In this document: in pieces, positions 1 to 64,000 of the stretch | Numbering within the stretch: position 1 is the stretch's first letter | Layout of the letters: every line of letters starts with the position of its first letter | NCBI GenBank assembly: GCA_013203625.1 | Contig: JABMPX010000005.1 | Coordinates: 2,305-66,304, forward strand | DNA: 64,000 nt | Direction of reading: 5' to 3' | Source: Parcubacteria group bacterium | GTDB taxonomy: Bacteria > Patescibacteriota > Minisyncoccia > Portnoybacterales > UBA2143 | Notes under the pieces: generated by a model | Told to the model about the DNA's origin: nothing | The model's database searches: none | Seen by the model: only the letters and a program-made list of their open reading frames with translations | Translations under genes and position numbers: made by a program

Positions 1-318
1 CTGATTGCCTATAATGGGACAGATGAAATGATAGCTGCTGTAAAAAGCATTGTTCAAGAAGCGCGCAAGAATAAAGGTTTGAAAATAAAGCCTAGATTGT
101 TAGAAAGCCATCTTTGGTCCCATAATTTGCCGCCGGTTGATTTAGTTATTAGAACAGGCAGCGAAGGTGATCCCCATAACAGCGTTGGCTTTATGATGTG
201 GCACACAACTAATAGCCAATTGTATTTTACTAAAACAATGTACCCTGATTTTGAACAAAAAGAGTTTGCTAAGGCAATTAGCGATTTTGTCAAACGGCAT
301 AGGCGTTTTGGCAAATAA
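1..318 (+). CDS. uppS: undecaprenyl-diphosphate synthase (cis-prenyltransferase), C-terminal part; 5' end lies outside the window
   Basis: Frame 1 is open from nt 1 (LIAYNGTDEMIAAV...). LVIRTGSEGDPHNSVGFMMWHTTNSQLYFT...YPDF matches the conserved C-terminal region of cis-IPPS enzymes. Confidence 0.7.
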   Translation: MIAYNGTDEMIAAVKSIVQEARKNKGLKIKPRLLESHLWSHNLPPVDLVIRTGSEGDPHNSVGFMMWHTTNSQLYFTKTMYPDFEQKEFAKAISDFVKRHRRFGK

Positions 319-323
319 GGAAA

Positions 324-1397
324 ATGAATAAAGATAAACTCAAATTTAAATCTTTTCAAAAGCTTTTTAATCAATACCAGAGAAAAATAAATCTTGAACT
401 AGAAAAGTTTTTTAATAAGAAAATAAAAGAGAGTTCTGTATTATTCACCCAAGCAATAGAAACGATAAAAATATTAAGAGATATTAATTTAGGTGGCGGT
501 AAAAGAATCAGGCCTATTTTGATTAACATCGGATATTTTTTAGCTGGTGGCAAAGACAAAAAAGCAATTTTAAAAACTTGTCTATGCATAGAGCTTATCC
601 ATAATTGGTTTTTGATCCATGATGATATTATCGATCAGGATGAATTGAGGCGTGGCCGGCCGTCTCTCTACAAGCTTTATCAAGAAAAGATGAAAGATGA
701 CCATGCAGGGATTTCTTTAGCGATTGTAGCAGGGGACATTAGCGCTGCTTTAGGATATTGGCTATTAGCCAATGGCAGGTTTCAAGAAAAATTCAAGACA
801 AGAGCTTTAAATATTTTTTATCAAACAGTGGTTAATACTTGTCATGGAGAAATGCTGGAGTTGTTTATCAAAGAGGATAAAGATAAGCTTAAGGAAAAAG
901 ATATTCTCAATCTCTGTGAGTATAAAACAGCTTATTATACTTTTGTTAATCCTTTAAAAATCGGAGCAGTTCTGGCTGGAGCAAATGATAGATTTTTAAA
1001 ACAGATAGAGAAATTTGCTTTACCAATCGGAATCGCTTTTCAGATTCGCGATGATATATTAGGTTTATTTGCCTCTCAAAAAAAATTAGGCAAGCCGATT
1101 GTCTCGGATATAAAAGAAAATCAGCCCAATCTTTTGATTTTTAAGACTTTAGCTTTAGCTAATTTAAAAGACAGGCAAGAATTTAAAAAATATTTAGGTA
1201 AGAAAAATTTAAGTTGGAAAGACATTCAGCAGATCAGGAAAATAGTTAAACAAAGCGGTTCACTTGATTATTGTCAAAAATTAGATAGATCTTTGATTGA
1301 TAAAGCTAAATTAAAGTTGCAGAAAATAAAAATGCCGCAAAAAGAAAAAGAATTTCTTTTAACTATGGCAGATTATATAATTGATAGACCATATTAA
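324..1397 (+). CDS. trans-polyprenyl diphosphate synthase (FPP/GGPP synthase family)
   Basis: Two aspartate-rich motifs: LIHDDIIDQDELRRGRP (FARM) and FQIRDDILG (SARM). Confidence 0.75.
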   Translation: MNKDKLKFKSFQKLFNQYQRKINLELEKFFNKKIKESSVLFTQAIETIKILRDINLGGGKRIRPILINIGYFLAGGKDKKAILKTCLCIELIHNWFLIHDDIIDQDELRRGRPSLYKLYQEKMKDDHAGISLAIVAGDISAALGYWLLANGRFQEKFKTRALNIFYQTVVNTCHGEMLELFIKEDKDKLKEKDILNLCEYKTAYYTFVNPLKIGAVLAGANDRFLKQIEKFALPIGIAFQIRDDILGLFASQKKLGKPIVSDIKENQPNLLIFKTLALANLKDRQEFKKYLGKKNLSWKDIQQIRKIVKQSGSLDYCQKLDRSLIDKAKLKLQKIKMPQKEKEFLLTMADYIIDRPY

Positions 1398-1400
1398 ATT

Positions 1401-2024
1401 ATGGATAGTTTAATCAGCCAATTAATTGAACAGAAATATCTTAAAAGCCCGCAAATCATTGATGCATTTAAGAAAATCAAGCGGGCTGATTTTGTTCCAA
1501 CAGAGATTATAAAAGAGAAAGGAAAAAGTTTTGTTGAGGAATATAACGCGCCCTTGCCAATTGGTTATAGCCAGACAATTTCTCAGCCATTAACAGTGGC
1601 TTTTATGCTGGAACTGCTTCAGCCAAAACTAGGAGATAAAATTTTGGATATTGGATCAGGCTCTGGCTGGCAAACAGCCATGCTTTGTCAAATAGTTGGT
1701 TCAAATGGTTTTGTTTGGGCTATAGAACGAATTTCAGAATTAAAAGATTTTGGTCAGGCTAATCTTAGTAAATATAATTTTAAAAATGTTGAATTTATTC
1801 ATGGAGACGGCTCAAAAGGATTATTAGATAAAGCTCCTTTTGATAAGATTATCACAGCTGCCTCTGCTGATCAAATTCCTCAACAATGGAAAGATCAATT
1901 AAAAAACAAAGGGCGTTTAGTAACGCCTATTAAAAATAGTATTTGGCTGTTAATTAAAAAAAATAAAAATCATTTTGAAGAAAAAGAATATCCAGGATTT
2001 GTATTTGTCCCTTTAGTGACTTAA
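1401..2024 (+). CDS. pcm: protein-L-isoaspartate O-methyltransferase
   Basis: GYSQTISQP substrate motif and SAM motif I ILDIGSGSGWQTAML; 207 aa. Confidence 0.7.
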   Translation: MDSLISQLIEQKYLKSPQIIDAFKKIKRADFVPTEIIKEKGKSFVEEYNAPLPIGYSQTISQPLTVAFMLELLQPKLGDKILDIGSGSGWQTAMLCQIVGSNGFVWAIERISELKDFGQANLSKYNFKNVEFIHGDGSKGLLDKAPFDKIITAASADQIPQQWKDQLKNKGRLVTPIKNSIWLLIKKNKNHFEEKEYPGFVFVPLVT

Positions 2025-2046
2025 TTCAAATCTGATTTAATAAAAT

Positions 2047-3042
2047 ATGAAATCAAAAATTTTATGGGGCGTTTATCTGTTAATAATTGTTTCTATTTGC
2101 TGGTTAATTTTTATTTTTGCCAGTCACCAAATCAATACTCCATTGACCATTGATGGAGTCGAAAAAACTTTTGTTATAAAAAAAGGAGAAGGACTAAAAG
2201 GAATAAGTGAGAACTTGGAAGAATCTGATTTAATCAGAAAGGCCTTTTGGTTCAAATTTTATGTTTTGACAAATGGATGGGCAGCTCGTTTGCAAGCAGG
2301 CGAATATTATTTAGATTCTTCTTTAAGTATCCCTCAAATAGCCCAGAAAATAATTAAAGGAAAAGTTATTTCTCCGGAAGTAACTGTAACTATTCCGGAA
2401 GGATTTACTTTAAAGCAGATTGATGCTCGTTTAGCTAGTCTTGGCTTAATTCAGCCAGGAAATATTGTTAATTTTAATGTGAATCAAATTTCAAGCTTTG
2501 AATTTGAAGTTTTAAATTTAGAAGGTTATTTATTCCCTGATACTTATAGATTTAATTATGGAGCAACAGAGCAAGAAATCGCTGAAAAGATGTTTGATAA
2601 TTTTAATAAAAAATTAACAGAGGATTTAAAAAACGAAATAATTAAACAAGGCAAAACCATTGAGCAAATTATTATTATGGCCAGCTTGATAGAAAAAGAA
2701 GTGCGAATTTATGAAGATAGGCAAATTGTTTCAGGTGTTTTTTGGAAGCGTTTTGATAGTCATTATCCATTACAATCCTGCGCTACTATTGCCTATGTTC
2801 TTAATACTGATAAATGGCGTTATTCTATTAAGGACACTAAAATTGATTCCCCTTATAATACCTATCAGAATATAGGGCTGCCAATAGGCCCGATTAATAA
2901 TCCTGGCATGTCAGCAATTCGAGCGGCTATTTATCCCAAATACACTGATTATAATTTCTTTTTATCAAAGCCAAGCGGAGAAACAGTTTTTAGTAAAACC
3001 CTAGAAGAACATAATCAGAATAAAGTTAAATATTTAGAATAA
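2047..3042 (+). CDS. mltG: endolytic murein transglycosylase MltG (YceG family)
   Basis: N-terminal TM anchor, GEYYL...PEGFTLKQI and GLPIGPINNPG motifs typical of YceG/MltG. Confidence 0.65.
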   Translation: MKSKILWGVYLLIIVSICWLIFIFASHQINTPLTIDGVEKTFVIKKGEGLKGISENLEESDLIRKAFWFKFYVLTNGWAARLQAGEYYLDSSLSIPQIAQKIIKGKVISPEVTVTIPEGFTLKQIDARLASLGLIQPGNIVNFNVNQISSFEFEVLNLEGYLFPDTYRFNYGATEQEIAEKMFDNFNKKLTEDLKNEIIKQGKTIEQIIIMASLIEKEVRIYEDRQIVSGVFWKRFDSHYPLQSCATIAYVLNTDKWRYSIKDTKIDSPYNTYQNIGLPIGPINNPGMSAIRAAIYPKYTDYNFFLSKPSGETVFSKTLEEHNQNKVKYLE

Positions 3043-3049
3043 TCAGGAC

Positions 3050-3078
3050 TTGACAATAATTTTGTAAGAGATTAAACT
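3050..3078 (+). promoter_or_regulatory. sigma70-like promoter TTGACA-N17-TAAACT upstream of rplJ
   Basis: TTGACA at 3050-3055, 17-nt spacer, TAAACT at 3073-3078. The same architecture recurs before grpE. Confidence 0.35.
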
Positions 3079-3180
3079 AGAATAAAGTCATAGATAATAG
3101 GCAGTTAATCAACATAAGGCCTATCGAGACAAAATATCTTTTTGTATTTGTCTATGGCTATCCATGGATTTTTTATTTAC

Positions 3181-3699
3181 ATGATTACCAAAGAGCAAAA
3201 AAAAGAAATAGTTAAAGATTTGGTTGATAAATTGTCTCGCCAGAAAACAGTTATTTTTTTTGATTACACGGGCCTTAAGGTTAATCAATTTCAAAAACTA
3301 AGAGCTCAATTAAAAGAACAGGGGATAGATTGTCAAGTAAGCAAGAAAAGTTTAATTGATTTGGCTTTAGAAAAATCTGGTTTTAAAAATATAGCGATAA
3401 AGAATTTGCCTGGACAGATCGCTTTGATTCTTGGATATGACGATGAAGTTTTGCCTACAAAGATCCTGTATAACTTTTCAGAAGAGAATAAGGAACTAAA
3501 GATCGTAACTGGTTTGATACAGGGAGAACATTTAGAAAAAGAGGCTCTAATTGAATTAGCAAAATTACCTTCAAAACAGGAATTATTGTCTAAATTAGTT
3601 GGTAGTCTTTCATCACCAATATCTGGCTTAGTTAATATTTTCAAGGGAAATTTAGAAAAATTAGTTTTTATATTTAAAAACATAAAACTGGAAACATAG
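3181..3699 (+). CDS. rplJ: 50S ribosomal protein L10
   Basis: MITKEQKKEIVKDLVDKL...VIFFDYTGLKVNQFQKLRAQL is the L10 N-terminus. The ORF-track start at 3142 was trimmed to the ATG at 3181. Confidence 0.8.
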   Translation: MITKEQKKEIVKDLVDKLSRQKTVIFFDYTGLKVNQFQKLRAQLKEQGIDCQVSKKSLIDLALEKSGFKNIAIKNLPGQIALILGYDDEVLPTKILYNFSEENKELKIVTGLIQGEHLEKEALIELAKLPSKQELLSKLVGSLSSPISGLVNIFKGNLEKLVFIFKNIKLET

Positions 3700-3777
3700 G
3701 ACTTGAAAAAATATTCTAAAGCTATAGAATAAGAATAAGTTTCAATTTCTAGGTTCCAAGTTTTATTTAAGAAAAAT

Positions 3778-4203
3778 ATGACAGAAGAAAAAGAATCTCC
3801 TAAAAAAGAAGGAAAAGTTCCGGCTAAGTTTAAGGACTTAATAAAGCAAATTGAAGATTTGACTGTTTTAGAATTAGCTGAATTAGTCAAAGTTCTAGAA
3901 GATAAATTTGGCGTTAGTCAAACATTAGTCGCTGCGGCTCCAGCAGCTGGGGGAGCAGCATCAACTGGTTCAGAAGGGGGAGCTGAAGAAAAAACTGCTT
4001 TTGATGTAGAATTAAAATCAGTTGGTGAACAAAAGATTTCTGTGATCAAAGTAGTTAAAGAGATTACTGGACAAGGACTTAAAGAGGCCAAGGATTTAGT
4101 TGATGGAGCGCCAAAGATAATTAAACAAGGCGTTAAAAAAGAGGAAGCTGAAGAGCTTAAGAAAAAGCTAGAAGAAGCCGGAGCAGTTGTTGAATTAAAA
4201 TAA
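3778..4203 (+). CDS. rplL: 50S ribosomal protein L7/L12
   Basis: Ala/Gly-rich hinge [11 protein letters not shown] and C-terminal [14 protein letters not shown]...[11 protein letters not shown]. Confidence 0.9.
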
Positions 4204-4213
4204 AATACAAATT

Positions 4214-4789
4214 ATGTCCAAGGAAATATTAGAACAACTTTTTGACTCACCAGTTAAGGTCAGATTGCTTAAGTTGTTTTTGCGCAATCCAGGAGAGTCA
4301 TTTAGATTAAAAGATATAGCTAAGAGGACTAAAAGCGATATCCGTTCCTGCCAGCAGCAAGTTAAAAGATTGAATAATATCAATTTGATTAATAGCCGAA
4401 CTAAAGGAAAATTTAAAACTTATTTTGTTAATTCTGATTTTGATTTCTATAATGAACTAAAAACTTTAGTTCTTAAGTCCAGTCCTACTTCTAAGGAAAA
4501 GTTATTAAAACGATTAAAAGTATTAGGAAGAGTTAAATTAGCTATTATTTCTGGTGTTTTTATTAATTCTGATAATTCACGAGTGGATCTTTTAGTTGTT
4601 GGAGATGGTATTAAAAATAAAAAATTATCCAGCTTTTTAAAGGATCTAGAAGCAGAAGTTGGCAAAGAAATTGATTATGTTGTTTTTTCTACAAAAGATT
4701 TCGTCTATCGTTATGACATGTTTGATAGGTTTCTGCTGGACATCTTAGAAAAACCACATGAGAAAATAATAAATAAGTTGAAAGTATAG
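4214..4789 (+). CDS. hypothetical protein (possible winged-HTH N-terminal region)
   Basis: 191-aa ORF in the position usually occupied by rpoB after rplL. No recognisable catalytic motif. Confidence 0.35.
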   Translation: MSKEILEQLFDSPVKVRLLKLFLRNPGESFRLKDIAKRTKSDIRSCQQQVKRLNNINLINSRTKGKFKTYFVNSDFDFYNELKTLVLKSSPTSKEKLLKRLKVLGRVKLAIISGVFINSDNSRVDLLVVGDGIKNKKLSSFLKDLEAEVGKEIDYVVFSTKDFVYRYDMFDRFLLDILEKPHEKIINKLKV

Positions 4790-4862
4790 GACGATTAGCT
4801 CAGTGGTTTAGAGCACTGCATTCACATTGCAGGGGTCACAGGTTCGAATCCTGTATCGTCCA
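4789..4862 (+). tRNA. tRNA-Val (anticodon CAC)
   Basis: Cloverleaf: acceptor GGACGAT/ATCGTCC, anticodon stem CTGCA/TGCAG with loop TTCACAT, T-arm GGTTCGAATCC. No encoded CCA. Confidence 0.8.
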
Positions 4863-4877
4863 CGGATTCATTTGCTT

Positions 4878-5315
4878 ATGATAATTACTCCTCATATGTT
4901 AGTTGGCGTGGTTATTGGCGTTCAATCTCCTAATGTTTGGACTGCTTTTTGTTTTGGACTTATTAGTCATTATATTCTTGATTTTTTGCCTCATTGGGAT
5001 TATTTAAATAGTCTTAAAGTAAACAATAAATTAAAAATGTTTGTAAAGATAGGCTTAGATTTTATAATAGGAGTTATTATAATTTTTATTTTGATATGGG
5101 ATTATCCTCAAAAACTAATAATTATGTCTGCTTTAATTGGTTCTTTGTTGCCTGATGTTTTAGAATTCTTTTATGCTAATCTTAAAATGAAATGGTTTAG
5201 GCCTTTTCATAATTTTCATTTAAAGGTCCATCATTGGAAAGAACTTTCTTTTCTAAAAGGAATGCCAACAACTCTAATTGTTTGTTTAGGCGCTATTTTT
5301 CTTCTTGTTTTGTAA
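4878..5315 (+). CDS. hypothetical integral membrane protein (His/Asp-containing, DUF457-like?)
   Basis: Multi-TM ORF. The ORF-track start at 4827 overlaps tRNA-Val, so the ATG at 4878 (MIITPHML) is used. Confidence 0.4.
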   Translation: MIITPHMLVGVVIGVQSPNVWTAFCFGLISHYILDFLPHWDYLNSLKVNNKLKMFVKIGLDFIIGVIIIFILIWDYPQKLIIMSALIGSLLPDVLEFFYANLKMKWFRPFHNFHLKVHHWKELSFLKGMPTTLIVCLGAIFLLVL

Positions 5316-5359
5316 AAGTGGGGATAATTTGTGGATTAAATAAAGATATAATAATAACA

Positions 5360-5385
5360 AATGGCTTTAAAAAGCCATTTTTTGT
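5360..5385 (+). terminator. rho-independent terminator
   Basis: AATGGCTT-TAAA-AAGCCATT hairpin followed by TTTTTG. Confidence 0.5.
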
Positions 5386-5410
5386 TTTTAAAAGCTAAAT
5401 AATTCTGTGT

Positions 5411-5439
5411 TTGACAGGTACATATAAGTGACATATAAT
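5411..5439 (+). promoter_or_regulatory. consensus sigma70 promoter for the mraZ operon (TTGACA-N17-TATAAT)
   Basis: TTGACA 5411-5416, 17-nt spacer, TATAAT 5434-5439. Confidence 0.5.
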
Positions 5440-5458
5440 GGAAACTAAGTAGTCACTT

Positions 5459-5496
5459 GTGGATAAAAGTGGGGATAAGTGAACAAAATTGTGGAA
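5459..5496 (+). promoter_or_regulatory. putative MraZ operator: four GTGG(A/G) direct repeats at about 10-bp periodicity
   Basis: GTGGAT (5459), GTGGGG (5469), GTGAAC (5479), GTGGAA (5491), between the -10 and the mraZ ATG. Another GTGGGG/GTGGAT pair is at 5318-5336. Confidence 0.45.
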
Positions 5497-5500
5497 AACT

Positions 5501-5932
5501 ATGTTAATAGGAGAATACAAACATACAATTGATATTAAAAAAAGATTAGCTATTCCAGCTAAGCTAAGAAAAGAATTAGGCAAAGGCGCTGTTTTAACCA
5601 GAGGCCTGGATAATTGTTTGGCTCTTTATTCTCTTGAAGAATGGAATGGAATGGCTAAAAAACTTAGCCAGTTGCCAACAGGACAAATTGACGCAAGGGG
5701 ATTCAATAGAATCATTTTAGCTGGAGCAGTAAATGTAGAATTTGATAAATTAGGTCGAATTCTTGTTCCTGATTATTTAAAAGAATATGCTGGTTTAAAA
5801 AAGAATGTAATTGTTGCTGGTGTTTACAACCGATTAGAAGTTTGGGATGAAGCAAAGTGGAGAATTTATAAGAAAAAGATAGAAAAGGAGGTTGGTAATA
5901 TAGCTGAAAGATTGGGGGAGTTAGGAGTTTAA
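5501..5932 (+). CDS. mraZ: transcriptional regulator MraZ
   Basis: MLIGEYKHTIDIKKRLAIPAKLRKELG... shows the duplicated MraZ fold signature. Start set to ATG 5501. Confidence 0.85.
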   Translation: MLIGEYKHTIDIKKRLAIPAKLRKELGKGAVLTRGLDNCLALYSLEEWNGMAKKLSQLPTGQIDARGFNRIILAGAVNVEFDKLGRILVPDYLKEYAGLKKNVIVAGVYNRLEVWDEAKWRIYKKKIEKEVGNIAERLGELGV

Positions 5933-5936
5933 AATA

Positions 5937-6824
5937 ATGGACCATATTCCAGTTCTCTTAAAAGAAATTTTAAAGTATCTAGATCCTAAGCCTGGTCAAA
6001 ATTTTATTGATTGCACAGTTGGTTTTGCAGGACATAGTTTGGCTATATTAAAAAAGATTAAACCAAATGGCAAGGTGTTAGGGATTGAATTAAATGAAAG
6101 GGTCTTTAAAAAACTGAAACTTCAGATTTCCGATCAGAACAATATTTCTGTAATTCATGAAAACTTTATTAATTTGGAAAAAATTGTTAAAGAAAATAAT
6201 TTTTATCCAGTTAGCGGGATTTTATTTGATTTAGGGACATCCAGTTGGCAAATAGAAAAGAGCGGACAGGGATTTTCATTTCAGAAAGACGAACCATTGG
6301 ATATGCGTTCTGATAATAAAAATAATAATTTAACAGCTGAAGAGATTATTAATAATTGGGAAGAGAATAGATTAAAGCAGATATTTCAAGAATACGGAGA
6401 AGAAAGATTTTCAGGCAGAATTGCTAGAATAATCTGTGAAAAAAGACAGAATGAATTAATCAAAACAACGAATCAATTAGTAGAAGTTATTAGACAAGTA
6501 GTCCCGGTTAAATATAGATATAGAAGAAAGCATTTTGCTACTTGCGTGTTTCAATCCTTGCGCATAGCTGTTAATAACGAATTAGAAAATTTAACAAAGG
6601 TCTTGCCACAAGCTTTAAAAATATTACAAAAACATGGTAAATTGGCAATTATTTCTTTTCATTCTTTGGAGGATAGAATTGTTAAAAACTTTTTCCGAGA
6701 ACAAGCCAAAGAAGGAAATTTAGAAATCTTATTTAAAAAACCAGTTGTGCCGACTGAACAGGAGATAGAAATAAATCCTAGAAGCCGCAGCGCTAAGTTA
6801 CGAGTTGCTGTTAAATTGCTTTAA
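5937..6824 (+). CDS. rsmH: 16S rRNA (cytosine1402-N4)-methyltransferase RsmH/MraW
   Basis: MDHIPVLLKEILKYLDPKPGQNFIDCTVGFAGHS is the canonical RsmH N-terminus. Confidence 0.9.
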   Translation: MDHIPVLLKEILKYLDPKPGQNFIDCTVGFAGHSLAILKKIKPNGKVLGIELNERVFKKLKLQISDQNNISVIHENFINLEKIVKENNFYPVSGILFDLGTSSWQIEKSGQGFSFQKDEPLDMRSDNKNNNLTAEEIINNWEENRLKQIFQEYGEERFSGRIARIICEKRQNELIKTTNQLVEVIRQVVPVKYRYRRKHFATCVFQSLRIAVNNELENLTKVLPQALKILQKHGKLAIISFHSLEDRIVKNFFREQAKEGNLEILFKKPVVPTEQEIEINPRSRSAKLRVAVKLL

Positions 6825-6830
6825 AAAACA

Positions 6831-7172
6831 TTGCTTAAATTTATGATTGCTTATATCGAATCTAAAAAATTTCATAAAATTAACCATAATCGCGGTTTAG
6901 CTGTCTTAATTCTTTTAATTGTGTTTTCTATTTTCTCTCTAGTTTTTCTTTATTCTTTCCAAAGCAGCAGTATAGTTGCTTGTAGTTATGAAATTAGAGA
7001 ACAAAAAGAAAAGTTTAAAAATCTTCAAATAGAAAATGAAAATTTGGAAATGGGAATAACTCAATTACGTTCCCCGGCTAATTTAGAAGAAATAGCCCAG
7101 TCATTAAATATGGTTGAAGTAGAGCAAGTAATTTATTTAGGAGCAGAAAAAACAGTAGCTGTGAAGCAATAG
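6831..7172 (+). CDS. ftsL: cell division protein FtsL-like (single TM + coiled coil)
   Basis: Small bitopic protein with a leucine-zipper-like segment, positioned between rsmH and ftsI. Confidence 0.5.
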   Translation: MLKFMIAYIESKKFHKINHNRGLAVLILLIVFSIFSLVFLYSFQSSSIVACSYEIREQKEKFKNLQIENENLEMGITQLRSPANLEEIAQSLNMVEVEQVIYLGAEKTVAVKQ

Positions 7173-7173
7173 T

Positions 7174-8895
7174 ATGAGGCAATGGCGTATTTATGTATTA
7201 ATAGTTTTTGTTTTTTTATTAGGTAGCGGGGTTATAGCTCGTTTATTTTTTCTTCAGATTTTACAATACGATTATTATAGCGTTTTAGCTCAGGATCAGC
7301 AGCAATTTTTACAAACGCTTTTTCCTAAAAGAGGGGAAGTTTTTATGCAGGACTTATCTAGCAGTCAACGAAGCAATGAAGAGCATTATTTTTCTTTAGC
7401 TGTTAATAAAGAATTTAAACAGATCTATGTTGTTCCCAGAGATATTCCTAACGAAGAAAAAGAAGATTTATCCAATAAACTGTCTTATATTCTTGATTTA
7501 GACAAAGAAACCATTTTAAGTAGAATTAATAAATTAAATGATCCTTATGAACCTTTAAAACATAAAGTTGATCAGGAAATAGTTCAACAAATAAACGATT
7601 TAAACGCTGAAGGAGTAAAATTAGCTTTTGAAACATGGCGGCATTATCCAAATAATTCATTGGCTTGCCATCTGACTGGTTTTGTTGGCATAGTTGATGA
7701 AAAAAAAGTTGGCCAGTATGGATTAGAAGGTTTTTATGAGAACGAGTTAAAAGGAGAACAGGGGCTTTTAAAAGGAGAAAAAGATACTTCTGGCTATTGG
7801 ATTCCTTCTCTGAAACAGAAAATAGAGCCAGCTCAAGATGGAGCCAATCTTATTCTAACCATTGATCAGAATATTCAATTTAAAGCAGAAAAAGAGTTAA
7901 GGCAAGTAGTTGAAAAGTGGCAAGCGGAAAGCGGAACAATTATTATTATGGAACCGCAGACAGGCGCTATCCGGGCAATGGCTAATTGGCCTGTTTTTGA
8001 TCCGAATGAATATGGGAAAGTAGAGAATATAGATATTTTTTTAAATTCTTCAATTCAAAAAGTTTATGAACCAGGTTCAGTTTTTAAACCGATTACCATG
8101 GCAGCTGGATTAGATAGCGGGTATGTTTCGCCAGATACAATTTATATAGATGAAGGACAGATAAGAATAAAAGGAAGTGTTATTAGCAATGTTGACGGGA
8201 TAGCCTATAATAAACAAACAATGACCCAAGTTTTGGAAAAGTCTCTTAATACAGGAGCTGTTTTTGTCCAACAAAAGATTGGCACGGATGTTTTTCAGGA
8301 TTATGTGCAAAGATTTGATTTTGACCGGCCAACTGGCATTGATTTAATTGGCGAAGTTGGCGGTAATATTTCCAACTTATATACTGGTAGAGCGATTAAT
8401 TTAGCTAATATTTCCTTTGGACAAGGCATTACAGTTACTCCATTAGGATTGATTACGGGTTTAGGAGCAATTGCTAACAATGGAAAATTGATGCGTCCTT
8501 TTATTATCGAGAAGATAATTAAGCCAGATGGAGAAGAAATAATTACCGGACATCAAACAATTAGACAGGTTATTTCTTCACAAACAGCTGAAAATTTAAC
8601 AAAAATGTTGGTTAGTGTAGTTGATAATGGCTATGGTAAACCAGCTCAAATTAAAGGTTATAATGTAGCTGGAAAAACAGGAACAGCTCAAGTTCCTGAT
8701 TTTGAAAAAGGCGGTTATTCTGAAGACACTATTCATACTTTTGTTGGTTATGCTCCAGCCTTTGACCCTCAATTTATTATTCTGGTTAAGTTGGATAAGC
8801 CGCATGGAATTCGTTTTGCGTCTGATTCAGTTAGTCCAGTTTTTAAAAGAATAGCAGAGTATTTGTTTAATTATTTAGAGATACCACCACAGTGA
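7174..8895 (+). CDS. ftsI: penicillin-binding protein, FtsI-type transpeptidase
   Basis: N-terminal TM, SVFKP (SxxK) and KTGTA motifs; 573 aa. Confidence 0.85.
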   Translation: MRQWRIYVLIVFVFLLGSGVIARLFFLQILQYDYYSVLAQDQQQFLQTLFPKRGEVFMQDLSSSQRSNEEHYFSLAVNKEFKQIYVVPRDIPNEEKEDLSNKLSYILDLDKETILSRINKLNDPYEPLKHKVDQEIVQQINDLNAEGVKLAFETWRHYPNNSLACHLTGFVGIVDEKKVGQYGLEGFYENELKGEQGLLKGEKDTSGYWIPSLKQKIEPAQDGANLILTIDQNIQFKAEKELRQVVEKWQAESGTIIIMEPQTGAIRAMANWPVFDPNEYGKVENIDIFLNSSIQKVYEPGSVFKPITMAAGLDSGYVSPDTIYIDEGQIRIKGSVISNVDGIAYNKQTMTQVLEKSLNTGAVFVQQKIGTDVFQDYVQRFDFDRPTGIDLIGEVGGNISNLYTGRAINLANISFGQGITVTPLGLITGLGAIANNGKLMRPFIIEKIIKPDGEEIITGHQTIRQVISSQTAENLTKMLVSVVDNGYGKPAQIKGYNVAGKTGTAQVPDFEKGGYSEDTIHTFVGYAPAFDPQFIILVKLDKPHGIRFASDSVSPVFKRIAEYLFNYLEIPPQ

Positions 8896-8906
8896 TATAA
8901 AATAAA

Positions 8907-10193
8907 ATGAGAAATATTTTACAATACATTCTTAAAATTCTAGCCAAGCTGATTCTCTGGCGATATAAGCCAGAAGTTGTGGCAGTGACTGGAAGCGTGG
9001 GTAAAACAGGCGCTAAAGAGGCAATTTATTATGTTCTTAAAAAACAATTCAGAACGCGTCGAAACATAAAGAACTATAATAATGAAATAGGAGTGCCTTT
9101 AACTATTTTAGGACAGGATATTGCGCCAGAAACAAAAATAATTTTCCTATTCTCTTGGTTAATAATCTTTATTAAAGCGTGCTTAACTATTATTTGGCAA
9201 AGAAACTATCCTGAAATTCTGATTTTAGAGATGGGCGTTAGCCATCCCAACGATATGGAATATTTAATCAATTTTGTTCCAGTTAAAGTAGGAGTAATTA
9301 CAGCAATTGGCGAATTTCCGACACATTTGGAGTTTTTTCCAGAAAAAGACAAATTAATTAAAGAAAAAGCTCTTTTAGTAAAATCTTTAGTTAAAGATGG
9401 CGCAGCTATTTTAAATTATGATGATTTATCAATTAGAATGATTGGCGATGATTTGTCGGAAAAAACCAGAATAATTCAATATGGTTTTGGGCAGGGAGCA
9501 GATTTAAGAATTGTGAATTATGAATTAGGAACTATAAATTTGAACAAAAGTGATTATGGAATTAGTTTTAAATTAGAGTATAACGGGAGCATAGTACCAG
9601 TTAGATTGAATAAAGTTTTAGGAAAACAACAGGCTTTTGCAGCCGCGGCCGCAGCCAGTGTCGGTGTATTTTTTGGATTGAATTTAGTCGAGGTTTCTAA
9701 TGCTTTGAGGGAATATTGTTCTTTGCCTGGCAGGACTAAACTTCTTAAAGGAATTAAAAATACATGGATTATTGATGACACATACAATGCTTCGCCATTG
9801 GCTACAATAGCTAGTTTAAAAATTTTAGAAGAGTTAACAAATGAAGAATTCCAAGGAAAGAAAATAGCCGTTTTAGGAGATATGCTGGAATTAGGAGTAA
9901 ATACAGAAATTGGGCATCAACAAGTTGGACAAAAAGCAGCTGAAATTGTTGATTTGCTTTTTACAGTTGGCAAAAGAGCTAACTTTATTGCTGATGAAGC
10001 ATTAAAACAGGGATTAGATAAAGAAAAAGTTTTTAAATTTTCACAGCCAGAACAAGCGGGTTTAGACATTCAAAAAAAACTAAATCAAGGAGATGTTGTT
10101 TTAATAAAGGGTTCACGTGGAATGCATATGGAAAGAATAGTTAAGGAAATTATGGCTGAACCAGAAAAAGCAGAAAAATTATTGATAGCTTAA
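8907..10193 (+). CDS. murF: Mur ligase, most consistent with UDP-MurNAc-tripeptide--D-Ala-D-Ala ligase MurF
   Basis: P-loop VAVTGSVGKTGAKE and DDTYNASPLA motif; sits where murF belongs in a dcw cluster. Confidence 0.7.
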   Translation: MRNILQYILKILAKLILWRYKPEVVAVTGSVGKTGAKEAIYYVLKKQFRTRRNIKNYNNEIGVPLTILGQDIAPETKIIFLFSWLIIFIKACLTIIWQRNYPEILILEMGVSHPNDMEYLINFVPVKVGVITAIGEFPTHLEFFPEKDKLIKEKALLVKSLVKDGAAILNYDDLSIRMIGDDLSEKTRIIQYGFGQGADLRIVNYELGTINLNKSDYGISFKLEYNGSIVPVRLNKVLGKQQAFAAAAAASVGVFFGLNLVEVSNALREYCSLPGRTKLLKGIKNTWIIDDTYNASPLATIASLKILEELTNEEFQGKKIAVLGDMLELGVNTEIGHQQVGQKAAEIVDLLFTVGKRANFIADEALKQGLDKEKVFKFSQPEQAGLDIQKKLNQGDVVLIKGSRGMHMERIVKEIMAEPEKAEKLLIA

Positions 10194-10235
10194 TAATGGA
10201 CAAATATGGTCATTTGTGGTAGATTAAAGGTAAAT

Positions 10236-10308
10236 GGCCCTATCGTCTAGCGGTTAGGACGCCAGGTTCTCATCCTGGTAACTCGGGTTCGACTCCCGGT
10301 AGGGCTAC
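10236..10308 (+). tRNA. tRNA-Glu (anticodon CTC)
   Basis: GGCCCTATCGTCTAGCGGTTAGGACGC..., anticodon stem CCAGG/CCTGG with loop TTCTCAT, T-arm GGTTCGACTCC. Confidence 0.8.
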
Positions 10309-10327
10309 GCGAAAGGAGGTGAAAAAA

Positions 10328-10588
10328 ATGGCAGAGGAAAAATTAGTCGGAAAAATAACTCATTACTTCACGAATATCGGAGTTGGGGTTATTGAAATTA
10401 CTCAAGGCAAATTAGGAGTTGGCGATAAGATCCACATAAAAGGAGCAACTAGTGATTTTGAACAAACAGTTGATTCAATGCAAGTAGAACATGAAAATGT
10501 TGAGATTGCTAAAAAAGGGGATGCGATTGGATTGAAAGTTGAACAGCAAGTTCGAGAAGGCGATGAAGTTTATAAAACAGCAGAATAA
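10328..10588 (+). CDS. small hypothetical protein, beta-barrel-like (EF-Tu domain-2-like?)
   Basis: AGGAGGTG RBS 7 nt upstream of the ATG at 10328. 86-aa Gly/Val-rich sequence with no catalytic motif. Confidence 0.4.
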   Translation: MAEEKLVGKITHYFTNIGVGVIEITQGKLGVGDKIHIKGATSDFEQTVDSMQVEHENVEIAKKGDAIGLKVEQQVREGDEVYKTAE

Positions 10589-10600
10589 TTAAAAATAAAA

Positions 10601-11506
10601 ATGAGAGCAAAAAAGACGAGAATCAAAGCCCTGGTACTTTTTTCAGGCGGCTTGGATTCTATTTTAGCAGTTAAACTTTTACAAGAGCAGGACATAGATG
10701 TAACTGGCATAAGTTTTGTCAGTTATTTTTTTAATGCAGATTTAGCTGAAAAAGCAGCTAAAAATTTAAATATTAAGTTAAAGATAGTTGATTTTTCTGA
10801 TGAACATTTGACCTTGGTCAAAAATCCTCATTATGGATATGGCAAAGCAATTAATCCTTGTATTGATTGTCATTTGATGATGATAAAGAAAACCAAGGAA
10901 AGGTTAGAGAAATTTGACTTTGTTGCTACTGGCGAGGTTTTAGGCGAACGACCAATGTCACAGAATAAGCAGGCATTGGAATTAATTGAAAAACAATCGG
11001 GCCTCAAAGGTTATTTATTGCGTCCTTTGTCAGCTAAATTGCTTGAATCAACTATTGTGGAAAAGCAAGGATTAGTTAATAGAGACAAATTATTAGATAT
11101 TTCTGGCCGGAGCAGAAAAATGCAAATGGTTTTAGCTGAAAAATGGGGGATCAAAGAATATCCTACGCCAGCTGGCGGATGTTGTTTAACTGATTTGCAG
11201 TTTGCTCATCGTTTTAAAGAAATGTTAAAATATTGGCCAGATTGTGGAGGCAATGATGTTTTATTATTAAAATTAGGCCGTCATTTTTGGGAAAGGGAAA
11301 ATTTAATCATTGTTGGCCGTAATGAACAAGAAAATAAAGAGATTAAGAAATTATCTCAAAAAGGAGATTTATTGATAGAGCCGAAAGAATTTCCTGGACC
11401 AAGTATTTTAATTAGGAGTAAGACAAAAATTTTAAACCAAAGCTTAATTAGGGCTAAAGAGTTGATGATTAAATATGCGCATAAACAAAGGTCTATTATC
11501 AAATAG
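10601..11506 (+). CDS. PP-loop ATP pyrophosphatase, ThiI-like tRNA sulfurtransferase family (standalone PP-loop domain with CxxC)
   Basis: SGGLDS PP-loop, ATGEVLGERPMSQNKQAL (ThiI-like GE..Q..SQ), and CIDCH plus GGCC cysteine clusters. Confidence 0.45.
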   Translation: MRAKKTRIKALVLFSGGLDSILAVKLLQEQDIDVTGISFVSYFFNADLAEKAAKNLNIKLKIVDFSDEHLTLVKNPHYGYGKAINPCIDCHLMMIKKTKERLEKFDFVATGEVLGERPMSQNKQALELIEKQSGLKGYLLRPLSAKLLESTIVEKQGLVNRDKLLDISGRSRKMQMVLAEKWGIKEYPTPAGGCCLTDLQFAHRFKEMLKYWPDCGGNDVLLLKLGRHFWERENLIIVGRNEQENKEIKKLSQKGDLLIEPKEFPGPSILIRSKTKILNQSLIRAKELMIKYAHKQRSIIK

Positions 11507-11512
11507 GCCTTT

Positions 11513-14164
11513 TTGATGTATTATAATAATATGCAAAAACAATGGCATAGTTTTTCAATTAAAAAGACATTTCAGGAATTAAAGTCAGGAGCAAAAGGAT
11601 TAAGCCAGAAGCAAGCAGAAGAACGATTAAAGAAATTTGGTCTGAATAAACTTTCAAAAGACAAGCCCTTTTCAAAAATAAAGGTATTTTTAGAGCAGAT
11701 TAGAAGCCCTTTAATTTATATTTTATTTCTTGCCGGAATTATTACTTTAGTTCTATCTGAATATACTGATACAATTGTTATTTTCGGAGCAGTTCTTTTA
11801 AATACAATTGTTGGTTATTTACAAGAGAATAAAGCTAATCAGGCCTTAACAAAATTAAAGAAAATCCTGCGAGTAAAGGCAATTGTTTTGCGAAATAAAC
11901 AAGAAATGGAAATTACTCAAAAGTATCTTGTTCCAGGCGATATTATTTTTTTAAAAGCTGGCAATAAGGTGCCTGCTGACGCGCGAATAATTGAGAATCA
12001 TAATTTAAGAATTAATGAATCAGCTTTAACAGGTGAATGGCTGCCAGCTCAAAAAAACACTAGAACTTTATCCAAAGATATTTCTTTGGCTGATAGGGAC
12101 AACATGGCTTATATGGGGACAGTCGTTGAAAGCGGTTGGGGCAAAGCAGTTGTTGTTAATACTGGAATGTCTGCTGAAATTGGCCAGGTAGCCCAGATGA
12201 TTAAACAAACCAAAGAAAAGAAAACTCCTTATCAAAAAAAATTATCTCGTTTTAGCAGGATTATCGGCTTGGTTATTGTGGCTGTATGTTTGGCTATTTT
12301 TATTGAAGGAATGCTTGCTGGAGGCAGTTTTATTGAAATGTTTACTACTTCTATTGCTGTTGCTGTTGCAGCGATTCCAGAAGGCCTGCCAGTGGCAATG
12401 ACTGTTATTTTGGCTTTGGGTATGCAGAGAATTTTAAAAAGAAAAGGATTGGTTCGCAGATTAGCTTCAGCTGAAACATTGGGCAGTACCTCAATAATTT
12501 TAACTGACAAAACAGGAACTCTAACTGAAGCAAAAATGGAAGTGGCTGGCATTTTTGCCGGAGCAGATTTAAATTCCTCATCTAATATATCAGCTTTGAA
12601 AATTGCAATGCTTTGCAATGAATCGTTCATTGAGAATTTAAATGAACCAATGAAAAAATGGATTATTCGCGGTCGTCCAACTGAGAAAGCTTTGTTATTA
12701 GCTGGCATTCAATCTGGACTTAATAAAAAAGAATTGGAAGAAAAACAGCCAATAATTGATAGATTTCTTTTTGACTCGACTTATAAATATTCTGCTAGTT
12801 TGCATAAATTTAATTTAGAAAACAATATTTTATACACAGTTGGTTCTCCAGAAAAACTTTTAACTATGTCTAGTTATTTAGACAACAAAGGGACAAAGGA
12901 AAAGTTATTAATAACTGATTTTAAGAGAGTAAAAGAAAAAATTAATAAATTAACTAAACAGGGATTAAGAGTAGTGGCAGTTGCTTATAAAGAAATCCCA
13001 GTTAATAAAACAGGGGATTATAAAGAGTTAACAGATTTAATTGAAGAAATAGTTTTTGTCGGGCTTTTTGCTTTGCATGACCCGATTAGAAAAGAGACAA
13101 AAAAAGTGATGGATCTTTGCAGGCAGGCAGGCATGAAGCCGATTATTGTTACTGGGGACCACAAATTAACTGCTTTAACAGTAGCCAATAAGCTTGGTTT
13201 CAAAGTTAAAGAAAAAGATATTTTAGAAGGCAGGGATTTATCTAAAATGTCTGATAAAGAGTTCAAAAAGAGGTTTGAAAAGATTCGGGTTTATGCTCGG
13301 GTTGAACCAGCTCAGAAATTAAGAATTGTTCAGGCCTGGCAGGATAAAGGAGAGATAGTAGCAATGACCGGTGATGGAATTAATGATGCGCCAGCTTTAA
13401 AACAAGCAGATATAGGCGTTGCCTTGGGTTCAGGAACTGATATTGCCAAAGAGGTTTCTGATTTGGTTCTTTTAACTGATAATTTTAATATTATTGTGGC
13501 GGCCATTGAAGAAGGGCGGGCTATTATTGATAATATTAGAAAAATAATTACTTATTTGCTTTCAGACAGTTTTACAGAAGTTATTTTAATTAGCATGAGC
13601 TTGCTTTTTGGCTGGCCATTGCCAATTTTAGCTGCCCAGATTTTATGGGTTAATTTAATTGAAGATGGTCCTTTAGGTATTTGTTTGGCTTTTGAAAAAA
13701 AAGAAAAAGGCATTATGAAACAAAAGCCGCAAAATTATGGCCTTTTCCTTTTAAATAAAGAAATGAAGACATTGATTTTTATTATAGGCCTAATTACTGA
13801 TATTCTTTTATTAGGACTTTTCTTTTTTCTTTTAAAATATTCTGGATATGAAATACCTCATATTAGATCAATAATTTTTGCTGGTTTGACTATTGATTCT
13901 CTTTTTTATATTTTCTCCTGTAAAAGTTTGCGCAGAAATTTATGGCATATTAATCTTTTATCTAATAAGTTTTTAATTTTTGCCTGGTTGTTTGGAGCGA
14001 TAATGTTATTACTTGCTCTTTATGCGCCTTTCTTGCAAACGCTTTTAAAAACTGTGCCGTTAAATCTTTTTGATTGGTGTTTGGTTTTAGGATTAGGATT
14101 CTTGAATATAGTCTTAATTGAAATTACTAAACATCATTTTATTGTTAAAAGGGAAATCAAATGA
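11513..14164 (+). CDS. P-type cation-transporting ATPase (P2-type, Ca2+/Mg2+ family)
   Basis: DKTGTLT phosphorylation motif, TGDGINDAPALKQADIGVALG hinge motif, 8-10 predicted TMs; 883 aa. Confidence 0.9.
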   Translation: MMYYNNMQKQWHSFSIKKTFQELKSGAKGLSQKQAEERLKKFGLNKLSKDKPFSKIKVFLEQIRSPLIYILFLAGIITLVLSEYTDTIVIFGAVLLNTIVGYLQENKANQALTKLKKILRVKAIVLRNKQEMEITQKYLVPGDIIFLKAGNKVPADARIIENHNLRINESALTGEWLPAQKNTRTLSKDISLADRDNMAYMGTVVESGWGKAVVVNTGMSAEIGQVAQMIKQTKEKKTPYQKKLSRFSRIIGLVIVAVCLAIFIEGMLAGGSFIEMFTTSIAVAVAAIPEGLPVAMTVILALGMQRILKRKGLVRRLASAETLGSTSIILTDKTGTLTEAKMEVAGIFAGADLNSSSNISALKIAMLCNESFIENLNEPMKKWIIRGRPTEKALLLAGIQSGLNKKELEEKQPIIDRFLFDSTYKYSASLHKFNLENNILYTVGSPEKLLTMSSYLDNKGTKEKLLITDFKRVKEKINKLTKQGLRVVAVAYKEIPVNKTGDYKELTDLIEEIVFVGLFALHDPIRKETKKVMDLCRQAGMKPIIVTGDHKLTALTVANKLGFKVKEKDILEGRDLSKMSDKEFKKRFEKIRVYARVEPAQKLRIVQAWQDKGEIVAMTGDGINDAPALKQADIGVALGSGTDIAKEVSDLVLLTDNFNIIVAAIEEGRAIIDNIRKIITYLLSDSFTEVILISMSLLFGWPLPILAAQILWVNLIEDGPLGICLAFEKKEKGIMKQKPQNYGLFLLNKEMKTLIFIIGLITDILLLGLFFFLLKYSGYEIPHIRSIIFAGLTIDSLFYIFSCKSLRRNLWHINLLSNKFLIFAWLFGAIMLLLALYAPFLQTLLKTVPLNLFDWCLVLGLGFLNIVLIEITKHHFIVKREIK

Positions 14165-15111
14165 CCTTGCATATTCTAATTTTTATTACTTCATTTTTCT
14201 TGCTGGTTTTATCAAGCAAGTGGTTAATTGATGCTTTAATAAAATTAGCTAAATTTTTGGGCTGGAAGGAATTTGTAGTTGCTTTTTTCACAATGGCTAT
14301 GGCTGGAGCAATCCCTAATCTTTCAGTTGGCTTAAGCTCTGTTTTCCATAAAGTTCCTCAACTTTCTTTTGCTGAAATTGTTGGCGGTAATATTGTTGAT
14401 TTAACTGTAGCAGTAGCCCTAGCAGCTCTTATTTCAAAAAAAGGACTTACTTTGGCTAGCCGAACTGTTCAAGGCAGCGCTATTTTTACTTTGATTGTGG
14501 CTGTTTTGCCTTTGCTTTTAATAGCCGATGGTCAGCTTTCTCAAATAGATGGTCTTTTGTTAGTTTCGGCTTTTTTTGTCTATATATTCTGGCTATTTAA
14601 TAAAGAAGACCGATTTAGTAAAATTTACAATAAAATTAAAAGACCATTGGGTTTTAAAACTGTTTTTCAGAATATAGGAATTTTAATAGGAGCAATTATT
14701 TTACTCGTTTTAGCAGCTGAAGGAATTGTAAGATCAGCTACTTTTTTCTCAATGAGCTTGAATCTTCCACTTGTTTTAATTGGTATTTTAATTGTTGGAT
14801 TAGGCAATGCTTTGCCTGAAATTTTCTTTAGTATTCAGGCAGCAAAAAGAGGCAAAGATTGGCTGGTAGTTGGCAATGTTATGGGTTCAATAATTATCCC
14901 AGCTACTTTGGTTCTTGGAATAGTTGCTTTTTTTTCTCCAATTAAAATTACTGATTTTTCGCCATTTGCTATTGGCCGATTTTTCCTGATTGTTTCAGCT
15001 ATATTTTTCTTGCTTTTTATACGAACTAATCGAAAAATTACCAAAAAAGAAGCTGTTTTCTTATTATTAATCTATCTGGCCTTTGTTTTGGCCGAAATTA
15101 TGTTAAAATAA
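14161..15111 (+). CDS. Na+/Ca2+ exchanger (CaCA family, YrbG-like) membrane protein
   Basis: Two alpha-repeat regions (GGNIVDLTVAVALAAL and GNALPEIFFSIQAAKRG) and about 10 TMs. The start ATG overlaps the ATPase stop (ATGA). Confidence 0.7.
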   Translation: MTLHILIFITSFFLLVLSSKWLIDALIKLAKFLGWKEFVVAFFTMAMAGAIPNLSVGLSSVFHKVPQLSFAEIVGGNIVDLTVAVALAALISKKGLTLASRTVQGSAIFTLIVAVLPLLLIADGQLSQIDGLLLVSAFFVYIFWLFNKEDRFSKIYNKIKRPLGFKTVFQNIGILIGAIILLVLAAEGIVRSATFFSMSLNLPLVLIGILIVGLGNALPEIFFSIQAAKRGKDWLVVGNVMGSIIIPATLVLGIVAFFSPIKITDFSPFAIGRFFLIVSAIFFLLFIRTNRKITKKEAVFLLLIYLAFVLAEIMLK

Positions 15112-15116
15112 CTATT

Positions 15117-16157
15117 ATGGAGTATTTCACTAATGCGCTTTTAATTTTAATTGTTGCGGGCTTGGGTCTGATATTTTTTCTGTTATTTAAAAAAAGAACA
15201 AATAAACCAGAAAAAGAATCCATGCTTATGCTTCAGCAGCAATTAAATCAGCTTAGTCAGGTTTTGGATAATAAGCTAAGTGAATCAACTAAATCTCTTC
15301 AAAATCAATTTAACCAGAGCAACAAGATTATCAGAGATGTAACTGAAAAACTTACTAAATTGGATAGTACTAATAAACGAGTAGTCGGTTTTGCTGAACA
15401 ATTGCAATCTTTAGAGAATATTTTGACCAATCCTAAGCGTCGGGGCGTTTTAGGTGAATATTATTTAGAAGAATTATTAAAGAACATTTTTAATCCAAGC
15501 CAATACAAAATGCAGTATGCTTTTAAGGATGGCAAGATTGTTGATGCAGTAATATTTTTAAAAGATAAAATAATTCCGATTGATTCTAAATTTTCTTTGG
15601 AAAATTACAATAGGATTATAGGAGAAAACGATCCAAATAAAAGAGAGCAATTAGAAAAAGCATTTAAGCAGGATTTAAAGACAAGAATTGATGAAACAGC
15701 TCAATATATCAGGCCAAAAGAAAAGACCTATGAATTTGCTTTTATGTTTATTCCGGCCGAAGCCATTTATTATGATTTGTTAGTTAATAGGATTGGAGCT
15801 ATCAAGGCCAACACTAGAAGCTTGTTAGATTACGCAGTTAGAGAAAAGCATGTTCATATAGTTTCGCCTACTTCTTTTTTCGCTTATTTACAGACAATTT
15901 TAGAAGGATTGCGAGGTATGCAGATTGAAGAGTCAACAAAAGAAATTATTAAAATGGTAGGCAAATTAGATAGACATATTAAAGGTTATAGTTCATATCA
16001 TAAAAAAATAGGCGATAGTATTAATACTACAGTTAATATGTATAACAGTTCTTCTAAAGAATTGAAAAAAGTGGATAAGGATGTAGCCAAGATTACCGGA
16101 GGAAAACCAGAAGTAGAAATTAAAGAAATAGAGAAACCATCTGCGGAGCGGGAATAG
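15117..16157 (+). CDS. rmuC: DNA recombination protein RmuC
   Basis: N-terminal TM, long coiled coil, and conserved FMFIPAEAIYYDLL core of the RmuC family. Confidence 0.65.
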   Translation: MEYFTNALLILIVAGLGLIFFLLFKKRTNKPEKESMLMLQQQLNQLSQVLDNKLSESTKSLQNQFNQSNKIIRDVTEKLTKLDSTNKRVVGFAEQLQSLENILTNPKRRGVLGEYYLEELLKNIFNPSQYKMQYAFKDGKIVDAVIFLKDKIIPIDSKFSLENYNRIIGENDPNKREQLEKAFKQDLKTRIDETAQYIRPKEKTYEFAFMFIPAEAIYYDLLVNRIGAIKANTRSLLDYAVREKHVHIVSPTSFFAYLQTILEGLRGMQIEESTKEIIKMVGKLDRHIKGYSSYHKKIGDSINTTVNMYNSSSKELKKVDKDVAKITGGKPEVEIKEIEKPSAERE

Positions 16158-16223
16158 CTTAATTGGTAAAGCCTTTTGCTCCCAGCAAGAGAGTCACAGG
16201 TTCGAGCCCTGTTTCCCGCTCCA
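16148..16223 (+). tRNA. tRNA-Gly (anticodon CCC), CCA encoded
   Basis: GCGGGAATAGCTTAATTGGTAAAGC..., anticodon loop CTCCCAG, T-arm GGTTCGAGCCC, 3' TTCCCGCTCCA. The first ~10 nt overlap the rmuC stop codon. Confidence 0.8.
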
Positions 16224-16234
16224 AATTTAAAAAC

Positions 16235-16268
16235 GGCGGATGATTAAAATTCATCCGCCTTAGTTATT
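16235..16268 (+). terminator. rho-independent terminator
   Basis: GGCGGATGA-ttaaaat-TCATCCGCC stem followed by TTAGTTATT. Confidence 0.55.
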
Positions 16269-16301
16269 GATTTTTATTCTTATTTAAGTTATATTAGATT
16301 T

Positions 16302-16616
16302 ATGTTTGCAGTAATTAAAACAGGTAGTAAACAGTATTTGGTTTCGCCTGGCGATAAAATCAAAATAGAAAAATTAGAAACAGACGAAGGCAAAGAAATC
16401 ATCTTTGACCAAGTTTTATTATTGGAAAAAAATAAGGCGTTAAAAATAGGCGACCCCTTAGTTAAAGGCGCTAAAGTCACGGCGAAAGTTTTAAAACAAG
16501 ACAGAGCTAAGAAAGTGATTATTTTCAAATACAAGCCCAAGAAACGCTACCAAAAAAAAATGGGCCATCGTCAGCCCTATACAGAAGTAGAGATATTAAA
16601 GTTTGAGGTTTTTTAA
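16302..16616 (+). CDS. rplU: 50S ribosomal protein L21
   Basis: MFAVIKTGSKQYLVSPGDKIKIEKL is the canonical L21 N-terminus. Confidence 0.9.
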   Translation: MFAVIKTGSKQYLVSPGDKIKIEKLETDEGKEIIFDQVLLLEKNKALKIGDPLVKGAKVTAKVLKQDRAKKVIIFKYKPKKRYQKKMGHRQPYTEVEILKFEVF

Positions 16617-16629
16617 GGACTGTCCTTGT

Positions 16630-17229
16630 CTATTTACGTCCCAAAAGAGCGCTAGTTAAAGTGTTTTCATCAATATATTCTAAATCGCTGCCAAATGATA
16701 ATCCGCGGCCTAAACGGGTTATTTTTATTTCAAAAGGTTTTAATAATCGTTGAATATACAAAGCAGTAGTATCTCCTTCAGTAGTCGGGCTTAAGGCAAA
16801 AATTATTTCTTTAATTTGGGGCTGGCTTTTTTTAATTCTATTAATTAATGTTTCAATTTGTATGTTATCTGGACCAATTCCATCACTTGGCGAAATTAAG
16901 CCGCCTAAAACATGATAGAGTCCATCATATTGTTTGGTCTTTTCTAATGGAATAATATTCAAAATATTTTCTACTAAACAAATTATTTCTTTGTTTCTTT
17001 TTGAATCCTGGCACATAGAACAAAGCTGATTGTTTTTATTTGTAATATTAAAACATTGAGAGCAAAGATGAATTTCTGTTTTAAGATTTTTAATCAAAGA
17101 AGATAAATCATCTAATTTTCCTTGTTCTTGATTGATTAAATAAAAAACTAACCGAGTAGCAGCTCGGGGTCCAATATCAGGTAATTGACTTAATTGATTA
17201 ATTAAGTTTTGGATTGAATTAGGAAACAT
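16630..17229 (-). CDS. recR: recombination protein RecR
   Basis: C4 zinc finger CSQC...CSMC, Toprim region, YDGLYHVLGG motif. Confidence 0.9.
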   Translation of the reverse strand: MFPNSIQNLINQLSQLPDIGPRAATRLVFYLINQEQGKLDDLSSLIKNLKTEIHLCSQCFNITNKNNQLCSMCQDSKRNKEIICLVENILNIIPLEKTKQYDGLYHVLGGLISPSDGIGPDNIQIETLINRIKKSQPQIKEIIFALSPTTEGDTTALYIQRLLKPFEIKITRLGRGLSFGSDLEYIDENTLTSALLGRK

Positions 17230-17241
17230 GCCAATATAATT

Positions 17242-18609
17242 TTACTCTCCTAAGTGCTTCTCCAGATTTTTAAAACTAACCTGGCTTTCATTGAAAAAAA
17301 GTTCTATTCTGCCAGTTGGTCCATTGCGATGCTTAGCAATATGAATTTCTGCAATATTCTTTCGTTCAGTATTGGGGTTATCTTTATCTTCTCTGTAGAT
17401 AAAAAGGACTACATCGCTATCCTGTTCAATAGCTCCTGAATCACGAAGGTCAGAGAGTTTAGGAATGGAAGGAGAACGGCTTTCAACTGCGCGATTAAGC
17501 TGTGAAAGAGCTAGAATTGGAAGATTAAGCTCTCTCCCTAATGTCTTTAAGCTGCGTGATATTTCTGTCATTTGTTGAACTGGCGGATCACTTGGATTTC
17601 GCGGTTGAATCATTTGTATATAGTCAATAATAATTAATCCTAAGTCATGTTCGCTTTGCAAACGACGAGCCATTGTTCTTATTTGCATAATTGTTGGCGA
17701 AGGAGCGTCATCAATAAAAATAGAAGAAGCTGATAATTCATCTAGGGCTTGCTGAATGCGCTGGAAATCATTGTCTGGCCCTTCGCCAGATAAGCGTCCT
17801 GTGCGCATGCGCCAAGAATCTACTTCAGCTTGAGCGCAGATTAATCGGTCAACTAATTGCTCCTTGGACATTTCCAAACTAAAAATAGCTACTGGCGTTT
17901 TTTCTTTTGTAGAAATATGGCGGGCAAAGTCCAAAGCTAATGAAGTTTTACCAAGTGATGGTCTGGACGCTAAAATAATTAAATCTGATTTTTGTAAACC
18001 AGATAAATGATTATCTAAATCAGCAAAACCAGTTGGTATTCCTCGAGTAACATCTTCTCCGCGATGCAATTTGTCAATTCTCTCAAAAGCGTCTTCTAAT
18101 GTATCTTTAATAGGAATAAATTTTTGACTAATTGATTTTTGAGAAATACTAAAAATTTTTTGTTCAGCAGTATCAACTAAACCTTCAACATCCTCATCTT
18201 CCTTATAGCTTATTTGTTCAATTTCATGAGAGGCATTAATCAAGTCACGAAGAACTTTTTTGCTCTTGATAATTTTAGCATAATGGGCAATATGAGCTGC
18301 TGTAGGCACAGAATTAACCAAATTGCTTAAATATGTAGCGCCGCCGATGTCTTTCAATTGTTTTTTTTCTTTTAAGCGATTAGTTAAGCTAAGCAGATCA
18401 ATTGGTTCATTCTTCTCATAAAGCTCTAATATTGCTTGATAAATATTACCGTGGCTTCCTCTATAAAAATCATCCGACTTTAGAATATCAGCCACTTTAA
18501 AAATTCCTTCTTTGTCCAACATCAAAGAGCCGAGAACCGACTGTTCTGCTTCAATATTTTGAGGAGGCAAACGCCCTTCAATTGATTTAACTTGTTTACT
18601 TATAGCCAT
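17242..18609 (-). CDS. dnaB: replicative DNA helicase DnaB
   Basis: Walker A ASRPSLGKTSLAL, DnaB N-terminal domain, 455 aa, no intein. Confidence 0.9.
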   Translation of the reverse strand: MAISKQVKSIEGRLPPQNIEAEQSVLGSLMLDKEGIFKVADILKSDDFYRGSHGNIYQAILELYEKNEPIDLLSLTNRLKEKKQLKDIGGATYLSNLVNSVPTAAHIAHYAKIIKSKKVLRDLINASHEIEQISYKEDEDVEGLVDTAEQKIFSISQKSISQKFIPIKDTLEDAFERIDKLHRGEDVTRGIPTGFADLDNHLSGLQKSDLIILASRPSLGKTSLALDFARHISTKEKTPVAIFSLEMSKEQLVDRLICAQAEVDSWRMRTGRLSGEGPDNDFQRIQQALDELSASSIFIDDAPSPTIMQIRTMARRLQSEHDLGLIIIDYIQMIQPRNPSDPPVQQMTEISRSLKTLGRELNLPILALSQLNRAVESRSPSIPKLSDLRDSGAIEQDSDVVLFIYREDKDNPNTERKNIAEIHIAKHRNGPTGRIELFFNESQVSFKNLEKHLGE

Positions 18610-19514
18610 TTTTTCTTTTTAAAATAGAAAACCATTATGCTAATAGTAAAAATCATGAAAATAAGGATAATTGCCCAAGAATAAGAGCCTTCTCGAATTA
18701 TTGGAAGACTGCCAAAGACATTCATACCAAAGAAGCCAACAATAACGCTCAAAGGGAAAGTAATAAAAGAAACAACAGTCAGAAATTTCATAATATCGCT
18801 TAGTTTGTAAGAGAGCAGAGAATTATTAGTTTGTTCAATAGAATTAATTAATTCTCTGTGATTTTCTAAAACATTCCAAGCGCGAATAGAAGAACCAATT
18901 ACTTCCTGGCTTAATGGCTGTAATTCATGCCCAAAAATCCGTTGAGATTTTTTACCTAAGATTTCCAAAATTGAACGTTGTGGTTTGAGAGCTCGGCGAA
19001 AATCAATTAGATCTTTTTTTGCCATGGCAATTTCTAAAAGCATTTCTTTTTCTTTTCCTTGGAAAACTTGGCCTTCAATTTTTTCAATTTTTTCGCTAAT
19101 ATGGTCAAGCATTGGAAGACAAGAATCAATTAGCCAGTCAAGCAGGCCAAAAAGCAAATGCCCATTGCTTTTAAAATGCTGAGCTTGATGATAATCCTGA
19201 AGCTCGCAGTCATCAAAGAATGTTTTTAAATTAGGAATTTCTTCAGCGTGGCTTGTAATAAGAGTATCTGAAGAAATGATTAAATCTAATTCTGCCAATT
19301 TAGTTTGATTGGTTTCAGTATCAAAAACAGGAAAATGAAGGATAATAAAAAGCTGGCCTGGGTATTCTTCTATTTTAGGACGATGCACTGGCGGTAGAAA
19401 TTGCTGGACAATAAAAGGATGAAGATTAAACTTTTCCTTAAGTTCATCAAGATCTTTTTGTTTTGGTTTTTGAATGTCAATCCAGATGACATTATTGGCA
19501 GTTATTGTTTTCAT
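18600..19514 (-). CDS. corA: magnesium/cobalt transporter CorA
   Basis: C-terminal two TMs with the FGMNV (GMN) signature. Confidence 0.8.
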   Translation of the reverse strand: MKTITANNVIWIDIQKPKQKDLDELKEKFNLHPFIVQQFLPPVHRPKIEEYPGQLFIILHFPVFDTETNQTKLAELDLIISSDTLITSHAEEIPNLKTFFDDCELQDYHQAQHFKSNGHLLFGLLDWLIDSCLPMLDHISEKIEKIEGQVFQGKEKEMLLEIAMAKKDLIDFRRALKPQRSILEILGKKSQRIFGHELQPLSQEVIGSSIRAWNVLENHRELINSIEQTNNSLLSYKLSDIMKFLTVVSFITFPLSVIVGFFGMNVFGSLPIIREGSYSWAIILIFMIFTISIMVFYFKKKKWL

Positions 19515-19556
19515 ATTTTTTCTCCTTATTTTTATTCTATCATATTGTTCTTCTAT

Positions 19557-19584
19557 TTGACAACTTTTCCAAAAGTGATAAACT
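19557..19584 (+). promoter_or_regulatory. putative grpE promoter TTGACA-N16-TAAACT with palindrome ACTTTTccAAAAGT in the spacer
   Basis: TTGACA 19557-19562, TAAACT 19579-19584. A 6-bp-arm inverted repeat fills the spacer. Confidence 0.35.
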
Positions 19585-19609
19585 ATGAATAAGTTGTTAA
19601 TAATAAATA

Positions 19610-20089
19610 ATGCTTAAAAAGAAAAAGATTTCTTATATCTCTGAAGAATCTGATACTCAAACTCATAAACTAAAGAAGAGACTAAAAGAGTGCCAAAAGC
19701 AAAAGGAGGAATATTTAACCCAAGCTCAACAAGCTCGGGCTGATTTAATTAATTTTCGGCGCAGACAAGAACAATTTTTAGAAGAATTAAAAAAATATGG
19801 CCAAGCTGATTTTATTAAAGAATTATTGCAAGTTTTGGACAGTTTAGAAATTGGTTCAAAAAATAATGAAGATTTAAAACAAATCCAAGAACAATTAGAA
19901 GACATTTTAAGAAAATATAATTTAAAGGAAATCAAAACAAAAGGAGAAAAATTTAATCCAGAATTTCATGAAGCAGTAGAACAAGTCAAATCAAAAGAAG
20001 AAAGCGGAATAATTATACAAGAAATTCAAAAAGGATATATAATAGAGGATAAAGTTTTAAGAGCAAGTAAAGTAAAAGTAGCTAAATAA
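19610..20089 (+). CDS. grpE: nucleotide exchange factor GrpE
   Basis: QQARADLINFRRRQEQ (GrpE signature ...ADF(E)N.RRR) and C-terminal KVLRASKVKVAK. Confidence 0.8.
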   Translation: MLKKKKISYISEESDTQTHKLKKRLKECQKQKEEYLTQAQQARADLINFRRRQEQFLEELKKYGQADFIKELLQVLDSLEIGSKNNEDLKQIQEQLEDILRKYNLKEIKTKGEKFNPEFHEAVEQVKSKEESGIIIQEIQKGYIIEDKVLRASKVKVAK

Positions 20090-20104
20090 GAAAGGAGACA
20101 TATT

Positions 20105-20557
20105 ATGCCTATTAAATGGCGATCATTTAAAGAATTAGAAAAGGGACCTAATTCCCCTCATTTACCAAATATGACAGAAGGAGGAGAAGAGGGATGGATG
20201 CCTTTTGTGCCGACTTTTCAGCAGGAGGAACCAATGGTAGATATTTATCAGGACAAGGGCAATCTCTATATAGACATATCTTTGAGCGGCATTAAGCCAG
20301 AAGATGTGGAGATTTCTATTGATGATAATATTTTAACTATTCAGGGCAAAAGCGAGGATAAAAAAGAGATTAAGGAAGAAAATTATTTGCGCAAGGAAAT
20401 AAGAAAAGGGTCTTTTCGCAGAGTAATTAAGTTGCCAGTAGACATAAAAGATAATCAAGCAAAAGCAGAAAGTAAAAATGGCATGCTTAAAATTACTATT
20501 CCAAAAGTATCCAAGACAATTTCTAAAGCAAAAAAGGTCCCGATTCAGATTAAGTAA
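20105..20557 (+). CDS. small heat-shock protein, Hsp20/alpha-crystallin family
   Basis: Alpha-crystallin domain VDIYQDKGNLYIDISLSGIKPEDVEI...GMLKITIPK. GGAGA RBS upstream. Confidence 0.85.
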   Translation: MPIKWRSFKELEKGPNSPHLPNMTEGGEEGWMPFVPTFQQEEPMVDIYQDKGNLYIDISLSGIKPEDVEISIDDNILTIQGKSEDKKEIKEENYLRKEIRKGSFRRVIKLPVDIKDNQAKAESKNGMLKITIPKVSKTISKAKKVPIQIK

Positions 20558-20577
20558 ACTAACTTAAAATCAACATT

Positions 20578-22443
20578 ATGACTAAAATTATTGGCATAGA
20601 TTTAGGAACATCTAATTCAGCAGCTTCAGTAGTTGAAGCTGGCAAACCAACTCTAATTCCTTCAGCTGAAGGAACAGTAGTTGGCGGTGGCAAGGCATTC
20701 CCATCTTATGTAGCTTTTGATAAAGATAATAATCTTTTAGTTGGCGAGTCAGCCCGGCGCCAAGCAATTACTAATCCTAAAAATACGATTACTGCTTTTA
20801 AGCGGAAAATGGGGACTAAGGAAAAATATTCTATAAATAATAAAGATTATACGCCGCAGCAGTTATCCTCTTTTATTTTGCAAAAAATTAAGAAAGACGC
20901 TGAATCATTTTTAGGCGAACCGATACAAAAAGCGGTTATTACAGTGCCAGCTTATTTCAATGACTCTCAAAGGCAGGCGACTAAAGATGCCGGAGCAATT
21001 GCTGGTTTGGAAGTGGAAAGAATTATTAATGAGCCAACAGCAGCTTCTTTAGCTTATGGGATTGACAAGGTGGACAAAGAAGAAAAGATTTTTGTTTTTG
21101 ATTTTGGCGGCGGCACATTAGATGTGACTATTATGGATTTTGGCGATGGAGTTTTTGAAGTTAAATCCACTTCTGGCGATACTGAATTAGGCGGTACTGA
21201 TATGGATGAAATTTTAGTAGATTATATTACAGAAGAATTTAAAAAAGATAATAGCATTGATTTAAAGCAAGACGAAACTGCTGTTCAAAGAGTTAAAGAA
21301 GCAGCGGAAAAAGCAAAAATTGAGCTTTCTTCTACTTTAGAAACAGATCTTAATTTGCCTTTTCTTAGCGCTGATTCAGCTGGGCCAAAGCATCTAACAA
21401 TGAAAATCACCAGAGCTAAATTGGAGGAATTAATAAAGCCAATTATTGAAAAATGCCGCGGGCCAATAGAACAAGCATTAAAAGACTCTAAATTAACGCC
21501 AAATGACATAACTAAAATTATTTTAGTAGGCGGTCCAACCAGAATGCCTATTGTTCAGAGATTTGTTGAGGATTATGTAGGCAAGAAAATTGAAAGGGGA
21601 GTTGACCCAATGGAATGCGTAGCCATGGGAGCGGCTATTCAGGGAGGAATTTTAACTGGCGAGACCAAAGAAGTGCTTTTGCTTGATGTTACTCCATTAA
21701 CTTTAGGGATAGAAACATTAGGCAATGTAATGACACCATTAATTGAAAGAAATACAACAGTACCAGCTTCAAAATCCCAGATTTTTTCAACAGCAGCTGA
21801 TAATCAGCCAGCAGTAGATATTCACGTTCTACAAGGGGAAAGGCCAATGGCTGGCGATAACAGAACATTAGGCAAGTTTATGTTAGACGGTATTCCGCCA
21901 GCTCCGCGGGGAGTTCCTCAAATTGAGGTTACTTTTGATATTGACGCTAATGGCATTTTAGATGTAAAAGCCAAAGATAAAGCTACCAATAAGGAACAGC
22001 ATATTACTATTACTGATTCCTCGGCTCTTTCTAAAGAAGAAATTGAGAAAATGAAACAAGAAGCTGAAATTCATGCAACTGAAGATCGTCAGAAAAAAGA
22101 ATTAATTGAAATTCGCAATCAGGCAGATACTTTAATTTTCTCTACAGAAAAAGCATTAAAAGATGCTGGAGACAAAGTAAAACCAGATGATAAAAAACAG
22201 GTTGAGGAAAAATTAGAAGAATTGAAAAAAATAAAAGATTCTAGTGAAATAGAACCTTTGAAAAAAGCAATTGATGAATTGTCTCAAGAAATTCAGAAAA
22301 TAGGAGCTCAATTATATCAAAAAGTTGAAGAAGAAAAAGCAGAACAATCAGAGCCAGAGATAAAAGGGAAAGAATCTAAAGACAAGACAGTTGAAGGGGA
22401 GTATGAGGAAGTAAAGGAAGAGAAGAAAGAAGAGAAGAAATAA
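20578..22443 (+). CDS. dnaK: molecular chaperone DnaK (Hsp70)
   Basis: [24 protein letters not shown] and [11 protein letters not shown] signatures, acidic C-terminal tail. Confidence 0.95.
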
Positions 22444-22457
22444 AATCTTTATTTTCA

Positions 22458-22517
22458 GAGGCCGTGCTTGAAAACACACAATCTTTGCAAAGGTTGTATG
22501 TTTTCAAGCACGGCCTC
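22458..22517 (+). terminator. 18-bp perfect inverted repeat (probable factor-independent terminator or protein site) after dnaK
   Basis: GAGGCCGTGCTTGAAAAC (22458-22475) pairs with GTTTTCAAGCACGGCCTC (22500-22517). The loop has a nested palindrome TTTGCAAA. Only TT follows the stem. Confidence 0.45.
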
Positions 22518-22524
22518 TTGCGTC

Positions 22525-22554
22525 TTGACAAATTGTATAAATTACTGTTAAGAT
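22525..22554 (+). promoter_or_regulatory. putative promoter TTGACA-N18-TAAGAT
   Basis: TTGACA 22525-22530, TAAGAT 22549-22554, upstream of the Wzz-like gene. Confidence 0.3.
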
Positions 22555-22583
22555 GTAGTTGCCTGAGATAAGGCAATTTTTTT

Positions 22584-23285
22584 ATGACTTTTAAACAAAT
22601 AAATAAAATAATTTATCAAAAAAAATGGCTCGTATTCTGGATAACTGTCCTAGGAGCTGTTTTAGCTTTTGACTTAATGGTTATTCAAACTCCAGAGTAT
22701 AAAGCCAGTTCAAAAGTATTAGTTATTCAGAAACAAATAGCTGGGCAGGATATTTACAGTATTTCCAAATCAGCCCAATATCTTTCCAATGTTTTAAAAG
22801 AAGGAATTTATTCTGATAGTTTTTTTGAAAAAGTTGTTCAATCATCTGAACAAATAAAGGAAAGTGATTTCCCTTCTCAATTAAAAGAAAGACGCAAGCA
22901 ATGGGAAGAGGATGTTAAAGTGAATATTATTCGTGATTTAGGAGTTATAGAAATTAGTGTTGTTCATCCAGAAAAAGAAAAAGCCGAACAAATTAATTGG
23001 ACAGTGACTAATGTTTTAGGAGAAAATCATAGATTTTATCATGGCAGCGGACAGAATGTAGAATTGAAAATCTTAAACAAACCATTAGTTGGCGAGAAAC
23101 CAATTAGTACTAATTTATGGCTTGGAACAATTTTAGGCGCTTTAATTGGATTTTGCGCTGGTGTTGGATTAGCTATAAAAAGAACGTTAAAATCTATTAA
23201 ATTGCCCTATGATCCTAAAAATGACCAAGGTTTATTATTAGCTGATAAATCCTCCTCTTTGGATAGAAATGATTTTTCTATCTAA
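22584..23285 (+). CDS. polysaccharide chain-length determinant (Wzz/CpsC-like) protein
   Basis: N-terminal TM (WLVFWITVLGAVLAF), periplasmic-type middle region, C-terminal TM (GTILGALIGFCAGVGLAIKR). Confidence 0.5.
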   Translation: MTFKQINKIIYQKKWLVFWITVLGAVLAFDLMVIQTPEYKASSKVLVIQKQIAGQDIYSISKSAQYLSNVLKEGIYSDSFFEKVVQSSEQIKESDFPSQLKERRKQWEEDVKVNIIRDLGVIEISVVHPEKEKAEQINWTVTNVLGENHRFYHGSGQNVELKILNKPLVGEKPISTNLWLGTILGALIGFCAGVGLAIKRTLKSIKLPYDPKNDQGLLLADKSSSLDRNDFSI

Positions 23286-23311
23286 AAAGGAGGTTTTTAA
23301 GGAGAAGTTCC

Positions 23312-23340
23312 TTGAAAACTTAATATAAAGAATGTAAATT
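23312..23340 (+). promoter_or_regulatory. putative promoter TTGAAA-N17-TAAATT for the exported-protein operon
   Basis: TTGAAA 23312-23317, TAAATT 23335-23340, followed by a ~75-nt leader and a GGGAGGT RBS. Confidence 0.3.
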
Positions 23341-23417
23341 AGACGATAAACAGGTGAGGAAAGCCGAAGTAATAGGACAGAAGCTGACTAACCCTAAAAA
23401 AATGGGAGGTAAAGAGA

Positions 23418-24134
23418 ATGAAAAAGATAATTGTGGTAGCAATGGTGGCATTGGTATTGGGATTTAGTTTATCAACTTTTGCGGCTGAACCTAATTGGAA
23501 GCATCATATTGTTAAAAAAGGCGATACCCTTTCGGGTTTTGCTTATTCTTGTAGGGTTTCTATTGCGAAAATGATTGAATGGAACCCTAAAACAGGAATA
23601 AATCTTATTTATCCGGGCCAAAAACTTAGGTATTTGGTACCACCGGATATAATAGATGTTATTGGCCGAATCAATGAGGTGATTGGGACAATGGATACTA
23701 TTGTGCCTATAATTCAGCAAAGCGATAGTGAAATCAAGAAAATTATCAGGGAAAATCATGACGGTCTTACCCGGCAAATTGGCCAGGTTCAAGCCAAGCA
23801 GAAACAGAATACTGATATTACTGATATCAAAGATACAAGGATTATGGATCTTGCAATTCTTGCGATCTCTTTGTTTGTTGTAGTTTGTATTGTGTGGTTT
23901 CTTATTTTCCGGTTTAGAAAAGAAGGAAATAATGTAAAAATTTGCCCTGATGATCTTGATAAGATTTATAAGATTACCAATGGTGAAATTTCTGGCCCAG
24001 AAAATTATAAGTGTTGTTTTTGCAACAAGATGATCCAGAAACACAATCTTGCTCGTCATGTAACAAAGAGATGTAAAAAGTCACCGTATTACGAACAAAA
24101 AATCAATAAGGAGGAGGTATCAACAAATGAGTAG
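23418..24134 (+). CDS. exported LysM-domain protein with one TM and a cytoplasmic Cys/His-rich tail
   Basis: Signal peptide MKKIIVVAMVALVLGFSLSTFAAEP; LysM (HIVKKGDTLSGFAY...IYPGQKLRY); TM LAILAISLFVVVCIVWFLIF; tail CPDD...KCCFCNKMIQKHNLARHVTKRC. Confidence 0.6.
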   Translation: MKKIIVVAMVALVLGFSLSTFAAEPNWKHHIVKKGDTLSGFAYSCRVSIAKMIEWNPKTGINLIYPGQKLRYLVPPDIIDVIGRINEVIGTMDTIVPIIQQSDSEIKKIIRENHDGLTRQIGQVQAKQKQNTDITDIKDTRIMDLAILAISLFVVVCIVWFLIFRFRKEGNNVKICPDDLDKIYKITNGEISGPENYKCCFCNKMIQKHNLARHVTKRCKKSPYYEQKINKEEVSTNE

Positions 24135-24987
24135 ACTAACAAAGACCGGTTTATTGCTGATAATGGTGGTTTTGTTGTTGACGCTTTTTAGTGCTTGCGC
24201 CAGACGGAATCTTATTATGTCTGAGAAACACATTAATAAAATTCCTGAAGTTGGCCAGGGCTATAGCGTACTTTGGTGTAATTTTCATCCAATTCTTTTG
24301 ATGTCAGAAGGAATTGGCATTAATCATGCTCTTCATTTTTTTGGAAAGGATGAACCGTACATTGCAGTGAAGGTGCGTGAGAATAAACAAAATTTTCAGA
24401 TGATGGTAATCGTGACCGAGGAAGTCAATTTTGCCGAAGATAGAGCGATGATTCCTTCCCGAAGTGGTGAACGTTTTTATTCTGTTGATGGGAAAGATGT
24501 TTTCAGTGAAAATGGCTATTTAGTCCCTAAGTTTGCGTGGACAAAGATAAAGCCATTAGCTGATACTGGGATTGAGATTTGGCAAAATGTTTTACCTGGT
24601 TCTGAAAGAGATCAAAAAGTAAAAAAGATTTTAGCAGGAATAGGCAAGGGCCTTGATCAAGAAATCCCTGGATTATTTGATCGAGTGATGTCTCAAGTTG
24701 CGAAGATTACAACTGAAGATATTGTATTAGCAGGAGCAACAGATTTTACCAGTTTGTTTGGTCTTTTTGGTATCCGGATTTGGGCAGTTGTTAATGCAAT
24801 TGTCCAGAAGGCCGATTTGTCTTTGCCATTTTACGATACGGCAGTAGTTAATAGATTTCAGTTGGCTACTGCTCTTGAGCCATTTAACTCTTTAACCAAA
24901 GAGCAAGAAAGGGCTATTAATAAATGGTTAAAAGCTCTTGAAGGGTGGCAGAAGAGAGTAGATGCTTATGATGCGCAAATTCAATAA
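24127..24987 (+). CDS. hypothetical lipoprotein
   Basis: N-terminal signal with lipobox-like LFSAC. Overlaps the upstream gene by 8 nt. No known catalytic motif. Confidence 0.5.
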   Translation: MSRLTKTGLLLIMVVLLLTLFSACARRNLIMSEKHINKIPEVGQGYSVLWCNFHPILLMSEGIGINHALHFFGKDEPYIAVKVRENKQNFQMMVIVTEEVNFAEDRAMIPSRSGERFYSVDGKDVFSENGYLVPKFAWTKIKPLADTGIEIWQNVLPGSERDQKVKKILAGIGKGLDQEIPGLFDRVMSQVAKITTEDIVLAGATDFTSLFGLFGIRIWAVVNAIVQKADLSLPFYDTAVVNRFQLATALEPFNSLTKEQERAINKWLKALEGWQKRVDAYDAQIQ

Positions 24988-25058
24988 CTAACCAAAAATT
25001 ACCGTAGAAATAAGTAAACTTTATTAAAGTCAAAACCGACTTTAGAGATAACGCTGAA

Positions 25059-25087
25059 GCCCTTAAAAACTTAAAGCTTTTAAGGGC
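25059..25087 (+). promoter_or_regulatory. 10-bp stem hairpin in the 210-nt intra-operon spacer
   Basis: GCCCTTAAAA-acttaaagc-TTTTAAGGGC, flanked by direct ACGCTGAA copies. No U-tract. Confidence 0.3.
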
Positions 25088-25197
25088 CGACGCTGAATCC
25101 AGACGAGGTAAGACAGAAATAGAGTTTCAATTTTTTATTTCAAGGTAGTTTATGGCATGTAACTCCAAAAAATTTATAGAAAGGAGGCAAGAAAGAT

Positions 25198-26829
25198 ATG
25201 AGAATGAAAAGGTTGTTGTTCATGCTGTTAATGATGTTTTTTGCCAGTGTAAACCTTGCCTCTACTAGTCAAGCAGGCAAGATTTATACAGTAGTGGAAC
25301 CCAAAATAACCATAAAGAAGTATAAAGTAGTTGACAAAGATACATTGTCGCAAATATGTTCTCGTTTTTACGGGAATGGCAGGTCGTCTGCTTATAATGC
25401 TTTAGCGGCTTGGGGAAATCAAGTAACACATGAAAAACTTTGGGTTTTTGTAGGACAGATTTTAGAGATTCCCTTTCCTCTGATTTTAAACCAGAACGAA
25501 GCTGGTATTAATCCGACAATTCTGCCAATTGAAGAAACAACCAAATTGACAATTAAACAATTAAAACAAAGTTTAACCCAAACTGATATCCAGGCAACTA
25601 TTCCTAATAATCTTTCAAAATCAATTATTTCTGGCTTAAAAACTTCTCAGAAATTTCATAATTTAAACAATGAAATTGTAGCAGCTGTTAGCTTTGGCAA
25701 AAAAGCGCAGGGCTGGACCATGATTAACGTTAAAAAAGAGTTAATTGGGAAATCCACATCTTCAACTATTAATAAAAATTTTGAGATTAGAGCCACTTTG
25801 CCCGATTGCAATAACCTATATTTACAGTTAATTCGGGTTTCTGAGAAAAAGCTTAATGCCAAAAGGATGCTATTACGACTTCCACCCCCACCTCCATTTC
25901 CGCCAATTTTAAAAGCCGAAATTCAAAAGGTCTTACTTGCTGAATATGCAAAAATTATAGCTAAATATGGTTGGGATTGGGATTCCACAGGGGGTTATTT
26001 CAAAGAGCGTTATACGGACGGAAACAATGTCAAAGGTTGGTGGCAGTCAAGCGTTCTTTATCCTTTTGTCTCCAATGACATTGAGGGCAATGAATGGTCA
26101 TTTGGTCTGGCTTATACTATTAGAGATTGGTCTGGGGAAACCGGTGAAGTAAACCCGTTCTATTATAATGGCATAGTGAATATTGAGTCATTGGCTGGAC
26201 GCTTTCGGGATAGCGACCGAAATTGGGAAATTCTTGGCCGAGTTGGACTTGGTCAACGCGAAGATAGTGGCTATTTAACTAATGAGTGGGGTCGTTTTGA
26301 CACGGAGCAAGAAACAAACATTTTTAATGCTTATTCTTCTGCTGAATACAGCGAAAATAAGACGTGGTTTTCCAAAATACGTGTTTCTGGCGAAGTAGAA
26401 ATAGGGCTCAATGAAGAGAAAGAAAGCTATTGGACTGACCAATGGGATGGTCGACAAAAGTTGGATAATCAACCTGATGATAAAGATAGATATGAATTTG
26501 CTCTATACTCTGATGTTTTTACTTTTGACGAAGACAAGAATATTCAGATTTGGAGCGAATTTCGAAGCACTTACTATAATGAAGAATATAAATGGGGGAA
26601 CGGAATAAAAGGTGGTTTATCATTCTTAAATGGTTCTTTGAAAGTAGGTCTTGGCTATACAGCATGGAACCAGAGCAATGCAGATTCTACTGGTTTTTAT
26701 GGAGAGGTGAATCTGTATAATCTTTACCATTGTGCTTTCGGCTATCCAAAAAGATATTCTGATGAAGATATTTTTGTTCCAATTAACCAGAAGGAAAAAG
26801 AGGAAGAGATTTTAGAAATGTTAATGTAA
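25198..26829 (+). CDS. secreted protein: N-terminal LysM-like domain, poly-proline linker, C-terminal beta-barrel-like domain
   Basis: Signal peptide ending ASTSQA; YKVVDKDTLSQICSRFYG...VGQILEIP (LysM-like); LRLPPPPPFPP; C-terminal ~300 aa Gly/aromatic-rich with alternating hydrophobics. GGAGG RBS. Confidence 0.55.
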   Translation: MRMKRLLFMLLMMFFASVNLASTSQAGKIYTVVEPKITIKKYKVVDKDTLSQICSRFYGNGRSSAYNALAAWGNQVTHEKLWVFVGQILEIPFPLILNQNEAGINPTILPIEETTKLTIKQLKQSLTQTDIQATIPNNLSKSIISGLKTSQKFHNLNNEIVAAVSFGKKAQGWTMINVKKELIGKSTSSTINKNFEIRATLPDCNNLYLQLIRVSEKKLNAKRMLLRLPPPPPFPPILKAEIQKVLLAEYAKIIAKYGWDWDSTGGYFKERYTDGNNVKGWWQSSVLYPFVSNDIEGNEWSFGLAYTIRDWSGETGEVNPFYYNGIVNIESLAGRFRDSDRNWEILGRVGLGQREDSGYLTNEWGRFDTEQETNIFNAYSSAEYSENKTWFSKIRVSGEVEIGLNEEKESYWTDQWDGRQKLDNQPDDKDRYEFALYSDVFTFDEDKNIQIWSEFRSTYYNEEYKWGNGIKGGLSFLNGSLKVGLGYTAWNQSNADSTGFYGEVNLYNLYHCAFGYPKRYSDEDIFVPINQKEKEEEILEMLM

Positions 26830-26851
26830 TACCAAAACAGGAGGCATCAAA

Positions 26852-27514
26852 ATGAAAAGGTTATTTAAATTAATTGCAATGATTGCAACCGCATTTTTTT
26901 TGATTAGTGGATGCGCAGCTATTCAAAAAAAGGGTACAACAAAAAACTGGGAAAAGGAAGTAAAGGAGATAATGAACACTGGTGTAACCGAGGCAGATCC
27001 TAATGTTTTGGCCAAAGATAGTAAATCTGTGATCACGGTTGAGGACATAGGTGACAGGGTTTATTATACGATTACTAATCCGTGGTTAACCCCCAAAGGG
27101 GATACCAAAGGCAAGAATTTAAAGCGGGCCGTTAAACTGAAAATCGCCTCGGGGATTCTGGATGCAAAAGGGAAAAACCCATATTTTACCATGGTAGAAG
27201 TCAAAGATAACAAGGCCGAATTTAGTCTTCCGAATTTTGCCCGGGCCAAGGGTGTAAAAGTTCCTGTGGTTGAACATGGCTGGGGATATGGCCAAGCAGC
27301 TGACGGAACTGTTGGTTATTTGGTTCTTGACCCCAATAGCCCATGGGTTGTATATAAGACAAAAGCTTTTGGAGGGCATCTGACAGAGTCAAGGGACAGA
27401 GCTGATCTGGAAACATTGGCCATAGGGTCAGTTATGTATCCAGGTAAACCAACCGCGCCATTAAAGGCGATTGGAAAAGGCAAGTTGAAACAGGGTATGC
27501 ACCCTGAATTATAA
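26852..27514 (+). CDS. hypothetical lipoprotein
   Basis: Signal plus lipobox FLISGC, GGAGG RBS. No known catalytic motif. Confidence 0.55.
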   Translation: MKRLFKLIAMIATAFFLISGCAAIQKKGTTKNWEKEVKEIMNTGVTEADPNVLAKDSKSVITVEDIGDRVYYTITNPWLTPKGDTKGKNLKRAVKLKIASGILDAKGKNPYFTMVEVKDNKAEFSLPNFARAKGVKVPVVEHGWGYGQAADGTVGYLVLDPNSPWVVYKTKAFGGHLTESRDRADLETLAIGSVMYPGKPTAPLKAIGKGKLKQGMHPEL

Positions 27515-27519
27515 AAAAA

Positions 27520-27578
27520 GCCGGAAAAACCGGCAAGCAATAACCCCATACGTTAAGGAGGAAACGAATGGGGTTTTT
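27520..27578. terminator. pair of convergent rho-independent terminators
   Basis: GCCGG-aaaaa-CCGGC with an A7 run upstream (a T7 run for the minus-strand gene). CCCCAT...ATGGGG followed by TTTTT for the plus operon. Confidence 0.55.
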
Positions 27579-28803
27579 AATTTTTAATCTTTATCCAACC
27601 GGCCAATAAAATCCAGAAGTTCCATTGAAGCGCGGTAGTTCGCAAAATATTATCAAAAAAACTAGCTATGAATAAACTTAGGCAAATTACTAAAATGCCC
27701 AGACCCAAAACCTTTTCTTGATTAATACTTTTTCTAAAGATTTTGAAAAGTTTTAATAACAAAGCAACAATTAACCAAAAATAAGCTATTAATCCTAAAA
27801 TACCGTTTTCCACAAATATTTTTAAATAATCATTATGAGCATCTAAACTGCCCCAGTTAAACCCGCGGTAAAATTCAGCTAAATTAGTAAAAGTGTCTAG
27901 CCCATAACCAAACCAGGGCTGCCACAAAGATACAGGCAGAATGTCTTGCCAAAGCCGGAACCGCCAGACCATTGACCCATAAGGATCTAAAGTAATTAAT
28001 TCCCATAATCGCTGTTGAAAAATATCAGAAAAGAAATAAATAATTAAAAAGAAAAATAGACCGGCTAAAAGTAATTTTCTGTATTTTAAAATGCCGAAAA
28101 ACAGAATAAAAATAAAAAGACAGGCCAAAGCGCTACGGCTGTAAGTGGCAAAGAGTAAAAGAACTAAAAAAGCAGCAGCTATCCAAATATGAAAATTAAA
28201 ATTTTTCCATGAGACAATATCATCCTTTTTTGTTTCTGACAAAGACAGTAATAAAGAAAGAACTATGCCTAAAATAAAAAAAGTGTAAAAAGCAAAAAGA
28301 CTGGGACATGAAAAAGTGCCGTAAATTCTGTTAAATCCGCCAAAATCATCAGGTAAGCCAAAACCGCCAATTAACTGAACAAAAGCAAAGATGCCAGGTA
28401 AAATATAGCTAATTAGAATAATTTTTAATAAAAGGAGCCAATCTTTTCTGTTTTCTATAAGCTTGTAGGCCAAGAAATAAAGGAAGAAGATGCTGGTTAG
28501 TCGGATGAATTCTCTAATACTACCCAAAGCGTCTATTGAATAAAAAATGCTAATTAATGATAACCCCAAAAAGCAAAGGATAGGATAAAAAAGCGGAATT
28601 GATTTAATTGATTTGAAATTTTTAAAAATAAAAATCAGACAAACTAAAAAGACCAGTCCGCCAATAATAATATTAAGATTTAAATAAGGCAAACTAGAAT
28701 GAATCCTGAATTCTTTTTGGCTAAGGAGATCTAAAGAAGGTCTTAGCAAGACCAAAGCAAGAATAAAATAAAAGAAGTTTTTCTTATCTTTTGCCATTGA
28801 CAT
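27577..28803 (-). CDS. O-antigen ligase/polymerase-like (Wzy_C family) membrane protein
   Basis: About 10-12 TMs with the conserved YSRSALACLF segment. Confidence 0.45.
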   Translation of the reverse strand: MSMAKDKKNFFYFILALVLLRPSLDLLSQKEFRIHSSLPYLNLNIIIGGLVFLVCLIFIFKNFKSIKSIPLFYPILCFLGLSLISIFYSIDALGSIREFIRLTSIFFLYFLAYKLIENRKDWLLLLKIILISYILPGIFAFVQLIGGFGLPDDFGGFNRIYGTFSCPSLFAFYTFFILGIVLSLLLSLSETKKDDIVSWKNFNFHIWIAAAFLVLLLFATYSRSALACLFIFILFFGILKYRKLLLAGLFFFLIIYFFSDIFQQRLWELITLDPYGSMVWRFRLWQDILPVSLWQPWFGYGLDTFTNLAEFYRGFNWGSLDAHNDYLKIFVENGILGLIAYFWLIVALLLKLFKIFRKSINQEKVLGLGILVICLSLFIASFFDNILRTTALQWNFWILLAGWIKIKN

Positions 28804-28832
28804 TTTCCGTAATTTTTAGTAGAATAACAATA

Positions 28833-29876
28833 ATGAAAACAAATAAATCACCCAAAGAAAATCAAATAAAAGATGTTGTTTTAGCAATTACTTACCAATG
28901 TAATGCCCATTGTCAGTTTTGCCATATTTGGAAAAACAAAGAGCGATTTTCTTTACAAGCAGGTGATTATAAAAATTTACCACGAAATACAGAAAACATC
29001 AATATCAGCGGAGGAGAACCATTTTTAAGAAACGACTTACCAGCAATTATCCGTACGATTAATCATCAATGTTCTAGAGCTAAAATTATTATTTCTACTA
29101 ACGGCTTTTTACCAAGCACAATTAAAAGGCAAATGCAGGAAATTATTAAATTCAAAAAAGACATTGGAATTGCTGTTTCTTTAGATGGTTTTGGCAAGGT
29201 TCATGAAGATTTAAGAGGATTTCCAGGCGGATTCAGCTTGGTTTTAGAAAGCATCCGTCTTTTAAGAGATTTAGGCATAAAAAATTTGAAGATTGCTTTT
29301 ACTTTAAATAATAAGAATATTAATCAATTAAAAAGAGTTTATCAATTGAGTAAAGAATTAGGCGTGGAATTCAGTTTAGCAGTTTGTCATGACTCTTCCC
29401 ATTATTTTAAAAAGCAAAACAATGAAATTACAAACACTATACAGATTAAAAGACAAATCAGTTGGTTGATTGAAGAAGAGCTAAAGAGTTTTTCTCCAAA
29501 GAAATGGCTAAGAGCTTATTTTGCCTGGGGCATGCTTGGATTTTTAAAGAATAGAAAAAGAGTCTTGCCGGATTATTCTGGTTTAAATTCCTTGTTTATT
29601 GATCCTTTTGGCAATATTTACCCTTCAGATGTTTGGGATATGAAAATTGGCAGGTTGCAAGAAATAAAAAATTGGAATAGTTTTGTTTTAAAGACAAAAG
29701 AAATACTTTTATCTAAAGACAAAGAAAGACCAAATAGTTGGATGATTTGCACAGCTCGTCAGGCAATGAAAAAACATTGGTTGAAAGTCAGCTTGTGGAT
29801 ATTGCAGACAAAATTTTGCAGCAACAAAAAAGTATATGGTTTTACTTTTGTGCAAAATAGAGCAGCAATACAATGA
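28833..29876 (+). CDS. radical SAM domain protein (polysaccharide-locus associated)
   Basis: CNAHCQFCHIW (CxxxCxxC) near the N-terminus and GGEPFL motif. Start trimmed to ATG 28833 to avoid overlap with the divergent gene. Confidence 0.65.
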   Translation: MKTNKSPKENQIKDVVLAITYQCNAHCQFCHIWKNKERFSLQAGDYKNLPRNTENINISGGEPFLRNDLPAIIRTINHQCSRAKIIISTNGFLPSTIKRQMQEIIKFKKDIGIAVSLDGFGKVHEDLRGFPGGFSLVLESIRLLRDLGIKNLKIAFTLNNKNINQLKRVYQLSKELGVEFSLAVCHDSSHYFKKQNNEITNTIQIKRQISWLIEEELKSFSPKKWLRAYFAWGMLGFLKNRKRVLPDYSGLNSLFIDPFGNIYPSDVWDMKIGRLQEIKNWNSFVLKTKEILLSKDKERPNSWMICTARQAMKKHWLKVSLWILQTKFCSNKKVYGFTFVQNRAAIQ

Positions 29877-31162
29877 AAATTCTTCAAATAAACAAATTTT
29901 TCTTTTTAAAAGGCGGATCAGAACGATACTTCTTTGATTTATCTGAATTGTTATTTAAAAAAGGGCATGAAGTTATTGTTTGGAGTACACAGAATCCGAA
30001 AAATTTACCTTGGCCTAGACAAGAAAATTTTGCTGAATTCAGTGATTTTTCCAAGAAGCAAGGATTAATAAAAGATTTTAAGAAAGTAAGACGCATTTTT
30101 TGGAATAAAGAAGCTAAAAGAAAATTAGAGAAGATTATTAAAGAAGTCCCGATGGCAAAGTCATCGAGGATCCTCGACGCTGAAAGCGTCGGGAAAAAAC
30201 CAGATATAGCTCATCTACATAATATTTTCAGCCATCTTTCTCCTTCAATAATTTTTGCATTAAAAAAGCATGGCATTCCTATAGTAATGACCTTGCATGA
30301 TTATAAGCTGTTTTGTCCGAATTATCAGTTTTTTTCTCAGGGAGAAACCTGTTTTGATTGTTTGAAGAAAAAAAATTATTCTTCTTGTATATCTAAAAAA
30401 TGCATTAAGAATTCAAGGATTAAAAGCTTGATTGGTTATTTAGAAGCAAAATCACAAAGAGATTTTTTAAAAGTAGCGGATAAAATTAATATTTTTTTAA
30501 CACCGAGTATGTTTATGAAAAGAAAAGCGATAGAATGGGGCATTCCTAATGAAAAAGTTATTCATTTGCCGAATTTTATAGATGAAAATTATATAAGCAA
30601 AAAGTCAGAAAATAAAAAACAATCTAATTACTTTCTTTATTTTGGAAGATTAAGTCATGAAAAAGGAGTAAAGCTTTTAATAAAAGCGTTTTCTAAAACA
30701 AAAGATGAATTATCTGATTGGCAGCTGAAAATAGTTGGCGATGGTCCAGAAAAAGAAAGATTAAAAAATTTAGCCAAAGAACAAAAGCGAATAGAATTTT
30801 TAGGAGGGAAAAAAGGCAAAGAGTTGAAAGAAATAATTATTAATGCTAATTTGGTTGTTATACCTTCTATCTGGCCAGAGAATTTTCCTTATAGCGCTTT
30901 AGAAAGCTTTGCTTTGTCTAAACCAGTAATAGCAGCTAAAAATGGCGGTTTAACAGAATTAATTAAAGACAGAAAAACCGGCTTATTATTCAAATCAGGA
31001 AATGAAAAAGATTTAATAGAAAAACTTATTTGGGCGAATGATTATAAAGAAGAGCTTAAGCAAATGGGTAAAACGGCTAAAAAAGAAGTTTTAGCTCAAT
31101 ATAATCCGGAAAAGCATTATCAAAAGTTGATTAAAGTATATGAAAGAATCAAAAACAATTAA
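29873..31162 (+). CDS. glycosyltransferase family 4 (GT-B fold)
   Basis: FGRLSHEKGVKLLIKAF and ENFPYSALESFALSKPVIAAKNGG (EX7E-type) motifs; Cys-rich insert CFDC...C...C. Confidence 0.7.
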   Translation: MKILQINKFFFLKGGSERYFFDLSELLFKKGHEVIVWSTQNPKNLPWPRQENFAEFSDFSKKQGLIKDFKKVRRIFWNKEAKRKLEKIIKEVPMAKSSRILDAESVGKKPDIAHLHNIFSHLSPSIIFALKKHGIPIVMTLHDYKLFCPNYQFFSQGETCFDCLKKKNYSSCISKKCIKNSRIKSLIGYLEAKSQRDFLKVADKINIFLTPSMFMKRKAIEWGIPNEKVIHLPNFIDENYISKKSENKKQSNYFLYFGRLSHEKGVKLLIKAFSKTKDELSDWQLKIVGDGPEKERLKNLAKEQKRIEFLGGKKGKELKEIIINANLVVIPSIWPENFPYSALESFALSKPVIAAKNGGLTELIKDRKTGLLFKSGNEKDLIEKLIWANDYKEELKQMGKTAKKEVLAQYNPEKHYQKLIKVYERIKNN

Positions 31163-32510
31163 AATTTTAATAGGATTATCATTGATCTTGCTTATAGCAG
31201 GCGGTTTTATGTTTTATCAAAAAGGATGGATTAAGGAAATCTCTTTAAGCTCATTAAGCGATAGCTTAAGATTAAACAAAGATAAGCTTGAACAATTATC
31301 TCTTTTAAAGATAATTCCAGAAATAGCTGGTTTTGGCAAAGAAAAAACATATTTGTTGCTTTTTCAAAATAATTTAGAAATAAGGCCTAGTGGCGGCTAT
31401 TTAGGAACTTTTGGAATTTTAAAAGTAAAAAATGGCCAGCCATGTTTTTTTGAAGTTCATGATACTAATATTTTTGATGGATTTGGCACAATTAAAACAG
31501 AACCGCCTCAGCCAATAAAGGATTATCTTAAAATAGATAATTGGCAAATGAGAGATGGGAACTGGTCTCCTGATTGGCCAACTTCAGCTCAGCAAGTTGA
31601 ATATTTTTATCAAATCCAGGGCGGTGAGGAGAAATTTGACGGGATTATTGGAATTAACGCTGCAATTCTGCCTAATTTATTAAAATTAACAGGCCCAATT
31701 TATTTAGAAGAATTTGATAAGGAATTTAAAGCAGAAGATGTTCTTTATGAATTAGAATATGAAGTAGAAAAAGGATATGTTCAGCGCGGAATAATTCCAG
31801 GAGAAAGAAAATCAATTTTTAAAGCATTAATTAAGAAAGTATTAGAGCAAGTAGTTCAAGATAATTTTTGGGAACAGAAAGAATTAAAGAATTTTGCTAT
31901 AAATGAACTGGATAAAAAAAATGTTCTGGTATTTTTTAAGGATGCTGAACTTCAAGGAACAATGGTTAAATTTGAATGGGCTGGATTAGTTAATCAATCA
32001 GAACAAGATGATTATTTAATGATTAATGAAGCTAATTTAGCTTCTAAAAAAAGCAGCGCTTTTGTTAAAAGGCAAATTGAATATTCTGTTGATTTGACAG
32101 GAACCAGGCCTTTGGTGAATTTGAAAATTAAGTTCACTCATAAAGGTGGAGACAAAGATTGGTTTAATGATGATTATCGTTCTTATTTAAGAATTTATGC
32201 GCCAAAAGGCAGCTGGTTTTTAAAAGCAAAAGGAGTAGAAAATGGAACAAAATTTCTTGATGAATTAAATAAAACAGTTTTTGGCAATTTAATAATCGTG
32301 CCAACTGGGCAAGAAAAAACAATTGAATTTACTTATCTTTTACCAGAAAGAATAGAGCAAAAGGATGATTATAGTATTTTAGTTCAGAAACAATCAGGCA
32401 TAGATAATATCCCTTTCAAGTTAGTCCTAAAAGATGTTAATCAAAAAGAATATATTAGAGAAAAAATTATTGAAAAAGATTACGAGGAGGAAATCTTATT
32501 TATAAGATGA
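31140..32510 (+). CDS. hypothetical membrane-anchored extracytoplasmic protein (glycan-locus associated)
   Basis: Single N-terminal TM (ILIGLSLILLIAGGFMF) and a large hydrophilic domain with no recognised catalytic motif. Confidence 0.4.
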   Translation: MKESKTIKILIGLSLILLIAGGFMFYQKGWIKEISLSSLSDSLRLNKDKLEQLSLLKIIPEIAGFGKEKTYLLLFQNNLEIRPSGGYLGTFGILKVKNGQPCFFEVHDTNIFDGFGTIKTEPPQPIKDYLKIDNWQMRDGNWSPDWPTSAQQVEYFYQIQGGEEKFDGIIGINAAILPNLLKLTGPIYLEEFDKEFKAEDVLYELEYEVEKGYVQRGIIPGERKSIFKALIKKVLEQVVQDNFWEQKELKNFAINELDKKNVLVFFKDAELQGTMVKFEWAGLVNQSEQDDYLMINEANLASKKSSAFVKRQIEYSVDLTGTRPLVNLKIKFTHKGGDKDWFNDDYRSYLRIYAPKGSWFLKAKGVENGTKFLDELNKTVFGNLIIVPTGQEKTIEFTYLLPERIEQKDDYSILVQKQSGIDNIPFKLVLKDVNQKEYIREKIIEKDYEEEILFIR

Positions 32511-33622
32511 AAATAGCAATGATTGGTCAAAAAGGCATACCTACGCTTTTTGGAGGAATAGAGCGCCATGTTGAGGGGATTTCTTTAAATTTGGCTCAAA
32601 AAAAAGATCCAGCTGGCTTGCTATACCAAGTATTTGTCTATGCCAGGCCTTATTACACTCCTAAAAAAATCAAGCAGTATAAAAAAGTAAATGTTGTTCA
32701 TTTGCCAAGCTTAAAAACAAAACATTTAGATGCTATTAGTCATGTTTTTTTGGCTAGCTGGCATGCTATTTTTAAAATTAAGCCGGACATTATTCACTAT
32801 CATGGCATTGGACCAGGTTTATGTGTTTGGATACCTAAATTATTTAGTCCAAAAACAAAAGTTATTTTCACTTTCCATTGTAGGGATTATTTTCATAAAA
32901 AATGGGGTGGGTTTGCCCGATTGTCTTTGAAAATAGGGGAAATGATTAGCTGTTATTTAGCTGATGAGGTTATTCCAGTTTCTTTGGAAATACAAAAATA
33001 TATTGAGGAAAAATATAATCGTCAGACCAATTTTATTCCGCATGGAGTTAATCAAGAAAAATTTACTCCAGCTGAAATAATTAAAAAATGGGGATTGGAA
33101 AAAGATGATTATATTATAGCAGTTAGCCGTTTAATTAAGCACAAGGGCATTCATTATTTAATTAAAGCTTTTCAGAATATTAAAACTAAAAAGAAATTAG
33201 TCATTGTTGGGCCTTGTTTTTATACTGAAAAATATGAACAAAAACTTAAGCAAATAGCTAAAAACGATTCAAGAATTCTCTTTTTGGGAACTCAGCAAGG
33301 AAAAGCATTAAAAGAACTTTTCAGCAATGCGTATTTTTTTGTTAATCCTTCAGAACAGGAAGGATTGCCTTTTACAGTTTTAGAAGCAGCTAGTTTTAAT
33401 CAAGCGCTTTTAATTTCAAATATTCCTATTCACCAAAAAATGTTTGGAGATTTACCTTTTTTCTTTGAGAATAAAAACATTAAAGATTTAAAAGAAAAAA
33501 TAGAATTTCTTTTAAAAAATCCTCAATTGGTCTGTGAAAGAGCAAGAAAACTTAGAGATTATGCCAGACAAAATTATAATTGGGACGAGGTTGTGGAAAG
33601 AACAATTTTGATATATATTTAA
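32507..33622 (+). CDS. glycosyltransferase family 4
   Basis: MKIAMIGQKGIPTLFGGIERHVEGI N-terminus and EGLPFTVLEAASFNQALLISN C-terminal motif. Confidence 0.7.
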   Translation: MKIAMIGQKGIPTLFGGIERHVEGISLNLAQKKDPAGLLYQVFVYARPYYTPKKIKQYKKVNVVHLPSLKTKHLDAISHVFLASWHAIFKIKPDIIHYHGIGPGLCVWIPKLFSPKTKVIFTFHCRDYFHKKWGGFARLSLKIGEMISCYLADEVIPVSLEIQKYIEEKYNRQTNFIPHGVNQEKFTPAEIIKKWGLEKDDYIIAVSRLIKHKGIHYLIKAFQNIKTKKKLVIVGPCFYTEKYEQKLKQIAKNDSRILFLGTQQGKALKELFSNAYFFVNPSEQEGLPFTVLEAASFNQALLISNIPIHQKMFGDLPFFFENKNIKDLKEKIEFLLKNPQLVCERARKLRDYARQNYNWDEVVERTILIYI

Positions 33623-33641
33623 TTTGTGGTAAAATTTAGAA

Positions 33642-34388
33642 ATGCATAGAAACCGCATCACACAATCAGTTATTTTAGGTTTAACCACTTTTGTAGCTGC
33701 CTTTGCTTGGATTGGCTTAAAAGGAGTTTTATTTGAAAATGGAAATTGGATCTGGCCAAGCAGCGGCTTTTTAATTTTACTTATTTTTCTTGGATTAGGC
33801 TGGTTAATAACAAAATCAAAAGCAATTTTATTTATCAGTTTATCAATTATCTTAATCTGTTTTTTCTTTTCTTTTGGCTTTAAATTGGAATATTTAGCGG
33901 TTATTTTAATCGCTTTATTGCTTTTTGTCTTTGGTTCCTGTATGGCAATTAATGAAAAAGAAATTAGAATTAAGATTGAAGTAAGAAGAATTCTTAAAAG
34001 AGGACTGCCAACTGTTTTAACTGGATTGTGTTTAATTATTGCCGCAGCTTACTACTTTTCTCCTTTAGCTCTATATGGTCAAAATAAGATTGAAATGCCT
34101 CGGCCTTTGTTTGATATAATTATCGGTCCAGTAACAGGCATGAATGATGAATTTAAAGATGATTTTTATCAAACAATTAATCAGGAAATTAACAGACATA
34201 GCCAGTCCTATAAACAATACTTTTCTCTTGGCTTGACTGCAGGTTTCTTTTTTGCTTTAAGAACAGTAGCCGTTGTTTTTAGTTGGTTGGTTATTTTATT
34301 AACCTCGTTGATTTTTAAAATTTTAGTTTCTCTAGGAGCAATTAAAATACAAGAAAAAGCAGTTTTGAAAGAAGTAATTGAAATTTAA
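33642..34388 (+). CDS. hypothetical integral membrane protein
   Basis: About 6 predicted TMs, no motif. Confidence 0.4.
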
Positions 34389-34395
34389 ATTTTTT

Positions 34396-35487
34396 ATGCC
34401 TAAAGATTATTATGAAATTCTTGGCGTTCCTCGCAGCGCGTCAGAGCAGGAAATAAAAAAGACATATCGAAAATTAGCTCTTAAATATCATCCTGATCGC
34501 GCGCCAAAAGATAAAAAAAAGGAATACGAAGAAAAATTTAAAAAAATCAGCCAGGCCTACGGGGTTCTTTCTGATAAAGACAAAAAAGCTCAATATGACC
34601 AATATGGTCAGACATTTGATGGAGCGCAAGGAATGCCTTTTGGCCAACAAGATTTCCATTCTTTCCATGAAGCATTTGGTGGACAGGATATTTTTGAAGA
34701 TTTAGGTTTCGGAAGAATTTTTGAAGAGATGTTCGGTTTTAGGCAAAGAACAGGAACAAAGCCAGATGTTCAATATGGCCAGGATATTTCTTTAGATATG
34801 GAAATTGATTTAGAAGATTCTTTTCATGGCATTGAAAAAGAGATTAGTTTGCGAAAAATGGTTGTTTGTCAAGAATGCAATGGCAAAGGAGGCAAGTTGC
34901 TGAAAAAATGTTCAGCTTGCGAAGGAAGTGGGTATGAACAAGTAAGTAATAGAAGCTTATTTGGTATTTTTATTCAACAAAGACCATGTTCTAAATGTTA
35001 TGGCAGGGGAGAAATGCCTGAAAAAACTTGTGCAGAATGCCGCGGCCAAGGACGAATCAAACAAGCTGAAAAAATTAAAATAACTGTTCCTTTTGGCATT
35101 GAAAACGGACAGGTTTTAAAACTAACAGGCCAGGGGGAAGCAGGCCCTTATAATGTGCCAGCTGGCGATTTGTTTGTTAATATTCATATACGGCCTCATA
35201 AGCATTTTCAGCGCCAGGGAGTAAATTTAATATTAAATCTAGATATTAACTTTTCTCAAGCTGCTTTAGGTGATAAAATAGAAATACCATTATTAGATGG
35301 AAAAGTTAATTTAAAGATTCCGTCTGGCATTCAGCCAGGAGAGATGATAGAGTTAAAAGGCAAGGGCATGCCTAAATTATACGGAAAAGGACAAGGAAAT
35401 TTAATTGTTAAAATTCAAGTAAATGTTCCTAAAAAAGTATCTCGCAGACAGAGAAATATTATAGAGGAGTTAAAAAAAGAAATTTAA
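34396..35487 (+). CDS. dnaJ: chaperone DnaJ
   Basis: J-domain [32 protein letters not shown], four CxxCxGxG zinc-finger repeats, C-terminal domains. Confidence 0.9.
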
Positions 35488-35492
35488 TTTTT

Positions 35493-36029
35493 ATGCGTGA
35501 GTTTTTAACTAATTTTCATATTGGCGCGGCTTCAGGATGGGATTTATTTATTATCCTGATTTTTCTGATTGCTGTTCTTGTTTATGGTTTTTTCTTGGGC
35601 CGCAATAGAATGATTATTTTGCTTTTAAGCAGTTATTTTTCTTTGGCTATTATTCAAGTTTTTCCGTGGATAAAATTAAGCTCTTTGGGCTGGTTAGGTA
35701 TTGATGCAGAACCTTCATCTTCCTTGAAAATTTTAATCTTTTTGGGTATTATTTTATTATTATATTTTTTAATTCCTCGTTCTATACTTACTTCAACTTT
35801 AAGGATTAAAAGAAGGGGAGAGGCGTCTTGGCTGCGATTGTTTATTTTAAGCATTGCTCAAGTTGGGTTATTAGCTATGATTATTCTTTCTTTTTTATCA
35901 ATCCAAGTAATTAGCGATCTTGGCTATTGGATTAAAAAGATATTTATTGGTCCAGAAGCTCAATTTGTCTGGATTACTCTGCCGATTATAGTTATAATTT
36001 TAATGCGCAGGAAGAAAAAAGCGGAATAA
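35493..36029 (+). CDS. hypothetical integral membrane protein
   Basis: 4-5 TMs, no motif. Confidence 0.4.
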   Translation: MREFLTNFHIGAASGWDLFIILIFLIAVLVYGFFLGRNRMIILLLSSYFSLAIIQVFPWIKLSSLGWLGIDAEPSSSLKILIFLGIILLLYFLIPRSILTSTLRIKRRGEASWLRLFILSIAQVGLLAMIILSFLSIQVISDLGYWIKKIFIGPEAQFVWITLPIIVIILMRRKKKAE

Positions 36030-36035
36030 AAATAA

Positions 36036-36109
36036 GCGCCGTTAGCTCAGCCCGGTAGAGCAATTGCCTTTTAAGCAACTGGTCGGGGGTTCGAATCCCT
36101 CACGGCGCA
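36036..36109 (+). tRNA. tRNA-Lys (anticodon TTT)
   Basis: GCGCCGTTAGCTCAGCCCGGTAGAGCA..., anticodon loop CTTTTAA, T-arm GGTTCGAATCCC, 3' ACGGCGCA. Confidence 0.85.
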
Positions 36110-36131
36110 CTGGGAATATATGAATTTAATG

Positions 36132-36160
36132 TTGACATTAGTTTTAGTTGTTAGTAAAAT
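36132..36160 (+). promoter_or_regulatory. promoter TTGACA-N17-TAAAAT for hicBA
   Basis: TTGACA 36132-36137, TAAAAT 36155-36160. The hicB ATG lies only ~9 nt downstream. Confidence 0.4.
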
Positions 36161-36168
36161 ATCAATAT

Positions 36169-36417
36169 ATGAATAAATCTTTTTTATCTAAAATTAAAGA
36201 CAATCGTTTTCCTTTAGTGGTTGAAAAAGACGAAGATGGTTTTTATGTGGTTGAATGCACTCTTTTTAAGGGTTGTTATTCTCAAGGGAAAACATTAGAT
36301 AAGGCCTTAGAAAATATTAAGGAGGTTATTGAGCTTTGTTTGGAGGAAAAAGAAAATCAGGAAATAATAAAATCATATAAGCCTAAAGAATTAAGTCTGC
36401 ATACTATTACGCTTTAA
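36169..36417 (+). CDS. hicB: type II antitoxin, HicB family (UPF0150-type minimal form)
   Basis: GFYVVECTLFKGCYSQGKTLDKALENIKEVIELCLEE matches the HicB N-domain signature (GCvsqGeT.eEA..n..eAi). Confidence 0.7.
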   Translation: MNKSFLSKIKDNRFPLVVEKDEDGFYVVECTLFKGCYSQGKTLDKALENIKEVIELCLEEKENQEIIKSYKPKELSLHTITL

Positions 36418-36420
36418 TTT

Positions 36421-36645
36421 ATGGCGAAATTACCATCAATTTCTGGAAAAAAAGCAATAAAAACATTTGAAAAAATTGGCTACCAAATAATTAGAAAAAA
36501 AGGTAGTCATTTTCGTTTATATCATCCAAATAAAGAGCCAATAACTATTCCTAATCACAAAAATTTAGCTAAAGGGCTTTTAAGAAAAATATTAAGAGAT
36601 GCGGAAATTTCTGTTAAAGAGTTTATTGACTTGCTTAAAAGATAA
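36421..36645 (+). CDS. hicA: type II toxin, HicA family mRNA interferase
   Basis: GKKAIKTFEKIGYQIIRKKGSHFRLYHPN carries the HicA GSH signature and dsRBD-like length (74 aa). Starts 3 nt after hicB. Confidence 0.75.
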   Translation: MAKLPSISGKKAIKTFEKIGYQIIRKKGSHFRLYHPNKEPITIPNHKNLAKGLLRKILRDAEISVKEFIDLLKR

Positions 36646-36768
36646 TTTCAGAGGCCGTGCACATTACCACTAAAAATTGACAGGATAATATATTTATGTT
36701 ATCCTATTTTTAATAGTTCATAGTAGTTCATAAAAAACTGAATAAAAAACTTTAGACAGGAGGTTGTT
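36646..36768 (+). promoter_or_regulatory. regulatory region: ATTTCAGAGGCCGTGC motif, TTGACA, 22-bp palindrome GGATAAtatatttatgTTATCC, direct repeats, AGGAGG RBS
   Basis: Motif 36646-36660; TTGACA 36677-36682; palindrome 36683-36704; AGTTCATA x2 (36715, 36725); ATAAAAAACT x2 (36730, 36742); AGGAGG 36758-36763. Confidence 0.35.
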
Positions 36769-37074
36769 ATGGAAAAGGTTCTTTTAAGAAATGGAAGTGA
36801 AATAGACAAGAATATTGTTGTTGCGATAATGGTGGGAATGGAAATGTTATTGAAAACCGAAAATCCAATGGACAAACACATACTTCTTTATGAGCTGAGA
36901 GAAAGATGTAAAAATCCGAATCATGAATTCTACGCTGATTCGGAAGAAAAACTGAAACAGTATGGATTAATCCAATCCATTGGAATCCATGAATCGGCTC
37001 GTAATATTATTCTGTCAGCCATCAAAGAAGAAGAAGGTGGCGCTATAATGACCTGGGAATCTCCCATGGCATAG
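36769..37074 (+). CDS. hypothetical protein (101 aa, no recognisable family)
   Basis: Strong AGGAGG RBS. GC and codon usage differ from flanking genes. Confidence 0.5.
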   Translation: MEKVLLRNGSEIDKNIVVAIMVGMEMLLKTENPMDKHILLYELRERCKNPNHEFYADSEEKLKQYGLIQSIGIHESARNIILSAIKEEEGGAIMTWESPMA

Positions 37075-37111
37075 AGGGTTAACTCTTAACGAAAAATAAG
37101 GAGGAATTGTG

Positions 37112-37549
37112 ATGGAAAAAGATTGTCCGTTTTGCAATACAGAACAGATGGAAAAAAGTGCGATTTTTCCTAATCCTGACAAATACGAAGATTGGGAAAC
37201 ACAAGGAAACGTTTTTGTTATAAATGTCCTTGCTCCTGCCATGAAAGGACACTGTATGGTCATTCCCCGGGGACATGTAGAATGTCTTTCTGAATTATCG
37301 TCAACCGAAGTTTCAGAACTGTTCCGAGTTGCTGAGAGAACTATTGAAAAATTGAAAGGCCACTTCGGATACGAAGCATTTACGCCTTTCTGGCTTGTGG
37401 GAAGATATAGAACCGTGCCTCATTTTCACCTCCACATTGTTCCGGACATGATTATCAAAAGCCGGAGCCAAGAGGAAAAGGAGGCAACTAAACTTAACCC
37501 TGAACAGAGAGAAAATTTGGTTCAGGAGTTAAGAACAGTCTTATCTTGA
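37112..37549 (+). CDS. HIT (histidine triad) family nucleotide hydrolase/transferase
   Basis: N-terminal CPFC zinc motif and histidine triad VPHFHLHIVP. AGGAGG RBS 8 nt upstream of ATG 37112. Confidence 0.8.
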   Translation: MEKDCPFCNTEQMEKSAIFPNPDKYEDWETQGNVFVINVLAPAMKGHCMVIPRGHVECLSELSSTEVSELFRVAERTIEKLKGHFGYEAFTPFWLVGRYRTVPHFHLHIVPDMIIKSRSQEEKEATKLNPEQRENLVQELRTVLS

Positions 37550-37565
37550 AAGAAACTTTCATTAA

Positions 37566-37604
37566 GCGCCTAGTTCCTAAATTTGGAACCAAGGCGCTTT
37601 TTTT
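37566..37604 (+). terminator. rho-independent terminator
   Basis: GCGCC..GTTCC-taaattt-GGAAC..GGCGC hairpin followed by TTTTTTT. Confidence 0.6.
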
Positions 37605-37612
37605 ATTAACAA

Positions 37613-37641
37613 TTGATTGTTTTGGGGATTTTTGTTAAAAT
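37613..37641 (+). promoter_or_regulatory. putative aspS promoter TTGATT-N17-TAAAAT
   Basis: TTGATT 37613-37618, TAAAAT 37636-37641. Confidence 0.3.
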
Positions 37642-37650
37642 ATTGATAAT

Positions 37651-39066
37651 ATGAAACGAATTTTAAGCGCAAAAACAATTGAAAAATCGGGTGAAGAGGT
37701 TAAATTGAGCGGCTGGGTTCATAATCGACGGGATCATAGCAAGATTATTTTTATTGACTTGCGTGATAAAAGCGGATTAATTCAGCTTGTTTTTTTGCCT
37801 GCAAACAAAGAATGTTATGAATTAGCTAATTCTTTAAGAAACGAATGGGTGATTGAAGTGATTGGCCAGGTCAATAAACGGCCAAAAGGAATGATTAATG
37901 AAAAAATTCCCACTGGACAAGTAGAAATAGAAGTTAAAGAACTAAAAATATTAAATAAAGCTAAAACTCCGCCTTTTGAAATTAACGAAGAGCAAGATAA
38001 AGACAAAAAAGAAGTCAATGAAGAAGTTCGGTTAAAATACCGTTATTTAGATTTACGGCGCCAGAAAATGAGAAATAATTTAGTTATCCGGCATAAAGTC
38101 ATTAAACTAATCAGGGACTTTATGGATAAGAAGGGCTTTATTGAAATAGAAACGCCAATTTTAACTAAATCAACGCCAGAAGGAGCCAGGGATTTCTTAG
38201 TTCCAAGCCGTGTTCATCCAGGGAAATTCTATGCACTGCCGCAAGCTCCGCAGCAATTAAAACAATTATTAATGGTTGCTGGCATGGAAAAATATTTCCA
38301 AATTGCCCGTTGTTTTAGAGACGAAGATTTACGTGGAGACCGTCAGCCTGAATTTACCCAGTTAGATGTTGAAATGTCTTTTATTAAGCAAAAAAATATT
38401 TTAAATCTAATTGAAAAATTAATTATTAAAATTGTTAAAGAATTAGTTTCTTTTGACAAAAATTTATCTAAAAAACTTACTTTTAATCCATTTTTACGGC
38501 TTGATTATCAAGAAGCAATTAAAGAATATAATACTGATAAGCCGGATTTGCGAGAAAATAAAAAAGACCCCAATGAATTAGCTTTTGTTTGGGTCTTAAA
38601 TTGGCCGCTTTTTGAATGGAATAGCGATGAAAAAAGATATGATTCCTGCCATCATATTTTTACTGCGCCCAAAGAAAAAGATTTGCCTTTATTAGATAAA
38701 GAACCATTAAAAGTTCATTCATGGCAGCATGATTTAGTTCTTAATGGGAATGAAGTCGGCGGAGGAAGCATTAGAATCCATCAAGCAGATATTCAGGAAA
38801 AAATATTTAAACTGGTTGGCTTAAAAGATGAAGAGATAAAAGAAAAATTTGGCCACTTGCTTAGAGCATTTGAGTACGGAGCGCCTCCTCATGGAGGGAT
38901 TGCTTTAGGGCTTGACCGCTTTTTAATGACTCTTTTAAATGAAAAAAGCATTCGTGAAGTGATTGCTTTTCCTAAAACAGGCGATGCGCAGGATTTAATT
39001 ATGGAAGCGCCTAATAAAGTTAGTCCAGAACAATTAAAAGAATTGAGTATAAAAATTGATTCTTAA
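37651..39066 (+). CDS. aspS: aspartate--tRNA ligase, bacterial-type catalytic core lacking the GAD insertion domain
   Basis: N-terminal OB-fold; FRDEDLRGDRQPEFTQLDVEMSF (bacterial AspRS motif 2 region); CHHIFTAP; GLDRF motif 3. Only 471 aa. Confidence 0.8.
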   Translation: MKRILSAKTIEKSGEEVKLSGWVHNRRDHSKIIFIDLRDKSGLIQLVFLPANKECYELANSLRNEWVIEVIGQVNKRPKGMINEKIPTGQVEIEVKELKILNKAKTPPFEINEEQDKDKKEVNEEVRLKYRYLDLRRQKMRNNLVIRHKVIKLIRDFMDKKGFIEIETPILTKSTPEGARDFLVPSRVHPGKFYALPQAPQQLKQLLMVAGMEKYFQIARCFRDEDLRGDRQPEFTQLDVEMSFIKQKNILNLIEKLIIKIVKELVSFDKNLSKKLTFNPFLRLDYQEAIKEYNTDKPDLRENKKDPNELAFVWVLNWPLFEWNSDEKRYDSCHHIFTAPKEKDLPLLDKEPLKVHSWQHDLVLNGNEVGGGSIRIHQADIQEKIFKLVGLKDEEIKEKFGHLLRAFEYGAPPHGGIALGLDRFLMTLLNEKSIREVIAFPKTGDAQDLIMEAPNKVSPEQLKELSIKIDS

Positions 39067-39077
39067 GATTAATTACA

Positions 39078-40004
39078 ATGCTAACTAAATTTTTAATAAC
39101 CATTTCTGTTATTTTCAATCCTTTGTCTTTTGTTGTTGGACATTTGTCCAATTCTGAAACTCCTATTGATTTTTCAGAAATTTCAACTGGAAATTATGCG
39201 TCAATTCTAGCAATATCTTCTCATACCAATCCTAATTTTCTGCCTATTCGTAATTGGAATATAGCTGAACCAGAATTTGAAACAAAAGCAGCTTTAATTT
39301 TTGACAAAGAAAAGAATAAATTTCTTTATCAAAAGAATATTGATTATGTTCTACCGATTGCCAGCTTAACCAAATTAATGACTGCTTTGATTACTTTAGA
39401 AAACATTGATATTAATGAAATAGTTATTGTTTCTAAACAAGCGATTGCTGGTTATGGGGACATAGGGGATCTTGCAGTCAAAGAAGAAATTTCTGTTGGA
39501 AATTTACTTCATGCCTTATTAATGGAATCAAGTAATGATGCGGCAATTGCATTGGCAGAAGCGGTTCAGCAAAACCAAAATAAGAATTTTATTAATTTAA
39601 TGAATCAAAAAGCTCAAGAGCTGGGCTTAAAAAATACTTTTTATACTGATCCCAGCGGATATGAACCAACTAATGTTTCTACTGCCGAAGAAATTGTAAA
39701 ATTAATTGAATATAGCTTTAGCCAGCCATTTATTTGGCAAGTTTTAAAAACGCTAAATATTAGCTTGTCTTCAGCTGACGGGCAAATTCATCATTATTGG
39801 GTTAATACTGACAAACTGTTAAATCGCATGCCAGGCGTTCTTGGTGGTAAGACCGGTTATACTGAAGAAGCTCAAGGCTGTTTATTTTTAGTAATTGAAC
39901 AAACGAATTCAGAATATTTAATTAGTGTTGTTTTAGGAGCCCAAGAAAAATTTTTAGAAACAGAAAGATTAATTAATTGGGTTAAAAAAGCATACATATG
40001 GTAA
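39078..40004 (+). CDS. D-alanyl-D-alanine carboxypeptidase (peptidase S11, PBP5-like)
   Basis: ASLTK (SxxK), SSND (SxN), KTGYT (KTG). N-terminal signal/anchor. Confidence 0.75.
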   Translation: MLTKFLITISVIFNPLSFVVGHLSNSETPIDFSEISTGNYASILAISSHTNPNFLPIRNWNIAEPEFETKAALIFDKEKNKFLYQKNIDYVLPIASLTKLMTALITLENIDINEIVIVSKQAIAGYGDIGDLAVKEEISVGNLLHALLMESSNDAAIALAEAVQQNQNKNFINLMNQKAQELGLKNTFYTDPSGYEPTNVSTAEEIVKLIEYSFSQPFIWQVLKTLNISLSSADGQIHHYWVNTDKLLNRMPGVLGGKTGYTEEAQGCLFLVIEQTNSEYLISVVLGAQEKFLETERLINWVKKAYIW

Positions 40005-40008
40005 AATT

Positions 40009-41067
40009 ATGCCTGATATTTTTTACATTTCACGTATTTTAGGTTTAGGCGCAATATCTTTCATTATTGCTTTAGCATGGACACCGATTTTAATTTATTT
40101 TCTTGATAAATATCGATTAGGCAAGCAAATCCGGTCTGAAGGAGCGCCTATTTTTAATAAATTTCACAAGAAAAAACAAGGAACGCCAACCATGGGTGGT
40201 ATTTTAATATGGGGAACTGTTCTTTTTTTAACTTTGCTTTTTTGGTGGTTAGCTCAAATAGGCGAGGGGACTATTTTAGAAAAGTTAAATTTTTTAACTC
40301 GCAAAGAAACTCTTTTGCCTTTAGGCGCGTTAATTGCTTCTGCTTTGGTTGGTTTTGGAGATGATTTGCTTGGAATTTTTAAAAAAAGCTCTAAAAGAGG
40401 CGCTAAAGGAGGCGGTTTGAAAGTACGGCACCGTCTTTTGATTTATACATTTATTGCTGGCTTTGGCGCTTGGTGGTTCTTTTGGAAATTAGAATGGGAT
40501 TTAGTACATGTTCCTTTTGTTGGTGATTTTAATGTTGGCTGGTGGTATATCCTTATTTTTATTTTTATTTTAGTAGCTACAGCTCATTCAACTAATCTAA
40601 CCGATGGATTAGATGGATTAGTTGGAGGTGTTCTTTTAATTGCTTTTGCTGCTTATGGGACAATTGCTTTTTCACAGGGGAAAATGGACTTAGCAGTTTT
40701 TTGCGGAGTGATTATTGGGGCGCTTTTAGCTTTTCTTTGGTTTAATATATATCCAGCTCGTTTTTTTATGGGTGATACTGGAGCAATGTCTTTAGGAATT
40801 ACATTAGGAATTATTGCGATGCTAACCAATGCGTTTTTGCTTCTTCCTTTTATCGGATTTGTTTTAGTTATGGAATCATGTTCAGTTATTGTCCAGCTTT
40901 GTTCAAAGAAAATCCGAAAGAAAAAAGTTTTTCTATCCACCCCGATTCATCATCATTTTGAAGCCAAGGGCTGGCCAGAAACAAAAATAACAATGCGTTT
41001 TTGGATTATTAACGGAGTCATGGCAGTAATTGGATTGATAATAGTTTTTATAGAAAAGATTGTGTAA
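40009..41067 (+). CDS. mraY: phospho-N-acetylmuramoyl-pentapeptide transferase MraY
   Basis: NLTDGLDGL signature and 10 TMs. Confidence 0.9.
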   Translation: MPDIFYISRILGLGAISFIIALAWTPILIYFLDKYRLGKQIRSEGAPIFNKFHKKKQGTPTMGGILIWGTVLFLTLLFWWLAQIGEGTILEKLNFLTRKETLLPLGALIASALVGFGDDLLGIFKKSSKRGAKGGGLKVRHRLLIYTFIAGFGAWWFFWKLEWDLVHVPFVGDFNVGWWYILIFIFILVATAHSTNLTDGLDGLVGGVLLIAFAAYGTIAFSQGKMDLAVFCGVIIGALLAFLWFNIYPARFFMGDTGAMSLGITLGIIAMLTNAFLLLPFIGFVLVMESCSVIVQLCSKKIRKKKVFLSTPIHHHFEAKGWPETKITMRFWIINGVMAVIGLIIVFIEKIV

Positions 41068-41070
41068 TTT

Positions 41071-42483
41071 ATGAAAATTAAAGATTTTAAAAATAAAAAA
41101 GTAACTATTATTGGATTAGGATTGCATGGCGGAGGAGTTGGTTCAGCTAAGTTTTTTAGCATGGCTGGAGCTAATGTATTAGTAACTGATTTGAGAAATA
41201 AAGAGGAATTAGCTGAATCAATAGAAAAACTTAAAAAAGAGCGTATTAAATATGTTTTAGGTCAGCATCGTCCAGAAGATTTTATTAATACTGATTTAGT
41301 TATTAAAAATCCAGCTGTTTCAGATAAATCAAAATATTTAGAAATAGCCAGAGAAAACAAAGTGCCTATTGAAACAGATATCGGCATATTTTTTGAACTT
41401 TGCCCAGCGCCAATTATTGGAATTACAGGGAGCAGAGGCAAATCAACAGTTAGTACTTTAACTGCCAGATTTCTTAAAAAGAAATATTCAGAAGTGATTT
41501 TAGCTGGTAATATCCGTTCTTCAGTTTTAGGAAAATTAAACAAAATTGATAAAAAGAGCATAGTTGTCTTAGAGCTTTCAAGTTGGCAGTTAGCTGGATT
41601 AAAATCACATAAAAAAAGCCCTTATTGCGCTTTAATTACCAATATAATTCCTGATCATCTTAACAAATACAAAGATATGGATCATTATATTAGAGATAAA
41701 AAGAAAATATTTAGATGGCAGAAATCCAAGGATTATTTAATTCTTAACCATGATGATGAAAGAGTAAAAGATTTTAAAGAAGAAGCTAAAGCGCAAATAC
41801 TATATTACAGCCAAGAGAACAAAGAAGAATCTGATTTTCAAGGAAGCTTTATTAAACAAGAGAAAATATATTTTAATTTTGAAGAAGTATGTTCTTTAAA
41901 TGAAATTAAATTAAAGGGAAGACACAACATCAGCAATGTCTTAGCTGCCATAACAATAGCTAAATTATATAATGTTTCTAATAAATCAATACAAAAAACT
42001 TTAAATAAATTTAATGGAATAGAAGGACGATTAGAATTAATTGATATTGTTAATGGAGTTAAATATATTAATGATACAACAGCAACTATTCCAGAGGCCT
42101 GTTTAGCAGCTTTGGATTCATTTTCTAATAAAAACATTGTTCTTATTGCTGGCGGAGCTGATAAAAAATTGGATTTTACTGAATTAGCTAAAGTAGTTAT
42201 TAAAAGAATTAAAGCAATAATACTTCTTAAAGGAAGCGCTACAGATAAACTTAAACAAGAAATTGAAAAAGAAATGAAATTAAATAATCAACAATTAGAA
42301 ATAATAGGGCCCTTAGACAATATGGAACAGGCTGTTATAGAAGCCACTGAACAAGCTAAAAAATTTGAGGAAAGTATTGTTTTACTTTCACCAGCTTGCG
42401 CCAGTTTTGGTCTTTTTAGACACGAATTTGAAAGAGGAAAATATTTTAATGAAGCTGTTGCTTTATTAAAAAACAAGCATTAA
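41071..42483 (+). CDS. murD: UDP-N-acetylmuramoylalanine--D-glutamate ligase MurD
   Basis: N-terminal Rossmann KVTIIGLGLHGGG and P-loop GITGSRGKSTV. Confidence 0.8.
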   Translation: MKIKDFKNKKVTIIGLGLHGGGVGSAKFFSMAGANVLVTDLRNKEELAESIEKLKKERIKYVLGQHRPEDFINTDLVIKNPAVSDKSKYLEIARENKVPIETDIGIFFELCPAPIIGITGSRGKSTVSTLTARFLKKKYSEVILAGNIRSSVLGKLNKIDKKSIVVLELSSWQLAGLKSHKKSPYCALITNIIPDHLNKYKDMDHYIRDKKKIFRWQKSKDYLILNHDDERVKDFKEEAKAQILYYSQENKEESDFQGSFIKQEKIYFNFEEVCSLNEIKLKGRHNISNVLAAITIAKLYNVSNKSIQKTLNKFNGIEGRLELIDIVNGVKYINDTTATIPEACLAALDSFSNKNIVLIAGGADKKLDFTELAKVVIKRIKAIILLKGSATDKLKQEIEKEMKLNNQQLEIIGPLDNMEQAVIEATEQAKKFEESIVLLSPACASFGLFRHEFERGKYFNEAVALLKNKH

Positions 42484-42493
42484 AAAATTAATT

Positions 42494-43582
42494 ATGAAAG
42501 CTCGTCAGCCTGATTATATTCTTGTTTTTACTGTATTCGCCCTGATTATTTTTGGGTTATTTATTCTTTCCAGCGCTTCATTAGTTATTTCCAATGAAAA
42601 ATTTGGGCAAAGCAATTATTTTTTAAAACATCAACTATTTTACAGCTTGCCCTTAGGATTGATTTGTTTTTTTCTTTTTCAAAAAATTAATTATAGATAT
42701 TGGAAAAAAATTATATTTCCCTTATTAATCGCATCGTTGATTTTATTAGCATTAGTTTTTGTACCTGGGATAGGCAATGATACGGGAGCTAAAAGATGGA
42801 TTTATTTAGGATTCTCTGTGCAGCCATTTGAAATTGTTAAATTGACCTTCATTCTTTATCTGGCTGCTTTGTTAAGTAAAAGAGAAAATGGAGACAAAAC
42901 GATTAAAGAGAGTTTAGTTCCTTTTTTAGTCGTTACTGGCATTATTAGCATATTAGTTCTTTCTCAGCCTAATATGAGCGCTTTTATGATAACTTTTTTA
43001 ATTGCCGGCCTCATTTATTTTCTAGCTGGAGCAAGATTATCATATTTAGCAGCTATTGCTGGGTTGGCTTTAGTCAGTTTTTTTGCTTTAATAAAGATGG
43101 CTCCTTATAGAATGAAACGATTAACTGTTTTTCTTCATCCTGAAATTGATCCGCAAGGCATAGGATACCAAATTGACCAAGCGCTTTTAGCTATTGGGTC
43201 AGGCGGACTTTTTGGATTAGGTCTTGGACATAGTATTCAAAAATGGAAATATCTTCCTGAACCAATCGGCGATTCTATTTTTGCTATTATGGCAGAAGAA
43301 TTAGGATTCATTGGAGCTGGAGTATTAGTTATCCTTTTTGTTATTTTGGCTTGGCGCGGTTTTAAGATTGCCAAAAATTCTTCTGATAGATTCGGTTATC
43401 TTTTGGCTGGGGGAATTACTGGTTGGTTGTTTTTTCAAGCGTTTATTAATATAACAGCTATTTCTGGATTAATTCCTTTGACTGGCATACCTTTGCCTTT
43501 TATTAGTTACGGGGGGACAGCTTTAATTATTTCATTGGCTGGAGCAGGAATATTAGTTAATGTATCTAAATATACTAAATAA
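42494..43582 (+). CDS. ftsW: SEDS-family peptidoglycan polymerase FtsW
   Basis: 10-TM SEDS topology with conserved PEPIGDSIFAIMAEELGFIG region. Confidence 0.8.
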   Translation: MKARQPDYILVFTVFALIIFGLFILSSASLVISNEKFGQSNYFLKHQLFYSLPLGLICFFLFQKINYRYWKKIIFPLLIASLILLALVFVPGIGNDTGAKRWIYLGFSVQPFEIVKLTFILYLAALLSKRENGDKTIKESLVPFLVVTGIISILVLSQPNMSAFMITFLIAGLIYFLAGARLSYLAAIAGLALVSFFALIKMAPYRMKRLTVFLHPEIDPQGIGYQIDQALLAIGSGGLFGLGLGHSIQKWKYLPEPIGDSIFAIMAEELGFIGAGVLVILFVILAWRGFKIAKNSSDRFGYLLAGGITGWLFFQAFINITAISGLIPLTGIPLPFISYGGTALIISLAGAGILVNVSKYTK

Positions 43583-43649
43583 ATTTTTAATTTTTAATTT
43601 TTAATTTTATAAATAAATCTTAAATCTTAATTTTTAAAAATTAAATTCT
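43583..43649. repeat. AT-only simple tandem repeats
   Basis: (TAATTTT)x4 followed by (AATCTTAA)x2 in the ftsW-murG spacer. Confidence 0.4.
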
Positions 43650-44768
43650 ATGAGAATTTTATTTACTGGTGGTGGCACAGGTGGACATATTTTTCCTATT
43701 GTTGCCATAGCCAGACAATTGAAGTCTATTTGCCCAAGTCAAGAAATTGACTTAGATATGTTTTTTTTAGGATCTAACGGCTTTACTAAAGAACTTTTAG
43801 AAAAAGAGGGAGTTAAGGTTAAGACCATTTTAGCTGGTAAATTCCGACGCTATTTTTCTATCTATAACATTTTTGATTTGTTTAAAATTCCTATTGGGCT
43901 TTTGCAATCTTTTTGGCATCTTTATATTTTGATGCCAGATATTGTTTTTAGCAAAGGGGGATATGGCAGCGTTCCTGTTATTATGGTGGCTTGGCTTTAT
44001 AGAATCCCTATTTTAACTCATGAATCAGATGTTCTCCCTGGATTAGCAAATCGTTTAGCGTCTAAATTATCAAAGAAAATTGCTATTTCTTTTGCTCCTA
44101 CTGAAAAATATTTTTCTCAGAAGAAAACTACTTTAATAGGCAATCCAATTCGTTTGGAAGTTATTGAAATTTGCCTTTCATCTAATCAAGAGAATAGAGA
44201 AAAGGCAAGAAATATGTTTAAAATAATCAGCCAAAAGCCAGTTATTTTTATTCTTGGCGGGAGCCAAGGAGCTCAAAAAATAAATGAGTTGGTTTTAGAA
44301 AGCTTGCCAAAGCTTTTGGAAAAATACGAGATTATTCATCAATGCGGTGTCAAGAATTATGAAAATATTTTGAAGAAGATAAGTAAGTTGCCGGTTAATT
44401 ATCATGTTTTTCCTTTTTTGGATGAGGAACAAATGTCTTTAGTTTATTTCTTGTCTGATTTAGTTGTTTCCAGAGCTGGAGCTGGGAGTATTTCTGAAAT
44501 TGCAGCTTGCGCCAAACCAAGTATTTTAATTCCTTTGCCGAAATCGGCTTCAGGGCATCAAAGAGAAAACGCTTTCAATTATGCTAAGGCAGGCGCAACT
44601 ATTGTTTTAGAACAGTTTAATTTGACTACAAATCTATTCTTAAATGAAATTGATAAAATTTTAGATAATCCTGAATTAGTTCAAAAAATGTCTGATAATG
44701 CCAAAGAGTTTTCTCGTCCAGAAGCAGCTCAAAGAATCGCCAAGGAAATAATCGACATGGGGAAATAA
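43650..44768 (+). CDS. murG: UDP-GlcNAc:undecaprenyl-PP-MurNAc-pentapeptide GlcNAc transferase MurG
   Basis: MRILFTGGGTGGHIFPIVAIARQL N-terminus. Confidence 0.85.
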   Translation: MRILFTGGGTGGHIFPIVAIARQLKSICPSQEIDLDMFFLGSNGFTKELLEKEGVKVKTILAGKFRRYFSIYNIFDLFKIPIGLLQSFWHLYILMPDIVFSKGGYGSVPVIMVAWLYRIPILTHESDVLPGLANRLASKLSKKIAISFAPTEKYFSQKKTTLIGNPIRLEVIEICLSSNQENREKARNMFKIISQKPVIFILGGSQGAQKINELVLESLPKLLEKYEIIHQCGVKNYENILKKISKLPVNYHVFPFLDEEQMSLVYFLSDLVVSRAGAGSISEIAACAKPSILIPLPKSASGHQRENAFNYAKAGATIVLEQFNLTTNLFLNEIDKILDNPELVQKMSDNAKEFSRPEAAQRIAKEIIDMGK

Positions 44769-44772
44769 TATT

Positions 44773-46161
44773 ATGGCAGAAAAACAACAAATTAGAGTTA
44801 GATTTGCGCCTAGTCCAACCGGCTTATTCCATATTGGCACAGCCAGAACAGCGCTTTTCAATTATTTATTTGCTAAAAAGAATAAAGGCGAGTTTATTCT
44901 GCGCATAGAAGACACTGACTTGGAAAGGTCTGAAAAGAAATATGAAAAAGATATCATAGAGAATTTAGAATGGTTAGGATTAAAATGGGATGGGGAAATA
45001 TATTATCAAAGCAAACGCACAGAGATTTATGAAAAATATATTAAAAAACTTTTAGATTCAGGCCAGGCATTCTGGTGTGATCATACTAAAGAAGAATTAG
45101 AAAAAGAAAAAAAAGAACAAGTAGCTCTTAAACAAGCGCCGAAACATATTTGTAATCGCAGGAATAAAGCAAAACAAGGAATTATTAGATTCCATTGCCT
45201 GGATGAAAAAATTACCTTTAATGATTTAATCAAAGGAAAATTGGAATTTAATGGAGGATTGTTAGGGGACATAGGAATTGCAAAGAATGAGAAAACTCCT
45301 TTATATAATTTAAGCGTAGTGGTTGATGACGCTGAAATGAAAATTAGCCATGTGATTAGAGGAGAAGACCATATTTCTAATACTCCCAAACAGATTTTTC
45401 TTTATCAGGCCCTTGGTTTTGATTTACCTGAATTTGCTCATTTACCATTGATTTTAGGGTCAGACAAAAGCAAGTTGAGTAAGCGGCATGGGACTGTTTC
45501 GGTTAAAGAATACGGAAAACAAGGATACTTGCCAGAAGCTTTAATAAATTTTATGGTTTTTCTTGGATGGCATCCTGGCAATGAAGAAGAAATTTTTTCT
45601 TTGAAGGAGTTAGAACAAGAATTTTCATTAGAAAAAATAAATAAATCAAATGCGATTTTTAATATTGATAAGCTTAATTGGTATAATGGCCACTATATTA
45701 GAAAAATGGATTTAGATGAATTAACAAAGAAATGTTTGCCGTATTTAGAAAAAGAAACTGATTTTGAATACATTAAAAAAGTAGTTGCTTTAGAACAAGA
45801 ACGAATAAAAAAACTGTCTGAAATAGGGGAATTAACTAAATTCTTTTTTATTGATAAACTTAATTATGAGCCAGAATTGCTAATTTGGAAAAAAATGACT
45901 CTAAAAGAGGTTAAAAATAATTTAGAGATATTACAAGAGAAATTGTCAAAAACAGGAGATTTTAGCCAAAAATCACTTGCGCGAACATTGTCTGCTCTAA
46001 CTGAAAAACACGGCACTGGAGAGCTTTTATGGCCTCTGAGAGTGGCTTTATCAGGCCAAAAAGCCTCTCCTGGACCCTTTGAAATAATGGAAGTTTTAGG
46101 CAAAGAAAAGACCTTAAAAAGGATTAAAGAAGCGATTAATAATGAAATCAAAAATATATAA
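44773..46161 (+). CDS. gltX: glutamate--tRNA ligase
   Basis: RFAPSPTGLFHIGTARTALFN (HIGH) and KLSKR (KMSKS). Zn-type insert with C...C...C. Confidence 0.9.
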   Translation: MAEKQQIRVRFAPSPTGLFHIGTARTALFNYLFAKKNKGEFILRIEDTDLERSEKKYEKDIIENLEWLGLKWDGEIYYQSKRTEIYEKYIKKLLDSGQAFWCDHTKEELEKEKKEQVALKQAPKHICNRRNKAKQGIIRFHCLDEKITFNDLIKGKLEFNGGLLGDIGIAKNEKTPLYNLSVVVDDAEMKISHVIRGEDHISNTPKQIFLYQALGFDLPEFAHLPLILGSDKSKLSKRHGTVSVKEYGKQGYLPEALINFMVFLGWHPGNEEEIFSLKELEQEFSLEKINKSNAIFNIDKLNWYNGHYIRKMDLDELTKKCLPYLEKETDFEYIKKVVALEQERIKKLSEIGELTKFFFIDKLNYEPELLIWKKMTLKEVKNNLEILQEKLSKTGDFSQKSLARTLSALTEKHGTGELLWPLRVALSGQKASPGPFEIMEVLGKEKTLKRIKEAINNEIKNI

Positions 46162-47428
46162 AATTATTTTAACTGCGTTTTTAATTTTCCCCTTAATTAG
46201 CAATGGAGGATTGATTGATGATATTAATCAACAAATTGTAGAACAGGAAGTCAAACGCGCAGAATTAGAAAAACAGGCGCAGGAGTATCAAGAAGTAATT
46301 GATCAAAAACAAGGGGAGATAAGGAGTTTGAATAATCAAGTTGCTATTTTTAACGCTCGAATAAACAAATTGCAAGTAGAAATCAACATTACGGAAGATG
46401 ACATTGCTCAGACCAAATTAAGAATCCTTTCATTGGAATATGGCATAGAACAAGCAGAAGAAGATATTTTTGAACAAAAAGGCAATTTAGGCAAAATCAT
46501 ACAAGTTATTGCTGAATTTGATCAAACCAGTCAAGTAGAAATGATTTTAGCTAGTGAGGATTTTTCTGATTTTTTTAATCAATTAACTTATTTAGATAAT
46601 CTTCAAAATGGAGTTAAGGAAAAAGTTGATAATCTTAAATTTTTAAAGCAGACATTAAGTCAAGATAAGGAAAGTAAAGAAGAAAAGAAAGAACATTTAG
46701 AAGAACTTAAACAACAATTAGATAGCCAGAAATGGTCTTTAGCAGGACAAAGAAACTCAAAAGAAGATCTTTTAAAATATACTAGCGGAGAAGAAAGCGA
46801 GTATCAACAATTGCTGGCTAATATTGAAGCGCAAAAAAGGTCTTTATTAGGAGATATTAATCGTTTACGCCAGCAAAAAGCAGTTGAATTAGCTCGTTTA
46901 AAAGAATTACAGGAAAAACCTCCTTCAGAATACTGGGCTTCGCTTAATTGGTATTATCGCCAAGATGATTCTCGCTGGGCCAAAACAACTATTGGCATTA
47001 GCAATTCAGAATTAGGAGATTATGGCTGCGCTATTACTTCAGTAGCCATGATTTTAAAATATTATGGCGTTAGCATTACGCCTAAACAATTAGCCAAAGA
47101 ATCCATTTTTTCTTGGGATTTAATTTATTGGCCAAGAAAATGGGGGAGTGTTCAATGCATGAATTGTCCGCCGCCACATGTTTCTTCTTTTGACTGGTTT
47201 CGCTTAGATCGCGAATTGGGAGCTGGCTATCCAGTAATAGTTTTTGTTAAAGCAGTAGGGCGTGGAGCAGGACATTATATTATAATTCATCATAAAACAA
47301 AGGATGGCCGTTATGTTGTTCATGATCCGCTTTTTGGCGCTAATATTTATTTAGAATCAACCCAGGTTTATATCTCAAACCTGTATGAAACTACAACTAT
47401 TTTAGATCAAATGATTATATATCACTAA
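46142..47428 (+). CDS. secreted coiled-coil protein with C-terminal peptidase C39-like (papain-fold) domain; putative murein hydrolase
   Basis: Signal/TM, ~230-aa heptad-rich region, then GDYGCAITSVAMILKYYG (Cys) and GHYIIIHHKTKDGRYVVHDP (His), typical of the C39_2 family. Confidence 0.5.
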   Translation: MKSKIYKIILTAFLIFPLISNGGLIDDINQQIVEQEVKRAELEKQAQEYQEVIDQKQGEIRSLNNQVAIFNARINKLQVEINITEDDIAQTKLRILSLEYGIEQAEEDIFEQKGNLGKIIQVIAEFDQTSQVEMILASEDFSDFFNQLTYLDNLQNGVKEKVDNLKFLKQTLSQDKESKEEKKEHLEELKQQLDSQKWSLAGQRNSKEDLLKYTSGEESEYQQLLANIEAQKRSLLGDINRLRQQKAVELARLKELQEKPPSEYWASLNWYYRQDDSRWAKTTIGISNSELGDYGCAITSVAMILKYYGVSITPKQLAKESIFSWDLIYWPRKWGSVQCMNCPPPHVSSFDWFRLDRELGAGYPVIVFVKAVGRGAGHYIIIHHKTKDGRYVVHDPLFGANIYLESTQVYISNLYETTTILDQMIIYH

Positions 47429-47440
47429 AAAATATAAATT

Positions 47441-47896
47441 ATGCGTTATATTATAATCTTACTAACAATTTTATTACTGCCGTATTTTGTCTCAGCTGAA
47501 GGAATAAAGATGTCTGATTTAGAAATTCCAGACTTATTAAATTGGTTAGACAATGCTTATGACAAAACTAATCAAAAAATTCTTAATCCAGTAAAGCAAT
47601 TTATTGATACATCTATTGATTTGATAAAAAAAGAGAATATAAAGGGAAAAAGCGAAGAGCTTTTAGATAAAACTGAAAAAGCAATTGAACAAAAACAAGA
47701 AGAATTAGTTGACCAAGCGCAAGAAAAAGTTAAACAAGAAGTTAAAAAAGGCGCTAAAAATTGGCTAAAGAGGAGATTAGAATCAGTTGAACAGACCCTG
47801 GCTCCCCTAAAAAATAAAATTCAGAAGGGGAGAGGCCTATTAAGAGAACAAGTTTATAAACTTAAAAATTATTTAAATAATTGGTTAAAAGGATAA
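47441..47896 (+). CDS. hypothetical secreted coiled-coil protein
   Basis: Signal peptide ending YFVSAEG, charged helical rest. Confidence 0.4.
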   Translation: MRYIIILLTILLLPYFVSAEGIKMSDLEIPDLLNWLDNAYDKTNQKILNPVKQFIDTSIDLIKKENIKGKSEELLDKTEKAIEQKQEELVDQAQEKVKQEVKKGAKNWLKRRLESVEQTLAPLKNKIQKGRGLLREQVYKLKNYLNNWLKG

Positions 47897-47948
47897 AACA
47901 TGATAGAGATAATGAATAGGGAATAGAGTAGGTTATCCACAAATGAAA

Positions 47949-47977
47949 TTGACAGCATTAGAGCTGCTTATTATAAT
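47949..47977 (+). promoter_or_regulatory. perfect consensus sigma70 promoter TTGACA-N17-TATAAT
   Basis: TTGACA 47949-47954, TATAAT 47972-47977, upstream of the recombinase gene. Confidence 0.5.
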
Positions 47978-48029
47978 AGATATATAGTCGCATAATATAC
48001 CTTAATACACATTTAATATATTTAAATAT

Positions 48030-48974
48030 ATGGACAAAAGCCAAAAACCACTTCCTCAACATTTAACTGACTTTTTGGACTGGTTAGATATTGAAAAAGG
48101 TTTATCTAATAAATCCCAGGAAAACTATTCTCGCTTTCTCAAAAAATTTATTGATTGGTTAGAAGATAATAACCTAAGTAGTTTAAAACCACATGAACTC
48201 TCCCCTGCTCATATTTGGGAATATAGAGTGTACTTGTCTCGTCATTCTAAAAAACCCTTAAAAAAAACAACACAGAACTATTACTTGATTGCTTTAAGGT
48301 CTTTTTTGAATTATTTCGCTAATAGGGATATAATTTCTCTGCCGGCTGAAAAAATTAAATTATCTAAGAGTAAAGATGACAAAAAGGTCCACTTTTTGGA
48401 TTTAGAACAGATAGAAAAATTACTTTCTGCGCCTGATATAAAAAAAATAAATGGCTTGAGGGATAGAACTATCTTAGAGGTTTTATTCTCAACTGGATTA
48501 AGAATTGCCGAATTAGTTTCTCTTAATCGAGATCAGATTAGAATTACTTCCTTAACCAAAGATTTAGAAATTGGCATTGTTGGCAAAGGTAATTATAATA
48601 GAACTATCTATTTTTCAGAAAGAACGATTTACTGGCTTAAGAAATATCTTGATTCTAGGAAAGATAATGATAAAGCTCTTTTTATTAATTACCAAGGAAG
48701 AAAAAATGCTCCTAGGCGTTTAACTGACCGTTCTATTGAAAGAAACATTAAAAAATATTCCTTATTAGCTGGCTTATCAGGAAATACTACTCCACATACT
48801 CTTCGCCATTCTTTTGCTACAGATTTATTATCTAAAGGCGTTGATTTGCGCCTAATCCAAGAGTTTTTAGGACATAGGAATATTGCTACTACCCAGATTT
48901 ATACTCATGTAACTAATAAGCGCTTGAAAGATGTTCATCGTGAATTCCACGGTAATAAAAAATTAGAAGAATAA
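48030..48974 (+). CDS. tyrosine site-specific recombinase (XerC/XerD/phage-integrase family)
   Basis: Catalytic box RHSFATDLLSKGVDLRLIQEFLGHRNIATTQIYTHV (R...HxxR...Y) and N-terminal SAM-like domain. Confidence 0.85.
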   Translation: MDKSQKPLPQHLTDFLDWLDIEKGLSNKSQENYSRFLKKFIDWLEDNNLSSLKPHELSPAHIWEYRVYLSRHSKKPLKKTTQNYYLIALRSFLNYFANRDIISLPAEKIKLSKSKDDKKVHFLDLEQIEKLLSAPDIKKINGLRDRTILEVLFSTGLRIAELVSLNRDQIRITSLTKDLEIGIVGKGNYNRTIYFSERTIYWLKKYLDSRKDNDKALFINYQGRKNAPRRLTDRSIERNIKKYSLLAGLSGNTTPHTLRHSFATDLLSKGVDLRLIQEFLGHRNIATTQIYTHVTNKRLKDVHREFHGNKKLEE

Positions 48975-48978
48975 ATTT

Positions 48979-50124
48979 ATGCGTATTTCTTATTCCGGGT
49001 TAGAAGCATTTTCTAATTGTCCGGCTAGATATAAATTTCAATATATTGAACGAATAAAAGCTCCTAAATCTAAGGAAGTAATTTTTGGCACTTTGGTTCA
49101 TGATTGTTTAAAGATGTTCCACGAACCAAGCCAGTCAACTCCTGTTTCTGAAGAAGATTTACTTAAATATTTTACTGAAAAATGGAATAGTGATATTTAT
49201 CAAGATAAACAAGAAGAAGCTTTTGCTTTTCATCAAGGAATTGAAATATTAAAAAAATATTATTTGCAAAACCAAGGAATTGATTTTAATATTGTTAATC
49301 TAGAAATACCTTTTGAAGTGCCTATTTTAGAAGAAGAACTTCATCAAATCACTGGCCGTATTGATCGCATTGATAAATTAGAAGACGGCACTTTTGAAAT
49401 AATTGATTATAAAACAAGCAAGAAGATGCCTTCGCAAGAAGATATTAATAGAAATTTCCAGCTTTCAATTTATTATTTAGGAGTAATTAATCGCTGGCCG
49501 TCTTTACAAAAGCAGAACAGACCAATCAAATTATCTCTTCATTATTTAAGACACAATGAAAAGCTTTCTACTATTCAAACTAATAAAAAAATTAAAGAAA
49601 CAAAACAAAAGATTTTATCTATAATAGATGAAATTAAAAAAAGCTCTTTTGAGCCAAAAATGAATCCTCTTTGCGACTGGTGCCAGTATCAGCCATATTG
49701 TCCTTTATTTAAGCATAAATTTATTAAGGAACAATCCCCTGCTCTTGATGAACAAGAAATCAAAGATGTAATTAAAGAATATTTTGAAATAAAAAGCGAA
49801 CAAGGAGCAGAAACAAAACGATTATCTGAATTAAAAGAAATCATTAATCAATATTGCGATAAAAATAAAATAGACAGAGTTTTTGGCGATAATGGATATA
49901 TTACTCGCCTTTCACAACAGAGATTTGCCTATAATTTTAATAAAGTCAAAGAAATTCTTGAACCAATTAATAAATGGGATCAGATTTTAACCATTGATAA
50001 AGTCAAATTTAAAAAAGTTGTTGATTCCCTGCCTTATGATTTAAAAAAACAAATTGATGAAGCTAAAACACTAGAACGAGAGTTTAAAGTAATGACAATG
50101 AAAGCAAATAAGCGCGAAAAATAA
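48979..50124 (+). CDS. PD-(D/E)XK nuclease with Cas4/AddB-type 4-Cys cluster
   Basis: N-terminal Cys (SNCPARYKF), GRIDRID...EIIDYKTSKK (D..ExK core), C-terminal CDWCQYQPYC (CxxCx5C). Confidence 0.6.
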   Translation: MRISYSGLEAFSNCPARYKFQYIERIKAPKSKEVIFGTLVHDCLKMFHEPSQSTPVSEEDLLKYFTEKWNSDIYQDKQEEAFAFHQGIEILKKYYLQNQGIDFNIVNLEIPFEVPILEEELHQITGRIDRIDKLEDGTFEIIDYKTSKKMPSQEDINRNFQLSIYYLGVINRWPSLQKQNRPIKLSLHYLRHNEKLSTIQTNKKIKETKQKILSIIDEIKKSSFEPKMNPLCDWCQYQPYCPLFKHKFIKEQSPALDEQEIKDVIKEYFEIKSEQGAETKRLSELKEIINQYCDKNKIDRVFGDNGYITRLSQQRFAYNFNKVKEILEPINKWDQILTIDKVKFKKVVDSLPYDLKKQIDEAKTLEREFKVMTMKANKREK

Positions 50125-50125
50125 C

Positions 50126-50524
50126 TCATGGCTTATATCCAGCAGGAATATATTTTTCAAAACTACTGCATCTGATATAGCCAGCAGCTTGAGCTTCGGC
50201 TTCTGAAGAAAACCAAATTTGATTTTCTTCAGATATCCTTTTGGCAAATGAACAATTTGGCCAATGATATTTGTTGCTGTTTTTACTGCCAACAAATATT
50301 CCCTGCTCTTTTGATTGATTAGTTTCTGATACTGTTTGTTGAATTGAAGCAGTTTGGGTAGTTTGATCTGTAATTGGATTTTGAATAACAATAGGCTCAA
50401 TATCTGCTTGAGGAGCGGTTAATTGGCCAGCTCCAAAACTAATTAAAGCTATTAAGATAATACCAATTGTTAAAATAATATCAGATTCATTTTTCTTGAC
50501 GAATTCTTTGAAATTAGATAACAT
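50126..50524 (-). CDS. hypothetical membrane-anchored protein with C-terminal YHWPNC...GYxRC motif
   Basis: N-terminal TM (ILTIGIILIALISFGAG), Thr/Gln-rich linker, small C-terminal Cys/His domain. Confidence 0.4.
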   Translation of the reverse strand: MLSNFKEFVKKNESDIILTIGIILIALISFGAGQLTAPQADIEPIVIQNPITDQTTQTASIQQTVSETNQSKEQGIFVGSKNSNKYHWPNCSFAKRISEENQIWFSSEAEAQAAGYIRCSSFEKYIPAGYKP

Positions 50525-50530
50525 TATAAT

Positions 50531-50803
50531 ATGTCTAAAACAAAATCAGCTGGTTCAACTAGTTTAGGCCGGGATTCCAGGCCAAAATATTTAGGAGTTA
50601 AATTATCTGGAGGACAAAAAGCCCAGCCAGGAAGTATTATTGTGCGTCAAAGAGGAACAAAATTTTTGCCTGGCAAGAATGTCCGACGCGGGAAAGACGA
50701 TACTCTTTATTCAATTATCAAGGGTGTAGTCCAGTTTACTACAAAACGCATTAAACGTTTTGACGGTTCCAGAAGAATCGCCAAAGTAGTTAATGTAGAA
50801 TAA
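50531..50803 (+). CDS. rpmA: 50S ribosomal protein L27
   Basis: MSKTKSAGSTSLGRDSRPKYLGVKLSGGQ... Confidence 0.9.
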   Translation: MSKTKSAGSTSLGRDSRPKYLGVKLSGGQKAQPGSIIVRQRGTKFLPGKNVRRGKDDTLYSIIKGVVQFTTKRIKRFDGSRRIAKVVNVE

Positions 50804-50830
50804 TTTAACAAAAATAATTTAACAAAAAAG

Positions 50831-50856
50831 CATACTAAGTAGTATGTTTTTTTGTT
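50831..50856. terminator. rho-independent terminator, likely bidirectional (rpmA / rplI)
   Basis: CATACT-aagt-AGTATG hairpin flanked by an A-run upstream and a T7 run downstream. Confidence 0.45.
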
Positions 50857-50865
50857 TTAGTGCTG

Positions 50866-51312
50866 TTATTTTTCTTCTAGAACAATTACTTTTATTTTGG
50901 TTTCTAAATTATGAGGAAATTCAATAGCTATTTCATATTCACCGAGCTCTTTGATCGGGTCTTTTAATTTAACCTGTTCCTTTTTAATTTTAAATCCTTT
51001 TTCTTTTAATTTTTCAGCAATCTGATTAGCAGTGATTGCTCCAAAAAGTTTACCTTCTTCATTAATCTTAACTGGAACTTCTAATTCCAATCCATCTATT
51101 TGACTGGCTATTCCTTGGAAAAGAGCTAATTCTTCTTCAGCTTTTTGCGTATCAATTTTTTTCTGCTCTTCTGCCTGAGCCATTTCTGATTTAGTTGCCA
51201 AAACAGCCATTTGTTTAGGAATTAAAAAATTACGAGCATAGCCATCAGCCACTTGTTTAATCTCACCTTCTTTGCCTAATTTTTCTACATCTTTAAGTAA
51301 AATTACTTTCAT
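50866..51312 (-). CDS. rplI: 50S ribosomal protein L9
   Basis: [34 protein letters not shown]. Confidence 0.85.
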
Positions 51313-51327
51313 ATTATTTATAAACTA

Positions 51328-51603
51328 TTAATATTTTATTTTGAAATTTTCAAATTGACCAGTTGCTTCTTCCCAATCAATATCTATTTTATCAACTTTA
51401 GCTAACATAGATCCATTATAGCACCAATCAATGAATTGCTTCAAGTCCTTTTCTTTCCCCTCAGCTACTATCTTAACTGTTCCATCTAATTCATTCATAA
51501 CCCAGCCCGTCAGATCTAATTTTTTAGCTTTTCTTCTTGTTGAATCCCTAAAAAATACTTTTTGCACTCTTCCATAAATTTTAAGAGTTGCTTGTTTATT
51601 CAT
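51328..51603 (-). CDS. acyP: acylphosphatase
   Basis: LKIYGRVQKVFFRDSTRRKAKKLDLTGWVMNELDGTV matches the acylphosphatase signatures. Confidence 0.7.
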   Translation of the reverse strand: MNKQATLKIYGRVQKVFFRDSTRRKAKKLDLTGWVMNELDGTVKIVAEGKEKDLKQFIDWCYNGSMLAKVDKIDIDWEEATGQFENFKIKY

Positions 51604-51610
51604 CCTAATC

Positions 51611-52837
51611 TTATTTTAATAACTCTATGGCTTTATCTAGTTGCGGATCACGCATTTCATCAATATCTTCTGAAGTTAATTCTACTTCTTCGTCAGGAAT
51701 TATTCCTTCTTTGCTAATATTAGTTCCGGCTGGAGTTACCCATTTAGCTACTGTAATTTTAGCGCTAGAACCGCCTTTTAATTTTTCTAATTGCTGAACT
51801 GATCCTTTGCCAAAACTTTTTTGGCCAACAATTTTAATTCCTTTAATATCTCTTAAAGCGCCGGCTAGAATTTCTGATGCCGAAGCTGATCCTTCGTTGA
51901 TTAAGATAATTGTTGGAATATTTTCTAGGGATTCATAACCCTTGCTGCGATGTTCATTTCTGTAGCCATTACCGTAATCTTCAGCTACAACTAATTCTCC
52001 TTTTGGTAAAAACCAACTTGCTATATCAACAGCCACTTCTAAATAACCCCCTGGATTATTACGAACATCTAAAACAATTCCTTTGGGATTTTGTTCAAGA
52101 GCCTGTTTAACTGTTTTTCTAAATTGGTTGGCTGAGTTTTCAGTAAAATGATAAAGCTGGATATAGGCAATCCATTCGTCTTCATTGTCTAAGCTAATTT
52201 TTTCCCATTTAATAATAGGTATTTCAATAGTATCTCTAATAATTTTTATTTCCCTAGTCTCATCCCATTCATCTCTGATAATAAGCAAAATTACTTCAGT
52301 TCCTTTATCCCCTCTAATTATTCCAACTGCTTGATCAAGCGATAAATCAGCTGTCAAAGTATCATCTACTTTAAGAATTTTGTCTCCTGGTTTTAATCCA
52401 GCTTTTTGCGCTGGGTTGCCTTCTAAAGGAGAAATAATTGTTAAAATTCCTTTGCGAATGCCAATTTCAGCCCCAATTCCTTCAAAACTGCCTTTCATAT
52501 CATCAAGAAATATTTTACTCTGTTCTGGCTCCATAAAAACAGTATAAGGGTCTTCTAATGATTCAAATAGGCCCTTAACTGATCCGTAAATCATTTTTTG
52601 GATATCCAAATCAAGCCGATCAACATAACCTTTTTCAATCATATGCCATGCATCCCAAAATAAGCTGAAATCAACATTTGCTGGTTGACCAAGTTCTTTA
52701 TTGGTCAATCCTCCTACTTTATCTATAGAAGGCTGGCTAGTCTGGCCAATAAAAAATCCAAAGCCAAAAATAACGACAAAAAGAATAATCCAAGTTGGGA
52801 TAGAAATATATTTTTTCATGCTTTTCTCCATTTCCAA
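51611..52837 (-). CDS. ctpA: carboxyl-terminal processing protease (S41 family, PDZ-containing)
   Basis: N-terminal TM, PDZ (GLKPGDKILKVDD), catalytic region ILINEGSASASEILAGAL...K. Confidence 0.85.
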   Translation of the reverse strand: MEMEKSMKKYISIPTWIILFVVIFGFGFFIGQTSQPSIDKVGGLTNKELGQPANVDFSLFWDAWHMIEKGYVDRLDLDIQKMIYGSVKGLFESLEDPYTVFMEPEQSKIFLDDMKGSFEGIGAEIGIRKGILTIISPLEGNPAQKAGLKPGDKILKVDDTLTADLSLDQAVGIIRGDKGTEVILLIIRDEWDETREIKIIRDTIEIPIIKWEKISLDNEDEWIAYIQLYHFTENSANQFRKTVKQALEQNPKGIVLDVRNNPGGYLEVAVDIASWFLPKGELVVAEDYGNGYRNEHRSKGYESLENIPTIILINEGSASASEILAGALRDIKGIKIVGQKSFGKGSVQQLEKLKGGSSAKITVAKWVTPAGTNISKEGIIPDEEVELTSEDIDEMRDPQLDKAIELLK

Positions 52838-53604
52838 AAATATTTTATAGCGCTAATTAAATGTATTCTTGTATATTTATTAAATAAAGTATCCAATAAG
52901 CTATTCCATTTTTTACTAACTCTATAATAATAATGGAACATTTTAGCAGATGGATAATAGATAACCTGATAGTTGTTCTGCCAAAAGCGTCGGCACCAAT
53001 CAGTATCTTCTAAGTACATAAAAAACCTTTCATCTAACAAACCGACTTTTTCAATAGCTTTTTTACGAACAAGCATAGCTGATCCTTGTACCCAGTCAAC
53101 TTTTTTCTTTGAAAAAGAATCTTCTTTCTTTATTAAAAAATCATTTATTTTCTTTTTCCCCCAACTTAGTTTGCCTAAAAAAGTTCGTCTAGCTATAATT
53201 GCTCCGATGCTTGGAAAACGAAAACAAGAATGCTGAGATTTATTTGAAAAAGTTAATAATTGAGGTCCAACAATGCCAACTTCAGGATTTTTTTGAATAA
53301 ACTCAAGCATCTGAGCAACAGAATCTTTAGTAATAAGAATATCAGCATTAAGAATTAAAATATATTCTCCTTTAGACGCTTTAATTCCTGTATTAACAAT
53401 TTTAGCATAACCAATGTTTTTTGGAAAAGGGATAAATTTTATTTCTGAAAATTCTTCCTCAATTAAATCTTGGGTAACTGATTCTGTTTGGCTATCAACT
53501 ACAATTATTTCATATTCAAGAGGACCAATATTCTCTTTAATTGACTTAAGACAAAGCTTTAATAAAACCGGGGTTCTATGATGAGTAATAATAATTGAAA
53601 GCAT
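52816..53604 (-). CDS. glycosyltransferase family 2
   Basis: MLSIIITHHRTPVLLKLCLKSI N-terminus, DxD-type ILILNADI, GT-A fold length. Confidence 0.7.
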   Translation of the reverse strand: MLSIIITHHRTPVLLKLCLKSIKENIGPLEYEIIVVDSQTESVTQDLIEEEFSEIKFIPFPKNIGYAKIVNTGIKASKGEYILILNADILITKDSVAQMLEFIQKNPEVGIVGPQLLTFSNKSQHSCFRFPSIGAIIARRTFLGKLSWGKKKINDFLIKKEDSFSKKKVDWVQGSAMLVRKKAIEKVGLLDERFFMYLEDTDWCRRFWQNNYQVIYYPSAKMFHYYYRVSKKWNSLLDTLFNKYTRIHLISAIKYFWKWRKA

Positions 53605-53610
53605 AATTTA

Positions 53611-54642
53611 TTAATCAAATATATTTTTACAAACTTCTTGAATCTCTTCAAAGTTTTCTTTGTTTGGCAAAAGCACATATTCTTCGTTAATAAAAGTATG
53701 ATAAAGCAATCCTTCTGGAGTGGTATCAAAAATTCTTGTCTTAATATTATCTGTGTCCAAGCTTGAAGCAATGCTAATTAAGCTTTTAATGTCATTCAAA
53801 CCTGCATCTGTTCTAAGGTGCTTGCCCAACACATCTAAAAGATTATAAATTTTAACTGGATTAGTTAAAACACCCAAAGAAAGAGCTTTTTCCTTAAAGG
53901 CCATTAAAACCTGTTGTTGGCGAACCATTCTGTCAAAATCATTAGTTGAATAACGAGAACGGACATAATAAAGAGCAGTTCGGCCATCTAAAAAATTCTC
54001 GCCGCGCGCTAGATAAAAAACCCACTTCTCTTCCCCGTCAATTTCTTTAATAAACCAATGTTCATCTTCTTCTAATCCTTCTTTTGCCCATTGAAAGCTT
54101 TCCTCAAATGGTTCTTTTAAATAAACAGAAATTCCGCCTAAAATATCAACGGTTTCTTTAAGTGCTTCAAAATCAACACTTGCTGCATAATCAATATGAA
54201 TATCAGTTAAATAAGAAACAGTTTTTTTGGCGCAATCCATGCCTCCTTGGGCATAAGCAAAATTAATTTTCTTTTTTTCTTCTGAACACCAAAGTTGGGC
54301 ATAGAGATCGCGAGGCAAGGAAATTAAAGCAACTTGATTTGTGTTTTTTTTAATGCTAAGTAAAATTATTGTATCAGAAAGCAATTTACCATCTCCTGGG
54401 TCCTCTAATCCCCTAATGCCCAAAAGCAAAACATTGATTCTGTCAGGATTTTTCTCTGGCAATTCAGGCAGATTATCAGCAAAAGGCAAAAATTGATCTA
54501 TATCTGTTTGATTGATAACTTTGCTGATAGTAAAACTAGCCTTAAAAAAGAATAAGCAAAAAAAGCCTACTGAAAATAGGATGATGATAAATGTCCATAA
54601 TCTTATTTTTTTCTTTGGATGAGAATTAATTTCTTCTTCCAT
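53611..54642 (-). CDS. LytR-CpsA-Psr (LCP) family cell-envelope glycopolymer transferase
   Basis: N-terminal TM and LCP core LLLGIRGLEDPGDGKLLSDTIILLSIKKNTNQVALISLPRDLY. Confidence 0.8.
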   Translation of the reverse strand: MEEEINSHPKKKIRLWTFIIILFSVGFFCLFFFKASFTISKVINQTDIDQFLPFADNLPELPEKNPDRINVLLLGIRGLEDPGDGKLLSDTIILLSIKKNTNQVALISLPRDLYAQLWCSEEKKKINFAYAQGGMDCAKKTVSYLTDIHIDYAASVDFEALKETVDILGGISVYLKEPFEESFQWAKEGLEEDEHWFIKEIDGEEKWVFYLARGENFLDGRTALYYVRSRYSTNDFDRMVRQQQVLMAFKEKALSLGVLTNPVKIYNLLDVLGKHLRTDAGLNDIKSLISIASSLDTDNIKTRIFDTTPEGLLYHTFINEEYVLLPNKENFEEIQEVCKNIFD

Positions 54643-54643
54643 A

Positions 54644-55687
54644 TTAGTTAAACCATTTTTCCATTTCTTTTGTCCCTATTTTTTTATTAGTCATAATTAT
54701 TTTTCTTTTTCTCCAAGAAAAAGGCGCTTGTTTGAATAAATCCCTGATTGCCTTCCATGTATATTTTTCAAAAAATAAAACATAGAACCAAGAAAGAATT
54801 TCTTTAGGCAAAAACCAAGGTAAATGTTTTATTAAAATCCAAAATTGCTCATTTTTAATTTGCATTAACCGTTGGTTCTTAAAAGCAAGATACTTTGAAA
54901 ACTTGTTGATTTTTCTTCTTTCTTTGATTATAGCAAAATAGCCTATTGAAGCGCTTTCTCCTGAACTTCGATCATGCCAAGCAACTGACTTTGGCTGATA
55001 AATTGCCTTCCAGTTATAAAGGCGTAAGCGCCAAGCTAAATCAACGTCTTCTTTGTATAAAAAGAAATTTTCATCAAAATATTCATCGTTTAATTTTACG
55101 TTTTCTAATGCTTTCTTTCTGTAGATTGGCGCTGCTCCGTCTGCTCCAAAAATTTCTTGTTCTTTTTGGAATTGGCCCTGATCTATTTCTCCTTGTCCCC
55201 TATTAATAATCCTTCTGTTTTTAAAAATAGAAAGACCAGTAGTGTCTATTATATAAAATATTTCATTTGAAATTTCTAAAGAAATATTGCCCATGTTCCA
55301 GCGCAAAAGCTTTCCTTGAACAGCTGCTACATTGTCTTTCTTTTCAAGCACTTCAACAGCATTTTGGATAAACTCTCTATCTAAAAACATATCTTGATTA
55401 AGGCATAAAATATATTTTCCTTTATTGATTTTTATTGCTTGATTGTATCCGCCTGCATAGCCTAAATTTTTTTCATTAAAAATAATTTTCAGTTTTGGCT
55501 TATCTGGTAATTTTTTTAAATAATCTTTTGTTCCGTCAGTTGAATTATTGTCAATAATAAGAATTTCTAAATTAGGATATCTCTGATTAAAAACTGACTT
55601 TAGACATTTATCAAGATATTTTTTCCCGTTATAGGCGAGAAGATTTATTGATACTAATGGATGATTTTGTTGCATAAAGTAGACCAA
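54644..55687 (-). CDS. glycosyltransferase family 2
   Basis: VSINLLAYNGKKYLDKCLKSVFNQRYPNLEILIIDNNSTDGT and DxD. Confidence 0.75.
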   Translation of the reverse strand: MVYFMQQNHPLVSINLLAYNGKKYLDKCLKSVFNQRYPNLEILIIDNNSTDGTKDYLKKLPDKPKLKIIFNEKNLGYAGGYNQAIKINKGKYILCLNQDMFLDREFIQNAVEVLEKKDNVAAVQGKLLRWNMGNISLEISNEIFYIIDTTGLSIFKNRRIINRGQGEIDQGQFQKEQEIFGADGAAPIYRKKALENVKLNDEYFDENFFLYKEDVDLAWRLRLYNWKAIYQPKSVAWHDRSSGESASIGYFAIIKERRKINKFSKYLAFKNQRLMQIKNEQFWILIKHLPWFLPKEILSWFYVLFFEKYTWKAIRDLFKQAPFSWRKRKIIMTNKKIGTKEMEKWFN

Positions 55688-57191
55688 TATTAGCTATAAA
55701 AAATAAAAAGACCTTATCATTAAAAAGGACGACGTCAAATAAACTATATCCCAGAATCCAAATCAAAGCAAGAACAAAAAATCCTGCCCAGCAAATCAAA
55801 TTCTTGGATTTTAACATTTGTTTCCATGCCTCTTTTAATATTTGCCAGAAAATTACTATTAAAATTAATAAGGCGAATATGCCCATTTCTGCAGTAATAT
55901 CCAAATATAGATTATGAGCTGAAGAACCTCTTTTGGAAAAAGACATGTCTTCATTAAGAACTGAAGGGAAATTGCCAATGCCTACTCCCAACAAGGGGCG
56001 GATTATTATTGAATCAGCTGTTCGTTGCCAAATTTCTAATCGACCCTTAATAGATGTCTCCATAAAATCCATAATACTTTTAGCTCTTTCAAACAAAGAA
56101 GCATCTGAAATAGCGTCTCTTCCTAATTCAATATATTGAGGCATAAAAAGAATAGCCGAAGCAATTGGAAATAAAATAAAAAAGATGATTAAACAACCTA
56201 AAATTAATTGAATTTGTTTTCGCCAATGTATAGATGGCGACCAATAAAGCAAAAGAATTAATAAATATACAATTAATGAACCCAAAGCGCTTACCCAGGC
56301 TCCCCTTGAGCCAGAAAATATAATAGCTAATAGACAACTAATCAATAACAGATAAGAATAAACTGCTTTTCGTTTATTATTTTTAGGTCTCACAAAAATA
56401 GCTGTCAAGAAAAATGGCAAAGCTAAGATACAGAAAAAAGCAAAAGAATGCGAATCAGGGAAAACAGAAAACATTCTTAAAGTTGGTAATTGATAGGAAT
56501 AATAGGAAAACCAAGTATTACTATATGATAAAAGATTGCTTAAATCCTGGCCATAAAAAATATTAATTACATTTCTATCCCAAAGATACCAAAATTGATG
56601 GAGATTAACAAAGAAAACCATTATTAACTGCAAAAAACCAATCCCCAGAGTTATTCCAATTGCCACTTTTATAGCGTTAATAACTTTAGAAACAATTTCT
56701 TTTTTTCTTTTCGCCAAATTTCTAATAATAATATAAAGGAGAAGGATATTGATTATAAAAAGAAGTTTTTTAATTCCAATAAAAACATCATTAGCTACTA
56801 TAAGAGACAAACAACCGATGCCCAAAAAAATAACAGTTAAGTTGGTTAATCTTGAGAATGGATAATCAATAATATTTTTTATTGCTTGCTGTTTGTGCTT
56901 TATTAATTTAAATAACCAAACAACAAAGAGAACTGCCAATAATATGCGCCAATTAGCCATTGTGTCAAAATTTTCTGTAATTGGTAAAGCAACAAACAAT
57001 GGGATTGAAGCAATAAAAATCCATAAAGAATCTTCTAAACGGCTAAAAATAAAGAAAAAAATTATTAAACCAGTTAAAAACAAACTTGCTTCTGGAGGCG
57101 CAATCCCAAAGACCATTAAAAAAATAACCGCTATTTCGGTTAAAAGGATAACAAGATTCTTCGTCTTTATTGTTCGTTGTTCATTGTTCAT
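55629..57191 (-). CDS. O-antigen ligase/polymerase-like (Wzy_C family) membrane protein
   Basis: 12+ TMs and conserved FSGSRGAWVSALGSL loop motif. Confidence 0.5.
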   Translation of the reverse strand: MNNEQRTIKTKNLVILLTEIAVIFLMVFGIAPPEASLFLTGLIIFFFIFSRLEDSLWIFIASIPLFVALPITENFDTMANWRILLAVLFVVWLFKLIKHKQQAIKNIIDYPFSRLTNLTVIFLGIGCLSLIVANDVFIGIKKLLFIINILLLYIIIRNLAKRKKEIVSKVINAIKVAIGITLGIGFLQLIMVFFVNLHQFWYLWDRNVINIFYGQDLSNLLSYSNTWFSYYSYQLPTLRMFSVFPDSHSFAFFCILALPFFLTAIFVRPKNNKRKAVYSYLLLISCLLAIIFSGSRGAWVSALGSLIVYLLILLLYWSPSIHWRKQIQLILGCLIIFFILFPIASAILFMPQYIELGRDAISDASLFERAKSIMDFMETSIKGRLEIWQRTADSIIIRPLLGVGIGNFPSVLNEDMSFSKRGSSAHNLYLDITAEMGIFALLILIVIFWQILKEAWKQMLKSKNLICWAGFFVLALIWILGYSLFDVVLFNDKVFLFFIANIGLLYATKSSISINKSSRL

Positions 57192-57195
57192 TCAA

Positions 57196-58398
57196 TTAAT
57201 ATCCTTTTAATTTGCTTGCATTTTTATGCTGGCGCATTCTTTCTAATGCCTTGGCTTCAATTTGCCTAATCCGTTCTCTGGTTACACCAAATTCCTGGCC
57301 CACTTCTTCTAAAGTATGGGTAACTCCGTCTTTTAATCCAAAACGCATCTCTAAAATTTTTTGTTCTCGAGGAGATAAATCAATTAAAATTTCTTTAAGG
57401 CGATTTTTAAGCAGTTTTCTGGCTGCTATTTGACTGGGCGAAATACTTTTTTTATCTTCAACAAATTCCCCTAAACTGCTTTCTTCGTCCTTATCGCTAA
57501 CTGGCGCTTCCAAAGAGATTGTATCTTGAGAGATTTTTATAATCTGTCTAACTTTTTCAATACTTTCACCCATTTCAGCTGATATTTCTTCAGGCAATGG
57601 TTCACGTCCTAAACTTTGTAAAAGCAGGCGCTTAACTTGGGTATATTTACTGATTGTTTCAACCATATGAACTGGGATTCTGATAGTTCTAGCTTGATCA
57701 GCTAATGCCCGTGTAATTGCTTGTCGTATCCACCAAGTAGCATAAGTAGAAAATTTATATCCGCGATGATAATCAAATTTTTCCACTGCCTTAAAAAGAC
57801 CTATATTCCCTTCTTGAATAAGATCTAAAAGGCTGAAATTACGGCTGCGTCCAATGTATCTTTTAGCAATACTAACAACTAATCTTAAATTAGCCTGAGT
57901 TAATTGCTGTCTAGACTCTTCGTTCCCTTGTTCTATCCCTTTAGCTAATCTGACCTCGTCTTGAGCTGTTAATAAAGGTATTCGTCCAATTTCACGCAAA
58001 TACATTTGCACATTATCAAATGCTTCTGAAGAAATAGGCAATTTTTTTCTAGTTGAATTTTTATCTTTTTTTAAGGATGCATCTAAAAATTCTACTGATT
58101 CAATTATTTCTATATTGTTTTCCCTTAACTTTTCATAAGCATTTTCTAGCCCCTCTATATCGTCTTCTATTCTTGGAACTATGCGCAATAATTCTGTTTC
58201 AGTAATAAATCCTCTTTCTCTCCCTCTATTGATCAACTCCTCAATTTTTTCTTGACTGATTAATGTTTTTTTTCTTCGTTTAACAGGATGAGGCTTAATG
58301 CGTGTTATTTTTTTAGTTTTCGCGGCTTTTTTTCTTGGGACAGGCTTCTTTCTATTAGTTTTAACAGCTTTAGATTTATTTTTTTTATTTTTAATCAT
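57196..58398 (-). CDS. rpoD: RNA polymerase sigma factor RpoD (sigma-70) with Lys/Arg-rich N-terminal extension
   Basis: Regions 2-4 present ([40 protein letters not shown]; 4.2 [23 protein letters not shown]). N-terminal ~45 aa is K/R-rich. Confidence 0.9.
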
Positions 58399-60182
58399 AT
58401 TACTTGTTTTGCTAATTTATTAAATTCTTTAGTCAATTTTTTAAGAGAAATATTATCTTTTTTTTCTTCTGCTTCCTGAATAGATAAGCTTAACTGATTT
58501 AATTTCTTTTGGAAATAGCGTTTTTTTAACTCTTTGAAACAAAATTTAATTTCTTTTTTAGGATTAAATTCATCAATCATTTCTTTTTGCACTTCTACTC
58601 CGAAAATAAGGTAATCCACTTTATCTGCTAAAACAAATGGCAAATCTTTTTTAAAATTTTTTATATTAATTTTCTTATTTCGATTCTCTTTTAAAACATT
58701 AAATATTTGTTCTAAATTTGTATCAATAAATAGAGAACGAGACTGTTTTCTGCTTTCTTTAAGGGCTTCTGGATATGCTAGAATAAGGCCCAAGGTATAT
58801 TCTTCAAAATTAAGCTTCCCTTTACTAAGATTATTTTGATTTAGAATTGGCTGATTGTCCTGAATTGTATTTACTGTTGAACTTTTTATTTTTCCCATCT
58901 CTTCTATTAAAACCTCTTCTTGAACTTTTAATTCTCCAGCTACTTTTTGCAGCCAATGAGCTTGTTCAACTTTATTAGGAATCTTTTTAATTATTGGCAA
59001 AAGGTCTTGAGATGTTTTTTTCTTGCCTTCTGCTGTATTTAGGTCGTTCTTAGAAAGGGCGTTGGATAAATAAAATTCAATCAAACTTTGGGCGTTTTTA
59101 ACTGCATTGGGCCAAGTTTGAGTATTTTTCTGGAAACAATCAGCTGGATCTTGATTGTCAGGCAAGCTGATAACTTTAAGATTAAAACCAAATTGAAGAG
59201 CTAAATCAGCTCCGCGTTTTGTTGCTATTTCGCCTGCCACATCCATATCAAAGGCCATTGCTAAAATATCTGTATATCGCTTAATAATTTTTAATTGTTG
59301 CTCAGTTAAGGCAGTGCCTGAACTGGCTATTATATTATTAAAACCAGCTTGATGTCCCATAATAACATCAGTTTGTCCTTCAACTAAGACACAAAGATTA
59401 TTCTTTCTAATATCCAGCTTAGCTTTGTCTATGCCGTATAAAATACGACTTTTATCGTAAATAAGGGTATTGGGCGTATTAATATATTTGCCCATTCGTT
59501 CATCAGGATGAGCAGGATTTTCTCTTCCAGTAAAACCTACTATTATTCCATTAATATCTTTAATAGGAAAAATAATTCTATCTCGAAATCTATCGTAATA
59601 TTTGCTTCTGTTTGTTTTCTTTTCTGTTTCAATGATTAATCCTGTTTTTAAAATTTCTGTTTCAATATATCCCTGCTTTTTTAAAAAATCCATTAAAGAA
59701 TTCCATTGGCTAGGAGCATAGCCAATTTGCCAATCTTTTATTGTTTTTGTTTTTATTCCACGTCCAGATAAATATTTTTGAATATTTTTACCAGTTTTGC
59801 TTTCTAACTGTTTAATAAAAAAACGAGTGGATAAATCACAAATTTCATATAATCTGGTTCTTTCAGTTTTTAATTTAACTGATATAGCTGGATCAAGTTT
59901 TTTTAATTCTACTCCAGCCCGTTGAGCTAAAGTTCGCAAAGCATCGCCGAATTCCACTCCTTCCATTTCCATAATAAAATCAAAAATGCTTCCGCCTTTG
60001 CCGCAGCCAAAACAGCGCCATAACTGTCTTTCCGGCGAAACCATAAAAGAAGGCGTTTTTTCTGAATGAAAAGGACAGCTGGCTCGGTAATTCCGCCCGG
60101 CTTTTTGCAATTTAATATACCCTCCAATTACATCAATTATATCTAATTTATTTTTAATCTCATCAACTGGTGAATCAAACAT
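58395..60182 (-). CDS. dnaG: DNA primase DnaG
   Basis: Zinc ribbon [29 protein letters not shown] and Toprim region. Overlaps the rpoD start by 4 nt. Confidence 0.9.
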
Positions 60183-60191
60183 CTTAAAAAA

Positions 60192-60701
60192 TTATTTATG
60201 TTTATATTTAATTTTATCTTCATTTGCTCCTTTTAGTATTTTATCCACCATTTCAATTTCTTCTAAAATCCCTTCAATTAAATCATATTTCTTAGCTTGT
60301 TTATAACTTACCCAAGCATAATCAATATTATCCTCATCTAATTTAATTTTTCCTGATCTATACGGACAATAAAAACTTAAAATAATCGCTGGAGTTCCGT
60401 CAGGAATAATAAAGGCAATATCTAATAAATATTTTACTCTGCCTATTTCTAAATTAACCTCTTCTTTTACTTCTCTTTTTAAAGAGTGTTCAATAGCAAA
60501 ATACCAATGATTCCTAGTGGTTTTAACAGTATTGATATAATCATCTGTTTCTAATCCCCCGCCTGGCACAGTCCATTGTCCTGGGAATGCTTTCTTGTTT
60601 AAACTTCGCTGGGTTATCAAATATTTAATATTCTTGCCATGTTTTCGGTAAATAATCGCTGTAGAAGTTATCCGATGTAATTCTTTATTTTTAATTTTCA
60701 T
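60192..60701 (-). CDS. NUDIX-family hydrolase
   Basis: Nudix-box-like GGGLE...REVKEEVNLEI. Confidence 0.5.
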   Translation of the reverse strand: MKIKNKELHRITSTAIIYRKHGKNIKYLITQRSLNKKAFPGQWTVPGGGLETDDYINTVKTTRNHWYFAIEHSLKREVKEEVNLEIGRVKYLLDIAFIIPDGTPAIILSFYCPYRSGKIKLDEDNIDYAWVSYKQAKKYDLIEGILEEIEMVDKILKGANEDKIKYKHK

Positions 60702-60728
60702 GACAATATGGATATCCTTAACTATTGA

Positions 60729-61637
60729 TTATTTTGGTTTATTTGCAGTAAATATACAATATCGAAATAATCCTTTTTCGTTCATTTTATAATATTCGTA
60801 TCCGGCAGTAGTGTTGATGAAAAATCTTTGAAGCCCAAAAAATTTTATAAATTTATATGGCAAAACAGAAAGCTTATATAATCTATAGAACGATGGACGG
60901 ATATTCTCTGTTATATTTTGTTCTTTTACATTTTCAAATCCAGCATTTTGAACAATCTCTGTAAATTGATCGTGCCTAAAATCCTTTAGCCCCATCATTG
61001 CTGAACCGTCTATAACAAGATTAAGCATTTTCTTCTCCCACTCCGAAAATTTTTCATCAGGAGCCACAGTATATTCAAAAAGCGCAATTTTGCCATTGGG
61101 CTTTAAAACTCTATAAAATTCTTTAAGTGTTTTAAGAATATTGGGAGAATGCGAAAGCGTTTCGGTAGTATAAATTGCATCAAAATAATTATTGTGGAAA
61201 GTCATTATAGAGTAATCCATTATTTGATAGTCAGTTTTATTTTCAATCCTAAATTTTCGGGCAAGTTTTTTAGCTTTTTTCACTTCAAACGGTACAAGTG
61301 TAATGCCAAAAATTTCAGCTCCGTATTTTTTAGCAAGATATGTTGAAACAACACCTTGACCACAACCAGCATCTAAAACTCGCTGGTTTTGTTGAAGATT
61401 TAAATTTTTAGCAACTAAGTCTTGAAGTAAGACCTGAGCTCTTTTCTCCGAAATATCATTTCTTCTATTTGGGTAATAACCAAAATGCTTTGATCCACAT
61501 AAGATAAAATTAAAACCGAGTCTTGTTTCTGGATGTTGGTAATAATCAACGATTTTTTGCTGCTCAGTTTTCATGCTTAAATAAATGTTATGGCGGTATA
61601 CGTTCGAAAAAATTCGAACGGAATTTTCCACTCTCAC
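60729..61637 (-). CDS. class I SAM-dependent methyltransferase
   Basis: Motif I VLDAGCGQGVVSTYL and motif II/III pattern. Confidence 0.7.
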   Translation of the reverse strand: MRVENSVRIFSNVYRHNIYLSMKTEQQKIVDYYQHPETRLGFNFILCGSKHFGYYPNRRNDISEKRAQVLLQDLVAKNLNLQQNQRVLDAGCGQGVVSTYLAKKYGAEIFGITLVPFEVKKAKKLARKFRIENKTDYQIMDYSIMTFHNNYFDAIYTTETLSHSPNILKTLKEFYRVLKPNGKIALFEYTVAPDEKFSEWEKKMLNLVIDGSAMMGLKDFRHDQFTEIVQNAGFENVKEQNITENIRPSFYRLYKLSVLPYKFIKFFGLQRFFINTTAGYEYYKMNEKGLFRYCIFTANKPK

Positions 61638-61855
61638 ATTCCCAAAAACTCTAATAATTTATAGATAACAAAAGCGGGCCAGACAATAGCCTTAAGAATG
61701 CCAAGAACTCCAGCCCAGAAGCTTGTTGCGTTCTGAATGAAATAAATTGCCGCGCCGATCAAACCCAAGCCATACACAGCGCTTGATACTCCGCCACATG
61801 GCATAGACTTGCTTTTTCCGCATTCATCCTCTGATAAATTTTTTTCGTCATTCAT
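61634..61855 (-). CDS. small hypothetical membrane protein
   Basis: 73 aa with two predicted TMs. Start overlaps the methyltransferase stop. Confidence 0.3.
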   Translation of the reverse strand: MNDEKNLSEDECGKSKSMPCGGVSSAVYGLGLIGAAIYFIQNATSFWAGVLGILKAIVWPAFVIYKLLEFLGM

Positions 61856-61963
61856 GTTTTTGTTTTATCGCTTATAGATTTTATATATCGACCTTATATT
61901 ATAACTAAAGAAATCAGTAATAAAATTTTGTTATATAATTTATTCATTTTTTAAAATTTTAAT

Positions 61964-61997
61964 AAGTAGGGGCAGATTATTTTTTCTACCCCTACTT
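61964..61997 (-). terminator. hairpin terminator immediately 3' of the minus-strand gene 61999-62610
   Basis: AAGTAGGGG-16 nt-CCCCTACTT, begins 2 nt after the stop codon. Confidence 0.4.
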
Positions 61998-61998
61998 A

Positions 61999-62610
61999 CT
62001 ATTTATCATGATTACGAATATCTTGAATTACCATTCTTCCATTTTCGTCAAAATTTCCTTTTTGTTTTAAACTTTTATTGTGATATTTGTGTTCTGATTT
62101 CCATTGTTTACCACTTCTCTTTATCACAGTGTTTATATCTCCTCTTTGAAGAAATGTTTTTCCTTCACTAATAGAAATATAACCATCTCCTTTTTCTACT
62201 CTTGAAGAGCCATCTCTCATATTTCGTCTAATTTCATGCTTAATAGGTATTTGATTAGAAAATTTAGGACTAATATAGAATATGTGAGACCCTTCTTCTA
62301 TAATTTTTCTTTCTTTATCTGCTCTTTGATAAGGAAAATCAATTTTGATTCTGCCATCTTTTTGAACGTTCCATTTTGCATCCATTCCTATAACACTTGA
62401 AAAAATCCTATCCCACACATCAAGATTAACTTCTTTATCGATTTGTCCAGTAAACATGTTTCCTAAATTAGCTATAAGATAACTAATAACTAATAAAACA
62501 GAAACCAGCAGAAATATACTTTTAGTTAAAGAGAAATTGCCTATTCTAAAGCTTTCTAGAATATTCTTCCTTTTTCTTTTCCGTCTTGATTTTCTTTTCA
62601 TTGCGAACAC
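61999..62610 (-). CDS. hypothetical protein, basic N-terminus + single TM
   Basis: MFAMKRKSRRKRKRKN... then TM IFLLVSVLLVISYLIANLG. No family recognised. Confidence 0.4.
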   Translation of the reverse strand: MFAMKRKSRRKRKRKNILESFRIGNFSLTKSIFLLVSVLLVISYLIANLGNMFTGQIDKEVNLDVWDRIFSSVIGMDAKWNVQKDGRIKIDFPYQRADKERKIIEEGSHIFYISPKFSNQIPIKHEIRRNMRDGSSRVEKGDGYISISEGKTFLQRGDINTVIKRSGKQWKSEHKYHNKSLKQKGNFDENGRMVIQDIRNHDK

Positions 62611-62661
62611 CTCCTTAGGAAAATTTATCGAAAAAATTTAAAAGGAACTAAAAATTTAAAC

Positions 62662-62749
62662 TGGCGGAGAGGGCAGGATTCGAACCCGCGGTACATTGCT
62701 GCACACACGCTTTCCAAGCGTGCTCTTTAAGCCACTCAGACACCTCTCC
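62662..62749 (-). tRNA. tRNA-Ser (anticodon GGA), long variable arm, CCA encoded
   Basis: Reverse complement GGAGAGGTGTCTGAGTGGCTTAAAGAGCACGCTTGGAAAGCGTG...GGTTCGAATCCCGCCCTCTCCGCCA. Confidence 0.8.
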
Positions 62750-62752
62750 TAT

Positions 62753-63013
62753 TTAAAAATGCTCTAACAGTTTCTTTTTTAATTTATCTATTTCAAAAGA
62801 ATCCAAGGGATCTCCTGAAACACGTTTTAAACGGCTAATTTCCTTTTTCATTTCATACTCGCTTAGACCATCTTTTAAAGAATCACTGAAAACACCTTCT
62901 ACATAATGCCGTTCATTTGGAGATAACTGCGGAATTTTTCGCAATGTTTTCTTGAAATCATCACGATATATTTTTTTACTGCTTGAAAAAAATCCCATAT
63001 ATTCATTTCTCAA
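62753..63013 (-). CDS. hypothetical small protein
   Basis: 86-aa ORF, no motif. Confidence 0.3.
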   Translation of the reverse strand: MRNEYMGFFSSSKKIYRDDFKKTLRKIPQLSPNERHYVEGVFSDSLKDGLSEYEMKKEISRLKRVSGDPLDSFEIDKLKKKLLEHF

Positions 63014-63659
63014 TTAATTTATTCTCCAATAAAAAATCTCTGACTCTTTTAAACATTTTCTGATGGCCTTTTGAATTAGGATGTAAGCCATCTTCTAAAT
63101 CTTTTTTACTTAATAAATCAAACATATCAATGAATAATGTATTGTTGTCTTGGCAAAAATCTTTTAATATTTTGTTATACTGCCGAACATTTTTATTGAT
63201 ATAGTATTTGTCTTTGCCAGAAATTGGAGAAGTTTTAGATTCATCAACTTTAGTAAACCCAATAAACAAAACTTTTTTTGTATATTTATATGCTTTGTTT
63301 GATAAAGTATTTAAGTTCTTTTTGAAATCATCGGGCTTAACCATAACATCGTCTTTCGATTTTGAATATTTACAATCATTAGTTTCAATAGCAAATATTA
63401 TTATATTATGCTGACTTCTTTCAAAATCTTCTGATGTTCGCTGTTTCATCTCATTATCAAATCTTTCTAATAAATCATTTGTTGTGTCCCCGCCTATGCC
63501 TAAATTCATCGTGGAATAAACAATAAAATCATCTTTTATTTTTATTCTAAAATCATCGCTATACAAGTATGTTTTTAAACGATCCACCCATCCTCCATGC
63601 TTTGGATCCCAGAGGCCAAGCGTAATACTAGCTCCAAAAACAATTAAATGAATAAACAT
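63003..63659 (-). CDS. SGNH/GDSL-family hydrolase
   Basis: Block I IVFGASITLG (GxS nucleophile) and block V DGLHPNSKGH (DxxH). Confidence 0.6.
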   Translation of the reverse strand: MFIHLIVFGASITLGLWDPKHGGWVDRLKTYLYSDDFRIKIKDDFIVYSTMNLGIGGDTTNDLLERFDNEMKQRTSEDFERSQHNIIIFAIETNDCKYSKSKDDVMVKPDDFKKNLNTLSNKAYKYTKKVLFIGFTKVDESKTSPISGKDKYYINKNVRQYNKILKDFCQDNNTLFIDMFDLLSKKDLEDGLHPNSKGHQKMFKRVRDFLLENKLIEK

Positions 63660-63661
63660 AA

Positions 63662-64000
63662 TTATATCTCCATTCCCCGTAAGGCGTTAACTCTTTTCTC
63701 AATCGGAGGATGAGTCATAAATAATCTAGAAACTTTTTTACCTTTAAAAGGATTATTAATATACAAATGAGCTGTGGCTTTATTAGCTACTTTTAAAGGC
63801 GTCTGGTCTGCTGATATTTTCTCTAACGCACTGGCTAATCCTTCTGGATAACGAGTTAATAAAGCGCCGCTAGCATCAGCTAAAAATTCTCTTTTACGGG
63901 AAATAGACAATTGAATTAAAGCAGCAATTAAAGGAGATAAAATAGCCAAGGCAAAACCAATTAAAATCATAATACCAGCAAATTGTCCCCCTCCTTGGTT
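63662..64000 (-). CDS. htpX: HtpX-like M48 membrane protease, C-terminal part; N-terminus lies beyond the window end
   Basis: C-terminal TM helix and THPPIEKRVNALRGM tail typical of HtpX. Open frame continues to nt 64000. Confidence 0.65.
   Translation of the reverse strand, partial: NQGGGQFAGIMILIGFALAILSPLIAALIQLSISRKREFLADASGALLTRYPEGLASALEKISADQTPLKVANKATAHLYINNPFKGKKVSRLFMTHPPIEKRVNALRGMEI

Follow-up and report, generated by a model that had tools for sequence, protein, structure and literature searches.

FtsEX-controlled hydrolysis of the cell wall holds a central place in bacterial division and has been studied extensively; in other bacteria the enzymes that cut the wall are linked to FtsEX, the division switch, through a long coiled-coil arm. 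PcsB of Streptococcus pneumoniae (4CGK), which is activated by FtsEX, joins such an arm to a CHAP domain, CwlO of Bacillus subtilis and RipC of Mycobacterium and Corynebacterium join it to an NlpC/P60 domain, and EnvC of E. coli and Vibrio joins it to a degenerate LytM/M23 domain and serves as a non-catalytic activator (FtsEX-EnvC-amidase). CwlO and RipC are enzymes activated directly by FtsEX, as in monoderm-type envelopes, and a 2024 review of FtsEX partners lists only three domains, LytM/M23, CHAP and NlpC/P60 (PMC11627006). A C39-like cysteine peptidase on an FtsEX-type coiled-coil arm has not previously been described in that role.

The 64-kb stretch of DNA analysed here (the window) comes from an uncultivated ultrasmall bacterium (Parcubacteria). 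One of its genes, which begins with an ATG codon (Table 1), had been annotated at the outset as encoding an export signal, a coiled coil of ~230 residues and a C-terminal Cys/His domain, an architecture now confirmed by the 428-aa open reading frame, a Pfam match and an AlphaFold2 model; both motifs quoted at that time can be found in the protein, where Cys296 lies in LGDYGCAITSVAMILKYYG and His378 in GAGHYIIIHHK. Like PcsB, the protein begins with a signal peptide, continues with several long helices that form a coiled coil of ~230 residues and, after a short linker, ends in a papain-like hydrolase domain of the Cys/His type; the two C-terminal domains are similar in size, and the catalytic Cys of both is found near residue 292-296. 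It differs from PcsB in carrying a Peptidase_C39_2 head instead of CHAP, in its patescibacterial host and in the position of its gene after gltX. The modular logic is likewise that of CwlO and RipC, from which the protein departs by having C39_2 in place of NlpC/P60 and by lacking a long proline-rich linker; no cofactors of the SweC/SweD type, as in the CwlO system, were identified for it. With moderate confidence, we favour the reading that this is an exported, catalytically active cell-wall hydrolase of PcsB/CwlO/RipC build, regulated by FtsEX through its arm.

Table 1. Features of the coiled coil + C39-like peptidase gene and its neighbours (window coordinates).
Feature	Position	Strand	Basis or remark
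gltX (glutamyl-tRNA synthetase), upstream neighbour	44773..46161	+	20-nt overlap with target gene
Coiled coil + C39-like peptidase gene	46142..47428	+	ORF list; 428 aa plus stop
Export signal or membrane anchor, residues 1-23 (MKSKIYKIILTAFLIFPLISNGG)	46142..46210	+	Read from sequence
Coiled-coil domain, residues 24-255, PcsB/EnvC-type homology	46211..46906	+	AlphaFold2 helices, heptads, profile match, clade HMM
CC_PcsB-equivalent stretch, residues ~96-169	46427..46648	+	P0112/P0096 matches mapped via alignment A1
Peptidase_C39_2 papain-fold catalytic domain, residues 265-428	46934..47425	+	Pfam, domain model, PDB matches
Gln274 codon, presumed oxyanion-hole residue	46961..46963	+	Invariant; role inferred from papain/C39 enzymes
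Cys296 codon, presumed nucleophile	47027..47029	+	Invariant; first helix residue; aligns with 3ERV Cys
His378 codon, presumed general base	47273..47275	+	Invariant; in beta-strand
Asp395 codon, presumed third triad member	47324..47326	+	Invariant with Pro396; end of next strand; 17 residues after His
151-aa downstream ORF	47441..47896	+	Small secreted coiled-coil protein, same transcription unit

The N-terminus, inspected by eye, arranges charged and hydrophobic residues in the manner of an export signal or membrane anchor and contains no lipobox Cys within residues 1-23; an equivalent hydrophobic N-terminus is common to all aligned homologues, and residues 16-22 have a pLDDT below 50 in the full-length AlphaFold2 model. 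At E <= 1e-3 the protein has 206 homologues, which with few exceptions are 420-450 aa long and laid out like the query, and a scan seeded with alignment A1, the broad alignment A3 being too divergent for seeding, places relatives in the genomes of 97 GTDB species. Members of this family bear the JGI name 'peptidoglycan hydrolase CwlO-like protein'.

Long helices span residues 2-255 of the AlphaFold2 model (2-127, 131-137, 141-214 and 217-255), and hydrophobic residues fill the heptad a/d positions of residues 24-255 with an occupancy of 0.70, against 0.555 +/- 0.027 in 200 shuffled sequences; the full-length model has a pTM of 0.46, which makes its placement of the head on the arm tentative. 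For the arm, EnvC is the strongest match both by sequence profile and by structure: the family profile is collinear with 8hd0_E (36-246 to 36-245, E 4.2e-4), and Foldseek retrieves from the PDB, for the full-length model, EnvC in the FtsEX complex (8tzl_E, 9e-5) and EnvC 6tpi, together with PcsB (4cgk, 2.8e-4), which is a top structural match, as well as the N-domain of RipA and Cg1735 (8AUD). Smc and other coiled coils are likewise found among the structural and PDB-sequence matches of the query or its family. The Pfam family CC_PcsB (PF24568) is matched by 21 of 51 family members (best E 1.2e-8), in two cases above the cut-off of 27 (P0112, residues 110-183, 31.4 bits; P0096, residues 121-192, 27.2 bits). 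The query itself has no CC_PcsB match at E <= 1, and scores 19 bits against NCBIfam EnvC (NF008644; cut-off 270), with the coiled coil alone covered, and 8.7 bits against NCBIfam PcsB (cut-off 450). The stretch of the query equivalent to the two CC_PcsB matches includes the end of helix 1, a break at 128-140 and the start of helix 2; it is presumed to be the FtsX-contacting tip, a prediction made by analogy with RipC and EnvC, which are the basis for assigning an FtsX-contact role to the coiled-coil tip (PMC11627006).

The arm is also specifically related to genes of ftsX operons. An HMM built solely from the coiled coil of the query's own clade, and searched against Patescibacteria metagenomic ftsX loci and the ORFs of the window, picks out, in every one of the 58 loci, the gene that immediately follows ftsX, over nearly its full length (E 1e-11 to 7e-30), and at E <= 10 leaves all other ORFs of the 64-kb window unmatched, among them the small coiled-coil ORF that comes next after the target. 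A similarity due to generic compositional bias is disfavoured, since this HMM matches no other ORF of the window or of the ftsX loci. Among the 58 genes that follow ftsX, 13 have a C39-like head, and Peptidase_M23 was found in all ten of the others that were sampled; as judged from these domain matches, what the slot after ftsX takes in Patescibacteria is either a coiled coil with a predicted M23 domain (EnvC-like) or a coiled coil with a predicted C39-like domain. Four members of a sister subfamily (P0204, P0180, P0225 and P0249) are each arranged as ftsE-ftsX-[coiled coil + C39], with the last gene abutting or overlapping ftsX in three of them and lying 64 nt beyond it in the fourth. The alignment of P0204 with the query spans 383 residues (29% identity, E 1e-36). 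FtsE and FtsX have been reported from several Patescibacteria lineages, and a literature search on FtsX in Parcubacteria/Paceibacteria, and on FtsX together with C39, returned nothing specific.

The query's own locus is arranged differently. Neither a six-frame search for Walker A and LSGG motifs (ABC ATPases) nor a tblastn search that used four FtsE and FtsX proteins of Patescibacteria as queries gave a candidate in the window, and with the same tblastn queries ftsE and ftsX were absent within +/-6 kb of all 80 loci of the query's subfamily. At 66 of these 80 GTDB loci gltX lies directly upstream on the same strand, and in the window the start of the gene overlaps the end of gltX, as had been claimed, the overlap measuring 20 nt. 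Adjacency to gltX persists down to 32% identity, and murG is adjacent only where a relative's identity is 57% or higher. The conserved neighbour of the subfamily is gltX, not a division cluster or ftsEX. The initial annotation had also drawn a division role from the place of the gene after murG-gltX; because murG is next door only in close relatives, that argument is weak, and position at the end of a division cluster was dropped as evidence. The window does hold murF, mraY, murD, ftsW, murG, PBP genes and an S11 carboxypeptidase gene, from which it follows that the organism makes peptidoglycan. The 151-aa ORF is kept immediately 3' of the target in close relatives (33-61% identity), reaches no family threshold among the Pfam and NCBIfam profiles, and possibly encodes an accessory factor.

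This arrangement is where the main alternative draws its strength, namely that the protein is a wall hydrolase independent of FtsEX, whose coiled coil serves only autoinhibition, oligomerization or spacing, the tie to FtsX having been lost with the gene's departure from the ftsEX operon. Such a coiled-coil hydrolase controlled without FtsEX is documented for RipA of Corynebacteriales (PMC9897464), the N-domain of which is among the structural matches noted above. Against this, the arm still aligns collinearly with the coiled coils of ftsX operons and resembles them specifically, with E-values down to 7e-30 and with the tip region retained. Moreover, a hydrolase gene that stands apart from ftsEX need not encode an independent enzyme, since cwlO and pcsB of Firmicutes are likewise not adjacent to ftsEX. 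Loss of FtsEX control is considered unlikely on these grounds, and FtsEX would then be coupled to the hydrolase in a genome where the gene stands behind gltX instead of ftsX.

The head of the protein is matched by Pfam Peptidase_C39_2 (PF13529; 44.1 bits, cut-off 24, E 4.1e-11), as it is in 51 of 51 family members, and by Peptidase_C39 (PF03412; 28.1 bits, cut-off 22), the best stretch of the latter match being limited to residues 294-320; CHAP, NlpC/P60 and M23 domains gave no Pfam match in the query. Structure prediction yields a well-defined domain (pLDDT 91.9, pTM 0.89) with a papain-like fold, and its structural matches in the PDB are papain-like cysteine peptidases exclusively, all of them weak (best PDB E 3e-3, TM <= 0.53). 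In the model Cys296, His378 and Asp395 sit at the secondary-structure positions canonical for papain-like enzymes. Within the Peptidase_C39_2 family, the C39-like peptidase 3ERV of Bacillus anthracis, with which the Cys motif aligns, and the N5 domain of mycobacteriophage LysA are neither fused to a PcsB/EnvC-type coiled coil nor linked to ftsEX. Homologues of the head domain make up thousands of protein clusters, some of the domains occurring in several copies within giant proteins of 2,600-5,500 aa; searched on its own against a database of 5.8 billion proteins, the C-terminal domain returned only seven fragments, which are of the same family. Since CHAP and NlpC/P60 both belong to the papain-like superfamily, the head represents a new family in the FtsEX-partner role, not a new fold. 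The initial contrast with PcsB, which spoke of a different catalytic fold, thus does not hold, the CHAP domain of PcsB being described as a papain-amidase fold (PMC11627006).

As for the substrate, several observations point to the cell wall. One relative (P0265) combines LysM with the C39-like domain; among viral proteins, the head is structurally closest to a tape-measure protein, to a phage protein that bears a lysozyme annotation and to a wall hydrolase resembling phi29 gp13; and C39-like domains are listed among the predicted catalytic domains of phage lysins (PMC8223927; PMC3314691). In an alternative reading the protein would be a secreted protease that acts on proteins or peptides and not on peptidoglycan, in the way that classical C39 peptidases remove double-glycine leaders or enzymes of the SpeB/LapG type cut surface proteins, and its coiled coil would tether it to the cell surface. 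The best PDB matches of the head do act on proteins (CdiA-CT, 9l5u, SpeB, AvrRpt2 and PCAT1), and the names of Pfam families C39 and C39_2 refer to peptidases; this role is nonetheless improbable, given the exchange of the head with M23 on the same coiled coil in ftsEX operons, the LysM-bearing relative, the virion or lysin wall-degrading proteins among the closest viral matches, and a predicted extracytoplasmic location with no ABC exporter fused or adjacent, unlike bacteriocin-processing C39 domains. Classical C39 bacteriocin-processing peptidases are cytoplasmic N-terminal domains of ABC exporters, or are encoded with one, and cleave double-glycine leader peptides; the protein differs from them in its N-terminal export signal and in the lack of an ABC exporter, either fused to it or encoded in the window.

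A wall-directed enzyme might also be aimed outwards. Patescibacteria are often episymbionts, and the giant proteins with several copies of the domain are possible surface or attack proteins; an offensive enzyme that breaches the wall of a host cell is, however, very improbable for a single conserved gene whose deeply syntenic surroundings consist of housekeeping genes (gltX and, among close relatives, murG), and whose coiled coil is homologous to that of a division-linked ftsX partner. Finally, a degenerate, non-catalytic head that only switches on a separate amidase, as suggested by the presence of EnvC among the closest matches of the arm, can be given hardly any credence, because Gln274, Cys296, His378 and Asp395 are, with Gly295 and Pro396, the sole invariant residues in 43 sequences reaching down to 22% identity, a restriction that indicates selection on catalysis and makes the protein, with its intact cysteine-peptidase set, probably an enzyme, unlike EnvC with its M23 fold.

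The PcsB/EnvC-like interpretation first put forward, a secreted coiled coil with a C39-like papain-fold head, is thus largely supported by arm homology, sister operons, model matches and invariant residues. For a FtsEX-regulated hydrolase of PcsB/CwlO/RipC build, a working mechanism can be proposed, in which the N-terminal signal would carry the protein across the membrane and the ~230-residue coiled coil would act as a regulatory arm, docking on the extracellular domain of FtsX as in the PcsB/CwlO/RipC-type family. The arm may hold the head in an autoinhibited state, and ATP turnover by FtsE would free the catalytic head at the division site. There, Cys296 would act as the nucleophile, His378 as the base and Asp395 as the third residue, with Gln274 at the oxyanion hole, and the head would most likely cleave the peptide part of peptidoglycan, its putative substrate, allowing daughter cells to separate.

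In summary, the C39-like domain would be a fourth partner module of FtsEX, conserved across roughly a hundred species genomes in the subfamily of the query, and the coiled-coil arm would be a portable adaptor. More tentatively, and as a possibility on which we would place only limited weight, C39-like heads may constitute an unrecognised class of FtsEX-driven effectors that swap with M23 after ftsX; in Parcubacteria-type lineages the gene would have moved out and become fixed behind gltX, where its product may be the principal enzyme of cell separation, perhaps acting independently of FtsEX or coupling wall cleavage to expression of a translation gene. The protein would thereby be a specific candidate for the enzyme that separates daughter cells in a huge radiation of bacteria that can barely be cultivated.

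The target gene is an ATG-initiated ORF on the forward strand that encodes a 428-residue protein, exactly as delimited in the initial annotation, and its first 20 nt are shared with the end of gltX, matching the overlap described there. Since its 206 homologues are nearly all 420-450 residues long, the gene is real and conserved; close homologues carry the labels Portnoybacteria or Patescibacteria, and family members are automatically labeled "C39 family peptidase" or "CwlO-like" in databases. Judged from its sequence, the N-terminus (MKSKIYKIILTAFLIFPLISNGG) resembles an export signal or a membrane anchor. The full-length AlphaFold2 model (51-sequence input alignment, mean pLDDT 79) consists of helices 2-127, 131-137, 141-214 and 217-255 followed by an α/β domain, and the heptad a/d hydrophobic occupancy of residues 24-255 is 0.70 versus 0.555 ± 0.027 in shuffles, bearing out the coiled coil recognized at first reading. 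The proposed C39-like nature of the C-terminal domain is likewise borne out by Pfam Peptidase_C39_2 (44.1 bits, cut-off 24) and Peptidase_C39 (28.1 bits, cut-off 22), and both the Cys and the His motif are found in the protein.

The link of the coiled-coil arm to FtsX partners emerges from ftsX loci. A distant full-length relative (P0204) shares 29% identity with the target over 383 residues (E 1e-36), and the genes of such relatives follow ftsE-ftsX directly in four of the five cases that are informative (L009, L011, L012 and L013), with the coiled coil + C39 gene abutting or overlapping ftsX in three and lying 64 nt downstream in L012; FtsX of these loci resembles that of Amesbacteria/Microgenomates. 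Among 80 metagenomic ftsX loci, 58 had at least 450 nt downstream of ftsX and were counted: an HMM built only from the coiled coil of the target's own clade matches, over nearly its full length, the gene immediately after ftsX in all 58 (E 1e-11 to 7e-30). Among the other ORFs of 70 aa or more in these loci and the whole 64-kb window, none is matched at E ≤ 10, not even the small coiled-coil ORF just downstream of the target. Because 13 of the 58 genes carry a C39-like head, and all ten sampled from the remainder carry Peptidase_M23 with CC_PcsB, the ftsX-partner slot of Patescibacteria holds one arm with two alternative heads, C39-like or M23.

In ten coiled coil + M23 genes directly after ftsX (L097, L104, L108, L118, L121, L124, L130, L139, L151 and L162), the halves of the Pfam M23 profile have changed places: positions 55-96 match near residues 220-290 and positions 2-53 near residues 340-415, which suggests a split or circularly permuted M23 domain. 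Separately, the ftsE-ftsX-[coiled coil + C39] operons conserve, between a release-factor gene and ftsE, a small membrane protein of 154-193 aa (mutual identity 39-60% in the aligned C-terminal region) that has no Pfam family.

The PcsB/EnvC-like architecture suggested by the initial annotation finds a counterpart in these loci, and profile and structure comparisons point the same way. Although the target itself gives no match to Pfam CC_PcsB, 21 of 51 family members match it (best E 1.2e-8), and two orthologues exceed the cut-off (P0112, residues 110-183, 31.4 bits; P0096, residues 121-192, 27.2 bits) with stretches that map to target residues ~96-169, from the last part of helix 1 across the break into the first part of helix 2. 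The family profile is collinear with EnvC 8hd0_E (36-246 on 36-245, E 4.2e-4) and weakly matches other EnvC entries and Cg1735, among unrelated coiled coils too. In Foldseek, the full-length model retrieves EnvC of the Vibrio FtsEX complex first (9e-5), then PcsB 4cgk (2.8e-4), EnvC 6tpi, the RipA N-domain and Cg1735, interspersed with Smc coiled coils.

Within the target's own subfamily, found in 97 GTDB species genomes (labeled Portnoybacteria, Paceibacterota, Moranbacteria and Parcubacteria), neither ftsE nor ftsX occurs within ±6 kb in the 80 loci examined, and the 64-kb window encodes no ABC ATPase; an FtsEX-independent, RipA-like hydrolase is accordingly the leading alternative, if an unlikely one beside the arm's match to every counted ftsX partner. 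Papers record ftsE/ftsX in ABY1, Saccharimonadia, Absconditicoccaceae and "most" Patescibacteria bins, and literature searches turned up nothing specific to the target's clade. The position after murG-gltX, first cited in favor of a division role, survives for gltX, which lies directly upstream on the same strand in 66 of the 80 loci, down to 32% protein identity, but not for murG, which is adjacent only in relatives that share 57% identity or more.

Proteins encoded around the target are identical to NCBI entries of a "Parcubacteria group bacterium" MAG (HQ537_ locus tags), and the window (GC about 0.32) encodes a peptidoglycan pathway in two blocks about 29 kb apart, with no ftsQ, ftsA or ftsZ after murG. 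Genes from mraY through the small ORF following the target are tightly packed on one strand. The product of that ORF, kept immediately after the target in close relatives (33-61% identity), matches no family and could be an accessory factor. The sigma-70 consensus further downstream, just upstream of a recombinase gene, would mark where the long transcription unit containing the target ends. The recombinase and nuclease genes recur shortly downstream of a target homologue in three other loci (L001, L007 and L010). A GC-richer region elsewhere in the window may be an island.

Coordinates of features in the window and in ftsE-ftsX loci
Feature	Sequence	Position	Strand	Details
Peptidoglycan block 1	window	5489-10193		mraZ-like, rsmH-like, ftsL-like, PBP, murF genes
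GC-richer region	window	~22500-27600		GC 0.36-0.39 vs ~0.32; several secreted/lipoprotein-like proteins, some with LysM-like motifs
Peptidoglycan block 2	window	39078-44768		S11 carboxypeptidase, mraY, murD, ftsW, murG
gltX	window	44773-46161	+	
Target	window	46142-47428	+	
Small secreted coiled-coil protein	window	47441-47896	+	151 aa, directly 3' of target
Perfect sigma-70 consensus	window	47949-47977	+	TTGACA, 17 nt, TATAAT; 12/12
XerC/D-like recombinase gene	window	48030-48974		
Recombinase and PD-(D/E)XK nuclease genes	window	48030-50124		
Small membrane protein	L009	7970-8449		
Small membrane protein	L011	7545-8126		
Small membrane protein	L012	3905-4432		
Small membrane protein	L013	600-1064		

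Prediction of the C-terminal domain alone (residues 255-428) gave a confident model (pLDDT 91.9, pTM 0.89) with matches only to a catalytic type of fold, as the initial annotation had anticipated. Because its PDB matches are all papain-like cysteine peptidases (CdiA-CT 8ssm, 9l5u, SpeB, the C70 peptidase AvrRpt2, interpain and the C39 peptidase PCAT1) yet all weak (best E 3e-3, TM ≤ 0.53), the modeled fold class is clear, with no solved structure close. Only Q274, G295, C296, H378, D395 and P396 are invariant in a 43-sequence alignment reaching down to 22% identity; in the model, Cys296 opens a helix, His378 lies within a strand and Asp395 is the last residue of the strand that follows, a predicted placement that is, by secondary structure, the canonical papain/C39 arrangement. 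Together, the confident model, its papain-like matches, the invariant residues and their placement argue for an enzyme rather than a degenerate activator. A profile search with the head recovers 3,583 cluster representatives (E ≤ 1e-3), the best mostly ~400-450 aa long with the domain C-terminal. Six giant proteins of 3,700-5,500 aa (P0163, P0174, P0182, P0192, P0221 and P0268) contain three to four copies of a related domain.

As to substrate, LysM and a C39-like domain occur together in one relative, and among viral proteins the best structural matches are to a tape-measure protein (1.2e-5), to one phage protein that carries a lysozyme annotation (3.1e-4), to a phi29 gp13-like wall hydrolase (5.9e-4) and to a C39 protein of a phage. 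Lysin catalogues list C39-like domains among predicted catalytic domains (PMC8223927, PMC3314691), and no biochemical demonstration of wall cleavage by the C39-like clade turned up. Beside these wall-related matches, a protease acting on proteins or peptides, in line with the peptidase matches of the head, is improbable; a wall weapon directed against a host is more so, and an EnvC-like non-catalytic activator, despite the EnvC likeness of the arm, is scarcely credible for so conserved a catalytic site.

We consider the following mechanism, taken as a whole, moderately probable for this putative septal hydrolase. The protein would be exported through Sec; by analogy with RipC and PcsB (PMC11627006), its arm would dock on FtsX, and FtsE ATP turnover would free the head; Cys296, His378 and Asp395, acting as a triad with Gln274 in the oxyanion hole, would then cut the peptide part of septal peptidoglycan. 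This combined mechanism is least secure in its FtsEX step in this genome and in its substrate.

Among known systems, PcsB, CwlO/RipC and EnvC come closest. The only heads of FtsEX partners named in a 2024 review are LytM, CHAP and NlpC/P60 (PMC11627006). We found no paper tying FtsX to a C39-like hydrolase. NlpC/P60 domains are papain-like. Since this also applies to CHAP (PMC11627006), the "different catalytic fold" initially contrasted with PcsB does not hold, and the C39-like head brings a new family rather than a new fold to a known role.
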